Source of the DNA: Candidatus Omnitrophota bacterium
GTDB lineage: Bacteria > Omnitrophota > Gorgyraeia > Ghiorseimicrobiales > Ghiorseimicrobiaceae
Direction: 5' to 3'
DNA length: 64,000 bases
NCBI GenBank assembly: GCA_030681595.1
Contig: JAUXSB010000014.1
Coordinates: forward strand, 23,942 to 87,941
Position numbers and translations under genes: made by a program
The notes under the pieces: model-generated
Seen by the model: only the letters and a program-made list of their open reading frames with translations
The model's database searches: none
What the model was told of the DNA's origin: nothing
Shown: positions 1 to 64,000 of the stretch, in pieces
Layout of the letters: each line of letters opens with the position of its first letter
How positions within the stretch are numbered: the stretch's first letter is position 1

Positions 1-1270
1 CATAATTCTGTGAAAAAGTAAGCAGCCCAAAAAATATTACTATTGCCGCAATGACAAGCGAAACAATACTTTTCTTTACTGCTGGGTTATTATACAGGCC
101 TTCAAATCCGCAACTGATAGCCAAAAATATGCCTATTGAAGGCAGGTACAGATAGTGCTCTGCCATGAGTGCCACAAAAACAAACGTTGACTGCGGGAAA
201 AGAAAGATTAAAAACCAGATAGCCCCGAATATAACAAACCGCTTTTTCTCCTGGCGCAATCTCCTGACGATAAATAAAAAAACAACGAATATTAACATAA
301 ATACTAAAACATCAATATCAAAAATCGCCTTTGCCGGGACTATAAACCGCTCCATATGCAGGTTAACCGGCATAACTGTCAACCCTAAATAAAGAGCCGC
401 GCCCTTTAAAAAACTGAAAAACCTGATAATATTATTCGGAGAATAAAGGCTTGCTTTTTTCCAGATAGGTATTGCGGCAAAGTTAAGGATAGTTAAGCGC
501 AAAAATATGTAGAAAATGACGATGATCAGAAACGGTAAAATTCTCTTGACCCTCGAAGACAGCTTTTCATTCTCTCTAAAAAAATACTCGTAGCAAATCA
601 AGGCAAGAGGAAAAATAATACTCATCTCTTTAGAAAATAAAGCCAGAATAAAACAGAAAATAGATAACAAATAAAAGACGCCGAATGTTTCCGTTTTCTG
701 GTTTCTGGCCTGTGCCCGAAAGGGTATTACTGGTTTCTGGTTGCTAAGATATAATATCATCGCTGATAACAAGAAAAATCCCGATAGCAAATCTGCCCTG
801 CCGGAAATATAGCTGACGCTTTCTGTATGCGCGGGATGGACAACCCAGAGAAGGGCGGTGAACAAAGGAATGATTGCGGATTGCGGATTGCGGATTGCGG
901 ATTGTTTGTCCACAAATGCTTTACTTGATACTTGATACATGATACTTGATACCAAAACATATATTAATATCGCATTTAGGATATGCAGAAGAAAATTATG
1001 TAAATGGTACCCGAAAGGGTTCAGTTTCCAGAAATGATAATCCAGCATAAAACTGAATACCTGTAGCGGGCGGTAATAATTAGTTGCGGTTTTATCCATC
1101 AGTTCCTGGGTAATAATCTTATTAAAATTACTGATGTTTTTGATTAAGCCATTACCCAGAATAAGGACTTCATCATCCCAGATAAAACCATTGCTAAAAG
1201 AATTAGCGTAGGCAAGGAGCCCCGATAAAATAATTACTGTTAACGAAATTATAAAAAATTTTCCCCGCAT
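1..1270 (-). CDS. TPR-repeat integral membrane protein, paralog of 2365..4311 (N-terminal part only; gene runs off window start)
   Basis: Minus-strand frame opens at ATG 1270..1268 (MRGKFFIISLTVIILSGLLAYANSFSNGFIWDD...YRPLQVFSFMLDYHFWKL...GYHL) and stays open to position 1 by hand translation; N-terminus parallels the 2365..4311 product. Not in ORF track because no stop within window. Contains heptamer arrays 872..953. Confidence 0.55.
   Translation of the reverse strand, partial: MRGKFFIISLTVIILSGLLAYANSFSNGFIWDDEVLILGNGLIKNISNFNKIITQELMDKTATNYYRPLQVFSFMLDYHFWKLNPFGYHLHNFLLHILNAILIYVLVSSIMYQVSSKAFVDKQSAIRNPQSAIIPLFTALLWVVHPAHTESVSYISGRADLLSGFFLLSAMILYLSNQKPVIPFRAQARNQKTETFGVFYLLSIFCFILALFSKEMSIIFPLALICYEYFFRENEKLSSRVKRILPFLIIVIFYIFLRLTILNFAAIPIWKKASLYSPNNIIRFFSFLKGAALYLGLTVMPVNLHMERFIVPAKAIFDIDVLVFMLIFVVFLFIVRRLRQEKKRFVIFGAIWFLIFLFPQSTFVFVALMAEHYLYLPSIGIFLAISCGFEGLYNNPAVKKSIVSLVIAAIVIFFGLLTFSQNY
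872..953. repeat. Two adjacent heptamer tandem arrays (GATTGCG x4 plus partial; ACTTGAT x4 with one variant) inside the coding frame
   Basis: Direct reading of sequence; absent from the aligned position of the paralog at about 3940; hand translation stays in frame across it. Confidence 0.8.
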
Positions 1271-1335
1271 AATAAAAAGTAATCCCGAGTTAACATTGCG
1301 TCAACTCGGGATTATGCATAGCTTGTTATATTTCC

Positions 1336-1794
1336 TTACTCTAATACTGAATCGCCCACAACAGGTATGGCAGCGCTTGTGTTTGTCCAGTGAATAACAC
1401 CACTTTCATCCACAAAGAAACCTCTTACACCTGTAACCCCGGCAACGATTGGCCTGGCGCTAGCAGTAAAGGAGTTTGCTGCACCTGCAACGGCAAAACT
1501 ATAACCTTGCTTTCCGCAAGCTACACCACTTAAGCCGGCAGCGCAACCTAAAACCGTATCAATATAAGGCGGCGTTGCATTTGGAGCAGCCATTGAAGAT
1601 AAGCCAGTAGGATAATTTGGATTCGCACCCCTATAACTCTGAGCAGCGCTGGAAATAGTATGCAGGGCGGCTACAGCGGCGGCTTCGTTGGCGTTTACTC
1701 TTGCGCGCAGCAAGTTCGGTATCGCAATAGCGGCCAATAAAACGATGATCGCTACTACAATCATGATTTCAACTAAAGTAAAACCTTTTCTCAT
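1336..1794 (-). CDS. Prepilin-type N-terminal cleavage/methylation domain protein (type IV pilin / pseudopilin-like)
   Basis: N-terminus MRKGFTLVEIMIVVAIIVLLAAIAIPNLLRAR: G-F-T-L-V-E processing motif followed by hydrophobic helix. Confidence 0.75.
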   Translation of the reverse strand: MRKGFTLVEIMIVVAIIVLLAAIAIPNLLRARVNANEAAAVAALHTISSAAQSYRGANPNYPTGLSSMAAPNATPPYIDTVLGCAAGLSGVACGKQGYSFAVAGAANSFTASARPIVAGVTGVRGFFVDESGVIHWTNTSAAIPVVGDSVLE

Positions 1795-1985
1795 TTTAAA
1801 ACCCCTCCTTTCTAAGGCAGAATTGACTTACACGTTTTTACCTCTTTATTATCCTATGATGATTCCTTCCGGCTTTTAAAAAAGAGGTTTTTATCTAACG
1901 CGTTGTCGCCTTATCAGTTACCTTTATTTTTACCACCTCCTTCCCCAAAAGTCAAGACTTTTTATTTTTTCCCGATACTATCGCA

Positions 1986-2016
1986 AAAACAAAAAAAGCC
2001 CATCTGAAAATGGGCT
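1986..2016 (-). terminator. Rho-independent terminator candidate
   Basis: Stem agcccat/atgggct (1997..2003 and 2010..2016), loop ctgaaa, followed on the minus strand by a T-run (plus-strand A-run 1986..1997). Confidence 0.5.
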
Positions 2017-2364
2017 CATGCTTTACGAATTCCTACTTTTTATACGGAATACGGCAACCCGACTACCATATCCCGACGCAACGTGGCTTTGGCTATTATC
2101 GAACGCCAAACCACTACCATCTGGCTTGTCGGAACTTAGGCTCGCGGCTTTACGCCCTATCTTTTCAGATAGTTTGCCTTTATCCCGTTAGAGGCCTTTC
2201 TAAAATATATTTATAATACCGTTTTTGGCAATACTCACCTCTAAAGGGCATATTTTCATTACATATTTCAAAGAGCTTCTGTGGCTTGGGCTATTCGGAG
2301 GCCCAACCACTGCCTTCTGGCTTGTCGATTTCTTAGCTTAAGTATACCACATAAATAAGATATT

Positions 2365-4311
2365 TCAAGGGCTATCGATAAGCTTATCCCGCCATACCTT
2401 AACTTCGCTAAAAGCAGGGTTAATTACGAGTGCTTTGTCAAATTCTTCTTTTGCGCGGGTATAATCCCCCCTTTGCCAGTAAAATGCGCCTAAATTATAG
2501 TGAGCTATCGCGGAACTGTTATCCAGCTTAAGCGAATTCAAAAAATAATACTCTGCCTGGTCAAATTTTTGTAAAAGCGCGTAAACTATGCCTAAATTAA
2601 GGCTTGCCTCCGCACTCCCGGGCTCAAGATTAAGTACACACAAGTATTCCTTAAAAGCCAACTCATATAAACCAACCTTCTTATAGGCTGCGGCTAATTC
2701 ACTATGATATGCAGGATTTTTATTATCCAAAGCGGCTGCCGCGCGCAATGTTTCTATTGCTAAGCTTAAATCACCTGCCTCCTCATAAATAAGCCCCAAG
2801 AAATAATGATGATTAGGAATGGCGGGATTTATCCTTAAAGATTCCTTGTACGCCGCAACTGCCTCAGAAAATTGGCCGTTATTTGCATACATGCTGCCTA
2901 AATTTGCCCAGCCCCAGAAAGAGCTTGGGTGAGCCTCAAGAAAACTTTTAAGCTGGCTGAACGCGGCATCTTTACGGCCGCTTAAATATATAACCCTAAT
3001 CAGATTCAATAAAGATGTATCAAAATCCGGCCTTATATCTATGGCCTTTAAATAATATTTTTCCGCCTCTTTATAATTGCCTTCCTTTTCTTTTATCGCC
3101 GCCAGATTATTGTAAACATTGTAACTACCTTTAGAAAATTTTAGTATATGTTTGTAGAAACGCTCCGGGTTATGCCAGACAAAGTTATACTGTACGCTAA
3201 GGTAGGCGTAAAAAATAATTAAGCCCGCGGGTAAGAGGATGAATATTTTTTTCTTTGCGATTAGCCATGCGGCTATAATTGCCAAAACGAGAAACACCCC
3301 GATGGATGCAACGTAGCAAAAATGCTCAGCAAAATAGGCGTTTATCTGGAATATTCCGGAATGGGGCAAAAGAAACAAACCAAACCAAGCAAGGCCAAAA
3401 GAAAACAATTTAAATTTCCGGTATGCCTTTAGCGCCAAGAAAACAAGGCAGATTACGCCGACAATAGAAGCCCAGACGCTGGCATCCCATATTGATGAGA
3501 CAAGCCTAACCGCGTAAGACATGTGAAGGCCAAAAGGTAAAAGCAGGGTTTTGAGGTATAAAAAAATAGCTTTTATAAAAAAGAGAGCATTAATATAGCT
3601 ATCGCCTAATGAAGAAAAAATTGTTTTATTGGGAAGAATCACAACACGCAGGGCAACATACACTACGCTCAGTAAAAAGAATGGCAGGTAAACTATTTTG
3701 CGAGGTAACTTAGCCTTAGCCAAAGGTAAATTAAAACCATAGGTATACAACAGTAATAAGAAAGGGAAAATAAGAGCCAATTCCTTAGAAAGCAGCGCTA
3801 AACCAAAAGAAAGCAAAGAAAATACATAAGAACATTCAATGAATAATATTAAAGATAACAGCAAAAACAATGCTACCAGCATATCCGCCCTGCCGGAAAT
3901 ATAAGTTACCGCCTCTACATGTATGGGATGGACAACGAATAACAAAGCTGTAATCAACGAAATAACTGTATTAGCAGAAATAATCAGGATAAATTTATAT
4001 AAAAAACATGCTGTCAGGATATGCAGGATTATATTCGTAAGATGGTAACCTATGGGGCGCAGCTTCCAGACCTGATAATCCAGCATGTAGGAAAAGGCCT
4101 GGAATGGGCGGTAGAAATTCCTCGCTTCGCTTTTAGCATCAAATAAATCAGTGGAAAATACCCGCCCAAGATGGCGGAAGTCTTTTATCAAATAATTATT
4201 GCTGACCAGGCCGGTATCATCCCAAATAAAGGGGACAGACAAAGAATTAAAGTAACAAATAAAACCCAAAGCCGTTATTAAAATAACTGCTGTTAACTTT
4301 CGCTTATCCAT
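2365..4311 (-). CDS. TPR-repeat integral membrane protein (multi-TM N-terminal domain plus C-terminal TPR repeats; glycosyltransferase-like architecture)
   Basis: 648 aa; hydrophobic N-terminal two thirds, C-terminal region with repeated A-x-x-Y/L-G TPR-like units (AYHSELAAAYKKVGLYELAFKEY, AHYNLGAFYWQRGDYTRA). Confidence 0.7.
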   Translation of the reverse strand: MDKRKLTAVILITALGFICYFNSLSVPFIWDDTGLVSNNYLIKDFRHLGRVFSTDLFDAKSEARNFYRPFQAFSYMLDYQVWKLRPIGYHLTNIILHILTACFLYKFILIISANTVISLITALLFVVHPIHVEAVTYISGRADMLVALFLLLSLILFIECSYVFSLLSFGLALLSKELALIFPFLLLLYTYGFNLPLAKAKLPRKIVYLPFFLLSVVYVALRVVILPNKTIFSSLGDSYINALFFIKAIFLYLKTLLLPFGLHMSYAVRLVSSIWDASVWASIVGVICLVFLALKAYRKFKLFSFGLAWFGLFLLPHSGIFQINAYFAEHFCYVASIGVFLVLAIIAAWLIAKKKIFILLPAGLIIFYAYLSVQYNFVWHNPERFYKHILKFSKGSYNVYNNLAAIKEKEGNYKEAEKYYLKAIDIRPDFDTSLLNLIRVIYLSGRKDAAFSQLKSFLEAHPSSFWGWANLGSMYANNGQFSEAVAAYKESLRINPAIPNHHYFLGLIYEEAGDLSLAIETLRAAAALDNKNPAYHSELAAAYKKVGLYELAFKEYLCVLNLEPGSAEASLNLGIVYALLQKFDQAEYYFLNSLKLDNSSAIAHYNLGAFYWQRGDYTRAKEEFDKALVINPAFSEVKVWRDKLIDSP

Positions 4312-4357
4312 ATCGCAAATTTAACCAAACCCGGTATTTTCTTAACAATCTCAAAAC

Positions 4358-4398
4358 TTAACTTTACATTTTATGCAATGCTCAAAATGTAAAGTTAA
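4358..4398. promoter_or_regulatory. Perfect 15-bp inverted repeat (ttaactttacatttt / aaaatgtaaagttaa) with 11-nt spacer; terminator or operator
   Basis: Seen directly; overlaps stop codon of 4395..5306 and lies upstream of 2365..4311. Confidence 0.4.
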
Positions 4399-5306
4399 CT
4401 TGCGCTATCCAGAACCTGCTGCATATCTATAGGCAATACGTGCTCAAATTCCACGAACTCTTCTGTACGGGGATGAATAAAACCTATGTATTTAGCATAA
4501 AGGGCGAGTTTAATGCGTTTATCTTTCCTACCATATACTTCATCGCCTAATATCGGATGGCCTAATGCCGCCATATGCACTCTCAGCTGATGAGTACGCC
4601 CTGTCTGCGGGGTTAATTCTATAAAGGTAAAATTTTGATAGCGCTTTATTGTCTTATATCGCGTGTAAGCCGGCCGGGCGTCTTCCTTAAAATCTACCGC
4701 CATCTTCACTCTGTTTAAAGCATGCCTGCCAATGGGCAAATCCACTATTCCTTCATCAAATTGAACATTGCCTAAAACTATTGCCATGTAAATACGCTTT
4801 ATGGAATGTTCGGCGAATTGCTTTATTAAAGAAAGGTGTGCCTTATTATTTTTTGCCGCAACCAATAAACCTGCGGTGTCCTTGTCTAAACGGTGCACGA
4901 TACCAGGCCTATCCGGATTTATGGCAGATAATTCTTTACAATGAAATAATAACGCGTTCACCAGCGTTTTATCGGGATTGCCTGCCGCGGGATGCACCAC
5001 TAAACCGCGCGGCTTGTTGATTACTATTAAATCCTCGTCTTCATAAATAACTTCTAAAGGGATATCCTCCGGTTTAGGCCTGGCATCGGATGGGGGCGGG
5101 ATAATTATTTTTACCTCCTCTTTCGCTTTTATCTTATGGTGCGGCTTGGCAATTTTACCATCAAGCAGAATATTTCCTTCGCGCATAAGCTTCTGGATAG
5201 AAGCCCGGGAAAAACTAACGCCGGAGGATGAAAGCTGCCCTATTATGTACATGTCCAGCCTCAGGACGGAATCGGCATCTGAAACAGTAAAATTATATTC
5301 TTGCAT
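4395..5306 (-). CDS. rluD: RluA-family 23S rRNA pseudouridine synthase (RluD-like, with N-terminal S4 domain)
   Basis: HRLDKDTAGLLV catalytic motif region and S4-like N-terminus. Confidence 0.8.
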   Translation of the reverse strand: MQEYNFTVSDADSVLRLDMYIIGQLSSSGVSFSRASIQKLMREGNILLDGKIAKPHHKIKAKEEVKIIIPPPSDARPKPEDIPLEVIYEDEDLIVINKPRGLVVHPAAGNPDKTLVNALLFHCKELSAINPDRPGIVHRLDKDTAGLLVAAKNNKAHLSLIKQFAEHSIKRIYMAIVLGNVQFDEGIVDLPIGRHALNRVKMAVDFKEDARPAYTRYKTIKRYQNFTFIELTPQTGRTHQLRVHMAALGHPILGDEVYGRKDKRIKLALYAKYIGFIHPRTEEFVEFEHVLPIDMQQVLDSAS

Positions 5307-5446
5307 ATTTAATAGAAACCCGAAATCCTAATGTCTAAAACTAAAAAACATAGTTGTATGTTTTGAGCATTTTTGATTTCAAAGACTTAGGTATTGTTTC
5401 GCCTGCACTGCCGGCAGGAAGGGATTTCGAATTTTGTGCTTAGAAT

Positions 5447-6175
5447 TTATAACTTTCTTCTGTTTAAATCGGCTTGACAAAACAAAAGAAATATTAACGC
5501 TATCATAAATATACCTGCGCTGATAAGTTGAAATATGGTGAAGCCTAGAAAAATTGAAGGACTGTCTCCACGCAAGAATTCTATAAAAAATCTTTTGCCG
5601 GAATAGAAGATTAGATATAAGAAAAATATGTTGCCTGTTTTGAGATTGCGTTTTTGCAATATCCTTAAAACTAAAAAAACAAAAAGCATGATCAGCGAAG
5701 AAAAAACCTGCGTAGGATAAAAAATATTTACTCCCGGCCAGATTTTTCCGTAACAACAGCCGTTCAAAAAACAACCGATCCTGCCGATGGCTTGGCCCAA
5801 TGCTAGATACGGAGCCATTAAATCCAAAACGGGTAAAACCGCCTGTTTCTTTATCCGTACATATATTAGCCCTGCGGCTACGCCTGAGATTAATCCGCCG
5901 TACCAAACTAAACCGCCATGCCAAAGCTTGATTATTTCGTAAGGATCTTGCTTAAAAAAATCAAAATTAAGGATAATAAAGAATATTCTTGCTCCGATAA
6001 CTCCTGAAACCAGGCACAATAAACAAAGATTAGAAATAAAATACGGCGGGAAATTCCTTATTTGTGACTCCCTCTCGGCCAACATGCTGGCCGCCAAAAA
6101 AGCCAAAGCAAGGAAAAACCCGTAAGAGTAAATCGTTATCGGGCCGAATTGTAAAAGGATTGGATACATAGTCAA
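5447..6175 (-). CDS. lgt: Prolipoprotein diacylglyceryl transferase
   Basis: Multi-TM protein with the Lgt signature region GGLISGVAAG...YPTQ; conserved position next to lspA. Confidence 0.8.
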   Translation of the reverse strand: MTMYPILLQFGPITIYSYGFFLALAFLAASMLAERESQIRNFPPYFISNLCLLCLVSGVIGARIFFIILNFDFFKQDPYEIIKLWHGGLVWYGGLISGVAAGLIYVRIKKQAVLPVLDLMAPYLALGQAIGRIGCFLNGCCYGKIWPGVNIFYPTQVFSSLIMLFVFLVLRILQKRNLKTGNIFFLYLIFYSGKRFFIEFLRGDSPSIFLGFTIFQLISAGIFMIALIFLLFCQADLNRRKL

Positions 6176-6209
6176 ACAGAATTAAGCACTAAAGATTAAA
6201 CCTTAGTGC

Positions 6210-6665
6210 TTATTGCTTACCGCTTAGTCCTTGTTTTTGGTTTATTAGAATTCTTAAACCAATTAATACTGCCCCTATGGTAATACAAGAATCGGCGACA
6301 TTAAATACCGGCCAGACCCTAAAATCCAAAAAATCAACAACATAGCCAAAACGAAACCGGTCTATCAAATTGCCTATTGCCCCGCCTAAAATCAAAAATA
6401 AGGAAAATTTTACCAACCTGTCCAATTTTTCTTTTCTTAAAAACCAATAGCGCAATATAAACATAACGGCGATAAGGCTTATAAAGATAAGGATTATCGT
6501 TGAGTCTTTAAACAATCCGAAGGCGATACCGGTATTTCTTACTAAGGTCAGATGGAAAATATTTTTGAAGACGGGAACGGATATTCCGTAGTTTAATTTA
6601 TCTAAGGCGAGAAATTTAGTCAGCTGGTCAAAAAATACTACGCTAGCACTGACAATAAAACCCAT
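6210..6665 (-). CDS. lspA: Lipoprotein signal peptidase II
   Basis: 151-aa 4-TM protein with FNVADS motif; ileS-lspA linkage. Confidence 0.85.
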   Translation of the reverse strand: MGFIVSASVVFFDQLTKFLALDKLNYGISVPVFKNIFHLTLVRNTGIAFGLFKDSTIILIFISLIAVMFILRYWFLRKEKLDRLVKFSLFLILGGAIGNLIDRFRFGYVVDFLDFRVWPVFNVADSCITIGAVLIGLRILINQKQGLSGKQ

Positions 6666-6675
6666 TAAAATAGGA

Positions 6676-7113
6676 TTATTTTTCTCTTTTTTGCTGGCAC
6701 TTAAGGCAAAGCTTTGTATGCGGCACGGCCTTTAAGCGTATCTTAGTAATCAGGTTACGGCAGTCTTCACAGACACCATAGGAAGCATCTTCGATTCTCT
6801 TTAAGGCCTCATTAACTTCATAAAGCATCTCACGTTCGAAGCTGCCCAACCCCAGAGAAAATTCGCGGTCATACGTGTCGGTAGCCACATCCGCCATATG
6901 CAAGGTATAGGCCGAAATGTCGCCAGCTGCATCCTTCTGCGATTTTTTCATAGTGTCTTCTGAAACATGATTTATGCCTTCCAGAACTTCTTCTTTTCTT
7001 TTTAATAATAAATCTTTGAAAAGTTTTAGTTCTTTTTTATTCATTTTTTTTGCCGCTTTAGCTTTAACAACCTTAATGGTTCTGATAATTTTACTTTTTT
7101 TATTCTTTTTCAT
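6676..7113 (-). CDS. DksA/TraR-family C4 zinc-finger protein
   Basis: C-terminal CEDC...CLKC four-cysteine finger after a coiled-coil region; likely start MKKNKK at 7113, overlapping the ileS stop. Confidence 0.65.
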   Translation of the reverse strand: MKKNKKSKIIRTIKVVKAKAAKKMNKKELKLFKDLLLKRKEEVLEGINHVSEDTMKKSQKDAAGDISAYTLHMADVATDTYDREFSLGLGSFEREMLYEVNEALKRIEDASYGVCEDCRNLITKIRLKAVPHTKLCLKCQQKREK

Positions 7114-9851
7114 CAAATCGCCTCCAAGCATCTTTTACAAATTAAGCTATGCATATTATCTTCTCCAACGCTCAAACTGTAGTTCCAGCAACGCATACAT
7201 TTTTTTCCGTCGGCTTTTTCTACCACAATACCAAACTTATCGGCTTTCTCAATATTAACCGCTGAAACAATAAATATGGCCGCCAAATCGGGCAGGTAAG
7301 CCTTAAAAAAATTACAGTCCTCTTCTTTTATAAAAAAGAGGCTTACCTTTGCCTCCAAAGAACTTCCTATTTTACCACTATTTCTGTTTTCTTCAAGTAT
7401 TTTTAAAACAGAATTACGTAATTCTATAAGCCGGGCAAAATCGCTCTCCAAGCCGGAATTTATATATCCTTCCTTAACTTCGGGCCAATTACTTAAATGG
7501 ACGGAATCGGCAGAATCACAAACCTTCTCTTTAATAAGCTGCCAGATTTCTTCCGAACTAAAAGAGAATATCGGCGCAAGAGCCTTGGTAAGAAGGATTA
7601 ATATTTCAAATAAAACCGTCTGGGCGCTCCTGCGCGCAAGAGAATTTTTCCTGAAAGTGTAAAGCCGGTCCTTAAGGATATCCAGATAAAACGCGCTTAA
7701 ATCCACAATGCAAAAACTGTAAACTGAATGATAGACAGAATAAAAATTAAAGTTTTCGTAACTCGCATTTACTTCCTTTAAAATGTTTTGCAGCCGCGAA
7801 AGCGCCCACTTATCCAAAAAGAGAAGCTGTTCATATTTTACCGCATCTGCCTGCGGGTTAAAATCGTACAAGTTCCCCAGTATAAACCTCAAGGTATTCC
7901 TAATTTTACGGTAGCTTTCAGAAAGGCGGGTGATTATTTCATCGGAAATACGCACATCTTCGCGGTAATCACAGGATACAACCCATAGCCGCAGGATATC
8001 CGCGCCGTATTTCTGGATTATTTCTTGCGGCGAAATAACATTGCCTTCAGATTTAGACATCTTCCTGCCTTCGCCGTCAACGACAAAACCATGCGTAAGC
8101 ACGGATTTAAAAGCGCTTTTTTCATCAAGCGCAATAGATGGAATTAACGAAGACTGAAACCAGCCCCTATGCTGGTCAGAGCCCTCTAGATATAAATCCG
8201 CCGGGAATGCCAGGCCCAAACGCTCCTTTAAAACCGCCTGATTACTCACCCCTGAATCAAACCAGACATCAATAATGTCATTGCCTTTATCAAAATCGCT
8301 TTTTTTACACTCCGAGCAGATAAAACCGTCAGGCAATAAATCCTTAACGCAGCGGATAAACCATGCGTCAGAACCTTCTTTTGAAACAATTTCGGCAAAG
8401 TGCATAATTACAGTTTTATCTAACAGCTCTTTAGAGCAATGTTTACAATAAACCGAAGGAATAGGCACGCCCCATAGCCTTTGACGGGAAAGGCACCAAT
8501 CGGGCCTGGTTTCTAACATCGCATAAAACCTGTTTTCGCCAGCCCGAGGGAACCACTTTACATTTCTTACCGCGGATAACGCCCTTTTTCTTAAACCTTC
8601 GTGGTCAACATTTAAAAAATACTGCTCTGTGGCACGGAAAATTACTGGTTTTTTACAGCGCCAGCAATGCGGATAAGAATGCGTTACGTCTGCTTGAGCA
8701 ACAAGCGCTCCCGTCTCTTTTAGTTTTTCTACAATTGCTTTATCCGCTGCATGCACATTCATGCCGCGGATAAAATCCGGCGCCGATTCATTAAAAGCAC
8801 CCTTGTTATTTACCGGCATAAATACCGGCAGGCTATATTTTATGCCGGTTAAATAATCTTCCTGCCCGTGCCCGGGCGCGGTATGCACACATCCGGTGCC
8901 TTCATCAGCCAAAACATAATCCGCTAAAACTACAACGCCTTCCCGCCCGATGAAGGGATGTTCATACTTCAATCCGTCTAAATCCTTACCCTTTAAAGTT
9001 CCTTTTATTGTAAAATCTTTCAAAATTCCCGCTTCGCTTAATTGATCGATCCGGCTTTTAGCAAGAAAGAGAGTTTCACCGCCGATTTTCATAGATACAT
9101 ATAATAATTCCGGATTTACAGCTATGGCTACATTTGCCGGTAGGGTCCACGGCGTAGTAGTCCAAGCCAACAGATAATGTTTGCCGTCAGCGAATTGCGG
9201 GCCTTTAATTTTAAATTTAACGTATACCGAATGCGAAGTACGGTTGTCATACTCTACTTCTGCTTCAGCCAAGGCAGTCTCGCACTGGTAGCACCAGTTT
9301 ACCGGCTTAAAGCCGCGATAAATGTAACCCTTATCCGCTAACTCAGCCAAAGACTTTAATATGCTCACCTCATAATCTTTGGCTAAAGTAAGATATGGAT
9401 TAGACCAATCGCCTAAAACCCCAAGCCTGATGAATTGCTTTCTCTGAATATCAACGAATTTAAGCGCATATTTTTGCGCTTTTTTTCTAAAATCCGCCTG
9501 ATTGACTTCGTGTTTAGAAAGGTTCAAGTCCTTTAAGAGATTATATTCTATGGGCAAGCCATGGCAGTCCCAGCCGGGAACATACGGCGCGTCAAACCCC
9601 TGCATAGTCTTAAATTTTACCACCACATCTTTTAAGGTTTTGTTTAAGGCATGGCCGATATGGATTTCTCCGTTGGCATAAGGCGGGCCGTCATGCAAAA
9701 TATACTTAAGCTTACCATGATATTTTTTGCGGATTAAACTGTATAAACCTATCCTTTCCCAAAAAGCCAATATATCCGGCTCCCTTTTGGCGAGGTCGGC
9801 TTTCATTGGAAAACTGGTCTGGGGTAAATTAAGGGTAGATTTATAGTCCAT
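7113..9851 (-). CDS. ileS: Isoleucine--tRNA ligase
   Basis: 912 aa; HIGH motif ([14 protein letters not shown]), KMSKS motif, zinc-binding cysteines near C-terminus. Confidence 0.95.
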
Positions 9852-9886
9852 ATTTTTAGCGTTTAGTTTTAACTATACGCTATACG

Positions 9887-10747
9887 CTATTTGAGGTATT
9901 TTCCGATAATAATCTTTAAATCTTTTTTAATCTTTCGCGGTATAATTTTTTTATCTGTTACAATCGCGTGTTTTAGCGTATCCTTGCATCTGCAATCTTC
10001 TCTCTCAGGCAAGCTCAATATCACTTCGCGAATTATTTTCTTTGCATTGGCAACATTCTGGACGAGGTTTGCGATTACCATTTCAACGGTCACGCTGTCG
10101 TGCCCGGGATACCAGCAGTCATAATCGGTTACTGCCGCCAGTGTCGCATAGCAAATTTCCGCCTCGCGCGCTAACTTTGCCTCTGACATATTAGTCATGC
10201 CGATTATAGACATTCCCCAAGCGCGATATAGATTTGACTCAGCCCTTGTAGAAAATGCCGGCCCTTCCATATTTAGATATGCCCCGCCTGAATGCATTTT
10301 TAAATTAAGTTTTTTTCCAGAATCATAAAGAACTTTGGAGATTTGCGGGCAAACCGGATCCGCAAACCCGATATGGGCAACAATCCCTTTTTCAAAAAAA
10401 GTCATGGCGCGCGCCTGGTTTGTACGGTCAACAAATTGATCGGGAACTACAAAATCTAAAGGCGCAATTTCTTCTTTTAGGCTTCCGCAAGCAGAAACTG
10501 AAATAATACGCTGGACGCCTAATTTTTTCATCCCAAAGATGTTAGCGCGATAATTTATATGGCTTGGTGAAATTTTATGGCCTCTGCCATGACGAGGCAG
10601 AAAAACTACTTCTTTGCCTTCTAATTCACCGGTGACATATTTATCGGAAGGGCTGCCAAAAGGTGTAGTGACGCTCACTGATTTTACTTTTTTAATTCCC
10701 TCAATATTGTATAACCCGCTTCCGCCGATAATGCCGATTTTATCCAT
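9887..10747 (-). CDS. mtnP: S-methyl-5'-thioadenosine phosphorylase (PNP family)
   Basis: MDKIGIIGGSG start, HGRGH and typical MTAP segments; the ORF-track start at 10804 is probably an upstream extension. Confidence 0.8.
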   Translation of the reverse strand: MDKIGIIGGSGLYNIEGIKKVKSVSVTTPFGSPSDKYVTGELEGKEVVFLPRHGRGHKISPSHINYRANIFGMKKLGVQRIISVSACGSLKEEIAPLDFVVPDQFVDRTNQARAMTFFEKGIVAHIGFADPVCPQISKVLYDSGKKLNLKMHSGGAYLNMEGPAFSTRAESNLYRAWGMSIIGMTNMSEAKLAREAEICYATLAAVTDYDCWYPGHDSVTVEMVIANLVQNVANAKKIIREVILSLPEREDCRCKDTLKHAIVTDKKIIPRKIKKDLKIIIGKYLK

Positions 10748-10751
10748 AAAA

Positions 10752-11588
10752 TTATTCCTTTCGTGATAATTCTTTCGCACGCTTAACTGCTGCCTTAACC
10801 GCATCGGTTAAAGTACCGCCTTTATGCAATGCTTCTAAGCCTGCTTCGGTTGTGCCGCCCTTAGAAACAATGCTCCATTTAAATTTCGAAGGCTCTTCAC
10901 CCAAAAATTGCACCGTAACCAAAGTACCAATAGCTGTTGAACGAGCTAATAGCTTAGCATCTTTCCTGTTAAAACCTATTCCTTCGGCTGCAACAGTAAA
11001 CTCTGGAATAAATACTTCTTGGCTATATTTTTCCCACTGATCTTTAGGCTTATCCTCTAGACGTTCGCACCAAAATCCCGGCCCGCTTCCGGATACCGCG
11101 GTCGCCGCATCCATCATGTCCTCGTTTAAAATTAATGTCTTTCCTAAATTATCAAATAATTTTTTAGCAAATATAACGTCTCCTTTGCTTGCGAATTTCC
11201 CCTTGCACAGACAACTCATGCCTCTACCAATTCTTGCCGGCATATTCGGCATCACCCTCACCACCCGCACGTTACCCAACTGCTTCTCAATATAATTTGT
11301 AGTTATGCCGGCGGCGATAGAAACAAATAATTTGTTTTTCCAACAATCTTTGACCTCGCCTAAAACAAAGTCAAAATCTTGAGGTTTAACAGCCAATATA
11401 ATAACATCAGCATTTTTTGCCAATTCAGAACTATTTTCTGATAACTTTACGCCTTTAAACCTATTTACCTTCTCTTTATCCTTATCAAAAACAAAAAGAT
11501 GATACTTACGCTTAATGCGTTCTGCAATCGCCGAACCCATATTTCCGGCGCCGATTATTCCAATCTTTTTCCGAAAATTTTTAAACAT
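10752..11588 (-). CDS. proC: Pyrroline-5-carboxylate reductase
   Basis: N-terminal Rossmann motif IGIIGAGNMGSA; conserved yggS-proC linkage. Confidence 0.85.
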   Translation of the reverse strand: MFKNFRKKIGIIGAGNMGSAIAERIKRKYHLFVFDKDKEKVNRFKGVKLSENSSELAKNADVIILAVKPQDFDFVLGEVKDCWKNKLFVSIAAGITTNYIEKQLGNVRVVRVMPNMPARIGRGMSCLCKGKFASKGDVIFAKKLFDNLGKTLILNEDMMDAATAVSGSGPGFWCERLEDKPKDQWEKYSQEVFIPEFTVAAEGIGFNRKDAKLLARSTAIGTLVTVQFLGEEPSKFKWSIVSKGGTTEAGLEALHKGGTLTDAVKAAVKRAKELSRKE

Positions 11589-12343
11589 CAGCTGCCAAAT
11601 ATAGCCCTTCCGATTCTAACTATTGTAGCTCCCTCTTCTATCGCCACCTTGTAATCCTGGCTCATACCCATGGACAAAATTCCCAATTCCCAATTCCCAA
11701 TTCCCAATTTAACAACAATCTTTTCCTTGAGCTCTCGTAACATCTTAAAATATGGACGGGCTTCTTCTGGATTGTTTGATAGGGGCGCTATCGTCATCAG
11801 GCCATTTATGCGGATATTTTTAAACTCGGATGCCTTTTTTATAACCTCAATCGTTTCATCGGGTTTTAACCCGAATTTTGTTTTTTCACCCGAGGTATTT
11901 ACTTCTATTAAAATATCCTGAATTTTATTTATTTTTTTAGCCTGCTTATTTATTTCCTCCGCCAAATGCTGGCTGTCCACCGAATGAATCAAATCAAAGA
12001 TCCGCACAGCCTCTTTTACCTTATTGGTCTGCAAATGGCCGATCATGTGCCATTTTAGAGTATTGCGTATTGCCTGCCCGAATGACCGCGCCCGACTGAA
12101 CGTCGTTCGGGCGGGAGTCAGGCGGGGGTGTTGGGTATTGAGTTGATTATACTTGATCAGCGCTTCCCGGACTTTATTTTCGCCGAGGTCAAATATTCCC
12201 GCGTTTATCGCTTCTTTAATCTGCGCTAAATTTGCTTCTTTGACTACCGCAATCAAGGTAATCTCGCCCGGGCTTCTTTTTACTTTCCGGCAAACAAACT
12301 CTATTTCCTCGCGTACGCGCAGGACATTCTCTTTTGGGACCAT
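11588..12343 (-). CDS. yggS: YggS/YlmE-family PLP homeostasis protein carrying two in-frame repeat insertions
   Basis: Conserved LSMGMS and HxIGHLQTNK motifs; extra segments NQLNTQHPRLTPARTTFSRARSFGQAIRNT and LGIGNWELGIL are encoded by repeat DNA. Confidence 0.8.
   Translation of the reverse strand: MVPKENVLRVREEIEFVCRKVKRSPGEITLIAVVKEANLAQIKEAINAGIFDLGENKVREALIKYNQLNTQHPRLTPARTTFSRARSFGQAIRNTLKWHMIGHLQTNKVKEAVRIFDLIHSVDSQHLAEEINKQAKKINKIQDILIEVNTSGEKTKFGLKPDETIEVIKKASEFKNIRINGLMTIAPLSNNPEEARPYFKMLRELKEKIVVKLGIGNWELGILSMGMSQDYKVAIEEGATIVRIGRAIFGS
11678..11710. repeat. Heptamer tandem array (AATTCCC x4 plus partial) inside yggS
   Basis: Direct reading; encodes LGIGNWELGIL immediately before the conserved SMGMS motif. 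Confidence 0.8.
12073..12128. repeat. GC-rich palindromic element (family shared with 30921..31050 and 62960..63120) inserted in frame in yggS
   Basis: cctgcccgaatgaccgcgcccgactgaacgtcgttcgggcgggagtcaggcggg with self-complementary arms; near-identical copies in two intergenic regions. Confidence 0.75.
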
Positions 12344-12566
12344 TTTTAAAAAGATTACGGCTCTAATTCCCTAACATCATAACACAATCTAAAAACTGGT
12401 CAATAGAAAAATGGCGCTTAAAATGAGGCGTGCAGGTAGTTTTTAACCTGCCCATAAGCTGGATTCAGAGGGTGTGAATTGTTTGGTTAGATATATCCGC
12501 CAAAAAGCATGGCGGCTTAATTAGCAGGCGCCCTTCGGGCTATATTTACGAAAACATTGGCTTTCG

Positions 12567-12843
12567 CAAGCTACTGAACCTTCAATAAATAATGGGTACA
12601 TTGGCTGTGATGATTTTGGAGCGAGACAAGGAGCGAGGACGCCGGCGTAGTCTATGCACTACGCCAAGGACGAGCGACGCAGCCGCAGCCCAAAAGCGGC
12701 CAGCCCCGAAGGGGAGGCTTAATCTTTGGCCTGCTGCTTCGTTGCTTCTCCTCTGCGTGCCGCATTGGGCACGCCTTCGTCGTCGCGCCTTGCATCAGGC
12801 TCAAACCTAAGCCTCCAATGTATCCATTATTTATTGAAGGCTC
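12567..12843. mobile_element. MITE-like element: about 29-36 bp terminal inverted repeats flanking a GC-rich non-coding core
   Basis: Left arm gaaccttcaataaataatgggtacattgg, right arm ccaatgtatccattatttattgaaggctc (near-perfect reverse complement); core is much more GC-rich than flanks. Confidence 0.5.
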
Positions 12844-12855
12844 AGTAACTACTCA

Positions 12856-14136
12856 TTAAAAATATTCGCTGTAAATATCTTTTACCCTGCCGGTTACATA
12901 AGTCAGGATATTCTTATCTGGAGATTGAAATATGGCAAGCTTTTTCTCTTTTCTCGCGTTAAAACCGTAAATAACAAGGCCTATGACTGTGCTATAAATT
13001 ACCGAGCGGTTAGAAAAAGAAAAAAGGTCCTTGCCGTAGCCAGGCTGGCTTCTTTCTGATGGAATTTTGGCCTTGGGTATCCCCAATTTAACAGGCACCC
13101 CTAAAATTGACTCTGTCAATTCAAGGAGGCCTTCCATAAGGCTCGTTCCTCCGCTCATAATAACCGGATAATCTATGCCTTTTAGGCATGGCACTACGTC
13201 AATTTTCTCTTTAAGACGGACGAGTAGCTGAGTAACCTCCGGCTCGATAATACCGGAGATCGAACGGCGTTTTATTGGTTGGTATAAATCATCTTTCCTA
13301 ACCATCACCTCTTCATTCTCTCCGATGTCTTTAGAAGTGGCCGCGCCATGGGCATCTTTAATTTCTTCGGCTAATGTAAAAGGAAGCCTCAACACTTCAG
13401 ATATGGCACTGGCGATATTATTCCCCCCATAATTAATTATTTCTGAAAAACGCAAGATATTATCTTTAAAAACCAGCACTTGTGTCAAATCCGCGCCTAT
13501 ATCAATTAAAACACACCCGCTATTTTTTAAATTCTTGTCCAAAACCGCCAGGCTCGCCGCGACCCCAGAAAATACTATGTCCTCCACTTCAAACCCGGCC
13601 TGATTTATTAACCTGACAATATTCTCGATGTGGCTGAGTTTTCCGGCTATCAAATATAAATCAACGGCCAGTTTATGGCCATACAAACCTTTGGGGTTCT
13701 CCATGTAATTATGTTCATCTAAGATATAACGATGGGAGAATTTGTGGATTATTTCCTCATCCAGCTTTAGGTTTAGAGAACAGGCTTGGGAATTAATCAA
13801 ATTTATATCGGCGTTGGTTACAATTTTATTCCCTCTGTCACAAAGCGGCATAACTGCGCCGGCACACCTCAAGATTAAATCTTTCGCATTTATGTTTACA
13901 TAGACGCGCTTTATTTTATGTTTTATCTTATCTTCAAGCGAGCCTACCGTTTGTTTTAAGGTACGGCTCGTTGATGATATGTCCGTAACTAACCCCGCGC
14001 TCATGCCGGAACTTTTTGCTCCGGCATAATCCAACAAGGAAAAATCGCCTCTTTTATCCAATACGCCTGCCGCGATTTTAATCCTGTGCGAACCTAAATC
14101 TACACCGCAAATTATATTACTGCTGTAAGAAAACAT
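12856..14136 (-). CDS. ftsA: Cell division protein FtsA (actin-like ATPase)
   Basis: 426 aa, GVDLGS N-terminal phosphate loop, MSGGTS motif; follows ftsQ. Confidence 0.85.
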   Translation of the reverse strand: MFSYSSNIICGVDLGSHRIKIAAGVLDKRGDFSLLDYAGAKSSGMSAGLVTDISSTSRTLKQTVGSLEDKIKHKIKRVYVNINAKDLILRCAGAVMPLCDRGNKIVTNADINLINSQACSLNLKLDEEIIHKFSHRYILDEHNYMENPKGLYGHKLAVDLYLIAGKLSHIENIVRLINQAGFEVEDIVFSGVAASLAVLDKNLKNSGCVLIDIGADLTQVLVFKDNILRFSEIINYGGNNIASAISEVLRLPFTLAEEIKDAHGAATSKDIGENEEVMVRKDDLYQPIKRRSISGIIEPEVTQLLVRLKEKIDVVPCLKGIDYPVIMSGGTSLMEGLLELTESILGVPVKLGIPKAKIPSERSQPGYGKDLFSFSNRSVIYSTVIGLVIYGFNARKEKKLAIFQSPDKNILTYVTGRVKDIYSEYF

Positions 14137-14140
14137 CTTA

Positions 14141-14899
14141 TTATATTCCCGTTACCGGATCTTTAAACCTTAAATCTATATACTTTACACTACCTAGATT
14201 AGATTTTATCTTAGACAGAAGTACTGCGAGAGTCTTTATTTTTTTTACAATATCATCTTTACCTATAATCACCTTGATAATGCCCGTATCCTTATCCGTG
14301 CTGGCTACTTTATGGGAATTCAACCCGATGGTAAAAAAAACCTGCGAAAGGTCAGAAAGATTGATATCCTTTATCGGGTAATCTTTAGAAAAATCTATTT
14401 TACTGTATTCGGTTATCAACGTCAAAGCAATATTTAGATATTCTTTTTTAATACCTTGGGGATTTAAAAATTTATGTTCAAGCCCGACAATCTCCGGAAA
14501 GCCTGCTCCTGTTTCCTCAAAAGGCAAGTCCAATACTGCGCCGCCTAAATCAATAAAATACGGCTTTCTAAGCCGCAATTTGGCAACAGGTATCCTTGCT
14601 TTTATGCCGATTATCAAAGTATCCGGAAGGACCCGGGAAATTTCCACCCTTTCTAACGCCGGATAGTCAAAAAACACTTTTTTTTCAACGCTTTTTAAAT
14701 CGATGCTAAGTAAATTTTCCCCCAATAAATAACGTAGCGGGTCTATTTTAATACCCCCCTTAATCATTATTTTCTTGATATCAAAATAACTTGAAGCGGT
14801 TAAGAATCTTGTAAGCAGGAAAAATAATAATATACATAGAGCTACTGCCGACAAAAACAAAACTAAGGACCTAAGAAAATGAAATCTATTTTTTGCCAT
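14141..14899 (-). CDS. ftsQ: Cell division protein FtsQ/DivIB (single TM plus POTRA-like domain)
   Basis: N-terminal TM helix, about 250 aa, position between ddl and ftsA. Confidence 0.6.
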   Translation of the reverse strand: MAKNRFHFLRSLVLFLSAVALCILLFFLLTRFLTASSYFDIKKIMIKGGIKIDPLRYLLGENLLSIDLKSVEKKVFFDYPALERVEISRVLPDTLIIGIKARIPVAKLRLRKPYFIDLGGAVLDLPFEETGAGFPEIVGLEHKFLNPQGIKKEYLNIALTLITEYSKIDFSKDYPIKDINLSDLSQVFFTIGLNSHKVASTDKDTGIIKVIIGKDDIVKKIKTLAVLLSKIKSNLGSVKYIDLRFKDPVTGI

Positions 14900-15882
14900 C
14901 AGCGCATTTTTCTATCCTGCTTGCGCGGCGTCAACGCTAAAGACAATAACTTCATGCAAAGCTGGATAAAATTTACCCCTACAGCCTGTGCTGCCTTAGG
15001 AAGAAGGCTGGTTTGCGTCATGCCGGGAATAGTATTAAGTTCTAACACAAAAAGACGGTTGGTATTATCTATTATCATATCTACGCGCGAAAATCCGTAA
15101 CAGCCCAACGCCTTATGCGCAGCCAAAGCTGTTTCTTGTACCTTGCTATAAATATCCTGCGTAAACGCTGCCGGTACTATATATTCGGTTAACCCTTTGG
15201 TGTATTTTGCCTGATAATCAAAGAATTTCCTCTTAGGGATTACCTCTACCACAGCTAGCGGTTTATCTTCCAAAATACCAACGGTGCATTCACGCCCCTG
15301 TATATATTCTTCTATTAAAACGTTCTCATCATGGACAAACGCTTCCCTCAAGGCCGGCCATAGATCCTTCTCCTCTTCGACAATACTTAAACCTATACTT
15401 GAACCGGAAGTTGCCGGCTTGACTACTACGGGGAATTTTCCAAGTTTTTTCTTAAAAGGAATATTTTTGTTTACTATTTCTGCCTCCGGTACAGAAAGCC
15501 CGGCCTCCTTAAACCTTTTCCGCGCAGCTATCTTGTCTAAGGCTAACCTGCTGGCTTCTATTCCGGATCCGGTATACGGAACCCGCATTTCCTGGAGTAG
15601 TTTTTGTACTGTCCCGTCTTCGCCGAACTTTCCATGCAAAGCGATAAAAGCTATTTTAATCCGCGCTTTTTCGATCTGCGTACGCGCCTTTCCTGAATCG
15701 CTTTCGGTGATATCTAAAACTACCACGTCTAAATTTGAAGACTTAAACGCTTCAAATACAGCCGAGCCTGATTTCAGGGAAATCTCCCTCTCCGAGGAAG
15801 GCCCGCCCATTAATACGCCAATCCTTCCAAACTGATTCTTAGTTCTTGGTTCTTGTTTCTTAATCCTGCCTGCTACGGCCAT
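14899..15882 (-). CDS. ddl: D-alanine--D-alanine ligase
   Basis: ATP-grasp motifs; GVLMGGPSSEREISLKSG N-terminus typical of Ddl. Confidence 0.9.
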   Translation of the reverse strand: MAVAGRIKKQEPRTKNQFGRIGVLMGGPSSEREISLKSGSAVFEAFKSSNLDVVVLDITESDSGKARTQIEKARIKIAFIALHGKFGEDGTVQKLLQEMRVPYTGSGIEASRLALDKIAARKRFKEAGLSVPEAEIVNKNIPFKKKLGKFPVVVKPATSGSSIGLSIVEEEKDLWPALREAFVHDENVLIEEYIQGRECTVGILEDKPLAVVEVIPKRKFFDYQAKYTKGLTEYIVPAAFTQDIYSKVQETALAAHKALGCYGFSRVDMIIDNTNRLFVLELNTIPGMTQTSLLPKAAQAVGVNFIQLCMKLLSLALTPRKQDRKMR

Positions 15883-16832
15883 ATCTTTATCTCCGGCTCA
15901 AGCTCGACATTAAACTTATTCTTAACTTTTCTTCTTATTAAAGACATAAGGCGCAGTACGTCGCCTGCCTTGGCGTTACCGTTATTAAAAATAAAATTAG
16001 CATGTTTTAACGAAACAAACGCCCCACCGATAGACTTACCTTTTAGCCCGCATAAATCAATCAGGCGGCCTGCGCTTTCGTTTAAAGAAGGATTCTTAAA
16101 AATACACCCTGCTGAAGAGCATGATAGATCTTGCGTCATCCTGCGCCTGCTTAAATATTTATCAATATCCTCTTTTATCTTTTCCCTGTTTCTTTTCTTC
16201 AGCTTTAACGTCGCGTTTAAAATTACATACCCGGAAAGATTCGATGTGCGATAGCCGAAATCTAAATTTTTTTTATTTATCAGTTTAATATTGCCGTTGT
16301 AATCCATAACTGTTATATCCTCAACCAAATCTCCGATGCTCTTAGTCTTTGTCTTACCGTTTTTAATTTTTAATTTTTCATTTTTAATTACGGTTGCTAT
16401 GCCCGCATTCATCGCTAACGCGCCGCCGAATGTCCCCGGGATACCGCTTAGGAATTCTAAGCCGCCCAAATTGAAACTACGCGCTCTCCCCAATAAAAAA
16501 GTAAGCCTGGCGCCGGCACCGCATAAAATTTTGTTTTTCTTTGCTTCTATCTTTTTAAAATATCCCCTGTTCAAACTTATTACTATGCCCTTTATGCCCG
16601 CATCTAAGCCAAGAATATTACTCCCTGCGCCTATGATAAATAGCGGGATATTTTTTTTCTTGGCAACTCTTATTACAGAGGCCAGCTCCTTAAGGTTCCC
16701 CGGCTCAACCCAGAACTCTGCCGGCCCGCCGATTCTAAAAGTGGTATGCTCAGCAAGCGGTTCATTAAATTTTACCCCGTTAGGGATAAATTCCCCAATA
16801 CTATAAATTAAATCCTTGCGTTTTTCATTCAT
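15873..16832 (-). CDS. murB: UDP-N-acetylenolpyruvoylglucosamine reductase
   Basis: FAD-binding N-terminus (TTFRIGGPAEFW), C-terminal GGAFVS...HANFIFN region. Confidence 0.9.
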   Translation of the reverse strand: MNEKRKDLIYSIGEFIPNGVKFNEPLAEHTTFRIGGPAEFWVEPGNLKELASVIRVAKKKNIPLFIIGAGSNILGLDAGIKGIVISLNRGYFKKIEAKKNKILCGAGARLTFLLGRARSFNLGGLEFLSGIPGTFGGALAMNAGIATVIKNEKLKIKNGKTKTKSIGDLVEDITVMDYNGNIKLINKKNLDFGYRTSNLSGYVILNATLKLKKRNREKIKEDIDKYLSRRRMTQDLSCSSAGCIFKNPSLNESAGRLIDLCGLKGKSIGGAFVSLKHANFIFNNGNAKAGDVLRLMSLIRRKVKNKFNVELEPEIKIWP

Positions 16833-16849
16833 AAATCACTATTTTCCTA

Positions 16850-16979
16850 CGCCGCAAAAGTCTTTGCGGCATCAAACAAAATTCTTCCCGCAACAGCGGG
16901 ATCCCGTTAGCGGGAAAACGCCAGCCACCGCCTAATGGCGGGGTGCCGCCAACGGCGGCATCGGCAGATTTTGTTTGAT
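16850..16979. repeat. Palindromic GC-rich element flanked by 12-bp inverted repeat atcaaacaaaat / attttgtttgat; overlaps murC 3' end
   Basis: Several internal hairpins (gccgcaaa..tttgcggc, cccgcaacagcggg, gccgccaacggcggc); perfect 12-bp terminal inverted repeat at 16871..16882 and 16968..16979. Confidence 0.6.
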
Positions 16980-18344
16980 AAGCTTAAAAGATAACTCATC
17001 AGCCAGCTTTCCTACATCCCCTGCGCCCAGGGTAATAATTAAATCGCCGGAATTAACGATAACCAAAATCCTGTTTACAATTTTTTCTTTTTGAATAAAC
17101 TCTACGTTTTTCCTTCCCTTTTTTCTTATTTTCTCGCAAATAGTTTCTGCGTTTATCCCGGCTATAGGCAACTCGCTGGCGGCATAAATATCCGTTATGA
17201 TTAAGTAATCCGCCTGATCAAAACTATCTGAAAATTCATCCATAAGAAACTTGGTGCGGCTGAAACGGTGCGGCTGAAACACGACGATAAGCCTCTTGTA
17301 GCATTTATGTTCTGCGATGCTGCGCGCCGCGGATAACGTTGCCTTTATCTCGGTAGGATGATGCGCGTAATCGTCTATAATCAGATACTCGGGCGACTCT
17401 CCTTTTATTTCCAGCCTTCTTTCTGCGCCTTTGTAGGTTGAAAGGCTCTCACGGATAACATCCTTGGCTACGCCTAATTCCTGCCCCAGGGCAATTACTG
17501 CCAACGAATTTGAAACATTATGCAAGCCTGGAATAGATAACTTAAACCTCCCTAGCGGCTCATTGTGCCAAAAACAATCAAATCCGCAAGTAAAGCCTTC
17601 TTGGCTGACGCTGTCCGCCCGCACATCGCATCCCTGGCTTAACCCGAACGTAATGAAGCGTTTTTTAATACCGGATAATATTTTTCTGATATTTAAATCA
17701 TCGTAACAGGCAATAAGACAGCCTTCATCTTTAGTTTTTTCCATAAACTCAGCGAATGCCTTAACGATACTGGCATAATCTTTATAATAGTCCAGATGCT
17801 CATAATCAATATTGGTAACGATAGAATAGACGGGTTCGTATTTTAAAAATGTTCCGTCGCTTTCATCTGCCTCGGCGACAAAGTACCTGCTTTCGCCTAT
17901 AAAGATGTTATCATCCCAATTTCTCACTATGCCGCCGATTACGGCTGTGGGATTAAAACCTGCCTGAATCAGCATATGCGCAACCAGAGAAGTAGTGGTG
18001 GTTTTCCCGTGCGCGCCGCTTATCGTAATCGCTACTTTATCTTTCATGAGCGCTGCTAAACATTCCGCCCTGCGCATAAGCGGAATATTATGTTTTTCTG
18101 CCGCAATAAATTCTACATTATCCGGCTTAATCGCGGAAGAATAAACCGCTAAATCCGCGCCAGAAATATTTTCCGCCTGGTGCCCTAAATATACTTTAAT
18201 ACCCTCCCGTCTCAGCGATTCCAAAAGGCGGGAATCTTTAACATCCGAGCCGGAAACAAATACCCCCTTAGTGCGCAGTATAGAAGCAATCCCGCTCATT
18301 CCTATTCCACCGATACCGATAAAATGTACGTGTTTATAACGCAT
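16932..18344 (-). CDS. murC: UDP-N-acetylmuramate--L-alanine ligase
   Basis: GIGGIGMSG N-terminal motif, QPHRFSRT motif; C-terminal tail of the ORF is encoded by the palindromic element. Confidence 0.9.
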   Translation of the reverse strand: MRYKHVHFIGIGGIGMSGIASILRTKGVFVSGSDVKDSRLLESLRREGIKVYLGHQAENISGADLAVYSSAIKPDNVEFIAAEKHNIPLMRRAECLAALMKDKVAITISGAHGKTTTTSLVAHMLIQAGFNPTAVIGGIVRNWDDNIFIGESRYFVAEADESDGTFLKYEPVYSIVTNIDYEHLDYYKDYASIVKAFAEFMEKTKDEGCLIACYDDLNIRKILSGIKKRFITFGLSQGCDVRADSVSQEGFTCGFDCFWHNEPLGRFKLSIPGLHNVSNSLAVIALGQELGVAKDVIRESLSTYKGAERRLEIKGESPEYLIIDDYAHHPTEIKATLSAARSIAEHKCYKRLIVVFQPHRFSRTKFLMDEFSDSFDQADYLIITDIYAASELPIAGINAETICEKIRKKGRKNVEFIQKEKIVNRILVIVNSGDLIITLGAGDVGKLADELSFKLIKQNLPMPPLAAPRH

Positions 18345-18353
18345 AATTATTTA

Positions 18354-18475
18354 CCCCGCTAGAGATAGCCCCGAAGCTTCGGGGCGTCTATCGCGCATAA
18401 TTTTATTGATTAACCCATTGCTTCCGCATAAAACAATTACCTCATAAAATGTGTCTGCCGTTATCTCTAACGGGG
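18354..18475. repeat. Large imperfect stem-loop (ccccgctagagata ... tatctctaacgggg) with inner hairpin agccccgaagcttcggggcg
   Basis: Direct reading; related atctctaacggg motif recurs at about 25645 and 50665. Confidence 0.5.
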
Positions 18476-19264
18476 TTTATTCTTAAGATACTCCGTCCAC
18501 CTTTTATTCAGGGCAGCTAAATCACGACAGTTAAAACGCCACAACGCGTCCTCAAATGCTTTGCCGTCTCTTATATCGCGGCAAAACCAGCCGAAATGTT
18601 CTTTACCGAATTCAGAAATTATAAAACTCACCACGCTTATTGCTTCGGCATAAAAAAGTTCAACTGCCGCCTTATTAAAACTATTGCGGATATCCATTTT
18701 AGATAAGTCTTCCAAAGGGATAAAATTTTTGTCATTTATCGCTTGAATAACAATTTTGTCTGCGCCCAAGCGTTTTGACCTCTCCTGATAAGAAGCTACC
18801 CCTTCCTCAAACCAAAGAGGGATTTTTGATCCCCCTCCGATAAATTCCCTGAAAATAATATGGCCTAACTCATGCGGCATAACCGAATCAAAAAAACCTG
18901 CCATCTGCGGGTAAGTCATGATTATTTTTTCCTGATAATGTACAGCGCCCGCACTCCAGGCAGGCTGGTTTGTTTGACGGATATAATCTCCGCTGTCATT
19001 ATAAATATAAAACTTAGCCCGCTTATCCCAAAGCCAAAAATTATATCTGGCAAACCCGAGGTTTTCAGTTATTGATTTATAATACTCTTCAGCGTCATTT
19101 TTTACCTCGTCAATAAAATCCTCCGGGATAGCCCTAAAATAAACAATAAAATGTTCACTGCGGCTTTCATTCCATTTTTCTTCTGCAAAACTGACGCAAA
19201 GAGAAGAAAATAAAAGAACGATAGCGAAAACAAATCCTACCGGATGAAAATGCTTTATCCTCAA
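18467..19264 (-). CDS. Secreted HExxH zinc-metallopeptidase-like protein
   Basis: N-terminal signal peptide (VGFVFAIVLLFSSLCVSFA), HELGH motif followed by a downstream Glu (FEEG). Confidence 0.5.
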   Translation of the reverse strand: MRIKHFHPVGFVFAIVLLFSSLCVSFAEEKWNESRSEHFIVYFRAIPEDFIDEVKNDAEEYYKSITENLGFARYNFWLWDKRAKFYIYNDSGDYIRQTNQPAWSAGAVHYQEKIIMTYPQMAGFFDSVMPHELGHIIFREFIGGGSKIPLWFEEGVASYQERSKRLGADKIVIQAINDKNFIPLEDLSKMDIRNSFNKAAVELFYAEAISVVSFIISEFGKEHFGWFCRDIRDGKAFEDALWRFNCRDLAALNKRWTEYLKNKPR

Positions 19265-19281
19265 ATAAAAATTTCTTAATT

Positions 19282-20361
19282 TTAGCTTAATGCCAACACC
19301 TCTTGAACTATTTTTTCTCTCGAGTTAAGCTCGCTTTCCTTAAAAAACCGCTCCCTCATCATGCTTAATTTTTCAGGGTGCGCGATAAAATCCTCTATAT
19401 AGCCGGCTAATGTTTCAGCGTCCAGCTTATCATCTTCTATCATAACCGCTTTATTATTTTTAGTCAAAGCTTTTGCGTTTTCCTTCTGATGCGCGCCTGC
19501 ATAAGGGTAAGGGATTAAAACAGCCGGTACCTGAAAATAAGACAATTCGCTTATGGTAGAGCCGCCTGCGCGCGAAATAACTAAATCCGCGGCACTGAAA
19601 AAATAGGCGATTTCTTCGGAAAAACTGTATACCCGGCTTTTTAGATTGATCGTTTTGTAAAATTGATTAATAAATTCAAAATCGTTTTTACCCGTAAGAT
19701 GTATAACCTGGATCCCTTTATCTTTTATGTTTTTGCTCGTAAGTGCTTGAGCAAATTTTTCATTTATATTATGCGCGCCCGAACTGCCTCCCATAACCAA
19801 AATAGTAAATAAATTTTCCTCTAAACCAAGATACTTTATGGCCTGCCCTTTATCAATCTTTCTTAAGCCTTCCCTGATCGGGTTACCGGTTACCGTTATT
19901 TTACGGCTCTTTAATAATTCTTTTGTATCTTCAAAACTTACCAGAATTTTTTTTACCAAATATGACAAAACACGGTTTGCTTTTCCCATTACCACATTTT
20001 GCTCATGTATAGCCGCCGGGATTCCCAAAACACAGGCAGAAAAAACTAAAGGAAAGGCGGCATAACCGCCAAACCCCACCACAACCTGAGGCCTTATTTT
20101 CGCTAAATAATAAATAGAGGCAACCAGAGCAAAAAATAACATAAATAAACCGGAAATTAAAGAAAAAGGCGAATTTAATTTAATCCGGGGATTAGGGATA
20201 ATATACGCCTTAATGCCTTCTTTTGTAAGGATATTTTTTAGTTCTTTATTCGGGCTAACAAAAATAATTTCTACAGAAACTTTCTTTTTTAGCGCTGACG
20301 CCAAGCCTAACGCAGGATTAATATGCCCTTTTGTGCCTCCGGTAGCAATTATTATCTTCAC
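19282..20361 (-). CDS. murG: UDP-N-acetylglucosamine--N-acetylmuramyl-(pentapeptide) pyrophosphoryl-undecaprenol N-acetylglucosamine transferase
   Basis: GGTKGHINPAL N-terminal motif, GGS(G/S)G motif; dcw context. Confidence 0.9.
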   Translation of the reverse strand: MKIIIATGGTKGHINPALGLASALKKKVSVEIIFVSPNKELKNILTKEGIKAYIIPNPRIKLNSPFSLISGLFMLFFALVASIYYLAKIRPQVVVGFGGYAAFPLVFSACVLGIPAAIHEQNVVMGKANRVLSYLVKKILVSFEDTKELLKSRKITVTGNPIREGLRKIDKGQAIKYLGLEENLFTILVMGGSSGAHNINEKFAQALTSKNIKDKGIQVIHLTGKNDFEFINQFYKTINLKSRVYSFSEEIAYFFSAADLVISRAGGSTISELSYFQVPAVLIPYPYAGAHQKENAKALTKNNKAVMIEDDKLDAETLAGYIEDFIAHPEKLSMMRERFFKESELNSREKIVQEVLALS

Positions 20362-20410
20362 TACAGCCTTCCTTCTACAATTTCACTCTCTATGTTTAAG
20401 AAGGCCCGCT

Positions 20411-21571
20411 TCATGGATATTCTCCCGATCTTGAAATATTTAGCAATAAACCTACGCAGATCATATCAAAAATCAGGGACGTCCCACCATAACTGATAAA
20501 AGGAAGAGGCAAGCCCTTGGTAGGCAAAAAACCCAAGGAGGCGCCGATGTTTATGCAGACTTTAAGGCCTATCATGGAAAGAATACCCAGGCTTAACAAT
20601 TTCCCGAATGTATCAGGAGTATTACAGTAAATTAAAACCGCCTGCCAAATAAACATTATAAAAAGCGTAATTACCAAAAGCGCGCCAAGTAAGCCCAATT
20701 CTTCGACAATGATAGAAAATATGAAATCCGTATGCGCGGCAGGAAGATAAAATAGCTTTTGTTTACTTTGGCCGAGGCCGAGGCCAAAAACTCCTCCTGA
20801 AGCCAAAGCAATCTGAGACTGTATCAGCTGAAATCCGCTTCCTTTAGGATCGAGCCACGGATTTAAAAAGGCTAAAACCCTCGCCCTGCGGTAAGGAACC
20901 CTGAATATTAATAGATAAAGCGCGGGGATCGAAATAAAAGCACATAAGCCGATATAAGAAAGGCTTACACCGGAAACAAAAAGCATAATAAAGGCAATCA
21001 CAACCAATAAAAAAGCAGTCCCCAAATCAGGCTGTATCAATACTAACAGGCTTGCGCTTGCTAAAAGTAATAACGGCGGCACAAAACCCCGCCAGAAATC
21101 AAAAATTAAATTTTTCTTGCGGGAGATAAAATCTGCCAGATAGATAATCAGGCTTACCTGCATTAACTCAGACGGCTGGAAACTAAAACCAAAAGCCTTA
21201 AACCAGCGTTTTGCCCCTCCTGCCTCCCTGCCCAATATTAAAACCAACACCAGTAAAAACAAAGACACAACAAATAGCGGCTTGGCATATCTACGAAGCA
21301 GCTTATAATCAAAGCTCATCGCCAAAAGCATAAATAGGCACCCGATGCCTACATAGAGAAGCTGTCTTTTTAAATAATAGTTCGTATCTCCCAAAGTTTC
21401 CCATGCATAAATAGAGGACGCGCTGTAAATCATTACTATCCCGATACAAACAAGAAAAAACGTAATTAAAAATAATGAAATCCTTATGTTACGCATAGTT
21501 AAATAATAACGCTTCAAGCTGCAGGCTTCAGGCTCCAGGCTAAAACCTTTACAGCTTGGAGTTTGCAGCAT
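20411..21571 (-). CDS. ftsW: Lipid II flippase / SEDS protein FtsW (probable true start near 21496)
   Basis: 10-TM SEDS family sequence; the first 25 codons of the ORF are encoded by an intergenic hairpin, so MRNIRISLF is the likelier start. Confidence 0.85.
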   Translation of the reverse strand: MLQTPSCKGFSLEPEACSLKRYYLTMRNIRISLFLITFFLVCIGIVMIYSASSIYAWETLGDTNYYLKRQLLYVGIGCLFMLLAMSFDYKLLRRYAKPLFVVSLFLLVLVLILGREAGGAKRWFKAFGFSFQPSELMQVSLIIYLADFISRKKNLIFDFWRGFVPPLLLLASASLLVLIQPDLGTAFLLVVIAFIMLFVSGVSLSYIGLCAFISIPALYLLIFRVPYRRARVLAFLNPWLDPKGSGFQLIQSQIALASGGVFGLGLGQSKQKLFYLPAAHTDFIFSIIVEELGLLGALLVITLFIMFIWQAVLIYCNTPDTFGKLLSLGILSMIGLKVCINIGASLGFLPTKGLPLPFISYGGTSLIFDMICVGLLLNISRSGEYP

Positions 21572-21598
21572 GAAGCTTGTAGCCTGCGGCTAAATATT
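21511..21598. repeat. Imperfect long hairpin between murD and ftsW
   Basis: gcttcaagctgcaggcttcaggctccaggct ... agcttggagtttgcagcatgaagcttgtagcctgc are approximate reverse complements. Confidence 0.45.
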
Positions 21599-21602
21599 TT
21601 TT

Positions 21603-22874
21603 CTACTTCTTTAGCTCCCTGACTATTTCCTTGAAAACCCTTCCTCTTTCTTCGTAGTCGCGAAACATATCAAAACTTGCGCACATCGGGGAAAGCAAGA
21701 TACAGTCGCCTTCGCAACCCAAATCTTTAGCCGCATAAACAGCCGCCTTAAAATTGTCCAGCCCGATAACCGGTGTAACCCCTTTGTAGGCATCTTTAAT
21801 TTTATTTCCGGCTTCTCCGATAGCGATTAAAGTCTTTACTTTCCTACGTACCAAATCCCTTATGGACCTAAAATCAGCACCCTTATCCCTGCCTCCGGCA
21901 ATTAAAATTACGGGCTTATAGATATTTTTTAAAGCCCATGCGCAGGAATCTACCGTTGTAGCCTTTGAATCATTGATAAAATCTATTCCGGAAACCGTAT
22001 CCACAAATTCCATCCGGTGGGGAAGGCCTTTAAATCCGCGTATTACGCCAAGCGCATCTTTTTTCTCTATTTTGAATATCTCCCCCACTCTTAAGGCTGC
22101 CGCTTGATTCGCATTCAACTTAAACCCGCCGATATCCAACGATGACTCGAAGAACCTGACTTCTGCTTTAGTCTGGCAAGCCAAATTTTTTAATACCGCG
22201 TCATCCATGTTTAAAACCGTAAAATCATCCTTGTCCTGATTCATAAATATGCGCTTCTTCGCCATCAAATATTCATCCATATCTTTATGGCGGTCTAAAT
22301 GATTACGGTTAAAATTTAGTATCACGGAGACCTTAGGCTTAAAATCTACTATTGTTTCTAGTTGGAATGAACTCACCTCCAGTGAAACAATATCGTCTTT
22401 AGCAATTTTTACGGCTTCTTGGGAAAAAGCTTTACCGATATTGCCGCAAATATGCACTTTTCTTCCGCTAAGTTTTAAGATTTCACCGATTAGAGCAGTG
22501 GTAGTGGATTTTCCGTTAGTCCCGGTAACAGCAATAATCGGGGCAGGGCAAAAAGATGCGGCCAATTCAATTTCGCCGATTACGGGGATATTCTTTGCGC
22601 GCGCCCAGTTTAGGCATAAAGCGTCAAACCTTACGCCGGGGCTTACCACAACCAAATCCGCGCCGCAAAACAAGCCCGGAGAATGTTTCCCCAATTCCAC
22701 CTCTATTTGCTGCGCCTCTAATTCTTCCTTATTATTTCTGGTATCCACATCATCTTTTATATCACTGACAAATACCTTAGCGCCGGCACTTTTAAGCAAA
22801 ATTGCCGAAGCAACGCCGCTGCGGGCTAAGCCAACAACTACTACTTTTTTATTTTTTAGATCTATTTTATGCAT
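21603..22874 (-). CDS. murD: UDP-N-acetylmuramoylalanine--D-glutamate ligase
   Basis: VVVGLARSG N-terminal motif, GTNGKSTT P-loop. Confidence 0.9.
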   Translation of the reverse strand: MHKIDLKNKKVVVVGLARSGVASAILLKSAGAKVFVSDIKDDVDTRNNKEELEAQQIEVELGKHSPGLFCGADLVVVSPGVRFDALCLNWARAKNIPVIGEIELAASFCPAPIIAVTGTNGKSTTTALIGEILKLSGRKVHICGNIGKAFSQEAVKIAKDDIVSLEVSSFQLETIVDFKPKVSVILNFNRNHLDRHKDMDEYLMAKKRIFMNQDKDDFTVLNMDDAVLKNLACQTKAEVRFFESSLDIGGFKLNANQAAALRVGEIFKIEKKDALGVIRGFKGLPHRMEFVDTVSGIDFINDSKATTVDSCAWALKNIYKPVILIAGGRDKGADFRSIRDLVRRKVKTLIAIGEAGNKIKDAYKGVTPVIGLDNFKAAVYAAKDLGCEGDCILLSPMCASFDMFRDYEERGRVFKEIVRELKK

Positions 22875-22916
22875 TTTCGTTGTGCGCTATAGGTTATGCG
22901 CCATGCGCATAGCGCG

Positions 22917-24005
22917 TTATCTCAGCTTCAGTGTCATAAGCGTAAAAATAATAAAGATTATCCCGATAATCCAGAAACGGATGATTATTTTAGATTCATT
23001 CCATCCTTTCATCTGAAAATGATGATGTAAAGGCGACATCTTAAAAATCCGCTTTCCGGTCAATTTAAAGCTGGCCACTTGCAATATTACCGAAATTACC
23101 TCAATCACAAACACCCCGCCTACTAATCCCAGCAACAACTCTTTCTTAATCAATACGGCGATGGTACCGAGCATACCGCCCAATGCCAAAGAACCGGTAT
23201 CTCCCATGAAAACATTCGCCGGATAACAATTAAACCACAAAAAACCCAAAGATGCTCCGAATATTGCCGCGCAAAAAACCGTCAGCTCTGCGGCCTGTGG
23301 TATATACGGGATAAAAAGATAACTACTGAATACGGCATGCCCGGTCACATAGCTTAATATTGAAAAGGCTAAAGCCACCATCATCACCAGGCCAATAGCC
23401 AAGCCGTCTAAACCGTCGGTAATATTTACCGCATTAGATGAAGCGCAGATTACCAAGACAATAAAAAAAATATAGAATAAACCCAAATCCCAAACTACCC
23501 GTTTTAGGAAGGGAATATCAATAACCGTAGAGAATTCTCCGCTGAAAATAAGGACAACACCAATAACCAAACCCAATAATACCTGCCAAAATAGTTTTGC
23601 CTTTGCCGACAGGCCCTTGGATTTTTTTTTGACTAATTTCAGGTAATCGTCGCGGAATCCCACTAAACCCAGCCAAAATGAACTAACCATACAAAGTAGG
23701 ATATATTTATTACTTAGATCCGCCCACAAGAAAACAGAGATAAGTATAGAAGAAATGATAAGCAGGCCTCCCATGGTAGGCGTACCCTGTTTATGCGGCT
23801 GAAGGTTATAAAGAGTAAGGCATTCTTCCTTACGGATATTTTCTCCTATCTTCAAAAGAGCTAATTTCCTGACTACATAAGGCCCGAAAATAACACAGAG
23901 TAAAAAAGAAGTAACAATGGACATGCCGGCGCGGAAGGTAATATATTTAAATATATTAAAAGCGAAGAAAAAATCGCTTAGGGGATAAAGAAAATGATAA
24001 AACAT
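22917..24005 (-). CDS. mraY: Phospho-N-acetylmuramoyl-pentapeptide transferase
   Basis: 10-TM protein with NAVNITDGLDGLA and PANVFMGDTGSLALG motifs. Confidence 0.95.
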   Translation of the reverse strand: MFYHFLYPLSDFFFAFNIFKYITFRAGMSIVTSFLLCVIFGPYVVRKLALLKIGENIRKEECLTLYNLQPHKQGTPTMGGLLIISSILISVFLWADLSNKYILLCMVSSFWLGLVGFRDDYLKLVKKKSKGLSAKAKLFWQVLLGLVIGVVLIFSGEFSTVIDIPFLKRVVWDLGLFYIFFIVLVICASSNAVNITDGLDGLAIGLVMMVALAFSILSYVTGHAVFSSYLFIPYIPQAAELTVFCAAIFGASLGFLWFNCYPANVFMGDTGSLALGGMLGTIAVLIKKELLLGLVGGVFVIEVISVILQVASFKLTGKRIFKMSPLHHHFQMKGWNESKIIIRFWIIGIIFIIFTLMTLKLR

Positions 24006-24153
24006 ATTATTTTAAGTAATAACAAATGCCGAAATTAAAATGACAAAATAAATTCAAATGCCAAATAACAAATTTAAAGACATGGGGTTTTCACATTTGG
24101 AATTTGTGCTTTGATATTATTTTGAATTTTATGCTTTTGTATTTGTCCTTATT

Positions 24154-25566
24154 TTATAGACCCTGTATGGCCTTTTCCATCTGCATTGCCCGCGAGCCTT
24201 TTATTAAAACCAAGTCGTCAGCCTTAAGCAGGCTGCTTAATATTCCCCTGGCCTCAAGCGCGCACCCGCAAGAATAAACTTTTACTCCGGACGAGCTTTT
24301 CCTGACGAATTCCGCGGTTTCCGTAGAAAACCTTCCTACAGTGATTAGCGCGTCAATTCCCGAACTAAGTATTTTTTCGCCTGCCTTACGATGAAGAATA
24401 ATGCTTTTTTCTCCCAACTCCAGCATATCTCCCATAACCAACACTTTCCTGCCTTGGATGTCGAAATTTTTCAATACTTCTATCGCGCACTCCAATGATA
24501 ACGGATTTGAATTATAAGTGTCGTCAATTACCTGATAATCCCTAATCTTTTTTAAATTTATACGGGTAAAAGGCGGGGTAAAATTAGATAAGCGTTTTTT
24601 TAACTTCTCCGGGCTTAAGCCGAAAATTGTCCCGCAGGCAATTGCGGCAAGCGCATTATAAACATGATGTCTTCCTAAAATATCCATCCTAAAATTATGC
24701 CTTGCGCTTAAGCTAAATTCTACCCTGCTACTTCCAATTTTAATATCTGCGGCCTGAAAATCGCATTTATTCTTTATGCCGAAAGTAAAAATAGTTTTGC
24801 CTTTAGTTTTCCCTATCCTTTTCCTGAGCAGGGCATCGTCTCTGTTTAATATAGCTAAATATGGAAATTGCAAATTATCGATTAACTCAAATTTTTCTTT
24901 TAATACGGCGCCAAGCGAGCCGAAAAATTCCAGGTGTGCCGGCCCGATATTGGTGATTACGCCGGCATTGGGCCGGGCAATCTCAGCAAGCCTTTTAATC
25001 TCGCCTGCTTTGTTTGTGCCCATTTCCACTACTACAATTTCCGTATCTCGGTTTAGTTTTAAAAGTGTTTGCGGAAGGCCGATAAGGTTATTGAAGGTGC
25101 CTTCGTTCTTCAGCACGTTAAACCGCGCAGACAAAACTTCAGCAATCATATCTTTAGTGGTAGTCTTCCCGCATGAGCCGGTAACTGCAATCACAGGTAT
25201 TTTAAAACGCCTGCGGTGAAAAGAGGCGATATCTCCCAGGGCTTTTAATGTATCGCCGACCCTGACAAAAGCAATGCCTGCGTCAGCATTAAAAGATAAC
25301 TTTTTCTGGATGTTATCCAGCCTGAAATTGTTATCTACAATCAAAATCTGCGCGTTTTTCTTGACTGCTTCGGCAACAAAATTATGCCCGTCAAATTTTT
25401 CACCGCGTATGGCAATAAATAATTCGCCTGACTTAATAGTGCGTGAATCAGATGAAACGCCGGTTACAGAAACATTAAGATTTCCGTAAATAAACTTTCC
25501 TCCGGTCGCTTCCAATATTTCGTTAAGCGTAAACCCCGTTAGAGATGAATTCTGCATCTTATTCAT
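24154..25566 (-). CDS. murF: UDP-N-acetylmuramoyl-tripeptide--D-alanyl-D-alanine ligase
   Basis: Mur ligase P-loop GSCGKTTTK; position between murE and mraY. Confidence 0.9.
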   Translation of the reverse strand: MNKMQNSSLTGFTLNEILEATGGKFIYGNLNVSVTGVSSDSRTIKSGELFIAIRGEKFDGHNFVAEAVKKNAQILIVDNNFRLDNIQKKLSFNADAGIAFVRVGDTLKALGDIASFHRRRFKIPVIAVTGSCGKTTTKDMIAEVLSARFNVLKNEGTFNNLIGLPQTLLKLNRDTEIVVVEMGTNKAGEIKRLAEIARPNAGVITNIGPAHLEFFGSLGAVLKEKFELIDNLQFPYLAILNRDDALLRKRIGKTKGKTIFTFGIKNKCDFQAADIKIGSSRVEFSLSARHNFRMDILGRHHVYNALAAIACGTIFGLSPEKLKKRLSNFTPPFTRINLKKIRDYQVIDDTYNSNPLSLECAIEVLKNFDIQGRKVLVMGDMLELGEKSIILHRKAGEKILSSGIDALITVGRFSTETAEFVRKSSSGVKVYSCGCALEARGILSSLLKADDLVLIKGSRAMQMEKAIQGL

Positions 25567-25599
25567 AAAACAATGTTTATTAATTAAAGTGATAATTTT

Positions 25600-27129
25600 T
25601 TATTTATTTTCTCCCGGTATAGACGCTCCGCTAAAAGCGGAGCTATCTCTAACGGGGTAAACATTCTTATACCGTCTATCTAATATTTTTTTTACTGCTT
25701 GCCTATCATCAAAATGAACCATCTTGTCCTTAAATATCTGATATTGCTCATGGCCCTTTCCGGCAATAAGCACTATATCTTCTTCTTCGGCTGCTAACAA
25801 AGCCTTCTCTATTGCGATAAACCTGTCCTCTATAACTATAAAATTTTCTTTCGTAAATCCGGAGGCGATTTCTTCTATTATTTTTACGGGATTTTCATTC
25901 CTGGGGTTATCAGAAGTAATAACCGCTAAATCCGATAAAGAAGATGCCACGTAACCCATCTTGGGCCTTTTAGTGCGGTCTCTGTCCCCGCCGCAGCCGA
26001 ATACAAGAATAATCTTCCGGTGCTTGATTTTTGACAAAGAAGTTAAAACATTCTTTAAGGCATCCTCAGTGTGCGCGTAATCAACAAAGACACTAAAAGG
26101 GTATTCGCCCTTAATTCTTTCGAGGCGGCCTTCCACTTTCTCTAATTTATATATACCATCCTGTATATGCTCTTTCGCAATGCCTTCCGACAACGAAACA
26201 GCAATAGCAGACAATATATTATAAACATTGTGTTTGCCGATAAGCCTGGTTCTAACCTTAAATTCTTCTTTCTGCGCCACAACTCTAAATTCTGTGCCGT
26301 CTAAACTTAAGCTTAAATCTTTAGCGCGCACATCCGCCTTATTATCTATGCCATAAGTAACTATAGCGGTATCGGTACGCTCGACCAATTTCAGCCCACA
26401 TTCGTCATCGATGTTAATTATTGCGCAGGCCTGTTTATTAAGCATTTTAAAAAGTTTTGCCTTTGCCTCAAAATAATAAAGCCTGTTTTTATGATAATCA
26501 AGATGGTCGGAAGTTAAATTCGTAAATACCGCATACTTAAAATCAATACCCCTGACGCGTTCCTGTTCCAGGGAATGGCTTGAAACTTCCAAAGCGCAGT
26601 AATCAACCATAGAATCTCTCATTTCAGAAAGCAGCGATTGTAAGAATGCGGCATCGGGAGTAGTATTGGGCGCGGGGATTGCCTTATCGTTAAAATGATA
26701 ATTTATAGTGCCGATTACGCCGCAATTAAAACCCGCCTGCCTTAAGATACTCTCTAAAAGATAAGTAACGGTGGTTTTGCCGTTGGTGCCGGTTACACCG
26801 ACACATTTTACTTTTCGCGAAGGGTAATTATAAAATTTTCCGGCTAAATCCGCGAATGCCCTGCGCACATCTTCAACTTTTATGAAGGGCACATTTTTTA
26901 CCGGTGACCGGTGACCGGTGACCGATGACTGAATAACTATCGCCACTGCCCCTCTCTTTATCGCTTCATCAATAAAATTATTCCCATCCAGTTGCGCCCC
27001 CTTAACCGCCACAAATAAAAACCCTTCCCGCACATTACGGGAATCAGGTGTAACACCTTTTATCTCAATACCGGATAAACCATCCGCCTCTGCCACGCCT
27101 ATCTTATCTATCAACTCTTTTAATCGCAT
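25600..27129 (-). CDS. murE: UDP-N-acetylmuramoyl-L-alanyl-D-glutamate--2,6-diaminopimelate (or lysine) ligase
   Basis: GVTGTNGKTT P-loop and DNPR motif; contains an in-frame CCGGTGA heptamer array and a palindromic unit at its 3' end. Confidence 0.9.
   Translation of the reverse strand: MRLKELIDKIGVAEADGLSGIEIKGVTPDSRNVREGFLFVAVKGAQLDGNNFIDEAIKRGAVAIVIQSSVTGHRSPVKNVPFIKVEDVRRAFADLAGKFYNYPSRKVKCVGVTGTNGKTTVTYLLESILRQAGFNCGVIGTINYHFNDKAIPAPNTTPDAAFLQSLLSEMRDSMVDYCALEVSSHSLEQERVRGIDFKYAVFTNLTSDHLDYHKNRLYYFEAKAKLFKMLNKQACAIINIDDECGLKLVERTDTAIVTYGIDNKADVRAKDLSLSLDGTEFRVVAQKEEFKVRTRLIGKHNVYNILSAIAVSLSEGIAKEHIQDGIYKLEKVEGRLERIKGEYPFSVFVDYAHTEDALKNVLTSLSKIKHRKIILVFGCGGDRDRTKRPKMGYVASSLSDLAVITSDNPRNENPVKIIEEIASGFTKENFIVIEDRFIAIEKALLAAEEEDIVLIAGKGHEQYQIFKDKMVHFDDRQAVKKILDRRYKNVYPVRDSSAFSGASIPGENK
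26901..26928. repeat. Heptamer tandem array (CCGGTGA x3 plus variant) inside murE
   Basis: Direct reading; translated as SSVTGHRSPV within the N-terminal domain. Confidence 0.8.
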
Positions 27130-28820
27130 TAATTTCCCCTTGCTATCTCTAACGCTTTAGAAGCATCCAGATACTTTAAAACCTTATCGGCAACTTTTTT
27201 AAATACCGGGGCTGCCACCGTTCCGCCAAAATACGTCCCCTGCGGCTCATCTACCATTACCACCATAGCAAGGCGCGGGTTATCCGCAGGCACAAAACCG
27301 ATGAAAGTAGCGATAAATTTATCATGAGAATATGTGCCGCCATCTATCTTCTGGGCGGTTCCGGTCTTTCCGCCTACCTTAAAATTGGAAAGGCCGGCTA
27401 ATCTGCCTGTTCCTTCGCCAACTACATCGGTAAGAATATTCCTAAGCCTAAGGGCTGTCTCTCCTGAAATAACGCGGCGGATAACAACCGGGTTAAACTC
27501 TTTTATGGTTTCACCGCTTTTGTCTTTAATCGCTTTAAGCAGATAGGGCTTATACAGCAGCCCTCCGTTAGCAACACAAGATATCATATTTGCAAGCTGT
27601 AACACCGTAACACATACCTCCTGCCCTATAGGTATTGCCCCGATGGAAGTCTTTGACCACTGGCGGGGATTCTTAAGCACCCCCGATACTTCACCGGGAA
27701 GGTCTATCCCTGTCGATGAGCCGAACCCGAAAAGTTTGGCGTATTTATAAATAACTTCCGGGCCCAGGAGCTGTGCTACCTTAGTTGTACCAATATTGCT
27801 TGATTCAACTATTACTTCTCTAAAGGTAAGCCATCCGTTCGGGTGATGGTCATGCAACGTATGATTGCCCACACGGTAGGCGCCGTTCTCACAAAAAATT
27901 TTATCTTCCTCTTTAACCTTACCATCCTCTAAAGCGGCAGCGGCAGTCACGATTTTAAAGACTGAACCCGGCTCAAAGTAATCGCTGACCACCCTATTGC
28001 GCCTCGCCTCTTCTACCGCGGCTCCGGCATTAAGATCGAAACTTGGCCTGTTTGCCAAAGCAAGCACGGCACCCGTATTCGGGTCCATCACTAATATTGC
28101 AGCGCCCTTTGCGCCTGATTTATTATAAATTTCGTCTAATTCATACTCGGCAATAAACTGAATCACCTCATCAATAGTCAAGACTAAATCGTATCCGTCT
28201 TGCGCTGGAACAAATTTTTCTCCCATGGGGAGCGGCCGCTGCCTTGCATCCCTTATACTTGTAGACCAGCCAGATTCGCCACGCAGGTACTCATCATATA
28301 ATGCTTCCAGCCCCTCCAAGCCTTTATTATCTAAACCGGCAAACCCTATCGTATGGCTGGCAAACTGCTGGTTAGGATAACACCTTTTAGTTTCCCTTAT
28401 AAAACCCAATCCATCAATTTTCAGCTCCTTAATCCGCTCGGCATTCTCAGGAGAGATTTTTCTGGCCAACCAGATAAAAGATTTTTTACGGCTTAATCTT
28501 TCCAAAAAAAAGTTGGTATCTAAATTTAATATCGCCTTAAGCTGTAGCGCTGTACTACTTTTATTTTTTATCTGCTTCGGGACTGCATAAAGAGAATCAC
28601 AGGCTATATTAGTCGCCTGCGGCCTTAAATTCCTGTCGAATATCGTGCCCCTTACCGGCTCAAGCTCGGTAAAAAAGTTGTACTGCCTTTCGGCAAGATT
28701 AGTCAGATAGCGTGATCTGAAAAATTGGATAAAAAACAGACGGGCAGTTAAACAAAACAGGAAGAGAAAGAAAAAGGAAATTACCGCATAAAAGCGGAAG
28801 CGATGGTTTCGTATATGCAC
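27129..28820 (-). CDS. ftsI: Peptidoglycan D,D-transpeptidase FtsI (class B penicillin-binding protein)
   Basis: N-terminal TM anchor, SVFK (SxxK) active-site motif, SSN and KTGTA motifs. Confidence 0.85.
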   Translation of the reverse strand: MHIRNHRFRFYAVISFFFLFLFCLTARLFFIQFFRSRYLTNLAERQYNFFTELEPVRGTIFDRNLRPQATNIACDSLYAVPKQIKNKSSTALQLKAILNLDTNFFLERLSRKKSFIWLARKISPENAERIKELKIDGLGFIRETKRCYPNQQFASHTIGFAGLDNKGLEGLEALYDEYLRGESGWSTSIRDARQRPLPMGEKFVPAQDGYDLVLTIDEVIQFIAEYELDEIYNKSGAKGAAILVMDPNTGAVLALANRPSFDLNAGAAVEEARRNRVVSDYFEPGSVFKIVTAAAALEDGKVKEEDKIFCENGAYRVGNHTLHDHHPNGWLTFREVIVESSNIGTTKVAQLLGPEVIYKYAKLFGFGSSTGIDLPGEVSGVLKNPRQWSKTSIGAIPIGQEVCVTVLQLANMISCVANGGLLYKPYLLKAIKDKSGETIKEFNPVVIRRVISGETALRLRNILTDVVGEGTGRLAGLSNFKVGGKTGTAQKIDGGTYSHDKFIATFIGFVPADNPRLAMVVMVDEPQGTYFGGTVAAPVFKKVADKVLKYLDASKALEIARGN

Positions 28821-28908
28821 AATAGAATACGCTGCGCGGCATAGACCACCGCGCCAAAAAAAACGCGCCTGTCGCGTGAAAATATATCAACCCAAGTTTA
28901 TACGGCCA

Positions 28909-29313
28909 CTATTTTGTCTGGGCTTCTGCTTGGGATTTAGGACTAAATAAGCTTAATAAAATATTCTCTTTTATCTTTTCTTTATTAAGATTAAACCGTG
29001 TATCCTGCCGCCTGCCTGAAGCTAATTCTAAACTGCTTTTCTCCTGGCTGGTCCTTAAATCCACTATCTGCGTAAATGCCGGAATTTCATAATCAGCTTC
29101 AAATGCCTTTAAATTCTTGCTCAAATTACCCGATGATTCCAAGGTAATTAAATTATATCTTAAAAACATATTTCGGTCAAGCATCTGCTGGCAGAGTTTT
29201 ATTTTTTCCTGTCTTTCATAAGCAAACTCTACGATCTTTGCCTGTTGCCATACATAGACTAAAGACAAAGCGGTGATAAAAAGAGTAAGGAATATAATTT
29301 TAGATGTTTTCAT
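28909..29313 (-). CDS. ftsL: Cell division protein FtsL-like (single TM plus coiled coil)
   Basis: Small bitopic protein between rsmH and ftsI. Confidence 0.5.
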   Translation of the reverse strand: MKTSKIIFLTLFITALSLVYVWQQAKIVEFAYERQEKIKLCQQMLDRNMFLRYNLITLESSGNLSKNLKAFEADYEIPAFTQIVDLRTSQEKSSLELASGRRQDTRFNLNKEKIKENILLSLFSPKSQAEAQTK

Positions 29314-30197
29314 CTTATCTTTTCTATAACCCTTAATTTTGCCGAACGCGCGCGCGGATTTTCTCTGACCTCCTCAAAACTCGGAACCTGCGGTTTAGCA
29401 AAAATTAACCGTGCCCTGTCTTCATGATAAAACTTTTTAAATACATTTTTTACAATCCTGTCTTCCAGCGAATGAAAAGAAATAACGCTGATACGGCCTC
29501 CGGTATTTAAAAATTCTATTGTTTTATTCAAGGCTTCTTCTAATGATTCAAGCTCTCTATTTACGGCAATTCTAAACGCCTGAAAAGTCCTTGTCGCCGG
29601 GTGTATCCTCTGGTATCCCAAGCCGCGGGGCATTGCTCTTAGAACTATTGAACTTAACTGCCCCGTAGTCGCGATAGGGCGGCGCTCCCGTTCTCTTACC
29701 AAGAACCTGGCGATACGATTATGCCATCTTTCTTCGCCATAGCGCTTAAGAAGGCAGGATATTTCATTCTCGGTAAGATTATTCACTAAGTCATAAGCAG
29801 ATATATAGCTCGACCTGTCCATGCGCATATCCAAAGGAGCATCCACCTTTATGCCGAATCCCCTCTCTGGGCTGTCTAACTGCAACGAAGAAATCCCTAA
29901 GTCAAACAACATCGCGTCTACTTTATCTATTTTTAAATCTTTTATGATTTTATCCAGGTTCCTAAAATCATCCTGCACCAGAGTAACACTTGATATATAA
30001 TCATTCAAAGTTTTACGGGCACAATCCAAAGATTCGCTATCCCTGTCTATCCCGATGAGCCTGCCGCCGGGTAAAATTTTTCCCAGAATCAAAAGGCCAT
30101 GCCCGGCGCACCCTATCGTAGAGTCTAATACTGTGTTGCCGGGCTTTAGATTCAATGCCTCAACCGCTTCTTTTGCCATTACCGGCTTATGTTCCAT
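29310..30197 (-). CDS. rsmH: 16S rRNA (cytosine1402-N4)-methyltransferase
   Basis: HKPVM N-terminus, SAM-binding DSTIGCAGHG, FHSLEDRIVK motif. Confidence 0.9.
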   Translation of the reverse strand: MEHKPVMAKEAVEALNLKPGNTVLDSTIGCAGHGLLILGKILPGGRLIGIDRDSESLDCARKTLNDYISSVTLVQDDFRNLDKIIKDLKIDKVDAMLFDLGISSLQLDSPERGFGIKVDAPLDMRMDRSSYISAYDLVNNLTENEISCLLKRYGEERWHNRIARFLVRERERRPIATTGQLSSIVLRAMPRGLGYQRIHPATRTFQAFRIAVNRELESLEEALNKTIEFLNTGGRISVISFHSLEDRIVKNVFKKFYHEDRARLIFAKPQVPSFEEVRENPRARSAKLRVIEKIR

Positions 30198-30224
30198 TAC
30201 ATGCTTTCTATAAGTAAAACCCGC

Positions 30225-30662
30225 TTACTCTTCAATAAGCTTTTCGGCTATCTGCTCAAAGCTTTCTGCGGCAGTTTTGTAAAATTCCTGCCATAATGTT
30301 TTATCCCAAATCTCAATTCTGTTGGCAACGCCGATAATCACTATATCCCTCTTTATCCCGGCAAAATCTTTCAGGTATTGGGGGAGAAGAATCCTGCCTT
30401 GTTTATCCGCGGCCATTTCAACTGCGCCGGAAAAATACAGCCTATTAAACCTCCTGGCCTCCTGCTTTGTAAAAGGCATAGACTTAAATTTCTGCTCCTG
30501 ATTTTTCCATTCATCTTCGGCAAACATAAATAAACATTTATCCAAACCGCGGGTTACAAAGAATTTCTCAATGAAATTGCTTTTCGCAACTTCGCGGAAT
30601 TTAGAAGGGAGAATAATCCTTCCCTTGCGGTCAATAGTATGTTGATATTCTCCGTAAAACAT
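30225..30662 (-). CDS. mraZ: Transcriptional regulator MraZ
   Basis: Duplicated DxxGR motifs (IDRKGRI, DKQGRI); first gene of the dcw cluster. Confidence 0.9.
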   Translation of the reverse strand: MFYGEYQHTIDRKGRIILPSKFREVAKSNFIEKFFVTRGLDKCLFMFAEDEWKNQEQKFKSMPFTKQEARRFNRLYFSGAVEMAADKQGRILLPQYLKDFAGIKRDIVIIGVANRIEIWDKTLWQEFYKTAAESFEQIAEKLIEE

Positions 30663-30889
30663 AAATGAAACCTTTTTTAATAATTATTAAATCAAAATAA
30701 ACAGTTAACTAGATTAAAAATTTTTAAAAATTAAAAAAACGAGAAATTAGCGGCTTACTCCACTTTACACCACTATAAACCACTACATGTAACTATAAGC
30801 AACAATCCCCCTCTTGTCAAGGAAAATTGCAAAGCGAAGCGTAATTTTACTTGATCTTGAGGCCAACGGCCGAAAGATCTAATATAATT

Positions 30890-31250
30890 TCCTATTGCTT
30901 CAAGCGAAAAATGCAAACTTGCCGCGCCCGACCTGCCCGAATGACCGCGCCCGACTAGATGTCGTTCGGGCGAGAGTCAGGCGGGCTGAATGTCGTTCGG
31001 GCGGGCGCTTATTTTTCGCGCGATGCCCCGCCACAAAGCGTTGGCGGGCAGGCCGCGAATCCTTTAAATGAAACCATAAGTTATGGAAGCCTAAAGGCGA
31101 CATAACTTATTTGGTTGAATTTATCCCGATACTTGCAAGAAAATTTAGAATAAATTTTTGCAGTGTTTTAGTATCGGGGGCGGCACAATGGAAAAATTAA
31201 ACCTAACTTTATGTATTACAATGGATAGAATATGGCTGAGATTGTACGTT
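30890..31250. repeat. Composite intergenic repeat: GC-rich palindromic units (30921..31050) plus two-hairpin module (31076..31178)
   Basis: Near-identical to 62940..63250; module related to the leaders at 52686..52934, 54032..54268 and 62214..62370. Confidence 0.7.
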
Positions 31251-32184
31251 AACGCAGGATTGACCGGGCTTTGGTGATATCCCGTTTTATCTGAAAAGAA
31301 AGAAGATCCAGGGAAGGAAATTGCCTCTCTTGCCGTATCTTTTTGATAAATTCTATTTCTACTTCTCGGTTATAAATATTCCTATGAAAATTCAAAATAT
31401 ATACTTCCAGGCGCGGCCTCCGGTAGCCAAAATGCAATGTGGGGCTGGTCCCTATATAGGCTGCGCCATTAAATTTTTTATTTTTTATTTTTGTCTTTAC
31501 CGCGTAAACTCCTGCCGGAGGGATAATTTCATGCCCTACATCAATATTCGCCGTATGGTAACCCAATTTTCTCCCCACTCGCCTCCCTTTAACTACCCTG
31601 CCCAAAACAGAAACATTCCTGCCTAAGTATTTTTTCGCCAAATCTAACTTGCCGTTTTTTATCAAAGCACGGATAAATGTGCTGCTGATAACCCTACGGT
31701 TTAATTTTAAAGGCGCGATTGCCTTTAGCTTAAAATTGTATCTCTCCGCCATAACTTTAAGTAAATTTATTCCTCCTGAACCTCCTCGCCCAAAAGTAAA
31801 ATTATTCCCCACAAATACGGCCGCAGGATTGACTTTTTTCTTTAACAACTCTATAAAATGTCCCGGGCTAATTTCTGAAAAATGACGATTGAAATTTATG
31901 ATAATGCAGGTGTCAAGGCCTAAGCCTGCGATAAGTTTTAAGCGATGCTCTAATGAAATCAGGTGCACAAAAACATTTTTTGAGCTTAAAATTTTTTCCG
32001 GATGCGGATAAAAGGTAACACAAACACTATTTTTATCGGCATCCTTGGCTTGACGTAACATAGCCTTCAGGATATACTGATGGCCCAAATGCACGCCGTC
32101 AAAAATGCCTAAAGCAACATATGGCCTGTTAAGATTTTTGATTTTCTTTCCAAGGCCGTAAATGACTCTCATTAACTTCCTCAA
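31249..32184 (-). CDS. ribF: Bifunctional riboflavin kinase / FAD synthetase
   Basis: ALGIFDGVHLGHQ nucleotidyltransferase motif and C-terminal riboflavin kinase region. Confidence 0.85.
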   Translation of the reverse strand: MRKLMRVIYGLGKKIKNLNRPYVALGIFDGVHLGHQYILKAMLRQAKDADKNSVCVTFYPHPEKILSSKNVFVHLISLEHRLKLIAGLGLDTCIIINFNRHFSEISPGHFIELLKKKVNPAAVFVGNNFTFGRGGSGGINLLKVMAERYNFKLKAIAPLKLNRRVISSTFIRALIKNGKLDLAKKYLGRNVSVLGRVVKGRRVGRKLGYHTANIDVGHEIIPPAGVYAVKTKIKNKKFNGAAYIGTSPTLHFGYRRPRLEVYILNFHRNIYNREVEIEFIKKIRQERQFPSLDLLSFQIKRDITKARSILR

Positions 32185-32803
32185 CGCTTATGCTATCTTT
32201 AATACTAAACGGGCCGACGTTTATCCTTTTAATGCTGGAGATATGCCCGCCGCCGCCGAGGCCCTTGGCAATATCTTCCCCTAACGTACGTACATATGTC
32301 CCCTTAGAACACCTTACTTCAAAAACGATATCCGGCAGATGAAAACCCAAAAGCTTTAAACTGTGAATAGTAATTTGCCTAGCCAGGCGCGGAACCTCTA
32401 TACCGGAGCGGGCTAGCTTATAGAGCGGCTGGCCTTTATACTTTAGAGCTGACACCATCGGCGGAATCTGATTAATCTTCCCTGTAAAATCGCTAAATAC
32501 TTCTTTTACTTTTTCTTCTCTGACGCCATCGTAAGAAAATGTCTTTAGGATCTTTCCGCGGGAATCTGCCGTATCGGTAATTGCGCCTAAGGTAAGGGTC
32601 GCCTCATAAACTTTATCAAAATCAGTAAAGGTTTTAAAAAGCCGGGTTGCCCTTCCTACTAAAATTATCAAAACCCCGGTGGCTAACGGGTCTAATGTGC
32701 CGGCGTGGCCTACCTTTTTTATCTTTAGGCGGCGGCGCACGATATTCACCACATCGTGCGATGTTATATTTTGCGGCTTATTTACAATTAATATCCCTTC
32801 CAT
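32129..32803 (-). CDS. truB: tRNA pseudouridine(55) synthase
   Basis: VGHAGTLDPLATGVL catalytic Asp motif. Confidence 0.85.
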   Translation of the reverse strand: MEGILIVNKPQNITSHDVVNIVRRRLKIKKVGHAGTLDPLATGVLIILVGRATRLFKTFTDFDKVYEATLTLGAITDTADSRGKILKTFSYDGVREEKVKEVFSDFTGKINQIPPMVSALKYKGQPLYKLARSGIEVPRLARQITIHSLKLLGFHLPDIVFEVRCSKGTYVRTLGEDIAKGLGGGGHISSIKRINVGPFSIKDSISVEEVNESHLRPWKENQKS

Positions 32804-33762
32804 TTATTGAGTTCTTGTTTTATTCTGTTCAAAACTTTATTTTCTACGCCGGCGAATGTCCCTTTTATAGTGCAGCCGCTGGCATTTTTATGCCCGCCGC
32901 CGCCAAAATACTGAGCAATTTTACTGACATTAATCTTTCCTCTCGACCTCAAGTTAACACGGACAAACCTTTTGTCTTTTGCCCTCTTTAGCAAAAAACA
33001 GGCCTCGATGCCTTTTATCCTTCTGGCAAAATCCAAAACAGAATCTGTTTGGTCTGTTTGCGTTTGAGAATCGGAATGATCTTTGTCTATCTTAAACCAG
33101 GCAATACGGCCGTTCCTGTCTAACTTTAAAGTATTCAACGCTTCTTTTAATAAGAGTACGTCGGAATAAGAATTAGACTGATAAACATTTTGATAAATTT
33201 TTTCGGCAGAGATATTGAATTTAAGCAATTCCGCCGCCGCCTGATGAGTTTTATAACTGGTAGTGGAATAGCGAAACGATCCGCTATCCGTCATTATCGC
33301 GGTATACAAACAAAGAGCGCTTGCGCGGCCAAAGGGGACGCCCATTGCTTTATAAAGCTCATAAATCATCTCGCCGGTAGAAGAACTTTGCGGCTTCACC
33401 CAGTTTATATCAGCAAACTGGGAATTACTGATATGGTGGTCTATAGCGATTAAAGGCAGGCCTTTTGGTATAATTTTAACCACCTTGCCGCAGCGGCTAA
33501 GCTCAGAACAATCTAAAATAAAAATTGCCTCGGGATACTTTATTTTGGAGCCGAGCGGCTTGATTAAGCCGCGATTGTTTAAAAACCCATAATTTTTAGG
33601 GACATTATCTTCATTGATAATAACTGCGCTTTTGCCTTTAGTTTTTAAAAGCAGCGCTAAAGCCAATTCGCCGCCAATCGCATCCCCTTCCAGGCCGACA
33701 TGCGCTGTAATCAGAAACCGCTTATATTTATTTATTGCGCCTATGACTTTTTTTAGACTCAC
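32788..33762 (-). CDS. nrnA: DHH-family phosphoesterase (NrnA-like oligoribonuclease / pAp phosphatase)
   Basis: DHH motif (IAIDHHISN), GGGH motif in the C-terminal DHHA1 region. Confidence 0.75.
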   Translation of the reverse strand: MSLKKVIGAINKYKRFLITAHVGLEGDAIGGELALALLLKTKGKSAVIINEDNVPKNYGFLNNRGLIKPLGSKIKYPEAIFILDCSELSRCGKVVKIIPKGLPLIAIDHHISNSQFADINWVKPQSSSTGEMIYELYKAMGVPFGRASALCLYTAIMTDSGSFRYSTTSYKTHQAAAELLKFNISAEKIYQNVYQSNSYSDVLLLKEALNTLKLDRNGRIAWFKIDKDHSDSQTQTDQTDSVLDFARRIKGIEACFLLKRAKDKRFVRVNLRSRGKINVSKIAQYFGGGGHKNASGCTIKGTFAGVENKVLNRIKQELNKWKGY

Positions 33763-34202
33763 GCCTTTCTTCCTTTCTTATCTTTACGCGGACGCAAGGA
33801 AAGGTGAGACTCATCCGGCTTTTCCTTTCTTGATTTTTCATCGTCATTTTCTAAAGGTGGATAGGGCTCATTCTTTAATCCTTCCAGTTCTTTCTGAATT
33901 TCTATGCTGTATTTTATAGAGTTATCCAGTCTTAAAATTATTTCCGGGGCAAAGCGTAAGTTTAACTCTTTAGCGATAATGCTGCGGATAAAACCCATAG
34001 CCGAATTCATCGCTGCGGCAGTATCTTTTTCTTCCTTGTCCGTTCCCAACACGCTGTAATATATCTTCGCGTACCTTAAGTCATCGCTTACTTCAACCCT
34101 GGTTACCGTGACAAACCGTATACGGGGATCGTGCAATTCTTCCTGGATAATCCTACCCATTTCTCTCCTTATCGCTTCCTGGACTCTTTCTTTTCTGCGC
34201 AT
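33759..34202 (-). CDS. rbfA: Ribosome-binding factor A (with C-terminal extension)
   Basis: KH-like RbfA core (RV.EVSDDLRYAKIYYSV) and conserved neighbourhood with truB. Confidence 0.8.
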   Translation of the reverse strand: MRRKERVQEAIRREMGRIIQEELHDPRIRFVTVTRVEVSDDLRYAKIYYSVLGTDKEEKDTAAAMNSAMGFIRSIIAKELNLRFAPEIILRLDNSIKYSIEIQKELEGLKNEPYPPLENDDEKSRKEKPDESHLSLRPRKDKKGRKA

Positions 34203-34483
34203 TAAATCATCTCCATTTCATAATCAAGCAACACAGCACCATTAACATCGGAAGTAAAATCCACTATTTTAGACAGAGTGCTGTTTACTAAACCAGAATA
34301 AGGCCCGATACAGGCAAAAGCCAAAAGTGTTACCTGCCATTTATCCTGATGGTCTGCTTCCATAACCGAAACGTTAAAATTATTACGCACCCTGTCTTTT
34401 ATGCTTTTTAGCACCATTCTCTTTCTCTTTAGAGAATTACTCTTTGGAATCTGCAGCTTAAGTTTTAATATGCCGACTACCAT
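34202..34483 (-). CDS. DUF503-family (YlxP-like) protein
   Basis: 93-aa protein at the position YlxP-like proteins occupy next to rbfA. Confidence 0.55.
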   Translation of the reverse strand: MVVGILKLKLQIPKSNSLKRKRMVLKSIKDRVRNNFNVSVMEADHQDKWQVTLLAFACIGPYSGLVNSTLSKIVDFTSDVNGAVLLDYEMEMI

Positions 34484-35819
34484 GTTCTTTTATAAATTTA
34501 ATTTCTTCGTTTTTATCTTTAACTACTTTATCTATTTTGGCGTATAATGCCTTAACTAACATCTCCTTAAAATGCGGCCCCGGCACAAAACCCAGCTCCT
34601 TTAAATCGCTTCCGTCAACAGCAAGCCTTATACCGTTATGCACAAACAGATACTCATTTATTTTTTTTATTATATCAGATTTATTTTGTTTAGCCATTAT
34701 TAAAACTATCACTTCAAAACTCAATGGCTCAAGCAAATGATAAACGCTGGACGGCCTGATATTCTTTTCAGAAAGGCGTTTTATAACTTCACTGTGGCTG
34801 TCAAAATAAGAAACAATACGCTTAGTATCGCCCCTGGCAAAAGCAAAATCAGCACAAATCTTTTTCACTGCCTCTAAATCCAAACCGTCTAATAAACCAA
34901 TAAGGAAAATGAGCCATGAATCCAAAACCCTTTTTTTGGGGTGATGCTTCCTAAAAATCATGACGGCCTTATTAAGCTTTCTCAAAAAATCAAGCTTTAC
35001 GCCGCTTAACCTGATTCCTGTGTCAATAAAAGAAAAACCGTAAAGTTTACGGATAGAACTGATTACTTTTAAAGGCCTGTCTTCTTTAAGCATTAAAATA
35101 AGCTCATCTCTTAGCCTGTGTTTAGTGACTTTGTTTAACGCGTCTTCCTTCCTTGCCGCTTTAAAAAGCTGAAGGGTTTTTCTTTCCAGGCTAAACCCGT
35201 ACCTTTCCCCAAAGCGTATTGCCCTCAGCATCCGCGTAGGGTCGTCCGCAAAACTTAAGCTGTGTAAAACACGGATCCTCTTTCTTTTTAAATCGGCTAT
35301 TCCGCTAAAATAATCAGAGAGCTTCCCAAAATTATGCTTACTTATAGTAACCGCCATGGCATTAATGCTAAAATCCCGCCGCAGGAGGTCATCGTATATT
35401 GAACCGCCAGACACAACCGGCAAAGCCCCCGGCCTTGCGTATGTTTCTTTTCTCGCTGTGGCGATATCAATTTTCTTGTGGTTAGGCAGTGTCAATACGG
35501 CGGTTCCGAACCTTTTATGCTTTATCAGGCGCGCGCCAAGAACTTCCGCTAATTTCTCCGCAAATAATATCCCGTCCATCTGAACGCCTTCGCTATGGTG
35601 AGCCTGCCCGACTTCTCTGTGGCGAGCCTGCTCGACTTCTCTGTGGCGAGCCTCAATTACAATGTCCAAATCTAAATTCGGCCTGCGTAAAAGCATATCC
35701 CGCACAAACCCGCCAACTAAATAGGCGTGGACATCCATGCTATCCGCTAAACTACCGGCTTTTTTAATTACCGATAAAATATCTTTCGGCAGCAATTTTA
35801 TTTTACTTTCTAAATTCAC
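34458..35819 (-). CDS. CCA-adding enzyme / poly(A) polymerase-family tRNA nucleotidyltransferase with in-frame tandem repeat
   Basis: GGFVRDMLL plus DLDIV nucleotidyltransferase motif; repeat region translates as ARHREVEQARHREVGQAHH. Confidence 0.75.
   Translation of the reverse strand: MNLESKIKLLPKDILSVIKKAGSLADSMDVHAYLVGGFVRDMLLRRPNLDLDIVIEARHREVEQARHREVGQAHHSEGVQMDGILFAEKLAEVLGARLIKHKRFGTAVLTLPNHKKIDIATARKETYARPGALPVVSGGSIYDDLLRRDFSINAMAVTISKHNFGKLSDYFSGIADLKRKRIRVLHSLSFADDPTRMLRAIRFGERYGFSLERKTLQLFKAARKEDALNKVTKHRLRDELILMLKEDRPLKVISSIRKLYGFSFIDTGIRLSGVKLDFLRKLNKAVMIFRKHHPKKRVLDSWLIFLIGLLDGLDLEAVKKICADFAFARGDTKRIVSYFDSHSEVIKRLSEKNIRPSSVYHLLEPLSFEVIVLIMAKQNKSDIIKKINEYLFVHNGIRLAVDGSDLKELGFVPGPHFKEMLVKALYAKIDKVVKDKNEEIKFIKEHGSRHIKT
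35596..35654. repeat. 21-nt tandem duplication (about 2.5 copies) inside the CCA-enzyme gene
   Basis: gtggcgagcctgc(c/t)cgacttctct repeated in tandem; in frame. Confidence 0.75.
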
Positions 35820-35917
35820 CCCGGTCTTCCTTTCTTAGGTTTATATATACGCTAAATTTTATATTTATACCCGCCTCTTTCCTATACGTATATCGCTTTA
35901 GGAAAGGCAAGAGCTAT

Positions 35918-36805
35918 TTATCCTCTTGGGTGGAACTGTTTATGTATAGCTTTTAACCTGTCTTTATGTATATGCGTATAAATCTGCGTCGTTGAAATAT
36001 CTGAATGCCCGAGCATTTCCTGTACGCTTCTTAAATCCGCGCCGCCTTCCAATAAATGCGTGGCAAAAGAATGCCTTAAAGTATGCGGCTTAATTTGGCG
36101 CTTGATTTTGGCAACCTCGGCATATTTCTTTATAATACTCCAGAGGCTTTGGCGGGAAATTTTTTTTCCTAACCGGCTTAAAAAAATTTCCGGGCTGGTC
36201 TTATTTTTCAGCAATTTCGGCCGGACTCGCTCAAGGTACCTTATCAAGGCTTCTTTGGCCTTGCCGCCTAAAGGAACAATGCGCTCTTTTCTCCCCTTGC
36301 CAAAACAGCGTACAAACCCTACCTCCAAATTTATATCTTCTAATTTAAGGTTAACGAGCTCCGAGGCGCGCATGCCGGTGGCATACAGCATTTCTAAAAT
36401 CGAGCGGTCGCGTACCCCTTCCTTATCTTTCAAATCCGGGGAATTTATCAAGGCTTCAACTTCTGGCAGAGACATCACCTCAGGCAGCCTCTTCCATAAT
36501 TTAGGAGCCTCTAAGACAGACGTCGGATCCGCCTTTAAGATACGTTCCCTGACTAAAAACCGGTATAATGTTTTTATGGCAACTAAATTTCTGGCAATAG
36601 AGGAAGCAGACAACCCGCTTTCTTTTTCCTTAAACATAAAATTCGAAATTTCATCCCTAGTTATTTTAGCTAGAGAGTCTATCTTGTTATTCTCTAAGTA
36701 AGCCGCGTATTTATTCAGGTCCCTTCGGTAAGCAGAAATAGTATTATTGCTTAGGCCGCGCTCGACCGATAAATAATTTAAAAACATCTCTATTAAATCA
36801 TGCAT
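35918..36805 (-). CDS. xerD: Tyrosine recombinase XerD/XerC
   Basis: C-terminal [38 protein letters not shown] catalytic box; 295 aa; lacks the IntI-specific insertion. Confidence 0.8.
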   Translation of the reverse strand: MHDLIEMFLNYLSVERGLSNNTISAYRRDLNKYAAYLENNKIDSLAKITRDEISNFMFKEKESGLSASSIARNLVAIKTLYRFLVRERILKADPTSVLEAPKLWKRLPEVMSLPEVEALINSPDLKDKEGVRDRSILEMLYATGMRASELVNLKLEDINLEVGFVRCFGKGRKERIVPLGGKAKEALIRYLERVRPKLLKNKTSPEIFLSRLGKKISRQSLWSIIKKYAEVAKIKRQIKPHTLRHSFATHLLEGGADLRSVQEMLGHSDISTTQIYTHIHKDRLKAIHKQFHPRG

Positions 36806-36821
36806 AAAATGAAGGCATAAG

Positions 36822-37460
36822 TTATGGGCTCATTAAAAACGGATTGCCCTCTTTTTCCTTGCCTATCGTTGTCGGCTCTCCGTGGCCGGGATAAACTACA
36901 ATATTATCCGCTAACTTAAATAATTTTTCTCTTATAGAGCTGATTAATAAATCACCTGATGCCCCGGGGAAATCGGTCCTGCCGATACCAAAAGCAAACA
37001 ACGTATCGCCGCTAAAAAGCGCCTCATCCAAAAGTATACCTATGCCTCCTGCGGTATGGCCGGGAATATGTATAATCTTTAAAACAGAATCCCCAAATTT
37101 TATTTCGCTGCCATCTTCAAGGGTGTTTATCTGTTTTTCTGTCAGCTTAAACGGATAGCCAAAAAATCCTGAAAGATTTTTTTGCGCATCGGATAAGCAA
37201 TCCCTATCTAACTTATGGATATAAATCGGCAGGTTAAAATCGCTGTCGGCGCCGATATGGTCGTAATGGCCGTGGGTATGGATAATAAATTGCGGCCTTA
37301 ACTTGTTAGAATCTAAATACCTATTAATATCGCCAAAATCATCTCCCGGGTCAACGATAAACGCATTCTTTGTGCTTTTATCGCTTACGATATAGCAATT
37401 TACTGCCATCGGGCCGACGACAATTGTCTTAAGGGTTAAGTTATTATTTAATACAGCCAT
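36822..37460 (-). CDS. MBL-fold metallo-hydrolase (glyoxalase II-like)
   Basis: HTHGHYDH zinc-binding motif. Confidence 0.75.
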   Translation of the reverse strand: MAVLNNNLTLKTIVVGPMAVNCYIVSDKSTKNAFIVDPGDDFGDINRYLDSNKLRPQFIIHTHGHYDHIGADSDFNLPIYIHKLDRDCLSDAQKNLSGFFGYPFKLTEKQINTLEDGSEIKFGDSVLKIIHIPGHTAGGIGILLDEALFSGDTLFAFGIGRTDFPGASGDLLISSIREKLFKLADNIVVYPGHGEPTTIGKEKEGNPFLMSP

Positions 37461-37464
37461 AATT

Positions 37465-40747
<3,283 letters not shown>

Positions 40748-40849
40748 AATTTACAGAACGACAGTGAATGTAAATTGTATGTACGAATTTATCCCGCCGA
40801 ATGTGTAAAAATTGTAGTATAGAATTTTTACACATTTTATGAGGCGGGA

Positions 40850-41122
40850 TTAAAATCGAATCCCAAAATCCTTAAACTCTCCGGTGGCAGGTTGCCACTG
40901 AATATCTTTATCCTGAAGATATTCAGAAAAGCTTTCTTCTATTTTTTTAAGAAAATCTTTCAGGGTTCCTTCTTCCGCTTCAGCCGCTAATTCTACCCTG
41001 CCGTCGCGCAGGTTTTTCACCCAACCGCCGACTCCCATATCTCGCGCAATATCTTCGGCAGTGTAGCGAAACCCCACCCCCTGGACTCTCCCGCTATAAT
41101 AAACATGCGCTTGTTTTCTCAT
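40850..41122 (-). CDS. acyP: Acylphosphatase
   Basis: VYYSGRVQGVGFRY and GWVKNLRDGRVE motifs; upstream part of the ORF-track frame overlaps the tRNA and is not coding. Confidence 0.75.
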   Translation of the reverse strand: MRKQAHVYYSGRVQGVGFRYTAEDIARDMGVGGWVKNLRDGRVELAAEAEEGTLKDFLKKIEESFSEYLQDKDIQWQPATGEFKDFGIRF

Positions 41123-41127
41123 ATAAT

Positions 41128-41205
41128 TGGTCGGGAAGGGCGGACTTGAACCGCCGACCTCTTGCTCCCGAAGCAAGCGCTCTAGCCAAACTAAGCTACT
41201 TCCCG
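41128..41205 (-). tRNA. tRNA-Pro (anticodon CGG), CCA encoded
   Basis: Hand-folded reverse complement CGGGAAG-TA-GCTTAGTTTGGCTAGAGC-GC-TTGCT-TCGGGAG-CAAG..GGCGGTTCAAGTCCGCC-CTTCCCG-ACCA: 7-bp acceptor stem, GTTCAAGTC T-loop, anticodon loop TTCGGGA. Confidence 0.85.
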
Positions 41206-41314
41206 ATTAAATAATCTATTCTTTATGAAATACTACGCCATCCGCCACTAAAGATTCGGCGGATGCCCGCCAACGCATCAGTGGCGGGCAAACTGAGCTA
41301 CTCCCCGATTAAAA
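41187..41314. repeat. 26-bp direct repeat (caaact[a/g]agctact[t/c]cccgattaaa) duplicating the tRNA 5' end, flanking a GC-rich palindromic insert
   Basis: Copies at about 41187..41212 and 41289..41314; insert contains gccatccgcc...ggcggatgc and cccgccaac...tggcggg hairpins. Confidence 0.55.
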
Positions 41315-41357
41315 CAGTATACCAAAAAATTGCCATTCCGCCAAATTAAACTATGGA

Positions 41358-42668
41358 TTAAACTACGGATTCCTTGTTTGAATAAAGGCTGTCCAGCGGG
41401 CTTTTTGGGGCATTACTCATATTCCGCAGGACATGCGTATAAATCATCGTTGTTTCAACATTATTATGGCCCAAAAGCTCCTGCACTTCCCTGATGTTCA
41501 CCCCATTCATCAAAAGATGAGTAGCAAAACTGTGCCGCAAAGTATGAACAGAAACGCGTTTAACAATACCTGCCGCGTCTGCCGCTTTTTTAACTGCCTG
41601 CTGGATAGATTTATCGCTTATATGGTGGCGGCGCGCCTTGCCGCTTCTTGGGTCAACGGAAAGGTTAGGCGAAGGAAAAACATATTGCCAACGCCAATCT
41701 TTCGCGGCATTAGGATATTTGCGCGAAAGCGCGTCCGGTAAATATACCTCGCCATAGCCGGCTTTTAGGTCTTTTTCACGCAACTCTTTAACCCTCTCAA
41801 GATGAAGGCATAAATCATTTTTAATTTTATCAGGAAGCATAGTAGTCCTGTCTTTATCCTGTTTAGCCGCGCGGATAAATATTGTATTTGAGCTAAAATC
41901 AATATCCTGAACCCGCAAGCGCGCAAGCTCCATCAACCGAAGGCCTGAACCATAAAGTAACTGCATAATAAGCCGCCCTTTGCCTTCTATGTGCCTGAAT
42001 AATGCTTCAACTTCCCCTATTGTCAAAACCGTAGGCACTTTTGACCCGCGTTTTGCCCTGACCGCCTTATCCAAATCCTTGAGTTCAACCTCAAGCACCT
42101 CACGGAATAAAAATAAAAGCGCGTTAAACGCCTGATTCTGCGTGGAAGACGAAACCCGCCTTTGGATAGCCAAATAACTTAAGAAATTTCTCACGTCTTC
42201 TGAACCTAGCCTACCATCTTGGGCGCCCTTTTTCTTTACCTCTTCAATATAAGCGTAAAAACGCTTTGCCCAATCAGTGTATGAACGTTCTGTCTTGTAA
42301 GAATAATGCCTAAGCCGTATTGCCTCCCGCATTTTATTTATAATTTCTGAAATCGGCAGGGAAACTTTTTGAGGATTCAATAAATTTTCCTGGCGGGCAT
42401 CCGCGTTTTTTGACAAAAATTGCCCGGAATATAACTTTAGCGCTTCCTCTGCCTGTTTTATCTGCCAATCAGCAAACTCGCCCTGCGCCGCGAGACATAT
42501 CAAAAATTTCCTGATAAGCAAATCCCGGCTCTCTTCTCCGCTATTATTCGCAAAACCAAGGAATTTGCTTACCCAGCGCGCATAATATGAAACGCTCTTT
42601 TCAGGCACAAGTTTACGAGAAGTCAAAAACTCCTGAAATTCTGGCAAAACGTCACTAAGCATCTGCAA
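41358..42668 (-). CDS. intI: Integron integrase (IntI-type tyrosine recombinase); true start possibly near 42362
   Basis: C-terminal [12 protein letters not shown]...[16 protein letters not shown] catalytic box preceded by [40 protein letters not shown], which parallels the IntI-specific extra segment of IntI1 that XerC/D lack; divergent from downstream cassettes. Confidence 0.8.
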
Positions 42669-42843
42669 AACCCTCTCTTTACCAAAATTCCCTTCTTAAA
42701 CGAACTTCGTATTTTCCGTTATTATATGGTAATTGCGAAAATTAGCAAGATGATTTTGATTTTTTTATTGTTTACCCCTAGAAAATATGCTATATTTAAC
42801 TGAACAATAAAAAATTACGAACTTCGTCTATTAATTGTTAGGC
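42669..42843. promoter_or_regulatory. Candidate attI region with core site GTTAGGC (42837..42843) and two copies of the palindrome acgaacttcgt
   Basis: Canonical GTTRRRY core between intI start and first cassette ORF; the 11-bp palindrome occurs at about 42703 and 42817. Confidence 0.4.
42768..42796 (+). promoter_or_regulatory. Candidate cassette promoter (TTGTTT, 17-bp spacer, TATATT)
   Basis: Hexamer match by eye in AT-rich DNA; weak evidence. Confidence 0.2.
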
Positions 42844-42899
42844 GAAATAAAATTAATAGACATCAAAACTAGAAACCCATGTGAGTTTAAGTTAATCTT

Positions 42900-43505
42900 A
42901 TGTATAAAAAATTATTAATCATTTCTATTGGTATCTGTGCAATAGTTAGTAGTTTGTTTGGTTTAGTAAAATTAATGGAAAAAACCAGTGAAAGTTATTA
43001 TCTTAAAATTCCTTATTCATCATATTGTGCAGAATTTCAATCTGGCGGAATTAATTGTGATATGATAGGCGGCAATCTTATATTCGAAAGCGATTCGGAA
43101 AGACCCCTCATTTATTTTAAAAGAGAATTAACAAATAACTCTTTTGAAATTGATCTAAAAAATAAAATAATTCAGCAGATGCAGCATGCTTTTAATAACG
43201 ATTCGGCTCCAGCTTACTCCCCTTGCAACCCCGATCGAAAATATTGTGCTGCCTATAAAACAAAAGGTATTCTGAAAAAAGGAGGCGGAATCGGATTTTG
43301 GGTATCGCCTGATAAATTGTTTGGGTTAGAAATTTTCGAAATAAAAAGTATGCAAACAAAAAAGACATTCTTTCGAAAAATGAATCTGAAGTTCGGTGGT
43401 GCTTCCCCCACACTAAAATATGATACCTTCTGGAGTGAGGATGGTAAATATGTAGTTATCTTTGATAATTCAAATAATCTAATAATTCAAAGAATAAAAG
43501 AATAA
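42900..43505 (+). CDS. Integron cassette ORF: secreted or membrane-anchored protein of unknown function with four cysteines
   Basis: N-terminal hydrophobic signal or anchor (LLIISIGICAIVSSLFGLV); no recognisable family. Confidence 0.5.
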   Translation: MYKKLLIISIGICAIVSSLFGLVKLMEKTSESYYLKIPYSSYCAEFQSGGINCDMIGGNLIFESDSERPLIYFKRELTNNSFEIDLKNKIIQQMQHAFNNDSAPAYSPCNPDRKYCAAYKTKGILKKGGGIGFWVSPDKLFGLEIFEIKSMQTKKTFFRKMNLKFGGASPTLKYDTFWSEDGKYVVIFDNSNNLIIQRIKE

Positions 43506-43580
43506 ATGTTTCTTAATTTTAGAGAGTAGGAACAAACACCTATTATTCAAAGTCAAGATTTAAGATAAAATAATAAAGTC

Positions 43581-43655
43581 GTCTAACAACGCACTGCACC
43601 TGACCTTTCCCGCCGCTAAAGCGGCGCTCAAGGCAGGTGAGTTTGAATGTTATAT
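43581..43655 (+). other. attC-like recombination site 1
   Basis: Starts GTCTAAC (fits RYYYAAC), internal palindromes (cacctgacc...ggcaggtg; cgccgct aaa gcggcg), ends GTTATAT. Confidence 0.4.
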
Positions 43656-44159
43656 AACAAAATGGATAATTTAGACTATGATGCACAGCAGAGGAGAGAA
43701 GTATTTGCCATGTATGGTTTAGCCATGTATCATGCCCAATGTTTTGAAAAAAGCTTGGTTATATTGGTATCCGTTGCATTCAACAAAGAATATTTCAAGA
43801 GTAATTACGAAAAAAGAGAGGAACTTTTTTCTGATACTTTCAAAAAAACAGCCGGACAACTAGTAGAAAAACTTAAAGTGATGGTAAAAGTCCCGAATAC
43901 CCTGGAAAATGACTTATCCAAAGCGGTAAAAAAAAGAAATTGGTTGGCACATGATTATTTTTGGGGAAATTCTTATGATATTTTGACAACAGCCGGAAGA
44001 GAGAGAAAACTAAATGAACTGCATGAAATTTCAGAATATTTTTCAAAGATGGATGAAAGAATGACAAAAATATATCAACGTGTATTCGATAAAATTGGAT
44101 TGACTGAAGATAAAGTTATGGCATATTTAGAGAAAATGGTAGATAAACACAAAATATAA
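43647..44159 (+). CDS. Integron cassette ORF: possible HEPN-motif protein (R-x4-H); true start may be the second ATG at 43662
   Basis: RNWLAH fits the HEPN Rx4-6H motif; otherwise unrecognised; the first five codons overlap the attC right end. Confidence 0.45.
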   Translation: MLYNKMDNLDYDAQQRREVFAMYGLAMYHAQCFEKSLVILVSVAFNKEYFKSNYEKREELFSDTFKKTAGQLVEKLKVMVKVPNTLENDLSKAVKKRNWLAHDYFWGNSYDILTTAGRERKLNELHEISEYFSKMDERMTKIYQRVFDKIGLTEDKVMAYLEKMVDKHKI

Positions 44160-44215
44160 CAAATCAATCCAGCGGAATTTGCCTCTGGCAAATCCGCTGA
44201 TTTCTGGTGTTATGC
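44154..44215 (+). other. attC-like recombination site 2
   Basis: ataacaaatcaatccagcggaatttgcc / ggcaaatccgctgatttctggtgttatgc imperfect inverted repeat, ATAAC...GTTAT cores. Confidence 0.45.
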
Positions 44216-44222
44216 TAAAAAA

Positions 44223-45146
44223 ATGGAAGAAAAGCAAATGTTGTTATCATGGCTCATAATCTCTATTCTGATTACATCCTATTCTACCATTCGGAATGTC
44301 GAATTCGTGGAAGCGAATACTGAATCCATGAGAAGTGATAATTCAGACATTTTCTACGAAAAAAGAGGAAACGGGAAACAAAAGATGCTTTTAATTCACG
44401 GATACGGAGCAACGAGAATGAGCTTTTATGATATAGCCCCGTTTCTAGAAAATCAGTATGAACTGTATTTAATCGACTTAATTGGTTTCGGAGATTCGCG
44501 GGCTCCATTTGGTTGGGAATACAAACCACAAAATCAAGCAGAGGCGGTATACCGATTCATAAAGAAAAATGAACTAACTGACATTACAGTTGTGGGTCAC
44601 TCATATGGCGGAATGGTGGTACTGTTACTCCTTCAAAAGATCGAAAAAGCGAAGGAATATTTTTTAATCAGGAATGCAGTTTTGATCGACCCTGCAGCTT
44701 ATCCGCAGAGGTTCCCTTTTTTTGTTCAAATTCCCAAAATACCTATTGTTAATACGATCTTTCTTTCGCTAATACCTGCAAGAAAACAAGCGCAATACAC
44801 TTTAAAGCGTCTGTTTTATGATGACAAAAAGGTCACAGATGAAAGAATCGAAAGATATGCATCCTATTACAGAAAAGGAACTCATAGAAAGGCGATAATT
44901 GAGTCTGCCAAGAATATGATTCCTAAAAATATTGATCAATTAGAAGAGGATATCAAAACAATTTCGATCCGAACGCTTATAATATGGGGTAGTAAAGATC
45001 CTGTCATACCAAAGTCAAACATAGATAGACTCCATAAAGAGCTGAAAAATTCAAATCTTATGGTGATTGAAGACGCAGGCCATATACCCCATGAAGAAAA
45101 GCCAGAGGAAACATATAATGCATTTATTGAGTTTATTCGAGATTAG
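44223..45146 (+). CDS. Integron cassette ORF: alpha/beta-fold hydrolase with N-terminal TM anchor
   Basis: HGYG oxyanion region, GHSYGG nucleophile elbow, downstream Asp and His (DAGHIPH). Confidence 0.75.
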   Translation: MEEKQMLLSWLIISILITSYSTIRNVEFVEANTESMRSDNSDIFYEKRGNGKQKMLLIHGYGATRMSFYDIAPFLENQYELYLIDLIGFGDSRAPFGWEYKPQNQAEAVYRFIKKNELTDITVVGHSYGGMVVLLLLQKIEKAKEYFLIRNAVLIDPAAYPQRFPFFVQIPKIPIVNTIFLSLIPARKQAQYTLKRLFYDDKKVTDERIERYASYYRKGTHRKAIIESAKNMIPKNIDQLEEDIKTISIRTLIIWGSKDPVIPKSNIDRLHKELKNSNLMVIEDAGHIPHEEKPEETYNAFIEFIRD

Positions 45147-45157
45147 GTTTCATTAGT

Positions 45158-45997
45158 ATGAAATTCATTCTTGAGGTTCTTAATATATTCTGGTCCATTT
45201 GCTTAGCGATTATTGCAATAGTTGTATCGTTTCTTATCCCTAAGTCTAAAAAAAGAAAAGAAGTAGGAGTAGGACTCTCAATTTTTTCTTTTACGATTAA
45301 TTTTAGAAAAGATACCTATATAAGGGGGCTTCTGGTTCTTCTAGGAATTTCCTTTCTAGGATTTACATTTGTACGTGATTACTCTTCTTTTTTTCCAAAA
45401 CGGGTGTCATTTGAGATTTATTATGACTCAAATGGGTTGAAACAGGCCATAGAAAGTATAAGGCCGTTATTGGAAGATGGCATGAAGATTTCTCCAGATT
45501 GGGAAAACAAAAGGAGGGCATATTTCCAAGAACTTGATAAAATTATTAAGTCAAAAATACCGCAGTATGAACTATTCTTTTCATATGATCATGTTGAAGA
45601 TTATTTAGTGAGCAAAGGTAAAGCAGAACATGTTGTTGAGTTGTTTAGATTTTGGCAGCAATATAAGATCACCAAGGTCAATGGCTTGGTTCAACATCGG
45701 CTTCACCCGCCTGATATGAATCCGATTGAACTCGAAACCAGGTATAATCTTTTAGATAGACCGAAAAACTTAGTTTTACCCACTATAAGAGATTTCTTCA
45801 GGGGCAGAAAACTTGTTGCACCAACAATGGCACAATCTCTCATAATTCACACAGATAAGGTTTATGAGGCCGAAATTGTAGGACTTACGGAGGTCAGGTT
45901 TTTTCCGTATAATACTTTGGAAAAGACGATATTTTGCTTTAAATCGGAAGCGGGATTAGTTCCTTTTTCGTATACATTTTATAAAGAAGAAGAATAA
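45158..45997 (+). CDS. Integron cassette ORF: 2-TM membrane protein of unknown function (same cassette as the hydrolase)
   Basis: Two N-terminal hydrophobic helices; only 11 bp after the hydrolase stop with no intervening attC. Confidence 0.5.
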   Translation: MKFILEVLNIFWSICLAIIAIVVSFLIPKSKKRKEVGVGLSIFSFTINFRKDTYIRGLLVLLGISFLGFTFVRDYSSFFPKRVSFEIYYDSNGLKQAIESIRPLLEDGMKISPDWENKRRAYFQELDKIIKSKIPQYELFFSYDHVEDYLVSKGKAEHVVELFRFWQQYKITKVNGLVQHRLHPPDMNPIELETRYNLLDRPKNLVLPTIRDFFRGRKLVAPTMAQSLIIHTDKVYEAEIVGLTEVRFFPYNTLEKTIFCFKSEAGLVPFSYTFYKEEE

Positions 45998-46002
45998 AAA
46001 AA

Positions 46003-46059
46003 GCATAACAACTCGCTGCAGCCGACCGCCTACGCGGCGGCTGAGCTCAATCGTTATAG
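46003..46059 (+). other. attC-like recombination site 3
   Basis: gcataacaactcgctgcagccgaccgcc / ggcggctgagctcaatcgttatagg imperfect inverted repeat with ATAAC...GTTAT cores. Confidence 0.45.
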
Positions 46060-46150
46060 GAAAAAATAAAAATGATCAGGCCAAAAAAACACAAGATTTG
46101 GAGTGAGAACTTGAATCTATAATATAACCGGTAAAAAAGAGAGGAAAACT

Positions 46151-46243
46151 ATGAGCAAAAGTCATGATGCTAAAAAAGATGTAAAAAAGAAAGCAGCAAA
46201 AACGCTAAAAGAGAAACGGCTTGATAAAAAAGCGAAAAAATAG
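46151..46243 (+). CDS. Small Lys-rich ORF (30 aa, MSKSHDAKKDVKKKAAKTLKEKRLDKKAKK), possible mini-cassette
   Basis: Good Shine-Dalgarno (agaggaaaact) 5 nt upstream of ATG; followed by a GTTAGGC core at 46270..46276. Below the ORF-track size cutoff. Confidence 0.25.
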   Translation: MSKSHDAKKDVKKKAAKTLKEKRLDKKAKK

Positions 46244-46385
46244 ACAAATAAAAATAATCGAAATTTGGTGTTAGGCCATGAATCTGAAATATAGGATATT
46301 AATAAGGTCAGCCCCTAAATTTTCCTGCCTTTTTCCCAGAGCGAAGCGGCGGAAAAAAATAGGTGAAGGTATACCTTGCCCCTGC

Positions 46386-49300
46386 CTAAACCAAATACAC
46401 GTCGATTTTCTTGATTAGGCCAGAGCGGATTTTTTCTGCGTAGGGGTGGGTGATAATACCGGACTTTATGGTAATAAGTTCTCCGCTATCATCTTCAAAG
46501 ATATACATTCCGACAGAAACACCTTTAGGGCCGAATGTATTTCGCAGCTTAGGATTATGATAGACAACTAAAGTTTTATTTAAGAACTTAAAAGAGTAAT
46601 TTTTTTTCTTGGTGAATAGTTTTTTGTGCAGTATCGGCTTAAATTCTAAGGTTAACTTCCCTTCTTTATCTAATTTAAAAAGGTTAAAGCCGATGTTCAT
46701 TGCCAGCCAGATGCTGATAAACTCAGCGGTCGAGCCGGAAAGACGCGCAACAAAGCCGTTACCGTGAAGACTATCGTCGCAAAATGCACTGCTGGCCAAA
46801 AATGAAGAATTCTCTAAAATACTCCTACCGTATTTTTTGGCATCCAAAAACGGAATAAAGCAATTAAAGAAATCATTATAAAACTCTTCGTATAAACCGC
46901 ATCTTAATAATTCAAGCAGGAATTTATACTCCATGTGCAGCCATACCGATTCGTTTTCCAGCCAACCCGGAGTGAACACTCTGCATCTGCCGATTTCAAT
47001 GGGCGCTTCTTTAAGCGGCGCGCAAACCTTATACATTTTAAGCTTCCTGTCGTAGAGCGAAGACGAACGTATTGCCTTGTATAAACTGGCGGCCTTAGCA
47101 GTGTCTTTTTCTAACCTTAAAGCGTGCACCTGCGCTTCTAAGAAAAACGGCAAAGGCTCCTGCTTAAACTTACGCACTCTTACAGAGCCGGAGTATAACT
47201 CATAATCAACTACTTCGTTTATAAAATAAGCCCGGTAAATGCCTGTCTTTTTATCAACGGCGCGGGATAGCCCAAAAGATATCTTGCGCTCTGCCGCATT
47301 AAGAATAGAAAATAATTCCGCCAGCTTAATCCCGCTTTCTTTCCCGCTAAACCCGAATCTGCTGTTTGCCCTGTAGCCTTCCTTTAAGGCATACGCCTTA
47401 TCCCAAAAGATAAAATCCCGCTCTTTACTGCCAGACGCGAAATATTCCTCAAGCAGTTTGCCTAAATTTTTCAGGAAATTATTTATTTCCAAAGGTAAAA
47501 TCATATCCTCATATTGAAAAGCGCGCGAATTTTTTAGCGCATCTTTAATAAAAATAATAAGGCGCTTCAGCTCAAAAGTTTCATTAGTAGATGAACCGAA
47601 AAGCGCGGGCAGGCCGTTTAAAGAATCAAACCAATTTGGTTTATTTGCCTCCATTTCAACGCCTATCCCTTGCGCGTCCAGCGAGGCAAGCTTATTTACA
47701 AAAAGACAGAGCAGCTTTGTCAGCAAGCTTACATAAATGATATCTCCCTTGCCGAAATCCGCCCTTACCCTATGCGCATCATGCGCTCTTGAACGGATTA
47801 ACTCCTCCTTCTCGGGGTCTTTTTTAAGCGAATGATGCTGGGATACCTTATTGGCGCCAGTTAAAACATACTTTACATCACGCGGCTGGACTATTTCAGC
47901 ATTATCAAAAAAGCTAAATATTTTTTTATCAACAAATATCTCTTTTAGTTTTTCAGGATATAAGGCGAGGTAGCTTTCTATTAAGTCTAAGTTATACGCC
48001 CAATGGTCGCTCCAGAACCCTTCAGAATGTTCCGCATCCTCTATTCTCGCGGATAAACATAGCGCCTCCTTAAGAAACTCCGGCATATCAACATCCAGCC
48101 CGATGTTGTTTTCTTCGATAAGCATAGCAAGCGAGCCCGGAGTAAATGGTTTGTTAAAAAATTGGCCCAAATTTTCCCTGTCTTTCGTGTCAACAATATG
48201 GTTTAAAAGTTCAGGTCTATTCTTTTCTTCCAAGGAAAAACTTAACCCCTTAATTACTAATGGGTTAAAACCATCGGTTTGAATGAGATTTAAGAAATCC
48301 ACCAGATTCGACTCCGCCACATCCGAATTAAACCAGTTATCCGAACGGCGGTTCTGATTCATATCACGGTAATTACCGTTACCTTGAGAAAAATACGTCG
48401 GGCTAAGCAAAAAATTATTGTAATCGCGCTCTAAATCTCCGTGCTTACGAGAATAGAGATAAAATACGGATTTTTTACCTGCACGCGAAAACGAGACGGG
48501 ATATCCGCCCCTTAAAACATTATCTAAAAATGTCTGTTTTGCGTATAAGTTAAACTCACCAAAAGCGCTTTCCGTGTGAATATTATCCTCAATTTCTCGG
48601 ATTAAGTTTGCGTTTTCCTGCTGCTTTTCCTGAATAAAACTATTGTTTAGAATCCTCTCGATCTGAGGAATTAACTTTTCCTTACCGGAAGCATATCCAA
48701 CGATAGAAAAAATTGACTTAGGCTCATCCGGCTTAATAGATGAGCTGAAATAAGAAAAAGCGCACGGGGTCCTGCTTTCTTTAATCTGTTTTGATAAGGC
48801 GGGGTTAAATTTTTCCTTGTTGATGAAATTACGGGGATAAGAAAAATCGCCTTGGCCGAACAGGCATACCGGGTCAACTATAGCATCAAGCAGCTTATTC
48901 TTATTGCCCTCGCGGCAGAAAGGAAGGTAAAAATTCCCCCCCTCTATATAAAAAGTCTCCGGCCTGTCTGCAGGGTCAATATAAAGGTTGTAAAAAGGAA
49001 TCTTATTATTCAAGAAATCAACGCGCATCCATGCTTCAATAGTGCGCGACATGTCTTTTAAGAAAAAGTTAGCTGTGCCATAAGGCGTAATTTTAGGCAG
49101 CCCGTCAACCGCTTCTATTTCAAGGATTTTTTTTCCGGTATTTGTAATTTTTAATTCTCTGATTATCGCGGCTATGGGTTCGCCGGAAAGCGTAAAATAA
49201 CGCACATCAATTTTCAGGCCAAGAAGGGGATTTATTTCCTCTAAAGCAAGCTCGTAAGATTTAATCCTCATTAGGCGGCGTAAGTCAAAAGAAAGATTAT

Positions 49301-49613
49301 CCAGGCTGTCCTGAAAAGGCTCATAATAGGCAACCCTTGAGCCGTTTTTAACTTTCAGAAATGTCCTGAAGCCTTCAGATGCGGCAGACTGCCATGCCTG
49401 ATTCGCGGGAAGGAATTCCAGAATAGAATGATTTTTATCCTTGGTGCCGAAGCTGATTACGAGTTGCCCGCGGTTGACATAAAAAACCCACATCGGTATC
49501 CCGAAGAAACCGGCAATACCCGGGAAAAAGCTGGCAAACGGCTTCGCGGAATTATAATTTTCAATTACAAACTCACCGGTTTTATTATCAAGGTAATATT
49601 TTGGTTTTAACAT
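46386..49613 (-). CDS. Large (1075 aa) protein of unknown function, possibly carbohydrate-active
   Basis: Long uninterrupted ORF; Trp/Asp-rich segments (FWSDHWAYNLD, GNGNYRDMNQNRR) and an adjacent sugar kinase give only contextual hints. Confidence 0.55.
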   Translation of the reverse strand: MLKPKYYLDNKTGEFVIENYNSAKPFASFFPGIAGFFGIPMWVFYVNRGQLVISFGTKDKNHSILEFLPANQAWQSAASEGFRTFLKVKNGSRVAYYEPFQDSLDNLSFDLRRLMRIKSYELALEEINPLLGLKIDVRYFTLSGEPIAAIIRELKITNTGKKILEIEAVDGLPKITPYGTANFFLKDMSRTIEAWMRVDFLNNKIPFYNLYIDPADRPETFYIEGGNFYLPFCREGNKNKLLDAIVDPVCLFGQGDFSYPRNFINKEKFNPALSKQIKESRTPCAFSYFSSSIKPDEPKSIFSIVGYASGKEKLIPQIERILNNSFIQEKQQENANLIREIEDNIHTESAFGEFNLYAKQTFLDNVLRGGYPVSFSRAGKKSVFYLYSRKHGDLERDYNNFLLSPTYFSQGNGNYRDMNQNRRSDNWFNSDVAESNLVDFLNLIQTDGFNPLVIKGLSFSLEEKNRPELLNHIVDTKDRENLGQFFNKPFTPGSLAMLIEENNIGLDVDMPEFLKEALCLSARIEDAEHSEGFWSDHWAYNLDLIESYLALYPEKLKEIFVDKKIFSFFDNAEIVQPRDVKYVLTGANKVSQHHSLKKDPEKEELIRSRAHDAHRVRADFGKGDIIYVSLLTKLLCLFVNKLASLDAQGIGVEMEANKPNWFDSLNGLPALFGSSTNETFELKRLIIFIKDALKNSRAFQYEDMILPLEINNFLKNLGKLLEEYFASGSKERDFIFWDKAYALKEGYRANSRFGFSGKESGIKLAELFSILNAAERKISFGLSRAVDKKTGIYRAYFINEVVDYELYSGSVRVRKFKQEPLPFFLEAQVHALRLEKDTAKAASLYKAIRSSSLYDRKLKMYKVCAPLKEAPIEIGRCRVFTPGWLENESVWLHMEYKFLLELLRCGLYEEFYNDFFNCFIPFLDAKKYGRSILENSSFLASSAFCDDSLHGNGFVARLSGSTAEFISIWLAMNIGFNLFKLDKEGKLTLEFKPILHKKLFTKKKNYSFKFLNKTLVVYHNPKLRNTFGPKGVSVGMYIFEDDSGELITIKSGIITHPYAEKIRSGLIKKIDVYLV

Positions 49614-49641
49614 ATTTATCCTGTAACTACTGATTAATTAC

Positions 49642-50541
49642 CTAAAAGGCCAGAATATTTCTAAATTTATTCAGACGGGAATGAATATCTTTTTTTGTAA
49701 GCCGCGCTATCCTCTCGATGCCGAAACCTTCCACATTGAAAGAAGATAAGATTGTCCCATAAATAATCGCCTTTTTTAATGTTTTTCCGTTAATTTTTCC
49801 TGCCTGCGCCAGATACCCCATAAACCCGCCGGCAAAAGTATCGCCTGCCCCCGTAGGGTCAACTACGTGTTCAACCGGATATGCCGGATAAGAAAAGATA
49901 AATTTATCACAGTAAAATAAAACACCGTGCTCGCCTTTTTTTATGACAATAAAACGGGGGCCTAACCGACGTAATGCCCTTGCCGCCTTTATTAAGTTAT
50001 GCTCGCCGGACAAATCGCGCGCCTCCTGGTCATTGGCGACATAGATATCCACATCTTTTAATAACCTAACCAAGTCCTGGCGTTTATTATGTATCCAGTA
50101 ATTCATACTATCTAAACCGACAAGTTTAGGACGATGCATGCTTTTTAAAAGATGCATCTGTATCTCGGGGTCAACGTTGGCTAAAAAAACATTTTCAATT
50201 TTTTTCTGATGTTCGGGAATGGTGGGTTTAAAAATAGATAAAACTCCTAATTCAGTACTTAAGGTAAGGGCGGTATTTAAATCGCCTTTATATTCGCCTG
50301 ACCAACGGAATGTTTTACCGTTACCTTTAATTAATGAGGTAAGGATAATGCCTTTTTTATGCAGAAAATTGATATGTTTCCCCGGAAAGTCTTCTCCGAC
50401 GATCGCCACAAGGTTCACATCGGTAAAAAACCGCGCGGCAAGCGAAAAATGCGCGGCTGAGCCGCCTAATAAATTATGCCGCCGGCCTTCGGGCGTCTTT
50501 ACTGTATCGAGGGCAACCGTACCCAGAACGATTATGCTCAT
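49642..50541 (-). CDS. PfkB-family carbohydrate kinase
   Basis: C-terminal DPTGAGDTFAGGF motif and N-terminal GG substrate motif. Confidence 0.8.
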   Translation of the reverse strand: MSIIVLGTVALDTVKTPEGRRHNLLGGSAAHFSLAARFFTDVNLVAIVGEDFPGKHINFLHKKGIILTSLIKGNGKTFRWSGEYKGDLNTALTLSTELGVLSIFKPTIPEHQKKIENVFLANVDPEIQMHLLKSMHRPKLVGLDSMNYWIHNKRQDLVRLLKDVDIYVANDQEARDLSGEHNLIKAARALRRLGPRFIVIKKGEHGVLFYCDKFIFSYPAYPVEHVVDPTGAGDTFAGGFMGYLAQAGKINGKTLKKAIIYGTILSSFNVEGFGIERIARLTKKDIHSRLNKFRNILAF

Positions 50542-50670
50542 ACCATCAATATTAAGCTAAGGATTAAGTTCTAAGTAATTTACCCCATTAGATAAAACAT
50601 AGATATACTTTATGGGGAATTTTTACATAAAAAAACAACCTTCGGGCAGTCCGTCTCTAACGGGATTTGG

Positions 50671-50898
50671 TTATAGCGCTTCGACTTGCTTTATCTCAGG
50701 GATTTCTTTTTTAAGCATCTTTTCTACGCCGTTTTTAAGCGTCATCTGACTCATCGGGCAACAACCGCAGGTGCCGGTAAGCTTTAAGCGTACGACATTA
50801 TCTTGTGTTACCTCAACCAACTGCACGTCTCCGCCATCCGCGGCAAGCATAGGACGGACCTTATCCAACGCTTTTTCTACCTTTGCTTTATCAATCAT
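50671..50898 (-). CDS. nfuA: NifU-like (Nfu) Fe-S cluster carrier domain protein
   Basis: LTGTCGCCPMS CxxC-type motif in a 75-aa protein. Confidence 0.8.
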   Translation of the reverse strand: MIDKAKVEKALDKVRPMLAADGGDVQLVEVTQDNVVRLKLTGTCGCCPMSQMTLKNGVEKMLKKEIPEIKQVEAL

Positions 50899-51527
50899 TT
50901 TGCCCTCCCGGTTATTTTAGATAGTAACCTATTATGCTTTAAACAAAACTTTCCGCTTTTCACTTGCGAATATATCAAATCTTCCTGCCAGTGGGCATTG
51001 TATAAGCGGCAACTTTTGGATTTACAGAATGGCTCGCCGCGCAAATAAAAGAACATCGCCTGCGCCGCTAATCCCTTTACCACTTCCAAAAGGCGCTTAT
51101 CGTTATAATCAATGAAACGGCCTTTTAATTTTTGCTTAAGCCTTGCCTCTTCCGGCTCCCAAAGTCCGCTGCCGGATAAACTCTGCTTTGCCAGATAATA
51201 TTCTCTCGGTTTTGCCGGCGCCTCAACTATGCCTGAAAGCGAAATTACCGAAGGATAACTAAAAACAGATGACCTTAGATGCATCTGCCTACCTTTGCCA
51301 TCGCCTGTGGCAAAAAGGCGCTTTGTAACAATTATAGCATACGCACCGGGCGTATCCCTAATTTTTTTCTGTGTTCCGATGACATCCAACAAGAGGCCGT
51401 TTGTTACAACTATATCTTTTGCTTTCTTAACAACTACGCTAACCTCAAATGTTTTTTCTAAGAAAGCCTTTATTTTTTTAAAATCCAGGGAACTATTTTC
51501 GTCATACAAATAAACTTTATTAATCAC
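50895..51527 (-). CDS. Hypothetical protein with C-terminal cysteine cluster
   Basis: 210 aa; CKSKSC ... CLKH cysteines; no family recognised; translationally coupled in the Thi4 operon. Confidence 0.4.
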   Translation of the reverse strand: MINKVYLYDENSSLDFKKIKAFLEKTFEVSVVVKKAKDIVVTNGLLLDVIGTQKKIRDTPGAYAIIVTKRLFATGDGKGRQMHLRSSVFSYPSVISLSGIVEAPAKPREYYLAKQSLSGSGLWEPEEARLKQKLKGRFIDYNDKRLLEVVKGLAAQAMFFYLRGEPFCKSKSCRLYNAHWQEDLIYSQVKSGKFCLKHNRLLSKITGRAK

Positions 51528-51538
51528 GAATTTATAAG

Positions 51539-52342
51539 CTATTTATTCTTTTTTAAAATCTCCAGCGCGACCTCTGCGGCTTTTTTACCGGACAAAAGCA
51601 TTGAGCCGAAAGTCGGCCCCATCCTTGGAAGCCCGTAGGTCGTGGAAACGCTCATACCGCAGACAATCAAGCCAGGGTGCGCTTCTTGTGTATATTCTAT
51701 GACCAAGTCTTCCGAACGCTCAACCCACATTGCGCCAAACCCGACTTTTTTCATGATACCGCGCTCTTCAAGCTTTGATACAACGCAAGCATCATGGCCG
51801 GTTGAATCAATAACCAGTTTTGACTCGATTGCCACCGGGTCAACACAGGTTATCTCGCGAGGCAAAGCTTTTACCGGCGTCCAGTTAATTACCACGCCTG
51901 CCACACGGTTATCTTCGCGTAAAACCACATCTTCGAAAATGGTCATATTGGCAAATTTTACCCCGGCATCACAGGCAGAGGCAATAAGCTTTGAACAGGC
52001 ATGCGGCCCTTCAGCGACATAAAGCCCCTTTGAATATTCTTTATGGGGTATACCCAATTCTTTTAAAACTTTTTCTGCCGGCGCCCTTACCGTCAACGTA
52101 TTCATTAAGTAGCCGCCAATCCAAAATCCGCCGCCTAAGTAGTTATTCCTCTCGATGATAAAAACCTTAACTCCGGCACGCGCCAAATTGCGGCCGCACA
52201 TAAGCCCGGAAGGCCCTGCGCCGATGATTACACAGTCAGAATCCACATAACTCTGGAATTGTTTAGAAAACTGATCTACAATTGCCCGTGTTACTTCCTT
52301 CTCTCCTACCTCAGCAAAAATCTTTTTATGTTTCTGTGCCAT
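51539..52342 (-). CDS. thi4: Thi4-family thiazole synthase
   Basis: FAD-binding [12 protein letters not shown] motif and Thi4-type core; 267 aa. Confidence 0.8.
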
Positions 52343-52445
52343 TTTATTTACCTCAATTATAATTGATTACACTGATTTTAAAAAGATTACACAGATTATC
52401 AATCGGTGTAATCATATTTGTAATCTGTGCAATCACAAGTTAATA

Positions 52446-52685
52446 TTACTCAATAATATCTCCTATTACCGGTTCAACCACTACTCCGGCTTTTTCCAAA
52501 AATTTAATTCCTTTCTGCAGGTTTTCCTCTTTACCGTCTAATTCCAAGACTATCTCGCCGATTTTATCGGTTACCCGCGCTCTTCTAATATTCGGCATCA
52601 CGTCAAATTTCTTCGCCATCTGAAAAGTCAAAGGCTGTTTTATGGTTTCGCCGGTAAAAGTAAGTTTTACGATTTTTTTAGCCAT
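52446..52685 (-). CDS. Stand-alone NIL-domain protein
   Basis: VKLTFTGETIKQPL...FDVMPNIRRARV...GEIVLELDG...VVVEPVIG parallels the NIL domain at the C-terminus of MetN. Confidence 0.7.
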   Translation of the reverse strand: MAKKIVKLTFTGETIKQPLTFQMAKKFDVMPNIRRARVTDKIGEIVLELDGKEENLQKGIKFLEKAGVVVEPVIGDIIE

Positions 52686-52934
52686 TATTTATCCTTTCAA
52701 TGAGCGCATAACTTACGAATACACAGTATGAGTAAGTTATTTGCGCGAATTGATGCCGAAAGCTACGGGAAAATTTAGTATAAATTTTCGCAGTGTTTTG
52801 CTTTCGGCGCAATGCATAACTTACGAATACACAGTATGAGTAAGTTATTTGCGCGAATTAATCCCGATAGCTACAAGAAAATTTAGTATAAATTTTCGCA
52901 GTGTTTTGCTATCGGGGCCAATTAAATATTCCTG
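52686..52934 (-). promoter_or_regulatory. Two tandem copies of a two-hairpin leader module immediately upstream of the NIL gene start
   Basis: Each copy: hairpin ataacttac-N15-gtaagttat, then GC-clamped stem (gccgaaagc/gctttcggc in copy 1, cccgatagc/gctatcggg in copy 2) enclosing AT palindrome gaaaatttagtataaattttc; ends in the Shine-Dalgarno context of the gene. Confidence 0.55.
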
Positions 52935-53750
52935 TTATTCCATCTCTTCTTTTATCTGACAAGCCTGCTGTTCATAATCTACTAACTTAGTAATCGTAGG
53001 GTGATCCGAGCAAACCGCGCAGTCATTATCTTTGGGCACCTTGACTGTGCGAAAAGTTGAGGTAAGCGCGTCAAAGATAAGCAGCCTCCCTGTTAATAAT
53101 TCCCCGATACCCAAGATAAATTTTAAAACCTCATTTGCCTGCAATACCCCCAGGATACCGGCTACCGCGCCCAATATACCCCCTTCCTGGCAAGAAGGCA
53201 CTGCTCCCGGAGGGGGCGGTTCAGGGAAAAGGCAACGATAACACGGCCCGGCCTTCGGTAATATAGTCATAATCTGGCCGTCAAACCTGAAAATTCCCGC
53301 ATGCACAAGCGGCTTTTTAGTCATCACGCAGGCATCGTTTACCAAAAAACGGGTAGGAAAATTATCGGTTCCGTCTACGACTATATCATAATTTTTAAGT
53401 AAAGCTAAAATATTTTCTGAATTTATCCTAAGGTTATAAGCATCAACTTTTACATCCGGGTTAAGCTCGGAAAGCCGCCTTCTGCCTGATTCTGCCTTAG
53501 GCATCCCCACACTAGGAGTGCTATGAATAATCTGGCGTTGCAAATTATTCACTTCAACTTTATCGGAATCCACCAAACCAATCCTACCTACGCCAGCCGC
53601 CGCCAAATAAAGGGCGCTTGGAGCGCCTAAACCGCCTGTGCCGATAATCAGCACTTTAGCATTTAAGAGTTTCTCCTGCCCCTTTCCGCCCACTTGCGGA
53701 AGGATAATCTGGCGTGAGTAGCGCTCAATCTGTAAATCATTTAAACTCAT
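52935..53750 (-). CDS. ThiF/MoeB-family E1-like adenylyltransferase
   Basis: GTGGLGAP nucleotide-binding motif, zinc-binding CYRC and CAVC pairs; no rhodanese domain. Confidence 0.85.
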   Translation of the reverse strand: MSLNDLQIERYSRQIILPQVGGKGQEKLLNAKVLIIGTGGLGAPSALYLAAAGVGRIGLVDSDKVEVNNLQRQIIHSTPSVGMPKAESGRRRLSELNPDVKVDAYNLRINSENILALLKNYDIVVDGTDNFPTRFLVNDACVMTKKPLVHAGIFRFDGQIMTILPKAGPCYRCLFPEPPPPGAVPSCQEGGILGAVAGILGVLQANEVLKFILGIGELLTGRLLIFDALTSTFRTVKVPKDNDCAVCSDHPTITKLVDYEQQACQIKEEME

Positions 53751-54031
53751 TATTCTGAACCTCCGGCTATAGCAGGGATAATTGATACTTCATCATTATT
53801 TTTCAATTCTGTGTCATATCCTTTTAAAAAACGGATATCTTCGTTGTTGACATAAAAGTTAATGAAACGGCGGATTTTACCGTTTTCGTCGCAAATCCTT
53901 GCTTTTACCCCGGGGAAACGTTTTTCCAGATCATCCACCAGTTCATTAATATTACCTGCTTCAACTTCTACCTCTACCTTATTCTGCGTCAATTTCTGCA
54001 GGGGTGCCGGGATTCTCACTTTTATAGACAT
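53750..54031 (-). CDS. ThiS/MoaD-like sulfur-carrier protein with 2-residue extension beyond Gly-Gly (..IAGGSE)
   Basis: 93-aa protein ending AGG-SE; stop overlaps the ThiF/MoeB start. Confidence 0.65.
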   Translation of the reverse strand: MSIKVRIPAPLQKLTQNKVEVEVEAGNINELVDDLEKRFPGVKARICDENGKIRRFINFYVNNEDIRFLKGYDTELKNNDEVSIIPAIAGGSE

Positions 54032-54268
54032 ATTTTTATCCTTTCAATGAGCGCATAACTTACGAATACACAGTATGAGTAAGTTATTTGCGCGAATTGA
54101 TGCCGAAAGCTACGAGAAAATTTACAATAAATTTTCGAGCGTTTTGCTTTCGGCGCAATGCATAACTTACGAATACACAGTATGAGTAAGTTATTTGCGC
54201 GAATTGATGCCAAAGCCTACGCAATCCCGAAATTTCAGGACAAGCGTTTAGGCAAGGGGCGCTACCAT
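54032..54268 (-). promoter_or_regulatory. Leader module (one full copy plus a partial second copy) immediately upstream of the sulfur-carrier gene
   Basis: Same ataacttac/gtaagttat hairpin and gccgaaagc/gctttcggc stem around palindrome gaaaatttacaataaattttc. Confidence 0.55.
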
Positions 54269-55522
54269 TTAAATTGAATAATGATCGGCCGTCGGACGCT
54301 TCTTTTGTTCTTCTTCAAAAGAACCTAAACTCGGCTTTATTTTTAACGGCTTTGCCAACTTATCGGCCACCACTTCCTGCGTTTTTAAACCGTTTCCGGT
54401 AATACATATTACGATTGACTCATCCTTTGGGATACGCTTCTCTTTTATAAACTTTATCGTTGCCGCAACCGTAACTCCTCCGGCAGTCTCAGTAAATATG
54501 CCTTCGGTCTCAGCCAATAATTTAATCGCATTAATAATTTCGTCATCGCTTGCCGCCTCTGCCCAGCCGCCGGACTTTTTCACTACATCATAGGCATAAA
54601 AACCGTCAGCAGGATTTCCTATGGCTAAAGACTTGGCGATTGTTTTTGGCTTAACCGGCTTAATGATTTCATTATCTTCTTTTATCGCGGTAACTATAGG
54701 AGCGCAGCCCTCGCCTTGCGCCACATAAAGTTTTGTTTTAAATTCAGGAATTAAGCCTAATTGATAAAATTCCTGCAGCGATTTTTTAATTTTGGTAACC
54801 AGAGAACCTCCTGCCGCAGGCACAATTATATGCTTAGGCGCGCGCCATCCTAATTGCTCGGCAATCTCAAAACCGTAGGTCTTTGAACCTTCGGCATAAT
54901 ATGGGCGTATGTTGATATTTACAAATGCCCACTTATATTTAGCGGCAATCTCGGAACACAGGCGGTTTACTTCGTCATAATTCCCTTCAACCTTTACTAG
55001 CACCGGATTATAAATTGATGAGGCGATAATTTTGCCTTGCTCTAAATCCGCCGGGATAAAAATAAAAGCGCGCAGCCCCGCGATAGCGGCATTTGCCGCA
55101 ACAGAATTAGCCAAATTTCCTGTTGAGGCACAGGCAACCGTGCGGAAACCGAATTCTTTAGCCTTTGAAAGAGCAACCGCCACAACCCGGTCTTTAAAAG
55201 AAAGGGTGGGATGATTTACCGAATCATCTTTTATGTAAAGCTCTTTTACGCCTAAAACTTTAGCTAAATTATGCGACCGGACGAGCGGAGTAAATCCGGT
55301 TGTTAAGCCATCACTCGGCTCTTTAGAAAGCGGCAATAACTCCTTATACCTCCACATATTCTTGGGGCGTTTCTCTATTTCCTGGCGCGTAAGCACCTTT
55401 TTAATCTTATCGTAATCATAAGCTACTTCTATTGAACCAAAACAATACTCGCAGACAAATAATATATTTGCCGGGTATTCCCGCCCGCATTCGCGGCATT
55501 TTAGGCCTTTTACGTAAGACAT
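54269..55522 (-). CDS. Threonine synthase-family PLP enzyme with N-terminal zinc ribbon (function in this context uncertain)
   Basis: CRECG...CEYC ribbon; PLP-lysine motif PTLSFKDR; 417 aa. Confidence 0.75.
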   Translation of the reverse strand: MSYVKGLKCRECGREYPANILFVCEYCFGSIEVAYDYDKIKKVLTRQEIEKRPKNMWRYKELLPLSKEPSDGLTTGFTPLVRSHNLAKVLGVKELYIKDDSVNHPTLSFKDRVVAVALSKAKEFGFRTVACASTGNLANSVAANAAIAGLRAFIFIPADLEQGKIIASSIYNPVLVKVEGNYDEVNRLCSEIAAKYKWAFVNINIRPYYAEGSKTYGFEIAEQLGWRAPKHIIVPAAGGSLVTKIKKSLQEFYQLGLIPEFKTKLYVAQGEGCAPIVTAIKEDNEIIKPVKPKTIAKSLAIGNPADGFYAYDVVKKSGGWAEAASDDEIINAIKLLAETEGIFTETAGGVTVAATIKFIKEKRIPKDESIVICITGNGLKTQEVVADKLAKPLKIKPSLGSFEEEQKKRPTADHYSI

Positions 55523-55526
55523 ATCC

Positions 55527-57869
55527 TTACCCTTTCTTAATCAGAATCCTGTAAAACTTACCTTCTTGTTTTACGCTTAATACCTGGTGGCCGTCATTCT
55601 TTAGGCTCTCAGGCACATTCCTTATCGGCTCCCCTTCGTCAAGAATTACCTCTAATATATCACCGGTATCTAAATCTTCCAAGGCCAGCTTCGCCTTGAT
55701 ATAATTTATCGGACAAGGGGTGCCTTTTAAATCCATAATTCGCTTTGGCGCCTCATTATTTTTTAAAGAAGGTTTTGATTCACCTGCGCAATTAGGGAAA
55801 CTAAACGATGGATCCATGCTTTTATATAGCTCATTTATATGAGCAGTAAACTTCCCGGCATAAAGGAATTTCTCTTTTTTCTGTTCCGCATTAAGCTTAT
55901 CATTTATAGCCTTAAAAACATTTTCTATATCGGCATATTCGTCTGAAGCGATTTTTGCATCAACAAATTTTTTCTTAAACTCCGATACCGCATCCTCCGG
56001 ATTATATGGATCTACGCCCTTGACTATTAAAAGGGCGCGGGAGGCGCTAAAAAATGCCTTCTTTATTTTTTCAATATCATAAGATTTTTTTTCTGCCTCC
56101 TCTATCGCAATCTTAGCATCGGCTAAATCCGCCTCAATCATATCAATAACCCCGGCGCCACATTCGCCTGTACCCAGGCCGGATAAAGAAAAATCATCTT
56201 CTCTGCCCCAGTCAACATAAAAATTACGGCCTTCTAAATAAGACGGCATATAGGCATGCCTGGCCAAAAGTTCCTTGGCAATGACTACCGCCTCAGCCTC
56301 CAGGAATTCATAAATATCAATGCTTTCCCGGAATTTTTCTTCCACCTTATTTAAGAATTCTTCTAAAAAAAGCGGGGCATTTTTTGCCGCAATCATACCC
56401 GCCTCTTTGGCCAAAGCCGTCTTCTCCGCTTCCCTTCTGCCGCCCAAAAGTACTTTGTAAAATGGCACCGGGCGGTTATCTACTCTCTTTGCCGCGCCAA
56501 CAAAAGAAATCTTGCCTATGGGATGCTGACCGCAGGAATTAGGGCAACCGTTTAATTTTATATCCAGCCTCTTAAATACCTCTTTACCGATAAAGCGTGC
56601 CTTAATCATTTCTTCTATCTTGCGGGAAAGCGCCGGTGAATTACATAAACCCAGGTTACAGGTTGTCGCTCCCTTACAGACAGTTACGTCCAGAAGCGTA
56701 TCGGGATATAAAAAATCCTGTAAAATATTTTTTATTTTTAGAAAAATATCAAAGAGGCAGCTATTCTCAACCCAAGCGATAGCAATATCCTGGCTCTGCA
56801 GGGCGCGGAATTCGATATCCTTAAAATCGCCTTCTAAGCCGGCAAGTGCTGCCAGTTCTTCTGCTTTAATATCGCCCTGCGGGATACGCAGTAGAATACA
56901 GGAGTACCCTTTTTGGCGCTGAGGCCTTATATTATACCTCAAAAAATCCCTGTATTGCTTATCTTCTTTTACGGGGATTTCTGAATTTATCTCTTGCATG
57001 GAAAACGCCTGTATATCTTTTAACGCGATATGCTCTGCGTCTTTAACCGCCTTAAACTCGCTTAAATATAATTTTTTAAATTCATCTAGCCCCATTTTTT
57101 CAACCAGAAACCGCAAGCGGTTGTGATGCCGGTCTTTTCTGTCGCCGTTTTTGTAAAAAACATTTTTTAAAGCAGTTACGCAATAACCTAATTCGCTCTC
57201 GGGGATGAATTCTTCCAAAAGCTTCCCTATCCGCGAGCTTGCCCCCAAGCCTCCGCCGACAAAAATTTTAAAACCTTTTTTCCCGCCACGGATATCAGCA
57301 AGTAAGCCGACGTCATTTATCAATATGCCGCTGCAATCTTTAACGCATCCTGAAAACGTAATTTTAAACTTGCGCGGCAGCATAAAAGAACTTTCCTGCC
57401 GTAAAAAATATTCGGTCAGGGCAATGGCATTGGCCCTTACATCAAATACCTCATCTTTACATATTCCGCTAAATGGGCAAGCAGTAATATTCCTCAAAGT
57501 ATTTCCTCCTCCGCCGCGCGGCGAAAGGCCGTAGTCTTGCAGGTAATCAATAACTTTAAACGTATCTTCTAATTTTATATTGTGTATCTGAATATCCTGC
57601 CGTGTCGTTATGTGCAAGCGCCCGTCGCCGTATTTTTTAGCCGCCTCTGCTAATGCCTTTAACTGCGCGGTATTAACTGCGCCGGCAGGGATTCGTATCC
57701 GGCTCATAAATGCTTTTCCCCCGCGGTGCGAATATACACCCCATGGCACACGCACGCCCTTAAAACGCGCATCAGGAATTTTATCTGCTAAAAATTCCTC
57801 CAGGGAACGCCGGTAATTTTCCGCATCCTTTTTTACTTCTTCCGGTAAATTAAATAAATTATAATTCAA
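55527..57869 (-). CDS. Siroheme/[4Fe-4S] sulfite (or nitrite) reductase fused to a C-terminal TusA-like domain
   Basis: Two reductase half-domains with CxxxxC and NGCPNSC cysteine motifs; C-terminal about 70 aa ([35 protein letters not shown]...) has the TusA/SirA-like two-layered fold signature. Confidence 0.75.
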
Positions 57870-58788
57870 AGTACTGCTCCATACTGAAATAGCGCTCGCC
57901 CGTATCGGGAAATACCGTAACTACTTTTTTCCCTTTGCCTAATGCGCCTGCCACTTTTAATGCCGCCCAACAGGCAGCGCCGCTGGATATACCCACAAAC
58001 AACGACTCTTCCTTACATAATCTTTTAGAGGTAAAGAAAGCATCATTATCGCTGACTTGAATGATTTCGTCAATAATTTCCCTGTTTAAGACTTTGGGGA
58101 TAAACCCTGCGCCTATGCCTTGTATCTTATGCGGGCCGGGCTTTCCACCGGATAAAACCGGCGAATTTACCGGCTCAACCGCTACAATCTTAACCCGCGG
58201 ATTTTTCTCTTTTAGTACCTCGCCTACGCCTGTGATTGTGCCGCCAGTACCAACGCCGGAAACAAAGGCATCTATCTTTCCGCCTGCCTCTTCTAAAATT
58301 TCAAGCGCGGTCGTACGGCGGTGCACCTCGGGGTTTGCCGGATTATTAAACTGCTGAGGCATAAAGGCACCGGGAGTATTACACACTAACTCTTCGGCAT
58401 ACCTTACTGCCCCGCTCATTCCTTCGATTCCGGGAGTCAAAACTATCTCCGCACCGTAGGATTTTAAAATATGCCTCCTCTCTAAACTCATTGTTTCAGG
58501 CATGGTTAAAATTACCTTATACCCCTTAACCGCTCCGATCATACTTAAGCCGATACCGGTATTTCCACTGGTAGGCTCAATAATAACCGACCCGGGCTTA
58601 AGCAAGCCTTTCTTTTCGGCATCTTCAACCATGGCAAGGCAAATCCTGTCTTTGACCGAGCCGCCGGGATTGGCAGATTCAAGTTTTGCAAAAATTTCTG
58701 CCGAATTAACCTCCGGCATCTTTCTTAATTTTACTAAAGGGGTATTTCCGATTAACTGCGCAACACTTTCTACAGTTATTCTAGGCAT
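57859..58788 (-). CDS. cysM: Cysteine synthase (CysM/CysK family, PLP-dependent)
   Basis: SVKDR PLP-lysine motif, GTGGT motif; probable start MPRITVES, 4 nt after the carrier stop. Confidence 0.85.
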
Positions 58789-58792
58789 AGCC

Positions 58793-59026
58793 TCACCTCT
58801 TAAAATAAAAATTCCGGCGGATTGAGCCACCACCCATAAAATAGACAAACTCTAACCTGTCGCCTTCTTTTATTGCCACTGAGCCGTAATCTTTTCTTTC
58901 TATGATATTGTCGTTTAATTCTATTGTCACTACTTCCGGACGGATGTTTTTACGTTTTAATAACTCCGCAATACTTATATTTTTATCCAGCACCTCTTTT
59001 TTGCCGTTAATGGTAATATCTGCCAT
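58793..59026 (-). CDS. ThiS/MoaD/CysO-like sulfur-carrier protein with about 10-residue extension after Gly-Gly (..[15 protein letters not shown])
   Basis: 77-aa beta-grasp-sized protein; lies between JAMM and CysM as in the mec-cysO-cysM arrangement. Confidence 0.6.
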
Positions 59027-59038
59027 GTTTTTCTCCCT

Positions 59039-59482
59039 TTAATTCCTGATACTTACCTCGGTTACATTATTTTCTGCGATTCTAAACGCGCGGATTTGCG
59101 GGTTAAATTTATCCGCCAGAGATACTATAACATAAAAACTTTCCGGATAAAATGCTAATTCCAGATCCTTTGCCGAAGGATATGCCGGGCTTTCCGTATG
59201 CGAATGATAAATCGCCACCAAATCCAATTCTTGCGCCCGGAGTTCCTTAAAAATCTTTAGCTGCTCCTTGGGATCTATAAGGTAGCAGAATTCCGGCTTA
59301 TCTGAAATATTTACTAAAGGATAAACCGAGGCTGCCTTAGCGGCCTTGCCTGCCAAAATCCCGCAGGCCTCTTTGGGGTAATTTTTTTGGCAGTCAGCAA
59401 TTATCTTATCCTGAATATCTTTTGCGATAAAAATCTTCTCTATTTTATTATTCATATGCCGTGCTGGCTCCTTCGCCAACAA
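59039..59482 (-). CDS. JAMM/MPN+ metalloprotease (Mec-like)
   Basis: E...HSHTESPAYPSAKD matches the JAMM zinc motif (HxH-x7-S-xx-D). Confidence 0.8.
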   Translation of the reverse strand: MLAKEPARHMNNKIEKIFIAKDIQDKIIADCQKNYPKEACGILAGKAAKAASVYPLVNISDKPEFCYLIDPKEQLKIFKELRAQELDLVAIYHSHTESPAYPSAKDLELAFYPESFYVIVSLADKFNPQIRAFRIAENNVTEVSIRN

Positions 59483-59551
59483 ATAATCAGTGTAATCTTT
59501 TTTCTGCCGGAGGCGGATCCGCCTTTGGCAGAAATCTGTGTAATCGCTTTT

Positions 59552-60487
59552 TTACGCCTCAAAATACTGTTGCACTGAAAAATACCTCTCTCCCGTATCC
59601 GGAAATATTGTTAATACGGTTTTATTCTTGCCTAATTCATTAGCGATAGAGAGTGCTGCAAATCCTGCCGCCCCCGCGGATATGCCGACAAACAAACCTT
59701 CTCTTTTAGCCAATTGTTTGGCGGTATTAAAGGCATCGCTATCAGAAACCGGGATTATCTTATCAATAATTTTGGTATTAAGGATATCCGGCACAAACCC
59801 CACGCCGATACCCTGTATCTTATGCGGGCCTGCCTTATGCCCCGATAATACAGCGCAGGTTTTAGGCTCAACCGCAACTATTTTAATCTCCGGATTATAC
59901 TTTTTCAAAATTTCGCCTACCCCGGTAATAGTTCCTCCGGTACCAACACCAGCAACAAAGGCATCTAAATTACCGCGGGTAACTTTCAATATTTCTTCCG
60001 CGGTTGTCTTGCGGTGTATTTCTGGATTAGCGGAATTTTTAAATTGTTGCGGCATAAAGCTATTATCGGTTTTCCTCAATAACTCTTCTGCCTTATCAAT
60101 CGCCCCCTGCATCCCCTTAAAATTAGGCGTCAATACTACCTCAGCGTCATATGACTTAAGGATATAGACTCTTTCTAAGCTCATCGCCTCCGGCATAACA
60201 ATGATACAACGATAGCCTCTTACCGCGCAAATCATCGCTAGGCCTATTCCGGTATTACCGCTGGTTGGCTCAATAATAGTATGGCCGGGCTTAAGCAGGC
60301 CTTTCTTTTCGGCATCCTCAATCATCGAAAGGCAAACCCTGTCCTTTACGCTCCCGCCGGGATTAAACATCTCTAACTTTGCCAAAACTAAAGCCGAATC
60401 TTTTCCTGTGATATGGTTTAACTTTACTACAGGCGTATTATAGATTAATTCCGTAATATCGTTGGCAACTCTATCTGAAAACGGCAT
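59552..60487 (-). CDS. cysK: Cysteine synthase (CysK/CysM family), second copy
   Basis: SVKDR and GTGGT motifs; clearly homologous to 57859..58788. Confidence 0.85.
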   Translation of the reverse strand: MPFSDRVANDITELIYNTPVVKLNHITGKDSALVLAKLEMFNPGGSVKDRVCLSMIEDAEKKGLLKPGHTIIEPTSGNTGIGLAMICAVRGYRCIIVMPEAMSLERVYILKSYDAEVVLTPNFKGMQGAIDKAEELLRKTDNSFMPQQFKNSANPEIHRKTTAEEILKVTRGNLDAFVAGVGTGGTITGVGEILKKYNPEIKIVAVEPKTCAVLSGHKAGPHKIQGIGVGFVPDILNTKIIDKIIPVSDSDAFNTAKQLAKREGLFVGISAGAAGFAALSIANELGKNKTVLTIFPDTGERYFSVQQYFEA

Positions 60488-60503
60488 GGCTATCCTCCTA
60501 AAC

Positions 60504-61472
60504 CTATCGTTTAAATACTAATAATAAAAAATAAGAAAGTAAAACTGACAATAAAGGCGTAATCGCCCAAACAAAAAATGTCTTTTTGGTTATGTGGCTA
60601 CCTAATGTGTGGCGATGGCCATTTTTTAAACAACTAATCGCGAAAATCGCGGCAAGGTTTAACTGCACCAGCGACTGAGGAATTCCTAAAAAAGAAGCAA
60701 AAATAAGCAGGGTTGCCGTAACAAAAGAAACCAAGGTGCTTGAGACCAATCCCAACGGCACAATCTCTTTACCTGCGGTTTCAAGCGGCCCCTTTCCTAA
60801 AATACCGGCACCCACACCAAATAAAGGCGAAATCAAAAACAACCCCAAGTTTACGCTTATAAGCCCCGCGCCAAATAACGGCCCAACCGCGTTCGCCACA
60901 TTATTTGAACCAATAGCAAAAGCAACATAACAACTTGCCACTAAACTAGCTAACCTTATCTTTTTTTCATTAGAAAATATCTTCTGATAAATATGCAAGT
61001 TATCATGCTCAGGCGGATAAATATTCCTATATAATAAAAAAGTTAAGATATAAGAAGCTAGGGGCAAAATAACCCACATCGGTAGTATCTTTACAGACAA
61101 AGTAGCAAGATTAAGATGTTTAAAATATAGCCCCGCGCCGACAATAGCGCCTACTGTAACCTGGCTCGTGGACTGAGGAATCTTTAAAATATTAGCCAGA
61201 AAAAGGCTTAAAGCCGCAGAAATAAGAACTATTAAAGCTACATCAAAACTTATAAATTCGCTGGGTATTAAATTCTTGCCTAAAGTCAGAGAAACATTCC
61301 TGCCCAACAGAGAAGCGCCCAAAATAACAAAAATCCCAAATAAAATCAGGGCCTTATTTTTTCTTATTAATTTTCCGCCGTAAGCCGCCGCAAAAGAGGG
61401 TGCGATACCGCTGCCTCCCATATTTACGGCAAAAAATATTACAACTAGGATTAAAATAAGAGTTCCAGCCAA
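60504..61472 (-). CDS. PiT-family inorganic anion permease (candidate sulfate permease)
   Basis: Multi-TM protein with duplicated G(S/A)N(N/D)VANA-type motifs (NMGGSGIAPSFAAA; AIGSNNVANAVGPL). Confidence 0.7.
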   Translation of the reverse strand: MAGTLILILVVIFFAVNMGGSGIAPSFAAAYGGKLIRKNKALILFGIFVILGASLLGRNVSLTLGKNLIPSEFISFDVALIVLISAALSLFLANILKIPQSTSQVTVGAIVGAGLYFKHLNLATLSVKILPMWVILPLASYILTFLLYRNIYPPEHDNLHIYQKIFSNEKKIRLASLVASCYVAFAIGSNNVANAVGPLFGAGLISVNLGLFLISPLFGVGAGILGKGPLETAGKEIVPLGLVSSTLVSFVTATLLIFASFLGIPQSLVQLNLAAIFAISCLKNGHRHTLGSHITKKTFFVWAITPLLSVLLSYFLLLVFKR

Positions 61473-61487
61473 TTTATTCTCTCCTGG

Positions 61488-62213
61488 TTAAATTCCCGCG
61501 CCCTGGGTGTTTGTCTTAAGCGGCCGGGTGTGTATGCCGCATTCGCCACCGCATTTTGAAGTGCCTATCCAGCGGCCGGAACGCTCGTTTTCATCGCTTG
61601 AAATATGTGTGCATGGTGCGCATCCCAATGAACGGTATCCCGCCGCGTAAAGCGGGTTAACAAGGACTTGATATAAAGCCAAGTACTGCCAAACTTCGCG
61701 CTCTTTCCAGATTAATATAGGATTAAGCTTAACTAACCCCTTATCCCTTTCCTCCACTTCCTTATAGTCAGTGCGGGTCCTGCCTTCGGTGCAGCGTAGC
61801 CCCGTTACCCAACATGTTACATGCATTTCTTCTACAGCACGCTTTACCGGCTCAACCTTAAGTATATCGCAGCATTTATCCGGATCGGTTTTATAAAGGT
61901 CATTTGAAATTTGGGCATGGCTTTCATAAACTTTTAATTCCGGATAACGGGCCACGGCTTCATGCATAAACTTTTTGGTCTCCGCCGGCTTAAATCTGGT
62001 AGTAACAATAAACCCCTTTATCTTCGGGTTTACCTTTTTGGCTAAATCCCAGACTGCTACCGAATCCTTACCTAAACTGTTTGCTACGACTAAACCATCC
62101 TTATACTTTTTATAAGCCTCTTCGATAAGCGCAAGCGACCTATCTACTTTCTCTTTAAAGTTTAGCTTCTCCACCAATTCCTTTAAATCATCCTTGTTGT
62201 TTAATAAACTCAT
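61488..62213 (-). CDS. cysH: APS/PAPS reductase-family protein (with CC...CxxC cysteine signature)
   Basis: PP-loop-like SLGKDS, C-terminal ECGIH motif, Cys pairs (KCC, CAPC); probable start MSLLNNK, since the ORF-track N-terminus runs through the leader repeat. Confidence 0.8.
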   Translation of the reverse strand: MSLLNNKDDLKELVEKLNFKEKVDRSLALIEEAYKKYKDGLVVANSLGKDSVAVWDLAKKVNPKIKGFIVTTRFKPAETKKFMHEAVARYPELKVYESHAQISNDLYKTDPDKCCDILKVEPVKRAVEEMHVTCWVTGLRCTEGRTRTDYKEVEERDKGLVKLNPILIWKEREVWQYLALYQVLVNPLYAAGYRSLGCAPCTHISSDENERSGRWIGTSKCGGECGIHTRPLKTNTQGAGI

Positions 62214-62370
62214 TTTACTTTTCCTTTCAATGAGCGCATAACTTACGAATACAGAGTATGAGTAAGTTATTTGCGCGAATTGATGCCGAAAGCTACGAGA
62301 AAATTTACAATAAATTTTCGAGCGTTTTGCTTTCGGCGCAATGCATAATCCCGAAGCTTCGGGATTACAG
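62214..62370 (-). promoter_or_regulatory. Leader module upstream of cysH, followed by the atcccgaagcttcgggat palindrome
   Basis: Same two-hairpin architecture and Shine-Dalgarno context as at 52686 and 54032. Confidence 0.55.
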
Positions 62371-62452
62371 AGGTACGCAAAACTAATGGAATTTCGTATG
62401 CGAAGAGGTTCCATTGGCTTTACGTTTCTCAATAGTATAGGCGAACACGCAT

Positions 62453-62893
62453 TTAAACTGCGTACACCAACCTTTGTTTAGCTGATTTCACCTTGCTGAC
62501 CAAATCTTCGAAAGTCACATTATCCACTATTTCTGTGGCACTTTCTGCCACATCCCTCCAGATCTTCCTGAAGACACATCTATATAAATCCTTGCAATTA
62601 GAATATCCGCTTCCAACACAAGCGATAGGCTCGATTGGGCCGTCAATATACCTAACCACCTCTCCTAGTTTTATGCGTGAAGGGTGCTTAGCTAACAGGT
62701 ATCCGCCAATTTTCCCGCGCCGGCTTTCCACAAAACCGCCTTTTTTTAACTCTAATAGTATCTGCTCTAAAAACTTAACCGGTATATCTAACCTTTTAGC
62801 CAAATCATGAATAGCAATAACGCCGTTACCGTAATGTATAGACAGATCCAATATTGTTTTTAAGGCGTAATCGCCTTTATAAGTGATTTTCAT
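62453..62893 (-). CDS. Rrf2-family transcriptional regulator (CymR/IscR-like)
   Basis: N-terminal wHTH typical of Rrf2 (YALKTILDLS...); heads the sulfur cluster. Confidence 0.85.
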   Translation of the reverse strand: MKITYKGDYALKTILDLSIHYGNGVIAIHDLAKRLDIPVKFLEQILLELKKGGFVESRRGKIGGYLLAKHPSRIKLGEVVRYIDGPIEPIACVGSGYSNCKDLYRCVFRKIWRDVAESATEIVDNVTFEDLVSKVKSAKQRLVYAV

Positions 62894-62924
62894 CGTATTC
62901 CTATAATCTCTATTAGATTAGTAT

Positions 62925-62952
62925 AGTATACAATAAAAAAATATTTTGTCAA
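62925..62952 (-). promoter_or_regulatory. Sigma-70-type promoter candidate for the Rrf2 gene (TTGACA, 16-nt spacer, TATACT)
   Basis: Minus strand reads cgcTTGACAaaatatttttttattgTATACT about 30 nt upstream of the Rrf2 start. Confidence 0.45.
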
Positions 62953-63250
62953 GCGAAAAATGCAAACTTGCCGCGCCCGACCCGCCTGACTTCATTCGGG
63001 CAGGCTGAATGTCGTTCGGGCGGGCGCTTATTTTTCGCGCGATGCCCCGCCACAAAGCCCGCCACTAAAACATCAGCGGGTTCGCCTAAGATTTGTGGCG
63101 AACGTTGGCGGGCAGGCGCAAATACTTTAAATGAAACCATAAGTTATGGAAGCCTAAAGGCGACATAACTTATTTGGTTGAATTTATCCCGATACTTGCA
63201 AGAAAATTTAGAATAAATTTTCGCGGTGTTTTAGTATCGGGGCGCGGCGC
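62940..63250. repeat. Composite intergenic repeat (GC-rich palindromic units plus two-hairpin module), second copy of the 30890..31250 element
   Basis: Long stretches identical to 30900..31190; module stem cccgatact/agtatcggg around palindrome aaaatttagaataaatttt. Confidence 0.7.
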
Positions 63251-63337
63251 AAGCCATTTTTAATATTTTTCAGAAGCGGTTTTTATTATTTGAAACGGTG
63301 GGTAAAGACAGAAAAACAGTTGCGAGTAAGCGCGGTT

Positions 63338-64000
63338 TTATTCTTTCACGTAAGACATGTAAACATCAATATCTATCAGCCCCTTATCACACAGGCTCTT
63401 TATGTCATCTTCCATTAAATGCATGCCATATTTTGCGCCGGTCTTAACAATAGAAGCAAGGCCGGAAAAATTCATAGAGCGAATCATATTCTTAACAGCA
63501 TCTGTGGCCACTAAAACTTCCGTGGCTACTATCCTGCCGTGGATCATTTTAGCGGGCAAGAGAATCTGGACTACCGCGCCCTCAAAACAACGGGAAAGCT
63601 GCTGCGCTATCAACCGCTGCTGATCCGCGGGAAAAACGCCAAGCATACGGTCAAATAACTGCGCTGTATCAGGAGCGTGCAGAGAAGATAAGACTAAATG
63701 GCCTGTCTCGGCAGCGATAATGGCAGTAGAAATCGTTTCCCGGTCTGACATTTCTCCGACAACGATAACATCGGGATCCTGGCGCAGGGCGCTTTGAAAA
63801 CCCGCGGCAAAAGAAGCCGTATCTATGCCAATTTCTCTCTGTTTTATTATACTTTTCTTATTTTGATGAATATACTCGATGGGTTTCTCTAACGAGATCA
63901 CCACCGCCTCGCGCGTGTTGTTTATCAAATCCACCATAGCTGATAAAGTTGTAGTTTTACCTGAACCGGTAGGGCCGCCGATAATCACAATCCCTTTCTT
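63338..64000 (-). CDS. pilT: PilT/PilU-family twitching-motility ATPase (C-terminal part; N-terminus beyond window end)
   Basis: Walker A GPTGSGKTTT; sequence continues past the window end on the minus strand. Confidence 0.8.
   Translation of the reverse strand, partial: KKGIVIIGGPTGSGKTTTLSAMVDLINNTREAVVISLEKPIEYIHQNKKSIIKQREIGIDTASFAAGFQSALRQDPDVIVVGEMSDRETISTAIIAAETGHLVLSSLHAPDTAQLFDRMLGVFPADQQRLIAQQLSRCFEGAVVQILLPAKMIHGRIVATEVLVATDAVKNMIRSMNFSGLASIVKTGAKYGMHLMEDDIKSLCDKGLIDIDVYMSYVKE

Follow-up and report, generated by a model that had tools for sequence, protein, structure and literature searches.

[quoted passage not shown] The window analysed here, a stretch of 64,000 nucleotides from a Candidatus Omnitrophota bacterium, contains an integron cassette with two, which raises the question of whether the two genes belong together and, if so, what they might do. 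A reading of the sequence alone had described the first product as a membrane-anchored Ser-Asp-His hydrolase with a GHSYGG nucleophile elbow and the second as an uncharacterised protein with two transmembrane (TM) segments. It had noted that the ORFs lie 11 nt apart with no attC between them, had set this layout against the one-ORF norm, and had proposed that the two are probably a functional pair. We followed these claims with profile searches, attC modelling, structure prediction and an inspection of related loci.

A two-gene cassette in a small chromosomal integron

The array that contains the cassette is a small chromosomal integron (Table 1). Judged by its match to TIGR02249 (E 6.4e-128; 426.5 bits, where the cut-off is 265), the product of the gene that runs divergently from the cassette array is a true integron integrase. 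It has a TTG start as listed and an N-terminal extension of about 105 aa. The attI core is almost complementary to the R'' sequence of the first attC. The bottom strands of the three attC sites fold into imperfect DNA hairpins that are far more stable than those of shuffled sequences, with z-scores of -5.2 for cassette 1 (-18.6 kcal/mol), -5.7 for cassette 2 and -3.7 for the two-gene cassette. We built a covariance model from four attC sites, three from the window and one from a second locus (L001, see below), and ran it with all filters off. The alignment of the four sites retained 17 pairs, seven of which show compensatory changes. Scanning positions 40000-50000 recovered the three sites at 62-79 bits (61.6, 65.6 and 78.9 bits in the order of the array, from a model that includes each of these sites), and the model found no further attC either in this region or in the whole window. 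A search of 41000-47000 against Rfam returned nothing but one tRNA.

The attC of cassette 2 forms the 5' limit of the two-gene cassette, whose own attC is the last of the array, so that this cassette closes it. The cassette opens with TTATGC (44210-44215), exactly complementary to GCATAA (46003-46008) in the R'' of its own attC, and the same relation between the 5' end and the cassette's own R'' holds for cassette 2 and for the cassette at L001. Within 44219-45999, the covariance scan with filters off gave no attC above 8.5 bits and only E-values above 6, from a model of four local sites only, which a very divergent relic could escape. Folding of the ORF junction (45120-45200) was no better than that of shuffles (z -0.8 to -1.0). 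Given the complementarity of TTATGC and GCATAA and the lack of an internal attC, 44210-46053 is therefore one cassette with two ORFs. Its GC content is 36%, against 41% for the window, and the cassettes of this array span 32-36%.

These results bear out most of what the sequence-only reading had said about the layout. The ORF listing and a direct reading of the sequence agree on the position of the two ORFs and on the 11 nt between them, and the covariance scan and the junction folding are both negative for an attC in that interval. Two genes do share the cassette; the layout is not unusual in itself, because two-ORF integron cassettes are already on record, some of them encoding toxin-antitoxin systems (PMC8618304). 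The two genes probably form a self-contained, translationally coupled operon that was taken up in one piece.

Table 1. Features of the integron and of the two-gene cassette (positions in the window; residue numbers refer to the proteins)
Feature	Positions	Strand	Remarks
IntI, integron integrase, 436 aa	41358-42668	-	TIGR02249; Pfam Phage_integrase, Phage_int_SAM_4
attI core GTTAGGC	42837-42843	+	read off the sequence; cassette 1 from 42838
attC of cassette 1	43578-43658	+	R'' GTCTAAC 43581-43587; R' GTTATAT 43649-43655
attC of cassette 2	44151-44218	+	R'' ATATAAC 44154-44160; R' GTTATGC 44209-44215
Two-gene cassette, 1844 bp	44210-46053	+	limits: G/TT crossovers in R', 44209 and 46053
Alpha/beta serine hydrolase, 307 aa	44223-45146	+	Pfam Abhydrolase_1; signal-peptide-like core, residues 7-17
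Spacer between the ORFs, 11 nt	45147-45157	+	from hydrolase TAG stop to partner ATG; without attC
Partner protein, 279 aa	45158-45997	+	TM1 ~7-28, TM2 ~54-72
Layout of the partner protein			beta-hairpin 33-50 in loop; RDYSxFFP 73-80; helical insert 91-133; barrel ~82-88 and 150-277
attC of the two-gene cassette	46000-46062	+	R'' GCATAAC 46003-46009; R' GTTATAG 46053-46059

The hydrolase and its partner protein

The first gene encodes a new member of a known superfamily. The protein matches Abhydrolase_1 (E 2.6e-26; 93.2 bits against a cut-off of 25.8), and Abhydrolase_6 and Hydrolase_4 of Pfam also score above their cut-offs, while it attains no equivalog cut-off of NCBIfam. An alternative start at Met6 (44238) gives a protein of 302 aa, as in the public record P0003. 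The assignment as a Ser-Asp-His hydrolase is confirmed by the Abhydrolase_1 match and by the triad Ser127/Asp259/His287, which is kept in all eight paired homologues; the nucleophile elbow GHSYGG occupies residues 125-130. Among PDB entries the top match is 6I8W, the structure of PlaF, at E 6.1e-24; the alignment covers residues 18-306, and PlaF is thus the nearest relative with a solved structure.

The description of the hydrolase as membrane-anchored needs more care. Its N-terminal hydrophobic core, LLSWLIISILI, has a 19-residue mean hydropathy of 1.54, below the usual TM threshold. Because the core is only 11-13 residues long, we read the N terminus as signal-peptide-like and not as a firm TM anchor. 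Membrane anchoring of the enzyme is thus no more than plausible. In six of the eight paired hydrolases a Cys follows straight after the hydrophobic stretch, a position at which the window hydrolase has none, and a lipobox-like motif occurs in 52 of the 76 relatives with a long N terminus (among 120 database relatives). From these N-terminal features we conclude that the hydrolase is predicted to be exported and that most of its clade would be lipid-anchored; the enzyme of the window would either be released into the periplasm or be retained by an uncleaved signal.

The second product has no match in Pfam, NCBIfam or PADLOC. None of 119 members of its family matched Pfam (0/119), and the profile of these 119 members found nothing among all PDB sequences, with no Cap15 at E <=10. 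With the libraries and the PDB sequence search recognising nothing, the protein was rightly called uncharacterised. Its family is nevertheless large: when 1.84 billion cluster representatives (50% identity) were searched exhaustively with a profile, at least 262 clusters passed E <=1e-3 and 211 passed E <=1e-10, almost all of them 270-290 aa long and aligned end to end. Named sources include Thermoanaerobaculia and Zixibacteria genome bins. A public entry identical to the 279-aa partner is annotated to a Candidatus Omnitrophota genome bin. A word-indexed protein search, even with a profile, returned only four homologues. A seven-sequence alignment of the partner yielded no loci in genome and viral contig collections, a degenerate DNA motif (DY[ST]x[FL]FP-8-[YF]DxxG) gave seven genome and 13 metagenome matches that were all attributable to chance by the HMM, and tblastn against plasmids gave no partner match.

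To call the partner a 2-TM protein describes it correctly in part. The hydrophobic segments at ~7-28 and 54-72 are strongly hydrophobic, with Kyte-Doolittle 19-residue means of 2.66 and 1.91; besides these there is a predicted eight-stranded beta-barrel domain. AlphaFold2, run with the 119-sequence alignment, returned a pLDDT of 95.3 and a pTM of 0.89, with all five models at 94 or above. In the model, a helix (2-26), a beta-hairpin (33-50) and a second helix (51-72) are followed by the conserved motif RDYSxFFP at the end of helix 2, by a strand and two helices over 82-133, and by seven more long antiparallel strands (150-277), giving an eight-stranded barrel of calycin/Cap15-like appearance. 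Foldseek found no match at E <=0.001. The fold matches of the partner are generic for small meander barrels, and outer-membrane barrels score equally. The homology and structure searches of the two proteins thus led to PlaF for the hydrolase and to an unnamed family with a predicted barrel for the partner. Conserved in at least 90% of the 119 sequences are D74, D90, Y169 (invariant), Q226, T244 and Y272; these polar residues would fit a specific binding site more than a purely structural core. No fusion of hydrolase and partner was found among the long family members P0206, P0212 and P0138.

The side of the membrane on which the barrel would lie is signalled in conflicting ways. The loop between the two helices of the window partner is very rich in Lys and Arg (eight residues), which suggests a cytoplasmic loop and a periplasmic barrel. 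Across the family this positive-inside signal is weak: the mean number of Lys and Arg among the 119 sequences is 2.8 in the two 10-residue ends of the loop, versus 1.9 in the N-terminal tail plus a stretch of 10 residues directly behind TM2. Taken in full, the loop is richer in Lys and Arg than these outer segments in 74 of the 119. The signal also conflicts with two rare members, P0138 and P0206, which have long, apparently cytoplasmic N-terminal extensions ahead of the hairpin; such extensions would place the barrel on the cytoplasmic side, opposite to the hydrolase. The extension of P0138 (381 aa) matches OmpR/KdpE-type DNA-binding domains, weakly but consistently. The barrel of Cap15 is cytoplasmic (PMC10419184).

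Conservation of the pair in other genomes

We inspected nine loci of the partner family, out of at least 262 clusters; six of them were reached through similarity to the hydrolase, which biases the set to one clade. At eight of the nine a hydrolase gene of this enzyme clade lies directly upstream of the partner gene (the window, L001, L002, L003, L008, L009, L013 and L014). The hydrolases P0004, P0007, P0006, P0011, P0012 and P0072, the nearest relatives that have an N-terminal signal, with 61-37% identity to that of the window, are each followed immediately 3' by an ORF of 278-283 aa, and these six ORFs score between E 1e-53 and 1e-103 against the HMM of the partner. P0160, a distant partner that was picked regardless of any hydrolase, again has an alpha/beta hydrolase upstream. 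The gaps between the two genes at the eight loci are -4, -4, -4, -1, 8, 9, 10 and 11 nt, so that four of the pairs overlap, three in the ATGA manner (4 nt) and one by 1 nt. Among the pairs, identity goes down to 31-38% between hydrolases and to 25-29% between partners, and the pairwise identities of the two proteins correlate with r = 0.92 over seven complete pairs, which are not independent of one another.

The surroundings of the pair vary. L001 is a second integron cassette with both genes; it starts at G/TTAGGC, and its attC (1919-1982) scores 73.5 bits with a model that it was used to build, so that the score is not independent. At L013, on a Zixibacteria chromosome, the pair lies between genes for an Hsp70-like protein and a PEP-utilising enzyme. 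The flanks of L014 differ again, the pairs are found in at least two named phyla, and no third conserved gene is present across the inspected pair loci.

The partner accompanies hydrolases of the exported form. Relatives of the enzyme that lack the N-terminal signal (L004, L005/L006 and L007; three inspected) are all without a partner. Those at L004 and L005/L006 adjoin radical-SAM, Memo and AMMECR1 genes, and the one at L007 is 59% identical to the hydrolase of the window. Lipoprotein relatives from Bacteroidota have no partner either, which indicates that the enzyme clade can work without one. The one unpaired locus of the nine, with no hydrolase neighbour, is that of P0138, an atypical member of the family.

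The proposal that the two genes are probably a functional pair has thus gained ground: they occur together at seven further loci with gaps of -4 to +11 nt and correlated divergence, they are adjacent at eight of the nine loci, and no attC separates them in the window. By these genomic comparisons, functional pairing of the hydrolase and its partner is well supported.

Possible functions and comparison with known systems

We tentatively favour an envelope-lipid hydrolase that works with a dedicated, ligand-binding accessory or regulatory membrane protein, the two being encoded in one operon that was captured as a unit. The first product would be a serine enzyme exported through Sec that belongs to the PlaF-like branch of alpha/beta hydrolases; its targets are probably the acyl esters in envelope lipids, on which it would act with phospholipase A or esterase activity. 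The second would be its dedicated accessory protein, with a helical hairpin in the cytoplasmic membrane and a calycin-like barrel. The barrel may bind a small, probably hydrophobic ligand, which could be the lipid substrate, a fatty-acid or lysolipid product, or a regulator, and the ligand-bound barrel might then supply the hydrolase, relieve it or regulate it at the surface of the membrane. The analysis shows how the cassette is built, a pairing retained across genomes, a complete triad, an export signal in the hydrolase and the fold predicted for the partner; we infer the substrate class, ligand binding by the barrel, contact between the two proteins and the side of the membrane that the barrel faces. 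It is an open question in the field how membrane phospholipases of this type are regulated and what takes care of their products (PMC9132575); PlaF itself is reported to be regulated by its fatty-acid products (PMC10976570).

An unlikely reading, and one that still deserves to be weighed, is a toxin-immunity pair, in which the hydrolase would be a membrane-damaging phospholipase and the partner an inhibitor or immunity protein that guards the membrane of the producer and could help to stabilise the cassette. The toxin-antitoxin systems found in some two-ORF cassettes (PMC8618304) and the degradation of its own cell's membrane phospholipids by PlaF, the nearest solved relative (PMC9132575), would agree with this, as would the tight coupling with the enzyme gene first and the partner gene second, the correlated divergence, and the occurrence of the partner only alongside exported versions of the enzyme. 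However, the pair is also found in ordinary chromosomal contexts without a mobile-element signature (L013 and L014), partnerless lipoprotein homologues exist in Bacteroidota, and the pair matches no known defence or toxin-antitoxin models. Membership of a known toxin-antitoxin family is a separate matter and is ruled out, since neither product has similarity to one in Pfam, NCBIfam or PADLOC. Typical toxin-antitoxin cassettes are far smaller than 1844 bp.

Lif is a membrane-anchored, lipase-specific foldase that is encoded downstream of Pseudomonas and Burkholderia lipases; it is all-helical, with a single TM segment. That the partner is a steric chaperone or membrane-docking helper of this kind, aiding the folding, the lipidation or sorting, or the positioning of the hydrolase, appears distinctly unlikely to us. 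The operon logic is the same, a lipase gene followed by the gene of a membrane-anchored protein, and the confinement of the partner to exported hydrolases would suit such a role, but a predicted beta-barrel with a TM hairpin is unlike the all-helical Lif, no Pfam match to Lipase_chap or to any other family was found, and relatives of the enzyme fold without a partner. Actual membership of the Lif family is ruled out by the lack of a Pfam match in all 119 family members and by the predicted barrel fold.

[quoted passage not shown] It is therefore conceivable, at low odds, that the barrel is a cytoplasmic sensor of small molecules whose TM hairpin oligomerises and perturbs the membrane, and that it forms with the hydrolase a compact stress or anti-phage module on integron cassettes. 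The N-terminal extensions of P0138 and P0206, which imply a cytoplasmic barrel as in Cap15 (PMC10419184), would speak for this. In contrast to Cap15, the operon includes no CD-NTase or other synthase of a nucleotide signal, the only conserved neighbour is an alpha/beta hydrolase, and PADLOC gives no match. The broader proposal, that the whole partner family consists of unrecognised Cap15-like effectors or sensors which, with the hydrolase, make up an integron-mobilised envelope-stress or anti-phage module, seems to us quite improbable as well. Membership of the Cap15 family proper is ruled out, with no sequence match at E <=10 and no synthase in the operon.

We give hardly any credence to the genes being neighbours by shared inheritance only, without a functional link: the set of nine loci, six of them reached from hydrolase similarity and biased to one clade, would allow it, but the adjacency persists at 25-38% identity, amid varied flanks, in at least two named phyla and with overlapping stop and start codons, and the independently picked P0160 also has its upstream hydrolase.

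The locus matters in several ways. It defines a protein family that the databases do not name, comprising at least 262 clusters (50% identity); with a structure predicted at high confidence and a gene neighbour that is conserved, this family offers experiments a concrete target. Should the barrel bind lipid substrates or products of a PlaF-like enzyme, or control the enzyme, the two proteins would act as a two-component unit by which membrane lipids of bacteria are remodelled or attacked. The locus also illustrates that integrons of uncultivated lineages, here Candidatus Omnitrophota, take up whole operons, which is relevant to the mining of cassette libraries.

Compared with known systems, the cassette itself has its closest counterpart in the two-ORF, often toxin-antitoxin, cassettes, which likewise have two ORFs per attC within an integron array (PMC8618304); the products differ, as scans with Pfam, NCBIfam and PADLOC link neither of them to known toxins or antitoxins. 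For the enzyme, the comparison is with the Pseudomonas aeruginosa phospholipase A1 PlaF (PA2949), which an N-terminal helix fastens to the cytoplasmic membrane, which projects its catalytic domain into the periplasm and which acts on endogenous membrane glycerophospholipids (PMC9132575). Both enzymes have an alpha/beta fold, a Ser-Asp-His triad, an N-terminal hydrophobic segment and, as predicted for the window hydrolase, an extracytoplasmic catalytic domain. Their relationship is distant, and they differ at the N terminus, where PlaF has a full TM helix and the window hydrolase a short signal-peptide-like core, its relatives being mostly lipoproteins. The PlaF type is further marked by regulation of its phospholipase A1 activity through fatty-acid-dependent dimerisation. 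The paper on PlaF describes no dedicated partner and does not mention an operon (PMC9132575).

For the partner, the likeness to calycin-type barrels (lipocalins, YceI and streptavidin, as well as the periplasmic ToxS/VtrC) is one of fold only, at 3-11% identity. Proteins with such barrels are soluble, lipid-anchored or carry a single TM segment, and we know of none that is paired with an alpha/beta hydrolase. Neither the partner family nor its pairing with PlaF-like hydrolases is named by the libraries searched, and we found no description of them in a literature search that was not aimed specifically at the pair. As an arrangement of genes, the closest parallel from general knowledge is the LipA-Lif operon, in which the gene for a secreted alpha/beta hydrolase is likewise followed by that for a dedicated accessory protein anchored in the inner membrane. 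The pair described here would belong to a known type, an exported lipase with a dedicated membrane accessory protein.

Integrase and the first two cassettes

The integron-integrase model covers only residues 108-427 of the integrase as listed. In the N-terminal extension of about 105 residues ahead of this part, the SAM-like domain PF13495 is matched a second time, giving two stretches, which suggests either that the N-terminal domain is duplicated or that the start was miscalled. About 150 bp beyond the 3' end of the integrase gene is the tRNA-Pro(CGG) gene. The products of cassettes 1 and 2 had no significant match in Pfam, NCBIfam or PADLOC. The listed ATG of the cassette 2 ORF runs into the R' core of the attC before it, so the true start may be Met6 at 43662.

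Features of the integron region and of related loci on other contigs
Feature	Position	Strand	Description
tRNA-Pro(CGG) gene	41128-41205	-	Rfam 66.3 bits; ARAGORN
Integron integrase	41358-42668	-	436 aa as listed, TTG start
Cassette 1 ORF	42900-43505	+	201-aa protein, hydrophobic N-terminus
Cassette 2 ORF	43647-44159	+	170-aa protein
Region after last attC	46054-46385		Lysine-rich ORF, second GTTAGGC and an ATATAAC
1075-aa protein	46386-49613	-	Partial match to GH149 beta-1,3-glucan phosphorylase model
Signal-less hydrolase neighbourhoods	L004 5001-8927; L005 5001-8475		AmmeMemoRadiSam-type cluster
P0138	L035 707-1852		N-terminal OmpR/KdpE-like winged-helix region

Sequence beyond the last attC

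The region 3' of the last attC may represent either a degraded cassette or the point where the array stops. It contains a lysine-rich ORF of 30 aa (46151-46243), an ATATAAC heptamer at 46122 and, at 46270-46276, the attI core GTTAGGC once more, without a mismatch. We scanned the region with the attC model, a covariance model built from four attC sites (three in the window and one on a related contig), and found no site. The adjoining 1075-aa protein contains no Pfam domain and scored 117 bits against the GH149 model, under the cut-off of 1150, over a partial match.

On L002, a contig carrying the hydrolase-partner pair, a mini-palindrome (GTTAGGG-GGCAAG-CCTAAC, 3630-3660) lies downstream of the two genes. 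The two heptamers that make it up resemble the integron cores but stand in inverted order, and no attC stem separates them. The palindrome gave no match to the attC model.

Relatives of the hydrolase and its partner

The hydrolase relatives on L004 and L005, two unrelated contigs, lack the signal and show 46-48% identity. In both cases, radical-SAM, small-ORF and Memo/AMMECR1 genes follow directly downstream, a different conserved neighbourhood that belongs to this cytoplasmic branch of the hydrolase.

The family of the 279-aa membrane partner seems to be confined to poorly sampled lineages. Logan, ENA and JGI/IMG assemblies are the main sources of the members found to date, and a few are from NCBI genome bins. 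A motif search of 185,579 species-representative genomes and the JGI metagenome set found no true member, the motif being present in 56 of 154 family representatives.

Three rare members carry extra domains, which are relevant to the topology of the partner and possibly bear on a signalling role. P0206 has about 220 residues ahead of TM1, the first helix of the hairpin. Its extension is 220 aa or longer, and the end of the contig probably truncates the N-terminus. In P0212, the last strands are replaced by a C-terminal extension of about 300 aa. The PDB matches of the N-terminal region of P0138 (E 0.014-1.4) all belong to the OmpR/KdpE-like family.

Follow-up and report, generated by a model that had tools for sequence, protein, structure and literature searches.

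Along one contig from an uncultured Candidatus Omnitrophota bacterium, known as a metagenome-assembled genome, genes of sulfur metabolism lie packed together. Do they form a single system built around protein-bound sulfur, and which products would it serve? The whole stretch analysed, 64,000 nucleotides long, is called the window here. By ORF and profile annotation the cluster occupies about 12 kb of its minus strand (50671–62893), with co-oriented genes and gaps that are short or absent. The region is probably one co-oriented sulfur-assimilation operon, under the control of an Rrf2 regulator. Its genes, in the order of transcription, are:

62453..62893, minus: Rrf2-family regulator, first gene of the cluster (PF02082, 123 bits; TIGR00738 above cutoff)
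61488..62213, minus: CysH, assimilatory APS/PAPS reductase of the Fe-S type (PF01507, 136.7 bits; NF002537, 171 bits, cutoff 154)
60504..61472, minus: PiT/PHO4-family permease (PF01384, 144 bits; NF053884 'sulfate permease', 252 bits, below its cutoff of 400)
59552..60487, minus: CysK copy a, O-acetylserine sulfhydrylase type (TIGR01139 cysK, 438.6 bits, cutoff 351; cysM, 300 bits, cutoff 394)
59039..59455, minus: JAMM/MPN+ metalloprotease (PF14464, 88 bits; HxHx7Sx2D intact in the translation)
58793..59026, minus: ThiS-family sulfur carrier (TIGR01683 thiS, 69.6 bits, cutoff 37.5; PDB ThiS 2k5p, 55 bits)
57859..58788, minus: CysK copy b, beginning 4 nt after the ThiS-like gene (TIGR01139, 461.5 bits)
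55527..57869, minus: ferredoxin-type siroheme sulfite reductase with a helical domain and TusA (PF01077, PF03460, PF01206)
54269..55522, minus: ThrC-like PLP enzyme (PF00291, 231 bits; TIGR00260 thrC, 290 bits, passing the threonine synthase model)
53750..54031, minus: MoaD/CysO-family sulfur carrier (PDB 4n6e_B, 75.6 bits; M. tuberculosis CysO 3dwg_C, 62.8 bits over its full length; TIGR01687 above cutoff)
52935..53750, minus: ThiF/MoeB-type E1 adenylyltransferase (PF00899, 293.6 bits, residues 11–245 of 271)
52446..52685, minus: stand-alone NIL-domain protein of 79 aa (PF09383, 65 bits)
51539..52342, minus: Thi4 thiazole synthase (PF01946, 235 bits)
50895..51527, minus: DUF6775 protein (PF20565, 193 bits)
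50671..50898, minus: Nfu-type Fe-S cluster carrier with CxxC (PF01106, 101.5 bits)

Domain and family profiles confirm on the minus strand every gene named in the first-pass annotation, which had missed the TusA domain of the sulfite reductase, the DUF6775 gene that separates Thi4 from Nfu, and the intergenic repeats.

Gene order and intergenic elements

The same gene order is found again in dozens of genomes, with Omnitrophota, Elusimicrobiota and Margulisiibacteriota among the phyla; the arrangement is not a matter of chance. In the comparison of related loci, the order ThrC-like enzyme, carrier, E1 is seen at 21 loci from at least three phyla, and at 20 loci these three are contiguous with the NIL gene. 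A close relative (89% identical) has almost no intergenic gaps in the cluster, consistent with a single transcript. Expression from one transcript is nevertheless not assured in the window, since hairpin repeats break up the cluster, leaving four blocks or more, and candidate promoters or operators lie within it. The elements are:

52689..52926, minus: two tandem copies of a hairpin repeat of about 108 nt, in the E1–NIL gap
54036-54220 (two copies), 62219-62348 and 63166-63243: further copies of the hairpin repeat
52365..52434, no strand assigned: four copies of the motif GATTACACNGATT in the NIL–Thi4 spacer, overlapping a promoter-like site at 52402-52375

Three intergenic gaps of the cluster contain copies of the repeat. 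They are not a conserved component of it: the repeat is absent at all three in-cluster positions of the 89%-identical relative. In metagenomes the family precedes unrelated genes on 38 contigs, and covariation supports the hairpin. The motif GATTACACNGATT is a candidate operator. Two more copies lie at 59485-59545, upstream of the JAMM gene, where the motif is also found in the relative. Of the seven matches in the whole window, for which the expectation is 0.33, six fall inside the cluster. At 62952-62925 lies the region's best sigma-70-like promoter (TTGACA-16-TATACT), which the close relative has kept.

Sulfate reduction and the fused TusA domain

The Rrf2 protein, whose gene stands immediately upstream of cysH at 16 loci, has C92, C100 and C106 at the positions where IscR and NsrR bind an Fe-S cluster. 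It scores below cutoff on the IscR, CymR and NsrR equivalogs. In the translation of CysH the CC...CxxC and ECGIH motifs are intact; comparison with a related locus (L083) sets the true start at the ATG at 62213, the longer ORF from a TTG crossing a repeat. The permease is, from its profile matches, a probable CysP-type sulfate permease.

The sulfite reductase retains Cys-X5-Cys...Cys-X3-Cys, with C398, C404, C442 and C446 invariant, and carries a TusA domain at its C-terminus (PF01206, 70.7 bits) in which Cys719 (CPxNY) is invariant in 13 homologues. This fusion is present in the best 80 species loci, from many phyla, and TusA is always fused or adjacent in the related loci examined. In the predicted structure (pLDDT 79.5) the TusA part superposes on E. 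coli TusA with a TM score of 0.84; the helical linker of about 120 residues between the two has no credible match in Pfam or the PDB. Among the scanned ORFs of the 64-kb window (nearly all of those of at least 100 aa), Sat, CysDN and CysC were not found. The sulfate-to-sulfide route, described at first as complete in this locus, is thus incomplete here, the missing step being sulfate activation.

Two carriers and their neighbouring enzymes

The ThiS-like carrier ends in FMGGG followed by a 10-residue extension; its orthologues either end in GGG plus 0–20 residues or continue in frame into CysK. The JAMM gene lies immediately upstream of thiS at 17 loci, and thiS adjoins cysK at 26. At nine related loci the two form an in-frame translational fusion, with more fused ThiS+PALP gene calls at L087, L088 and L095; ThiS is fused to an E1 at one locus. 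The second carrier, which adjoins the ThrC-like gene, is by sequence match the CysO homologue of the cluster. It ends in AIAGG followed by Ser-Glu, and its orthologues either have GG plus 0–15 residues or form a fusion with the E1, the latter at three related loci next to the ThrC-like gene. Both carriers thus have residues beyond Gly-Gly, as do most relatives, with extensions of variable length, and the JAMM protease would have to remove them. This protease (top PDB matches 2kks and P. furiosus JAMM1 5lda) is predicted to shorten the carriers at their C-termini and to hydrolyse carrier-amino-acid adducts. The single E1 of the cluster has no rhodanese domain, the MoeZ model being matched only at positions 18–279 of 392. 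That it would have to serve two dissimilar carriers counts against the proposed scheme, as some relatives encode a second E1. The two kinds of fusion and the extensions give good support to carrier dependence, while the pairing of each carrier with its enzyme is a prediction from sequence. The earlier proposal that two ubiquitin-like carriers, one E1 and one JAMM organise the locus and are tied to sulfate reduction is upheld.

CysK copy b is the predicted client of the ThiS-like thiocarboxylate. Copy a, 67% identical to it, is an extra gene that several relatives lack; at L015 and L025 its position is taken by a second E1. The top PDB match of copy b is Geobacillus CysK (2egu), and M. tuberculosis CysK1 (2q3b) scores 376 bits. 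A CysM-type identity was rejected for both copies, which fail the cysM cutoff and pass the cysK equivalog. The analogy first drawn with mec-cysO-cysM of M. tuberculosis (Burns et al. 2005) holds for gene order only. The order JAMM, carrier, sulfhydrylase is shared, and so would be the general scheme, in which a thiocarboxylate acts as nucleophile and the JAMM enzyme then hydrolyses the adduct; in contrast, the carrier beside CysK is of the ThiS family, the sulfhydrylase is of the CysK type, and the E1 lacks the rhodanese domain.

The ThrC-like gene lies immediately upstream of the MoaD-like carrier gene at 23 loci. Its product has an N-terminal CxxC...CxxC zinc ribbon, and its top PDB matches are true ThrCs at just 169–198 bits. 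By analogy it is predicted to be a MetM-type homocysteine synthase using the CysO-like thiocarboxylate. In the MetM/MetO pathway of Streptomyces albulus (Hasebe et al. 2024), homocysteine is made from O-phosphohomoserine in a thiocarboxylate-dependent manner that needs the E1 MoeZ and a Mec-type JAMM to mature the carrier. There too a threonine-synthase homologue adjoins a small sulfur-carrier gene, and the arrangement in the window, where the carrier is of the CysO family, matches that of metM-metO. In contrast, the window E1 has no rhodanese domain, whose part the reductase-linked TusA may take; the window cluster has no SAM riboswitch; and a fourth gene, for the NIL protein, is constantly present.

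The NIL protein has no cysteine, and its PNIRR motif and C-terminal Glu are invariant. Homologues form 825 clusters at E <= 1e-5, of which the best 120 are 66–100% identical and nearly all 79 aa long. The model (pLDDT 89.5) matches best the MetN C2 domain (TMq 0.79–0.85), and the protein is predicted to bind a methionine-like ligand. With the NIL domain of the NIL-ferredoxin encoded beside DUF39 in L087 it shares 40% identity. DUF39 (HcyBio) and NIL-ferredoxin of methanogens and Desulfovibrio share homocysteine as product, predicted in our case, whereas the window protein lacks the ferredoxin domain and is partnered by the ThrC-like enzyme, carrier and E1; a DUF39 gene was not found in the window, where almost every ORF of 100 aa or more was scanned.

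The carriers might instead sit in an ordinary, co-regulated sulfur regulon, with CysK and Thi4 using free sulfide, the ThrC-like enzyme acting as threonine synthase, and the carriers and E1 serving cofactor or tRNA thiolation (thiamin, molybdopterin, 2-thiouridine). Both CysK copies resemble characterised sulfide-using enzymes in profile and PDB matches, and could use free sulfide; the ThrC-like enzyme, which passes the NCBI threonine synthase model, could likewise work with sulfide or produce threonine; the ThiS-like protein scores above the thiS equivalog cutoff; and the carrier/E1 pair scores on the SAMP1 and UbaA models of archaeal tRNA thiolation and molybdopterin synthesis. This reading is nonetheless unlikely. 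Against it stand the nine ThiS-CysK fusions and the MoaD-E1 fusion beside the ThrC-like gene, and ThiG, MoaE and a tRNA thiolase were not found in the cluster or in the window, where almost every ORF of 100 aa or more was scanned. Classical ThiS/MoaD operons, moreover, lack post-Gly-Gly extensions and a dedicated JAMM (Iyer et al. 2006), and the ThrC-like clade has an extra zinc ribbon and low scores against solved ThrCs.

Protein conjugation as the main role of carriers, E1 and JAMM, modifying and regulating sulfur-assimilation enzymes in the manner of archaeal SAMPylation or Thermus TtuB, is highly improbable. The scores that suggest it all fall under curated cutoffs: 58.2 bits for the MoaD-like carrier on SAMP1 (cutoff 60), 333 for the E1 on SAMP-activating UbaA (cutoff 450) and 91 for the JAMM on desampylase (cutoff 130). 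The genes kept alongside encode biosynthetic clients (CysK, ThrC-like, Thi4) together with a source of sulfide that carries TusA, and carrier-enzyme fusions suit substrate channelling better than regulation. Known dual-function conjugation systems also carry sulfur, so that such a role would add to biosynthetic sulfur transfer rather than replace it.

The thiazole tail, related systems and proposed sulfur flow

Thi4 has Cys166 at the active-site position and is thus of the Cys ('suicide') type; the alignment reads ITC-VDP here and GLH-IDP in methanococcal Thi4s, which follow the His-for-Cys rule. The cysteine is kept in 9/9 Thi4 homologues of related loci. The DUF6775 family is archaemetzincin-like; the window copy has CX4C...CxxH, without HExxH. 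Its gene is immediately downstream of thi4 in all eight related loci where both are visible, and the order Thi4-DUF6775-Nfu recurs at five.

Thi4 has been reported before in clusters with DUF6775 and ThiS/ThiF, with an example from Omnitrophica: Oliveira-Filho et al. (bioRxiv 10.1101/2025.09.23.678117) describe Thi4 clusters with DUF6775, ThiS, ThiF, CysK, CysI and NifU, and an Omnitrophica Thi4 that complemented an E. coli thiG mutant better with thiF and thiS. The active-site cysteine, DUF6775 directly downstream followed by NifU, and ThiS/ThiF-type genes and sulfite reductase within ten genes are common to both. The ThrC-like, NIL and TusA proteins are not mentioned there, and in the window the Thi4 block comes at the end of a full operon for sulfate assimilation. 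The suggestion that the second carrier branch leads to homocysteine or thiazole agrees with this clustering and with MetM/MetO. That the CysO-type carrier and E1 serve mainly Thi4, as thiazole sulfur donor or in dehydroalanine repair, with the ThrC-like and NIL genes mere neighbours, is the least probable reading and a very improbable one: a carrier/E1/Thi4/DUF6775/NifU block without the ThrC-like gene (L089) and the Hanson-lab survey and complementation point that way, but ThrC-like/carrier/E1/NIL contiguity at 20 loci stands against only six with NIL directly before Thi4 (some contigs end before any Thi4 is visible), and the two uses are not mutually exclusive.

The whole cluster was first thought uncharacterised, which overstated the case. 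Operon class 4e of Iyer, Burroughs & Aravind (2006) comprises ThiS/MoaD, JAB, a rhodanese-less E1, obligatory SirA/TusA and sulfate-reduction genes, and the component pathways have experimental precedents. An E1 without rhodanese, with TusA always fused or adjacent, matches the rule given for this class. The HcyS-HcyD-HcyF-MetY-Sir system of Wolinella succinogenes is reportedly a characterised example, attributed to Krishnamoorthy and Begley in 2011. Shared features are a carrier with a post-Gly-Gly extension, JAMM, rhodanese-less E1, SirA/TusA, PAPS/APS reductase, sulfite reductase and a sulfate transporter. In contrast, the terminal enzymes in the window are CysK and a ThrC-like enzyme in place of O-acetylhomoserine sulfhydrylase, the carriers number two and are unrelated to each other, the reductase itself bears the TusA domain, ATP sulfurylase and APS kinase are absent from the cluster, and Thi4, DUF6775, Nfu and NIL are added. 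The cluster is a novel combination of modules each previously described; the highly conserved 79-aa NIL protein with its ThrC-like/carrier/E1 partners and the helical linker domain of the sulfite reductase-TusA protein are still undescribed.

We consider it reasonably likely that an Rrf2-linked operon charges its carriers through a single E1 to serve CysK, the ThrC-like enzyme and perhaps Thi4; the sequences show gene identities, motifs, conserved order and fusions, and each catalytic step is inferred. Sulfate would enter through the CysP-type permease, and APS, made by an enzyme encoded elsewhere, would be reduced to sulfite by CysH and then to sulfide by the siroheme reductase. The E1 would adenylate the C-terminal glycine of both carriers, and the adenylates would become thiocarboxylates through sulfide or through sulfur relayed by the fused TusA. 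The ThiS-type carrier would then supply the adjacent CysK for cysteine, and the CysO-type carrier the adjacent MetM-type enzyme, which would convert O-phosphohomoserine to homocysteine; the latter carrier may additionally serve Thi4. The JAMM protease would first strip the residues after Gly-Gly and later free the amino acid from the carrier, and Nfu would provide Fe-S clusters. Our guess is that DUF6775 is an accessory of Thi4 and NIL a ligand-binding accessory of the homocysteine module. For the bacterium, the operon probably joins sulfate reduction to two ubiquitin-like sulfur carriers and feeds the synthesis of cysteine, homocysteine and the thiazole of vitamin B1.

Gene content and conservation of the cluster

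The region between 50671 and 62893 contains a run of fifteen co-oriented genes on the minus strand, as identified by ORF listing and profile searches. The gene cluster noticed in the first-pass annotation is therefore real, and every gene it listed is present, although it had omitted the TusA domain of the reductase, the DUF6775 gene and several ~108-nt repeats. The interpretation placed on the cluster is, taken as a whole, only partly supported.

Genes of the cluster, in gene order
1st of 15, minus strand: Rrf2 regulator (ORF listing and profile search)
2nd of 15, minus strand: CysH (PAPS_reduct), true start ATG at 62213
3rd of 15, minus strand: PiT/PHO4 permease (profile search)
4th of 15, 59552-60487, minus strand: CysK copy a
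5th of 15, 59039-59455, minus strand: JAMM protease (PF14464)
6th of 15, 58793-59026, minus strand: ThiS-like carrier, 77 aa
7th of 15, 57859-58788, minus strand: CysK copy b
8th of 15, 55527-57869, minus strand: sulfite reductase-TusA, 780 aa
9th of 15, 54269-55522, minus strand: ThrC-like PLP enzyme, 417 aa
10th of 15, 53750-54031, minus strand: MoaD-like carrier, 93 aa
11th of 15, 52935-53750, minus strand: ThiF/MoeB E1, 271 aa
12th of 15, 52446-52685, minus strand: NIL protein, 79 aa
13th of 15, minus strand: Thi4
14th of 15, minus strand: DUF6775 protein, between Thi4 and Nfu
15th of 15, minus strand: Nfu

The reductase sequence matches an NCBI protein of a Candidatus Omnitrophota MAG at 100% identity. 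Its C-terminus is a TusA domain (PF01206, 70.7 bits), which has the TusA fold in the structure model. The sulfite reductase core and TusA are joined by a conserved linker (residues ~568-684; window 55815-56165), whose start is marked by an invariant GxGECGxG motif and which the structure model renders confidently as a bundle of helices; no credible match to this linker was found in Pfam, by PDB sequence search or with Foldseek.

An alignment of the reductase-TusA protein was used to scan one genome per species, giving 580 confirmed relatives. The TusA part is present in nearly all of the best 80 of these loci, which come from Omnitrophota, Elusimicrobiota, Nitrospirota, Verrucomicrobiota, Kiritimatiellia, Planctomycetota, Halanaerobiales and other groups. 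When the fifteen window proteins were placed on 95 loci by tblastn, two recurring layouts emerged. The Omnitrophota-type layout consists of Rrf2, CysH, (transporter), JAMM, ThiS, CysK and SiR-TusA, followed by ThrC-like, MoaD, E1, NIL and sometimes Thi4, DUF6775 and Nfu; one related locus (L041) has the full set minus CysP and CysK copy a. The simpler layout, found in 20 of the mapped loci, is ThiS, E1, JAMM and SiR-TusA, often followed by CysK. In a close relative (L083; reductase 89% identical) the gene order is the same and intergenic space is near zero. The Omnitrophota-type layout also occurs on a Margulisiibacteriota contig, there with TusA as a gene of its own. In Firestonebacteria the NIL gene follows SiR-TusA, and on a Dehalococcoidales contig it follows the ThrC-like gene. 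Some Omnitrophota relatives carry tetrapyrrole (siroheme precursor) genes between JAMM and ThiS (locus L011, 6566-8802; locus L094, 1-3228); these are ALAD and a class-III aminotransferase, probably HemL, and in L094 also TP_methylase/HEM4.

Outside the cluster, the genes after Nfu (window 46386-50541) encode a kinase of the PfkB family and a protein of 1075 aa, as they do in a further relative, L082; the only match of the 1075-aa protein is a weak one to GH149 (beta-1,3-glucan phosphorylase), at 117 bits (cutoff 1150). A tRNA gene (41131-41205) precedes a tyrosine-recombinase/integrase gene (41358-42668) and a low-GC (0.35) plus-strand stretch in which three of four genes have no Pfam match; the region 41131-46000 is probably a small integrated element. 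A c-di-GMP-I riboswitch (2050-2188, minus strand, 67 bits) lies upstream of a small protein gene (1336-1794), the product of which has a type IV pilin N-terminal methylation motif.

Carriers and their candidate partner enzymes

The CysH translation contains the motifs CC...CxxC and ECGIH, those of Fe-S APS reductases. Neither a sulfate adenylyltransferase (Sat, CysDN) nor an APS kinase (CysC) was found in the scanned ORFs of the 64-kb window, so that the 'whole sulfate-to-sulfide route' attributed to this locus is incomplete here; in a Firestonebacteria relative, Sat lies inside the cluster.

The two CysK copies share 67% identity. Each passes the cysK equivalog (439 bits for copy a and 462 for copy b; cutoff 351) and fails the cysM equivalog (300 and 325 bits; cutoff 394). 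The closest solved relatives of both are sulfide-using CysKs, including M. tuberculosis CysK1 (2q3b, 376 bits), and the M. tuberculosis CysM entries are not among the best 60 PDB matches. The JAMM-carrier-CysM order had been read as reproducing the mec-cysO-cysM logic; since the sulfhydrylases are CysK-type, this analogy is limited to gene order and logic.

The carriers have no detectable sequence similarity to one another. The ThiS-like carrier passes the NCBI thiS equivalog and matches solved ThiS structures and no other structure family, and the MoaD-like carrier aligns over its full length with M. tuberculosis CysO (3dwg_C, 62.8 bits) and with the CysO-type carrier 4n6e_B (75.6 bits). The window shares with the M. 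tuberculosis CysO-CysM-Mec system a JAMM protease upstream of a carrier, its HxHx7Sx2D metal site intact as read from the translation; it differs in that the carrier beside CysK is of the ThiS family, the CysO homologue being the other carrier, and in the type of its sulfhydrylases. The JAMM gene is directly upstream of ThiS in 17 loci.

Both carriers extend past their glycines, the ThiS-like protein ending in GGG plus 10 further residues and the MoaD-like protein in AIAGG plus SE; among relatives the extension after GG ranges from 0 to ~20 residues (0-15 in the MoaD-like orthologues). In nine loci ThiS is fused in frame to CysK, the junction falling between ...FMGGG and MPFSDR..., and E1 is fused to MoaD in three loci and to ThiS in one.

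Carrier fusions in related loci
ThiS::CysK: L002, L010, L012, L016, L018, L024, L025, L029, L063, L087, L095
MoaD::E1: L018, L020, L023
ThiS::E1: L069

Where such in-frame fusions occur, the Gly-Gly end has to be released by a protease. The fusions are also the strongest evidence here that CysK and E1 act directly with the carriers.

The E1 consists of a ThiF domain only and has no C-terminal rhodanese domain. The biochemistry was reportedly worked out with Wolinella HcyS/HcyD/HcyF, by Krishnamoorthy & Begley in 2011, and with M. tuberculosis CysO/CysM/Mec. The operon class seen here was described by Iyer, Burroughs and Aravind (2006) as combining ThiS/MoaD-like, JAB, E1, PAPS reductase, sulfite reductase and transporter genes, with an E1 that 'always lacks' rhodanese and an obligatory SirA/TusA. 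The window resembles their class 4e in having carrier, JAMM and E1 in one neighbourhood, in its rhodanese-less E1 and reductase-fused TusA, and in its PAPS/APS reductase, sulfite reductase and sulfate transporter. ATP sulfurylase, APS kinase and O-acetylhomoserine sulfhydrylase, which belong to that class, are absent from the cluster and from the scanned ORFs.

The ThrC-like gene is directly upstream of the MoaD-like gene in the window and in 23 loci, and the ThrC-like, carrier, E1 and NIL genes are contiguous in 20. By homology, the CysO-like carrier would belong to the ThrC-like branch. In the MetM/MetO route of Streptomyces albulus, a threonine-synthase homologue makes homocysteine from O-phosphohomoserine using a carrier thiocarboxylate; the MetO carrier is matured by Mec and charged by MoeZ, and in GapMind, too, MetO is a carrier that Mec processes. 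The window likewise has a ThrC-like gene next to a small carrier gene, a carrier with GG plus an extension, and JAMM and E1 in the same cluster. This gene context suggests that the ThrC-like branch corresponds to the MetM/MetO route; there was no MetM model among the NCBIfam matches.

The NIL protein (PF09383) is confidently modelled (pLDDT 89.5) with a beta-alpha-beta-beta-alpha-beta fold, and the model can be superposed on the methionine-binding C2 domain of MetN (TMq 0.79-0.85). Its profile matches MetN with an E of 1.6e-6, and the Asn of the NIL motif is kept, N32 being aligned with MetN N295, a residue with a role in methionine binding. Homologues fall into 825 clusters at E <= 1e-5; among the 120 listed of these, nearly all are exactly 79 aa long and 66-100% identical. 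In an alignment of 21 homologues from several phyla, identity to the window protein is 66-84%, and between phyla ~66-75%. The homologues lack Cys and share an invariant PNIRR motif and C-terminal Glu; the C-terminal tail, ...GDIxE, is invariant, and the length is fixed at 79 aa. Although the model is flexible over the last seven residues (73-79; block pLDDT 68), G75, I77 and the terminal E79 do not vary among 22 homologues. We found no mention in the literature searched of a NIL domain linked to these genes. Our guess is that the protein is a ligand-sensing accessory of the homocysteine module. A role as sulfur carrier was dropped, the protein having neither Cys nor a Gly-Gly end.

The window NIL protein is also unlike that of the DUF39/NIL-ferredoxin pathway, with its 79 aa, no Cys and no 4Fe-4S ferredoxin, and the HcyBio (DUF39) domain was not found in the scanned ORFs of the window. 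On the Margulisiibacteriota contig L087/L088 (9141-12177) the carrier cluster adjoins Rrf2, a PALP enzyme, DUF39 (HcyBio) and NIL-ferredoxin, and two different non-canonical homocysteine systems therefore appear to be neighbours there.

In Thi4, Cys166 (ITC-VDP) aligns with the active-site His of the sulfide-using methanococcal enzymes. As catalytic Thi4s have His at this position, the protein is of the Cys ('suicide') type, and its NCBIfam label, 'sulfide-dependent ADP-thiazole synthase', is misleading. The Cys is kept in nine of nine Thi4 homologues of related loci, and DUF6775 directly follows Thi4 in all eight in which both genes are visible. In a survey of >400 neighbourhoods of Cys-type Thi4s, Oliveira-Filho et al. 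(bioRxiv 2025, revised 2026) found DUF6775 to be the commonest neighbour, followed by ThiF, CysK, ThiS, NifS, CysI and NifU; they also report that an Omnitrophica Thi4 complements an E. coli thiG mutant, and does so better with thiF and thiS. Our sampling of related loci agrees with theirs on the Thi4-DUF6775 neighbourhood. The window is of the same kind, with an active-site Cys, an adjoining DUF6775 gene and ThiS/ThiF-type genes within a span of ten genes; ThiG was not found within the 64 kb.

Promoters, palindromes and an intergenic hairpin

The only strong sigma-70-like promoter of the cluster, TTGACA-16-TATACT, lies ahead of Rrf2 and is conserved in the close relative. Just downstream of its -10 is the palindrome TAATCT-AATAG-AGATTA (TAATCT-N5-AGATTA; window 62905-62925), identical in the relative (L083, 95-115), which is a candidate autoregulatory Rrf2 site. 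Three Cys are kept in the Rrf2 translation, at the positions that bind an Fe-S cluster in IscR and NsrR. The palindrome has a GATTA half-site in common with a second motif, GATTACACNGATT, of which the cluster holds six copies (0.33 expected for the window). Four are before Thi4 (52365-52434), in a larger palindrome over a promoter-like site; the other two are before JAMM (59485-59545), where the motif is kept in the close relative (L083, 3300-3339). It is a candidate operator of internal promoters.

Repeat elements of the window
52689-52926: ~108-nt repeat
54036-54220: ~108-nt repeat
62219-62348: ~108-nt repeat
63166-63243: ~108-nt repeat
31139-31159: ~108-nt repeat
62950-63243: ~300-nt composite, upstream of Rrf2
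30900-31190: ~300-nt composite, upstream of mraZ

The ~108-nt repeat fills three intergenic gaps of the cluster, before the cysH, MoaD-like and NIL genes, and this placement first suggested co-regulated blocks. It also produces a 63-aa ORF that is spurious and makes CysH seem longer at its N-terminus than it is. The idea that the repeat is a riboswitch or Rrf2 operator common to the blocks was rejected, as the repeat matches nothing in Rfam, even at E <= 1, is absent at all three cluster positions of the relative with the 89%-identical reductase, and belongs to a hairpin family that stands ahead of unrelated genes in 38 metagenome contigs. The genes downstream of the hairpin, read from their N-termini, are diverse and include ribosomal proteins L24 and L29, ACP and RibH. 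No convincing sigma-70 promoter was found inside the repeat by eye or by scan, and we treat the copies as a generic intergenic repeat outside the conserved cluster design.

A hairpin makes up the first half of the repeat; its core, GAAAATTTA-NNN-TAAATTTTC, is conserved in sequence, and its outer stem covaries (CCCGATAGC/GCTATCGGG, GCCGAAAGC/GCTTTCGGC, CCTGACAGT/ACTGTCAGG). The metagenome contigs (L096-L133) were found by an exact-pattern scan, and ~30 of them have the full architecture. Across an alignment of 30 copies, compensatory changes are seen at 7 of 19 pairs, and none of 500 shuffles reached the observed scores. The family is not in Rfam 15. Upstream of both Rrf2 and mraZ, the hairpin is part of a ~300-nt composite with a second hairpin and a GC-rich segment of ~170 nt, the two copies being near-identical save for two indels. 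The Rrf2 promoter takes its -35 TTGACA from the 3' end of the composite, the GC-rich part of which is partly conserved in L083. Both genes directly downstream of a composite lead their operons. In Omnitrophota the hairpin repeat may represent a REP/BIME-like or leader element not described before, acting as RNA or DNA.

A proposed sulfur relay and its significance

In the scheme that we favour, APS would be reduced to sulfite and then to sulfide, and the sulfur would be loaded, with the help of TusA, onto two carriers adenylated by E1. The charged carriers would serve CysK, the MetM-like enzyme and possibly Thi4, and a single JAMM would mature and recycle both. We consider the overall scheme rather probable, and place less confidence in each single carrier-enzyme pairing.

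A more far-reaching version, which we think improbable, is a closed relay that largely avoids free sulfide and in which NIL is an unrecognised, obligatory fourth component of MetM/MetO. The reductase-fused TusA would pass nascent sulfur to the single rhodanese-less E1, which would charge two unrelated ubiquitin-like carriers for three products: cysteine via ThiS and CysK, homocysteine via CysO and the MetM-like enzyme, and thiazole via the Cys-type Thi4. NIL might then be, for example, a methionine or homocysteine sensor gating E1 or the ThrC-like enzyme.

As the general logic dates from 2005-2011, the advance would be incremental. If the favoured scheme holds, carrier-client pairing and JAMM processing could be tested directly on the natural ThiS::CysK and MoaD::E1 fusions, and NIL would be a specific accessory candidate in the recently discovered MetM/MetO pathway. 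A single operon would then provide Omnitrophota and neighbouring uncultured phyla with cysteine, homocysteine and perhaps thiamin thiazole, the sulfur coming from thiocarboxylates on proteins in place of free sulfide. The prediction of auxotrophies in these small-genome bacteria would also be affected, as current pipelines would call the ThrC-like enzyme a 'threonine synthase' and overlook methionine synthesis.

What the first reader, a model, noticed from the sequence alone, without database searches (positions are those of the whole stretch)
52686..52934. Conserved two-hairpin leader module, including the ribosome-binding site, ahead of each sulfur operon, with compensatory stem changes between copies
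The first genes of three operons (NIL at 52685, carrier at 54031, cysH at 62213) start directly after the same element, found at 52686..52934 (two tandem copies), 54032..54268 and 62214..62370. It has a hairpin ataacttac-N15-gtaagttat, then a GC-clamped stem enclosing a near-perfect AT palindrome (GAAAATTTA-N3-5-TAAATTTTC), then the identical context cgctcattgaaagg ahead of the ATG. The enclosing stem differs between copies but stays complementary (gccgaaagc/gctttcggc, cccgatagc/gctatcggg, and cccgatact/agtatcggg in the copies at 31076..31178 and 63136..63243). The hairpin arms are swapped in the latter copies. Structure is therefore conserved while sequence drifts, as for a cis-regulatory RNA or a structured operator rather than a decaying mobile element. 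The AT palindrome is a plausible binding site for the adjacent Rrf2 regulator. I did not recognise it as a known riboswitch.
Basis: seen in the sequence. Interest (0 to 1): 0.75.

Follow-up and report, generated by a model that had tools for sequence, protein, structure and literature searches.

The report
Modular hairpin repeat family of Omnitrophota
The "sulfur leader" is real and its hairpins are conserved, but it is one local cluster of a patchy repeat family that sits just before the start codons of all kinds of genes in Omnitrophota bacteria, so it is not a sulfur-specific switch.

Summary
A roughly 108-nt unit lies on the minus strand at all the stated places. It has a long hairpin P1 with an AT palindrome, an AATTCG linker, a hairpin P2, a CTCATT tail and a ribosome-binding site. 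I found one more, diverged copy at 40733-40849.

Base-pair covariation is strong once other genomes are included. It affects the P1 outer and inner stems, the P2 base, and a short A(A/G)U/A(U/C)U helix.

- The same module precedes EF-Tu, S7, S9, L29, IlvH, IlvC, UvrB-like, HU, GlmS-like and PNPase genes in at least 24 loci, mostly Omnitrophota MAGs.
- In the window it also lies between ribF and mraZ, and between acylphosphatase and a phosphoesterase.
- Five relatives with the same sulfur gene order lack it at these junctions. A sixth, L242 (87% identical DNA), lacks it at two window junctions and keeps a diverged unit at a third.
- P1 occurs in either orientation, and modules recombine as a mosaic.
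- G·U pairs are no commoner than A·C mismatches.
- Rfam 15 has no match.

Best reading: an undescribed, dynamic, REP/MITE-like mosaic repeat that is co-transcribed in spacers between genes. It is not an Rrf2 operator or a sulfur riboswitch.

The parts
52863..52917 (-). P1 hairpin of the upstream unit at the ThiF-NIL junction. Outer arms CCCCGATAGC/GCTATCGGG; inner AT palindrome at 52877-52897.
   Evidence: Sequence; exact palindrome match; CM hit of 91.7 bits.
52814..52859 (-). AATTC linker plus P2 hairpin of the upstream unit (GCGCAaATAACTTAC-N15-GTAAGTTATGC). It is followed by ATT and then the next unit.
52755..52808 (-). P1 hairpin of the unit next to the gene. Arms GCCGAAAGC/GCTTTCGGC; palindrome at 52769-52789.
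   Evidence: CM hit of 87.2 bits; predicted fold.
52686..52751 (-). AATTC, P2 (52704-52746), TCATT (52699-52703), Shine-Dalgarno GAAAGGA (52692-52698) and a spacer up to the NIL ATG at 52685.
   Evidence: The MFE leaves the Shine-Dalgarno sequence unpaired; z = -4.8.
54201..54263 (-). Variant P1 (GCCTAaACGC..CCTGAAATTTCGGG..GCGTAGGC) starting right after the stop of the 417-aa PALP gene. It is homologous to the P1 at the same junction in the relative L242.
   Evidence: weak CM hit of 14.7 bits.
54160..54200 (-). P2 hairpin of the upstream unit at the PALP-ThiS junction.
54102..54154 (-). P1 hairpin, type A, with the palindrome at 54116-54136.
   Evidence: CM hit of 81.9 bits.
54032..54098 (-). 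AATTC, P2, TCATT, Shine-Dalgarno GAAAGGA and a spacer up to the ThiS-like carrier ATG at 54031.
62350..62363 (-). Small GC hairpin CCCGAAGCTTCGGG downstream of the Rrf2 gene. The same hairpin serves as P2 in the relative L242.
62214..62340 (-). One full unit before cysH: P1 (palindrome at 62299-62319), AATTC, P2, TCATT and the Shine-Dalgarno sequence, up to the ATG at 62213.
   Evidence: CM hit of 81.9 bits.
63130..63244 (-). Type B unit (arms CCCGATACT/AGTATCGGG; P2 with swapped arms). No start codon follows it. It lies upstream of GC-rich repeats and the sigma-70-like promoter of the Rrf2 gene.
31067..31181 (-). Type B unit, 97% identical to the 63k copy, between ribF (31249-32184) and the mraZ promoter region. 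This is not a sulfur context.
40733..40849 (-). It exactly fills the gap between the acylphosphatase stop and the metallophosphoesterase start.
   Evidence: CM hit of 41.1 bits with filters off. Absent at the same junction in L242.

Best explanation
The element is a local cluster of an undescribed family of modular hairpin repeats found in Omnitrophota.

Anatomy of a unit:
- P1: a long irregular hairpin with GC-rich outer arms and usually an AT-rich inner palindrome.
- P2: a module of the form AATTCG, hairpin, CTCATT.

Modules are shuffled, repeated in tandem, or arranged with dyad symmetry as inverted P2, P1, P2.

Copies are gained and lost on the timescale of species divergence. They survive almost only in the short spacers just upstream of start codons, pointing at the gene. 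There they are transcribed as part of polycistronic mRNAs.

What I infer but have not shown: in the mRNA, P1 and P2 fold into stable clamps that leave the Shine-Dalgarno sequence or the AUG unpaired just after the tail. The element would then be a tolerated, possibly co-opted, spacer between cistrons that may affect mRNA processing or stability. It is not a sensor. The conserved hairpins may equally reflect what the spreading mechanism requires at the DNA level. The element has no specific tie to sulfur metabolism or to the Rrf2 regulator.
For: Distribution:
- An exact-palindrome scan of one genome per species found 24 loci with the full architecture. Seventeen are labelled Omnitrophota.
- Metagenome contigs give further variants.
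- The best ThiF homologues that carry a name are Omnitrophota.

Genes downstream are varied:
- EF-Tu, S7, S9, AHAS small subunit, KARI, a UvrB-like protein, HU, a GlmS-like protein and PNPase.
- L29, which follows a 137-aa co-directional ORF that I take to be rplP (L16).

Position:
- 38 of 60 modules have a start codon 0-19 nt after the tail.
- Of the AATTC-type modules, 35 have a co-directional and 8 a divergent gene upstream, at a variable distance of 23-363 nt.

Structure:
- Covariation in P1, in the P2 base and in the flanking helix, where AATTC pairs with TCATT in 51 copies and AGTTC with TCACT in 8.
- The inner palindrome is swapped with compensation, for example GTAGATTTC/GAAATCTAC, or replaced by GC hairpins.
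- Fold z-score of -4.8 with the Shine-Dalgarno sequence free.

Turnover:
- L242 (87% nt identity) has overlapping stop and start codons, TAATG and TGATG, where the window has elements.
- L243 (78% identity) has elements at those and at other junctions. They are 90-96% identical to the window's, and P1 subtypes are exchanged.
- L244, L328, L329 and L330 (79 kb in all) have none.
- Assemblies break inside the repeat.

Signs of a DNA-level constraint:
- P1 occurs in either orientation relative to the gene, and composite copies have dyad symmetry.
- One-by-one mismatches are 8 G·U against 14 A·C, and the antisense strand folds on average 3 kcal/mol better.
Against: - No transposase, target-site duplication or clear termini were found, so mobility is inferred from presence/absence only.
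- At one junction (ThiF-NIL) the difference from L242 looks like a deletion in L242, not an insertion.
- Between the window and L243 the elements are more conserved (90-96%) than the flanking genes (78%). That fits functional constraint as well as an active repeat family.
- At least 10 essential-looking genes (ilvH, glmS-like, uvrB-like and others) start 0-5 nt after the tail without a Shine-Dalgarno sequence. This suggests that the element itself supports initiation, which a purely selfish insertion would not explain.
Confidence: 0.55

Rival explanations
1. A dedicated cis-acting RNA cassette with a general role after transcription. P1, linker and P2 would be recognised by a lineage-specific endoribonuclease or RNA-binding protein. 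That protein would cut polycistronic mRNAs, for example at AAUUCG or at the base of P2 (CUCAUU), leave a protective 5' hairpin, and allow initiation even without a Shine-Dalgarno sequence. On this reading the spread of the element is secondary to its function.
For: - Strict orientation and a 0-19 nt distance to start codons.
- Invariant unpaired motifs: AATTCG, a 2x2 UC/UC internal loop and CTCATT.
- Starts without a Shine-Dalgarno sequence directly after the tail in ilvH, glmS-like and uvrB-like genes.
- Location inside conserved operons: a 123-aa ORF (rpsL by position) to rpsG, a 706-aa ORF (fusA by position) to tuf, and a 137-aa ORF (rplP by position) to rpmC.
- Higher conservation than the flanking genes.
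- A stable fold with the ribosome-binding site free.
Against: - No excess of G·U over A·C.
- P1 works in either orientation, so the conserved internal-loop sequence is not always in the sense RNA.
- Close relatives do without the element at the same junctions.
- No partner protein has been identified.
Confidence: 0.2
2. A DNA-level control module. The AT-rich palindrome in P1 would bind a global dimeric DNA-binding protein or form part of an unusual, possibly bidirectional, promoter. P2 would then be the 5' UTR hairpin of the resulting transcript.
For: - Sequence-level conservation of GAAAATTTA-N3-TAAATTTTC across many genomes, and the symmetry of P1.
- Copies that lack the 5' arm but keep the palindrome (L055, L081).
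- In L010 the whole 187-bp gap between the divergent acsB-like and infB genes is inverted P2, P1, P2, with no sigma-70 consensus.
- No G·U bias.
Against: - The palindrome scan required the palindrome, so its apparent conservation is partly built in. Copies found through the outer arms or through P2 carry other palindromes, GC hairpins or no P1 elaboration.
- The outer arms covary, which a protein site does not need.
- Elements sit inside tight ribosomal-protein operons, where no promoter is expected.
- The organism's recognisable promoters are canonical TTGACA/TATAnT and lie outside the element.
Confidence: 0.12
3. One reading: a sulfur-responsive leader or operator, with the AT palindrome bound by the adjacent Rrf2 regulator.
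For: - Three junctions in the window's sulfur gene string and one site upstream of the Rrf2 gene carry the palindrome.
- Rrf2 proteins bind AT-rich inverted repeats of about this size. This rests on my own knowledge and was not tested.
Against: - The same palindrome and module lie before non-sulfur genes in the window (31k, between ribF and mraZ) and before EF-Tu, KARI, HU, PNPase and PhoU-like genes elsewhere.
- Five relatives with the same Rrf2-cysH...ThiS-ThiF-NIL cluster have gaps of 3-18 nt at the ThiF-NIL junction.
- L242 lacks the element at ThiF-NIL.
- The 63k copy is about 250 bp upstream of the Rrf2 promoter.
Confidence: 0.03

Closest known systems
REP / BIME elements (repetitive extragenic palindromes; bacterial interspersed mosaic elements; REPINs) of proteobacteria
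   Same: - Short extragenic hairpin modules in many copies.
- Modules combined as a mosaic, often in inverted pairs around a central motif.
- Co-transcribed in spacers between cistrons.
- Stems kept by compensatory change between lineages.
- Patchy copy number between related genomes.
   Different: - REPs are anchored to the upstream stop codon or 3' end (PMC12306157). This family is anchored to the downstream start codon and includes or abuts the ribosome-binding site.
- The unit is larger (about 108 nt, two different hairpins).
- No RAYT-type gene and no conserved GTAG/CTAC tetranucleotide were seen.
- Found in a different phylum.
Correia/NEMIS and other MITE-like elements (own knowledge)
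   Same: - 100-200 bp in size.
- Dyad-symmetric composite copies (inverted P2, P1, P2).
- An AT-rich centre.
- Inserted next to genes and co-transcribed.
- Presence/absence differences between close relatives.
   Different: - No target-site duplication or defined terminal inverted repeats could be shown.
- Most copies are one-sided (P1 plus one P2) or tandem.
- Strong orientation towards the start codon.
MIRUs (mycobacterial interspersed repetitive units; own knowledge)
   Same: Repeats between cistrons, often in tandem, oriented with the flanking genes inside operons.
   Different: - MIRUs carry small ORFs that overlap the neighbouring stop and start codons. No such ORF is evident by eye in the sequence here.
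- The hairpin structure dominates here.
Phage T7 RNase III sites and the plastid intercistronic expression element (PMC2230500, abstract seen). These are functional analogies only.
   Same: Structured spacers between cistrons that separate polycistronic mRNAs into stable, translatable units. P1 has the form upper stem, asymmetric internal loop, lower stem.
   Different: No cleavage has been shown here, and there is no sequence relationship. This is a comparison of how the element might work, not of family membership.

Membership tests
Any described RNA family (Rfam 15, including SAM and other sulfur-related riboswitches) | A covariance-model match at or near the family's gathering score | tested here: not met
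   The whole window at gathering threshold gives only c-di-GMP-I and a tRNA. A permissive scan of 52640-52950 gives only chance-level hits with E >= 3.
Rrf2-family operator (CymR/IscR-type regulon site) | The site is restricted to the promoters of a coherent regulon and is conserved at orthologous promoters | tested here: not met
   The site is found before EF-Tu, ribosomal-protein, ilv, HU, PNPase and uvrB-like genes, and between ribF and mraZ. It is absent from orthologous sulfur clusters and lies between cistrons.
Rrf2-family operator | A fixed palindromic recognition sequence | tested here: not met
   The inner palindrome is replaced by GTAGATTTC/GAAATCTAC, GTGTnAAAATT/AATTTTnACAC, GC-rich hairpins or plain hairpins.
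Rrf2-family operator | Binding by the Rrf2 protein | not testable with these tools
   This needs an EMSA or a footprint.
REP/BIME/REPIN | A short imperfect palindrome, extragenic, in many copies per genome, combined as a mosaic | tested here: met
   At least 8 P2 modules at 6 junctions in 64 kb. Mosaic and tandem combinations. The genome-wide number was not measured.
REP/BIME/REPIN | Placed mainly 3' of genes, near the upstream stop codon | tested here: not met
   The distance to the downstream start codon is fixed at 0-19 nt, while the distance to the upstream gene varies from 23 to 363 nt.
REP/BIME/REPIN | A cognate RAYT (Y1 HUH transposase) gene in the genome | not tested
   I did not screen the window or the loci for Y1 transposase genes. 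Only about 30 of the window's ORFs went through Pfam, and none was one. The only recombinase seen is a 436-aa tyrosine recombinase at 41358-42668. Whole genomes were not available.
MITE | Terminal inverted repeats and a target-site duplication | tested here: inconclusive
   Composite copies have inverted P2-type modules at both ends (AATGAG...CTCATT), but no duplication is visible at the flanks. Empty-site comparisons gave one probable deletion and one clean indel between TAA/TGA and ATG.
Integron attC sites | R''/R' core sites RYYYAAC/GTTRRRY, a position 3' of promoterless cassettes, and an array next to intI | tested here: not met
   By eye, the P2 stems contain ATAAC/GTTAT but do not fit GTTRRRY. 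The flanking genes are core housekeeping genes in conserved operons.
Structured cis-acting RNA (generic) | Covariation that preserves pairing | tested here: met
Structured cis-acting RNA (generic) | G·U tolerated on the transcribed strand far more than A·C | tested here: not met
   8 G·U against 14 A·C among one-by-one mismatches. The sense strand is the more stable one in only 12 of 60 elements. The sample is small and includes related copies.

The most novel reading that the evidence does not exclude
The family is a natural, mobile 'ribosome-binding-site cassette'. It would be a phylum-specific structured RNA module, recognised by a dedicated endoribonuclease or RNA-binding protein. That protein would cut operon transcripts at the base of P2, stabilise the downstream piece, and permit initiation without a Shine-Dalgarno sequence a few nucleotides after CUCAUU. 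It would amount to a built-in operon insulator that spreads through the genome.
Probability: 0.15. Interest if true: 0.8.

Novelty: new variant of a known kind. Interest (0 to 1): 0.5.

Why it matters
Omnitrophota are uncultivated, mostly tiny cells with compact genomes. A repeat family that occupies roughly one gene junction in ten in some lineages and none in sampled regions of their relatives bears on three things.

- It marks rapid genome change in these lineages.
- It is a practical cause of broken metagenome assemblies.
- It is a possible handle on how these organisms organise operon expression. Essential genes start directly after the element without a Shine-Dalgarno sequence, which is unexplained and can be tested.

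For annotation, the result warns against reading locally clustered repeats as pathway-specific riboswitches. Here the apparent regulon was produced by looking at a single window.

Tried and rejected
- Rfam at gathering and at permissive thresholds: nothing.
- Sigma-70 promoter and terminator scans of the junctions, and of the L010 divergent gap: no consensus promoter or intrinsic terminator inside the element. By eye, -10-like hexamers occur in some P1 loops (TATACT, GATAAT, TACAAT), but no consistent -35 box. I rejected sigma-54 and sigma-28 readings by inspection.
- Metagenome scan anchored on the P1 outer arms: it mostly hit an unrelated tandem palindrome, CCCGATAGCTATCGGG, in other taxa. 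Only about 20 true elements were recovered.
- Viral contigs: 83 matches to a 15-nt pattern, none with the architecture.
- Model R1 (P1 only) with default filters finds few diverged copies. A search combining a regular expression with folding of the P2 module worked better. My first regular expression was wrong.
- Target-site duplications: not found.
- A TTTTAA motif upstream of P1 turned out to be part of a genome-specific repeat, not a general feature.
- Similarity of the CUCAUUAA tail to antitermination boxA, to integron attC sites and to the IHF consensus: considered from memory and not pursued, because the fit is loose.
- Literature searches for Omnitrophota RNA motifs or palindromic repeats found nothing relevant.
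- Looking up the window's cysH product by exact sequence found no record.

Full report
**What is there.** The genes of this region lie on the minus strand. Read on that strand, the finding is a repeat of about 108 nt. Each unit has these parts:
- P1, a long hairpin. Its GC-rich outer arms (GCCGAAAGC/GCTTTCGGC, CCCGATAGC/GCTATCGGG or CCCGATACT/AGTATCGGG) enclose an asymmetric internal loop and the palindrome GAAAATTTA-N3-TAAATTTTC.
- A short linker ending in AATTCG.
- P2, a second hairpin (GCGCAaATAACTTAC-N15-GTAAGTTATGCGC) with a one- or two-base bulge on its 5' side.
- The tail CTCATT, then GAAAGGA and, 6-9 nt further on, the ATG.

The two hairpin patterns occur 5 times each, against 0.04 and 0.00 expected from shuffles.

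**Gene context in the window.** Pfam gives this co-directional string: Rrf2, cysH, PHO4-type permease, PALP, JAB, ThiS, PALP, sulfite reductase-TusA, PALP, ThiS, ThiF, NIL, Thi4, DUF6775/DUF7001, NifU, PfkB.
- The elements lie between Rrf2 and cysH, between the 417-aa PALP gene and ThiS, and between ThiF and NIL. They are therefore spacers inside one gene string rather than leaders of three separate operons.
- The type B copies lie upstream of the Rrf2 promoter (63k) and between ribF and mraZ (31k).
- A covariance model of P1, run with filters off, found a further, diverged copy at 40780-40851. Together with its P2 it exactly fills the gap between the acylphosphatase stop and the metallophosphoesterase ATG. 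No Shine-Dalgarno sequence follows it.

**It is not specific to sulfur genes or to this genome.**
- An exact scan for the palindrome in one genome per species returned 118 loci. Twenty-four of them have the whole architecture. Seventeen of those are labelled Omnitrophota, two 'Planctomycetia', and five are unnamed MAGs.
- The window itself is Omnitrophota. The best ThiF homologues that carry a name are named so, and the closest (unnamed) is 93% identical.
- The genes that directly follow the module include EF-Tu, S7, S9, L29, the AHAS small subunit, KARI, a UvrB-like helicase, HU, a GlmS-like amidotransferase and PNPase. Others I read by eye from the N-terminal sequence: IF-2, PhoU, ArgB, IlvB and an ABC ATPase.
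- Of 60 P2 modules, 38 have a start codon opening a long ORF 0-19 nt after the tail. Twenty-five of these are at 7-19 nt, mostly behind AAGGAGG-like sequences. Thirteen are at 0-5 nt with no Shine-Dalgarno sequence; they include the ilvH, glmS-like and uvrB-like genes, whose N-termini leave no doubt about the start.
- The AATTC-type modules have a co-directional gene upstream 35 times and a divergent gene 8 times, at variable distance. The family is thus anchored to the downstream start codon, whereas REP elements are anchored to the upstream stop (PMC12306157).

**The structure is under selection.**
- On 45 P1 copies aligned to the model, 12 of 19 pairs show changes on both sides and 96.6% of cells are paired. 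No shuffle in 500 reaches this, and slid registers collapse to 34-48%.
- A two-base helix inside the internal loop switches between A-U and G-C.
- Copies found through the outer arms carry other inner stems, such as GTAGATTTC/GAAATCTAC and GCAGATTTC/GAAATCTGC, or GC-rich hairpins. Copies found through P2 have type C P1s or plain GC hairpins.
- The base of P2 is Watson-Crick in 59-60 of 60 copies, with mixtures of CG, GC and AT; shuffles give 21-23.
- AATTC goes with TCATT in 51 copies and AGTTC with TCACT in 8, with a single exception. This defines a three-pair helix outside a conserved 2x2 UC/UC loop.
- One unit folds at -40.3 kcal/mol (z = -4.8) with the ribosome-binding site unpaired.
- No Rfam family matches.

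**The family is dynamic and modular.**
- L242, a syntenic relative with about 87% nucleotide identity, has ThiF and NIL overlapping (TAATG) and acylphosphatase and phosphoesterase overlapping (TGATG). The window has elements at both places.
- At the ThiF-NIL junction, the window and the more distant L243 share the flank after the ThiF stop, so L242 probably lost the element. The other case is a clean indel between stop and start.
- L243 (about 78% identical in genes) carries elements before cysH, ThiS, NIL, NifU and an AsnC-type gene. They are 90-96% identical to the window's, but P1 subtypes are exchanged and remnants are embedded in a gene's 3' end.
- L244, L328, L329 and L330 (79 kb from four further species with the same sulfur cluster) contain none. 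Their ThiF-NIL gaps are 4-18 nt. A fifth gene map, for which no DNA was returned, has a gap of 3 nt.
- P1 occurs in either orientation relative to the gene. Inverted P2-type modules flank it in about ten copies, giving dyad-symmetric composites of 167-211 nt. AGTTC/TCACT modules are never followed by a start codon.
- Metagenome contigs carrying the window's ThiS gene end inside the repeat.

**RNA or DNA?**
- The element must be transcribed where it sits inside ribosomal-protein and ilv operons.
- The pairing shows no RNA signature, however. One-by-one mismatches are 8 G·U against 14 A·C, and the antisense strand folds better in 48 of 60 elements.
- Together with the orientation-independence of P1, this favours a constraint that acts on DNA (spread, or recognition as a hairpin or palindrome), or at least not only on the sense RNA.
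- Against a purely selfish reading stand the high conservation and the starts that lack a Shine-Dalgarno sequence.
- In L010 the entire gap between the divergent acsB-like and infB genes is inverted P2, P1, P2, with no sigma-70 consensus. This keeps a promoter role for P1 alive as a minority view.

**Verdict.**
- The regulatory interpretation (sulfur leader, Rrf2 operator) is not supported.
- The best description is a previously undescribed, Omnitrophota-wide but patchy family of modular hairpin repeats. They lodge just upstream of start codons and are co-transcribed.
- It is closest in kind to REP/BIME, MITE-like and MIRU elements. It differs from them in being anchored to, and often supplying, the ribosome-binding site.

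Noticed in passing
window 12073-12126; also 30932-31039 and 62996-63058: A GC-rich repeat family. The 12.1k copy lies in frame inside a 251-aa ORF (11588-12343, minus strand) that looks YggS-like by eye. It adds about 18 residues (HPRLTPARTTFSRARSFG), which recalls the Rickettsia palindromic elements.
   Followed up: partly
window 30893-30940 and 62942-62989: A repeat of about 48 nt that ends in a -35-like TTGA(C/A), just upstream of mraZ and of the Rrf2 gene. At the Rrf2 gene it forms TTGACA-N16-TATACT. It may be a portable promoter fragment.
   Followed up: no
window 2050-2188 (-), with the repeat 2099-2131 / 2295-2327: A c-di-GMP-I riboswitch (67 bits). A partial direct repeat 196 nt away may be a second, diverged aptamer in tandem.
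   Followed up: no
window 41131-41205 (-) and 41358-42668 (-): A tRNA gene next to a 436-aa tyrosine recombinase (PF00589 plus PF13495). This stretch is not syntenic with the close relative L242, so it may be an integrated element.
   Followed up: partly
L146, L199, L230 and many other metagenome loci: The 16-bp perfect palindrome CCCGATAGCTATCGGG occurs in tandem arrays with short spacers in contigs that lack the element's other features. It equals the two P1 outer arms joined together. Whether it is related is unknown.
   Followed up: no
L022:3247, L080:6834, L111:3262, L173:1739, L182:188, L209:631; window 40735: Housekeeping genes start 0-5 nt after the CTCATT tail with no Shine-Dalgarno sequence, only 5-10 nt from a stable hairpin. 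How they are translated is unexplained.
   Followed up: partly
L001-L003: Public short contigs that encode the window's ThiS protein all end inside the repeat, which shows that this family fragments metagenome assemblies.
   Followed up: yes

Follow-up and report, generated by a model that had tools for sequence, protein, structure and literature searches.

How are two ubiquitin-like sulfur carriers made ready for adenylation when both are translated with residues beyond their C-terminal Gly-Gly and a single JAMM protease is encoded beside them? The question is raised by a 64-kb stretch of DNA (all the sequence that was analyzed, henceforth the window) from an uncultured Omnitrophota bacterium. 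A preliminary description had suggested that the JAMM encoded next to one carrier may serve both, before adenylation by a single ThiF/MoeB-type E1. We put a probability of roughly 70% on the reading that the region is a sulfate-to-amino-acid operon working via protein thiocarboxylates, in which one JAMM matures and recycles both tailed carriers. The bacterium would thus probably make cysteine, and likewise homocysteine, with ubiquitin-like sulfur carriers.

Gene content of the sulfate-assimilation operon

The genes form a single sulfate-assimilation operon in the order Rrf2, PAPS reductase, PiT, CysK2, JAMM, ThiS, CysK1, sulfite reductase-TusA, zinc-ribbon ThrC-like, MoaD, E1 and NIL. The features are listed in that order, with profile matches in brackets.

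62453..62893, minus strand: Rrf2-family transcriptional regulator at the cluster head (PF02082 Rrf2, 123 bits)
61488..62213, minus strand: PAPS/APS reductase (PF01507 PAPS_reduct, 136.6 bits)
60504..61472, minus strand: PiT/PHO4-family permease (PF01384, 144.4 bits)
59552..60487, minus strand: CysK2, second cysteine synthase paralogue (TIGR01139 cysK, 438.6 bits)
59039..59482, minus strand: JAMM/MPN+ metalloprotease of the Mec+/HcyD type (PF14464 Prok-JAB, 88 bits)
58826..59026, minus strand: ThiS-type sulfur carrier core, beta-grasp, ending in G65-G66-G67 (TIGR01683, PF02597)
58793..58825, minus strand: ten-codon tail of the ThiS-type carrier plus stop (direct sequence reading)
57859..58788, minus strand: CysK1, cysteine synthase (TIGR01139 cysK, 461.5 bits)
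55527..57869, minus strand: assimilatory sulfite reductase (siroheme/4Fe-4S type) with a C-terminal TusA domain (PF01077, PF03460, PF01206)
54269..55522, minus strand: ThrC-like PLP enzyme with an N-terminal CxxC...CxxC zinc ribbon (PF00291; TIGR00260, 289.8 bits)
54032..54268, no strand: two copies of a lineage-specific repeat of ~108 nt, between the ThrC-like and MoaD genes
53759..54031, minus strand: CysO/MoaD-type sulfur carrier core, ending in G90-G91 (PF02597, TIGR01687 moaD_arch)
53750..53758, minus strand: two-codon MoaD-type tail Ser-Glu plus TAA stop (direct reading; analysis of 30 MoaD-E1 junctions)
52935..53750, minus strand: ThiF/MoeB-type E1 adenylyltransferase (PF00899 ThiF, 293.6 bits)
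52446..52685, minus strand: stand-alone NIL-domain protein (PF09383 NIL, 65.3 bits)
52686-52934 and 62205-62348, with a partial copy at 63166-63243: further copies of the ~108-nt repeat

We compared the operon with 79 related loci from Omnitrophota, Saganbacteria, Margulisiibacteriota, Elusimicrobiota, Planctomycetia, Nitrospirota and Caldimicrobium. Many of them have an Rrf2 gene at the equivalent position, and in most the PiT gene lies directly upstream of the JAMM gene. The mechanically called ORF of the PAPS/APS reductase extends to 62432 through a repeat element; its true start is likely the ATG at 62213, whose context is common to the NIL and MoaD genes. The TusA domain (PF01206) occupies residues 712-779 of the sulfite reductase, and in related loci the two are fused or adjacent. 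CysK2 is 67% identical to CysK1 and shares a clade with the CysK domains that relatives fuse to a carrier. The NIL gene is a constant companion of the ThrC-like/MoaD pair, lying downstream in nearly all related loci.

The JAMM ORF starts at a TTG (59482); an alternative ATG at 59455 would give 138 aa. The protein carries EACG and HSHTESPAYPSAKD, which make up an E...HxHx7Sx2D motif, and its closest solved structures are 2KKS, 2KCQ and PfJAMM1 (5LD9). The E1 also matches NF004281 MoeB (297.8 bits, cutoff 266) and lacks a rhodanese domain. We searched the 64-kb window using tblastn and family-specific profile HMMs against all six-frame ORFs and found no second JAMM, no second E1 and no carrier of these families besides these two, in line with the count of one JAMM and one E1 given earlier. 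Because these 64 kb are only a part of the genome, a further JAMM or E1, or a carboxypeptidase, may be encoded elsewhere.

The alignment of solved ThrC structures with the ThrC-like enzyme begins only at about residue 55. All 85 ThrC-like orthologues have the zinc ribbon, and Nitrospirota loci encode a separate canonical ThrC (34-39% identical, without the ribbon) alongside the zinc-ribbon enzyme. In every related locus of sufficient extent, the ThrC-like gene is followed by a MoaD-type carrier.

Residues beyond Gly-Gly in both carriers

According to the ORF list, the raw sequence and our re-translation, both carriers extend past Gly-Gly, as had been described, by 10 and 2 residues. The ThiS-type ORF (58793..59026, minus strand) encodes 77 aa in which FMGGG is followed by a 10-residue tail. 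The protein matches PF02597 ThiS and TIGR01683 (69.6 bits, cutoff 37.45). The last position of the TIGR01683 model aligns to G67, so the tail comprises residues 68-77. FVYFMGGG is nearly invariant among homologues, and FMGGG is also present in the closest solved structure, Geobacter ThiS (3CWI/2K5P). AlphaFold predicts the beta-grasp core with a pLDDT of ~90 and the tail with low pLDDT (51-65) and without secondary structure. Homologues have tails of 0-21 aa with unrelated sequences. The final tail codons AAG AGG TGA are the ribosome-binding site of cysK1 (ATG at 58788); AAGAGGTGA closes the tail, 7 nt ahead of that ATG.

The CysO/MoaD-type ORF (53750..54031, minus strand) encodes 93 aa and ends in SIIPAIAGG followed by SE. 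It aligns end to end with the CysO proteins of Mycobacterium tuberculosis (3DWG_C, E 2.6e-16) and A. orientalis (4N6E_B, E 2.6e-20); the terminal Gly-Gly of 3DWG_C matches G90-G91, which defines the tail as S92-E93. Among the 120 closest homologues, AIAGG is invariant and SIIPAIAGG nearly so; 30 are tail-less and 90 tailed (89 by 1-14 aa, one by 50 aa), and the first tail residue shows no preference. The TAA stop overlaps the ATG of the E1 (TAATG), which follows the Gly-Gly codons, GGAGGT, at a distance of 8 nt. In 20 of 30 MoaD-E1 junctions the E1 starts 5-8 nt past the Gly-Gly codons regardless of tail length (0-4 aa), and most of these 20 read GGAGG at those codons.

Carrier tails are the rule in both families and are not peculiar to this genome. 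In both, Gly-Gly is invariant, and what lies beyond it is either variable in length and sequence or a whole fused enzyme. In the 79 loci, the CysK1 orthologue is fused in frame, right after GGG, to 25 of 38 ThiS-type carriers; the other 13 are tailed. The 74 MoaD-type carriers comprise 16 that end at Gly-Gly, 45 with variable tails and in-frame fusions to NIL (8) or E1 (5). In several ThiS-CysK fusions GGG is directly followed by CysK's own Met-Pro-Phe-Ser N-terminus; cleavage after GGG would therefore be obligatory and would release the native enzyme.

A shared JAMM and competing explanations

In the pathway that we propose, the PiT permease, a putative sulfate or sulfite importer, would supply the PAPS/APS reductase and the sulfite reductase. 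The single E1 would adenylate the C-terminal glycine of each carrier, and sulfide, probably donated by the TusA domain, would turn the acyl-adenylate into a thiocarboxylate. CysK1, whose gene comes directly after that of the ThiS-type carrier and which is presumably its partner, would use that carrier's thiocarboxylate to form cysteine. The zinc-ribbon enzyme, putatively a homocysteine synthase similar to Streptomyces albulus MetM as that protein is described, would form homocysteine with the MoaD-type carrier. This carrier is CysO-like and mycobacterial CysO serves cysteine, not homocysteine, so it is gene adjacency and fusions that suggest the second pairing. Both carriers would be translated as precursors whose tails are disposable and functionless in themselves. 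Such tails seem to be a neutral consequence of the tight packing of neighboring genes, arising where the carrier frame runs into the next gene (the cysK1 ribosome-binding site; GGAGG-N8-ATG with the E1). The JAMM would recognize the beta-grasp body and Gly-Gly and cut whatever comes after, be it a tail, a fused enzyme (in relatives) or an amino acid left on the carrier after a catalytic cycle. If it cuts anything past Gly-Gly, it would both mature and recycle both carriers. Mec+ and HcyD hydrolyze the carrier-amino-acid adduct at each turnover, and a JAMM would thus be needed even for a carrier that ends at Gly-Gly.

ThiS and MoaD profiles gave no cross-hits, and the carriers belong to different beta-grasp subfamilies; that one JAMM and one E1 recognize both is plausible, though not a trivial matter. 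Exactly one JAMM is present in 27 of the 37 two-carrier loci, and two JAMMs were found in none of these 37, nor in any of the 79 loci. The other ten two-carrier loci have no JAMM in the fetched stretch, mostly with short upstream flanks, but at least one has an upstream flank of 8.5 kb, which points to a JAMM encoded elsewhere or dispensable in some lineages. A further 17 loci with only a MoaD-type carrier retain a member of this JAMM family whose active site is intact. In the remaining loci the JAMM gene usually adjoins the ThiS or ThiS-CysK gene or sits immediately upstream of it. Members of the family are 29-58% identical and do not split by locus type. Given the tails and fusions of relatives, the lack of any two-JAMM locus among them and the JAMM of MoaD-only loci, the earlier suggestion of a JAMM and E1 common to both carriers is well supported at the sequence level, although not proven; the invariant Gly-Gly and precedents in other bacteria also favor it.

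The main competing explanation is a division of labor, in which the JAMM serves the ThiS-type carrier only and the MoaD-type tail is cut by a second JAMM or an unspecific carboxypeptidase encoded outside the window. The JAMM gene does adjoin the ThiS-type carrier, as previously described, being 12 nt upstream of it and ~5 kb from MoaD. The different carrier subfamilies and the 64-kb view of the genome would also fit this explanation, as would a DUF6775 'probable metallopeptidase' at 50895..51527 in the same gene string. However, DUF6775 accompanies Thi4 (in 9 of 11 Thi4 loci) and is missing from most loci with tailed carriers. We consider a division of labor unlikely, given the 17 loci in which the JAMM is kept beside ThrC-like/MoaD without a ThiS-type carrier, the absence of two-JAMM loci among relatives, and the MoaD-E1 and MoaD-NIL fusions, which require a Gly-Gly-specific endoprotease rather than a carboxypeptidase.

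The tails could instead be functional, either by holding the carrier inert, like a safety catch, before the JAMM becomes active or by docking the partner enzyme. Most homologues have a tail or fusion, and the 10-residue tail is of the same length and identical at 8 of 10 positions in two 90%-identical relatives. Yet these relatives (P0002 and P0003) conserve the tail no better than the core, tail length and sequence are unconstrained across families, and 25% of the close MoaD-type homologues have no tail. The predicted disorder of the ThiS-type tail also argues against a function, and the ribosome-binding-site and start-codon overlaps explain the tail DNA, which makes functional tails distinctly improbable.

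We regard it as very improbable that the carriers are primarily protein modifiers, akin to sampylation or urmylation, with the JAMM as deconjugase. NCBIfam matches to SAMP1 (58.2 bits, cutoff 60), to UbaA, the SAMP-activating E1 (332.9, cutoff 450), and to desampylase (90.9, cutoff 130) hint at such a role, although all fall under the curated cutoffs. Archaeal SAMPs act both as modifiers and as sulfur carriers. Here the neighbors are all sulfur assimilation or PLP sulfhydrylase-type enzymes, relatives fuse the carriers to CysK, E1 or NIL, and among solved structures the MoaD-type carrier is closest to the CysO sulfur carriers.

Finally, miscalled stops or a frameshift, hiding proteins that end at Gly-Gly or a ThiS-CysK1 fusion, are hardly credible: the ThiS-CysK1 gap is only 4 nt, the frames differ and no stop interrupts the CysK1 frame over the 20 codons before its ATG, but a stop-free run of this length is near chance expectation, a good ribosome-binding site precedes that ATG, and the stops, read directly from the sequence, are genuine, with same-length proteins, identical or 90-95% identical, in independent assemblies (ThiS-type, P0001-P0003; MoaD-type, P0032-P0034).

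Comparison with known systems

The two-carrier design with tails has been described before in other bacteria and recurs widely among relatives, and the idea of a shared JAMM and E1 is not new. Wolinella succinogenes has an HcyS-HcyD-HcyF-MetY system, reportedly characterized by Krishnamoorthy and Begley in 2011, in which the JAMM HcyD is said to remove the residue after the Gly-Gly of HcyS and also to free the amino acid from the carrier. It resembles the present locus in its ThiS-type carrier and rhodanese-less E1. Sulfite reductase, PAPS reductase and SirA/TusA are encoded in the same operon, as here; this is the operon type 4e described by Iyer et al. 2006, who predicted that the JAB protease frees fused ThiS/MoaD (PMC1779556). 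The Wolinella partner enzyme, O-acetylhomoserine sulfhydrylase (MetY), is absent from our cluster, and a single carrier with a 1-residue tail contrasts with two carriers bearing 10 and 2 residues.

[quoted passage not shown] M. tuberculosis CysO ends at Gly-Gly, whereas the MoaD-type carrier has the SE tail, and the M. tuberculosis E1 has a rhodanese domain whereas here TusA sits on the sulfite reductase. Unlike in M. tuberculosis, the CysO-like carrier neighbors the ThrC-like enzyme and the ThiS-type carrier neighbors CysK.

The S. albulus MetM/MetO pathway (Hasebe et al. 2024, as presented in the GapMind 2026 preprint and in PMC12172450) likewise has a threonine-synthase homologue adjoining a sulfur-carrier gene. 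According to these accounts, Mec (a JAMM) is required to mature MetO and MoeZ loads the carrier, both being common to the cysteine pathway. The E1 of that pathway, MoeZ, has a rhodanese domain, unlike ours, and the SAM riboswitch reported upstream of metM was not found at our locus. A NIL partner is not among the pathway steps as described there; a NIL gene is present here.

Residues past Gly-Gly that a cluster-encoded JAMM trims before adenylation are also known from QbsE (thioquinolobactin), from which QbsD removes CF, and from CxnE (chuangxinmycin), from which CxnF is proposed to cut a decapeptide (PMC5925218); by the latter precedent a 10-residue tail is not unusual. Both belong to secondary-metabolite clusters with one carrier each, whereas the present operon has two and belongs to primary sulfur assimilation. 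Eukaryotic ubiquitin and Ubl precursors are similarly beta-grasp proteins with a C-terminal extension or fusion, processed by proteases (deubiquitinases) that read the fold and Gly-Gly. As far as context shows, the product here, unlike ubiquitin, is a sulfur carrier and not a protein tag, and it is the ThiS-CysK, MoaD-E1 and MoaD-NIL fusions of relatives that resemble ubiquitin/Ubl fusion precursors.

Two tailed carriers beside one JAMM and one E1

The genes considered here lie in a tightly packed cluster on the minus strand, which runs from 62893 down to 52446 and in which all genes are accounted for. The first half encodes an Rrf2 regulator, a PAPS/APS reductase, a PiT permease, CysK2, a JAMM protease, a ThiS-type carrier and CysK1. 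The second half encodes a sulfite reductase with a C-terminal TusA domain, a zinc-ribbon ThrC-like enzyme, a MoaD/CysO-type carrier, an E1 and a 79-aa NIL protein. Thi4, a DUF6775 protein and NifU are encoded downstream of NIL. The features that carry the argument are the following.

59552-60487 (-), CysK2
59039-59482 (-), JAMM protease
58793-59026 (-), ThiS-type carrier, 77 aa
57859-58788 (-), CysK1
54269-55522 (-), ThrC-like PLP enzyme with a zinc ribbon
53750-54031 (-), MoaD-type (CysO/MoaD) carrier, 93 aa
52935-53750 (-), ThiF/MoeB-type E1
52446-52685 (-), stand-alone NIL-domain protein
51539-52342 (-), Thi4
50895-51527 (-), DUF6775 protein

Both small proteins belong to the ThiS/MoaD beta-grasp sulfur carriers, with family profiles above the curated cutoffs. 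PF02597 matched the ThiS-type carrier with 43.8 bits and the MoaD-type carrier with 59.4 bits (cutoff 22.5), the 77-aa protein matched TIGR01683 (69.6 bits, cutoff 37.45) with the final model position on G67, and the 93-aa protein matched TIGR01687 (54.8 bits, cutoff 49.5). End to end, the MoaD-type carrier also aligned with two CysO structures, 3DWG_C of M. tuberculosis (E 2.6e-16, residues 1-91 against 1-93) and 4N6E_B of Amycolatopsis (E 2.6e-20), and the terminal Gly-Gly of both aligned to its G90-G91. The carrier Gly-Gly occupies the last profile positions and lines up with the C-terminal ends of ThiS from B. subtilis and CysO from M. tuberculosis; it is invariant in homologues of both carriers and internal in the window proteins. 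The ORF list and the raw sequence give 77 codons for the ThiS-type carrier and 93 for the MoaD-type carrier, which ends SIIPAIAGG-SE-stop. From the positions of the Gly-Gly, the extensions therefore measure 10 and 2 residues, confirming the preliminary description, in which both carriers extended past their Gly-Gly. AlphaFold models the 77-aa protein with a strand-strand-helix-strand beta-grasp core (residues 1-62, pLDDT ~90) and a tail that has no secondary structure (pLDDT 51-65). For the 93-aa carrier, the alignments to 3DWG_C and 4N6E_B point to a beta-grasp fold as well.

The JAMM matched PF14464 (Prok-JAB) with 88 bits (cutoff 25) and has an intact zinc site (EACG ... HSHTESPAYPSAKD) that fits E...HxHx7Sx2D; profile and zinc site place it among the JAMM/MPN+ metalloproteases of the Mec+/HcyD/QbsD type. 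Its start is ambiguous (59455-59482, -): TTG at 59482 gives 147 aa and ATG at 59455 gives 138 aa, the latter being preceded by an AAGGAG motif and fitting the 132-aa homologues more closely. The E1 is a ThiF/MoeB adenylyltransferase by profile (PF00899, 293.6 bits; NF004281, 297.8 bits, cutoff 266), by its nucleotide-binding Gly motif (GTGGLG) and by its CxxC zinc site (CYRC and CAVC). No rhodanese domain was matched in this 271-aa protein, whose ThiF domain lies at residues 11-245. The MoeZ model NF005902 is matched over just the first 279 of its 392 positions, and the protein falls outside the MoeZ type. Neither tblastn nor family profile HMMs, built from about 40-75 orthologues per family, detected a second JAMM, E1 or carrier within the 64-kb window, so the single protease and single E1 described earlier stand for this window.

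Separately, we observed a lineage-specific repeat of ~108 nt at 52686-52934, 54032-54268 and 62205-62348, with a partial copy at 63166-63243, and found nowhere but in the 5' regions of four genes (NIL, MoaD, PAPS reductase and Rrf2). Each unit contains a 33-nt near-palindrome (ATAACTTACGAATACACAGTATGAGTAAGTTAT; 5 copies versus 0 expected by chance) ~23 nt upstream of the start codon and a second long hairpin, and the RNA fold has a z of -7.6. The repeat has no Rfam match. It may serve as the operator for the Rrf2 regulator encoded next to it, act as an element of the 5'-UTR or be a small mobile repeat, and its distribution implies that three or more units of the cluster are under similar control. 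It is absent from 84 related loci and is therefore uninformative on the conserved mechanism.

One JAMM family with either carrier

A scan with the ThrC-like protein, using one genome per species, yielded 80 loci, and exact-protein look-ups added 2. The loci come from Omnitrophota, Saganbacteria, Margulisiibacteriota, Elusimicrobiota/Endomicrobia, Planctomycetia, Nitrospirota/Thermodesulfovibrionia and Caldimicrobium, and the stop-to-stop ORFs of all of them were compared with the window proteins. Wherever the contig extends far enough, the core order ThrC-like, MoaD, (E1), NIL is conserved, usually with PiT, JAMM, ThiS/CysK and SiR/TusA upstream.

Exactly one JAMM was found in 27 of the 37 loci with two carriers and two JAMMs in none; the remaining 10, mostly with short upstream flanks, have no JAMM. 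A further 17 loci with only the MoaD-type carrier retain one JAMM, in layouts such as TusA, E1, JAMM, ThrC-like, MoaD, NIL or, with no ThiS, JAMM, CysK, ThrC-like, MoaD. The JAMMs of the related loci all keep the catalytic motifs, are 29-58% identical to the window JAMM and show no split by identity between two-carrier and MoaD-only loci. In-frame fusions of the MoaD-type carrier are also found, 8 into NIL and 5 into E1 (n = 74). From the one-JAMM synteny and the in-frame fusions we infer that the JAMM cleaves after the carrier Gly-Gly, acting on tails and on amino-acid adducts, and in the MoaD-E1 and MoaD-NIL fusions such cleavage would be obligatory. A second protease, encoded outside the 64-kb window, could instead mature the MoaD-type carrier, but this is disfavoured by the retention of the JAMM in MoaD-only loci and by the MoaD fusions, which would require an endoprotease. 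That one JAMM family accompanies either carrier type alone and both together is the strongest available evidence that the window JAMM would serve both carriers, and the proposal of a common protease in the preliminary description appears sound.

Tails and fusions at gene junctions

At the sequence level, tails are the rule in both carrier families. Among the 120 closest MoaD-type homologues, AIAGG is invariant and SIIPAIAGG present in nearly all; 30 stop at Gly-Gly and 90 run on, 89 of them by 1-14 residues and one by 50. The MoaD-type C-termini of the related loci (n = 74) comprise, besides the fusions, 16 at Gly-Gly and 45 with tails of 1-20 residues. In the ThiS-type family the nearly invariant FVYFMGGG is followed by 0-21 unrelated residues, GGG being terminal in 2 of 28 proteins. 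All 13 separate ThiS-type carriers of the related loci are tailed (1-19 residues), and the other 25 of 38 continue in frame into the N-terminus of CysK. In several of these fusions the CysK N-terminus proper (Met-Pro-Phe-Ser) directly follows GGG, as in GGG-MPFSDRI, so a cut after GGG would free an intact enzyme.

Table. In-frame carrier fusions in related loci (L numbers denote these loci)
ThiS-CysK: L001 (5271-6410), L003 (6124-7254), L005, L009, L011, L013, L014 and others
MoaD-E1 (Elusimicrobiota/Endomicrobia-type loci): L041, L048, L053, L060, L063
MoaD-NIL (Planctomycetia-type loci): L049, L050, L052, L054, L055, L062, L071, L079

The tails look like whatever the carrier frame reads across a translationally coupled junction. 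In the window, the MoaD gene ends GCC GGA GGT TCA GAA TAA TG, its stop overlapping the E1 start codon, and its Gly-Gly codons contain GGAGG, a Shine-Dalgarno sequence placed 8 nt ahead of the E1 start (53748-53764). The ThiS tail ends AAG AGG TGA, which supplies the ribosome-binding site of cysK1 at 7 nt from its ATG. Of 30 non-redundant MoaD-E1 junctions, 20 have the E1 start 5-8 nt past the Gly-Gly codons irrespective of tail length (0-4 residues), and 16 of these 20 have GGAGG at the Gly-Gly. Junctions with long spacers mostly have GGCGG or GGTGG there, and a separate Shine-Dalgarno is visible. The MoaD Gly-Gly codons thus appear to double as the E1 Shine-Dalgarno, and tail length would depend on where the carrier frame meets a stop. 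Fusions would be the extreme, reached when the stop codon is lost. Since a Gly-Gly-specific JAMM is present anyway for adduct hydrolysis, tails would be tolerated and the carrier stop would be free to drift into the next ribosome-binding site or to vanish, which offers a simple reason for the frequent junk tails on prokaryotic ubiquitin-like carriers.

The tails could themselves be functional, but their variability argues against this: the tails of the 120 MoaD-type homologues are unrelated sequences that accept any residue in the first position. A sampylation-like conjugation role for the carriers is suggested only by NCBIfam matches to SAMP1 (58.2 bits, cutoff 60), UbaA (332.9, cutoff 450) and desampylase (90.9, cutoff 130), all of which fall short of the equivalog level. 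The DUF6775 protein, a 'probable metallopeptidase' encoded downstream of the cluster, was rejected as a second tail-trimming enzyme because it co-occurs with Thi4 and not with tailed carriers. An annotation artefact is excluded, as the stops were read directly from the sequence and carriers of the same length, 90-100% identical, occur in independent assemblies; these stop codons are therefore real, and the preliminary description's concern about miscalled stops does not apply.

We also considered a hidden ThiS-CysK1 fusion obscured by a frameshift and rejected it, given that independent assemblies yield the same 77-aa protein and that a run of 20 open codons ahead of cysK1 is about what chance would give. 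The DUF6775/DUF7001 gene directly follows Thi4, a sulfide-dependent thiazole synthase, and the pair is found in 9 of 11 Thi4-bearing loci. With Thi4 present, thiamine synthesis needs no ThiS-type carrier here.

The putative pathway and its known counterparts

An N-terminal CxxC...CxxC zinc ribbon is present in all 85 ThrC-like orthologues (85/85) and absent from solved ThrC structures. Nitrospirota loci encode, two genes downstream in the same operon, a canonical, ribbon-less ThrC that is 34-39% identical (L038, L045, L064-L066, L070, L075, L076, L078, L080, L082, L084). Judged by these sequences, the ThrC-like enzyme and the housekeeping threonine synthase are separate paralogues, and the NCBIfam name that the former receives through TIGR00260 (289.8 bits) is probably a misannotation. 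Wherever the related loci reach far enough, MoaD follows ThrC-like. A stand-alone NIL protein accompanies this pair in the window and in nearly all related loci; in MetN, NIL serves as the regulatory domain that binds methionine, and the homocysteine pathway of methanogens has it too.

By analogy with characterised homologues, the JAMM would trim the two carrier precursors, and both would then be adenylated by the one E1. The sulfite reductase would supply sulfide, probably passed on by its fused TusA domain, to convert them to thiocarboxylates. With these, CysK1 would build cysteine on its carrier and the ThrC-like enzyme homocysteine, and the JAMM would finally free the amino acids. We infer which carrier pairs with which enzyme only from adjacency and fusion. 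The MoaD-type carrier may serve both CysK and the ThrC-like enzyme, because it is CysO-like in sequence and some relatives have that carrier as their only one together with both enzymes. In Wolinella, according to work by Krishnamoorthy and Begley in 2011, HcyD reportedly removes the residue after the HcyS Gly-Gly and later releases homocysteine, and the sulfite reductase of the operon is said to supply the sulfide.

The individual steps have further precedents. The CysO-cysteine adduct is hydrolysed by Mec+, and MoaD and CysO are both loaded by MoeZR (PMC3227635); QbsE, ending GG-CF, is trimmed by QbsD, and removal of a decapeptide from CxnE by CxnF has been proposed (PMC5925218). In the MetM/MetO pathway of Streptomyces, a ThrC homologue draws on a carrier thiocarboxylate, carrier maturation requires Mec and loading requires MoeZ (GapMind 2026 preprint; PMC12172450). 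As in that pathway, the window's ThrC homologue adjoins a small sulfur carrier and differs from the housekeeping ThrC; there is no SAM riboswitch at the window cluster, although a riboswitch is not a defining feature.

The most far-reaching interpretation, to which we assign a probability of about one half, is that this operon family, found across at least six bacterial phyla, serves primary sulfur assimilation as a ubiquitin-style precursor system. Carriers would routinely be made as pro-proteins or as in-frame fusions to their own partners (ThiS-CysK, MoaD-E1, MoaD-NIL), the single JAMM would be both obligatory maturase and recycling hydrolase, and NIL would be a constant but hitherto overlooked part of homocysteine synthesis from thiocarboxylates, for example a methionine-sensing regulator. 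The frequent in-frame ThiS-CysK, MoaD-E1 and MoaD-NIL fusions appear experimentally uncharacterised, and we know of no experimental characterisation of the pairing of a ThiS-type carrier with CysK or of the NIL partner. The cluster would add to the picture of cysteine and methionine synthesis in uncultured lineages, most of them anaerobic (Omnitrophota and neighbours), where the standard names 'ThiS', 'MoaD' and 'threonine synthase' misassign the genes to thiamine, molybdenum-cofactor and threonine synthesis.

Rfam searches found no SAM or other riboswitch in the cluster. Elsewhere in the window lie a c-di-GMP-I riboswitch (2050-2188, -; 67.1 bits, gathering score 35) and a tRNA (41131-41205, -), neither related to the carriers, and a 1075-aa ORF (46386-49613, -) without a Pfam match at E <= 0.001. 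CysK1 and CysK2 flank the JAMM-ThiS pair and are 67% identical paralogues, versus one CysK in most relatives; both fall within the clade of carrier-fused CysK domains, CysK1 slightly closer (21 versus 8 comparisons).

The cluster matches type 4e of Iyer, Burroughs and Aravind (2006), a sulfur-assimilation Ubl/JAB/E1 type with a rhodanese-less E1, SirA/TusA, PAPS reductase and sulfite reductase; these authors already predicted that JAB frees ThiS/MoaD from fusions (PMC1779556). The window likewise combines ThiS/MoaD, JAB, a rhodanese-less E1, TusA, PAPS reductase and sulfite reductase, but its sulfur acceptors are CysK and a ThrC homologue in place of an O-acetylhomoserine sulfhydrylase: no MetY-type gene lies between 52446 and 62893, where the PLP enzymes are the two CysK paralogues and the one ThrC-like enzyme. 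The MoaD-type carrier resembles M. tuberculosis-type CysO over its full length (3DWG_C, 4N6E_B). CysO of that type works with an O-phosphoserine-specific CysM; the neighbour in the window is the ThrC-like enzyme. Because the mechanism is already established in other bacteria, the value of the locus lies in annotation and evolution and not in concept. Removable tails on ubiquitin-like sulfur carriers, together with one JAMM and one E1 common to several of them, are an already known design, of which the window is a further case in a little-studied phylum.
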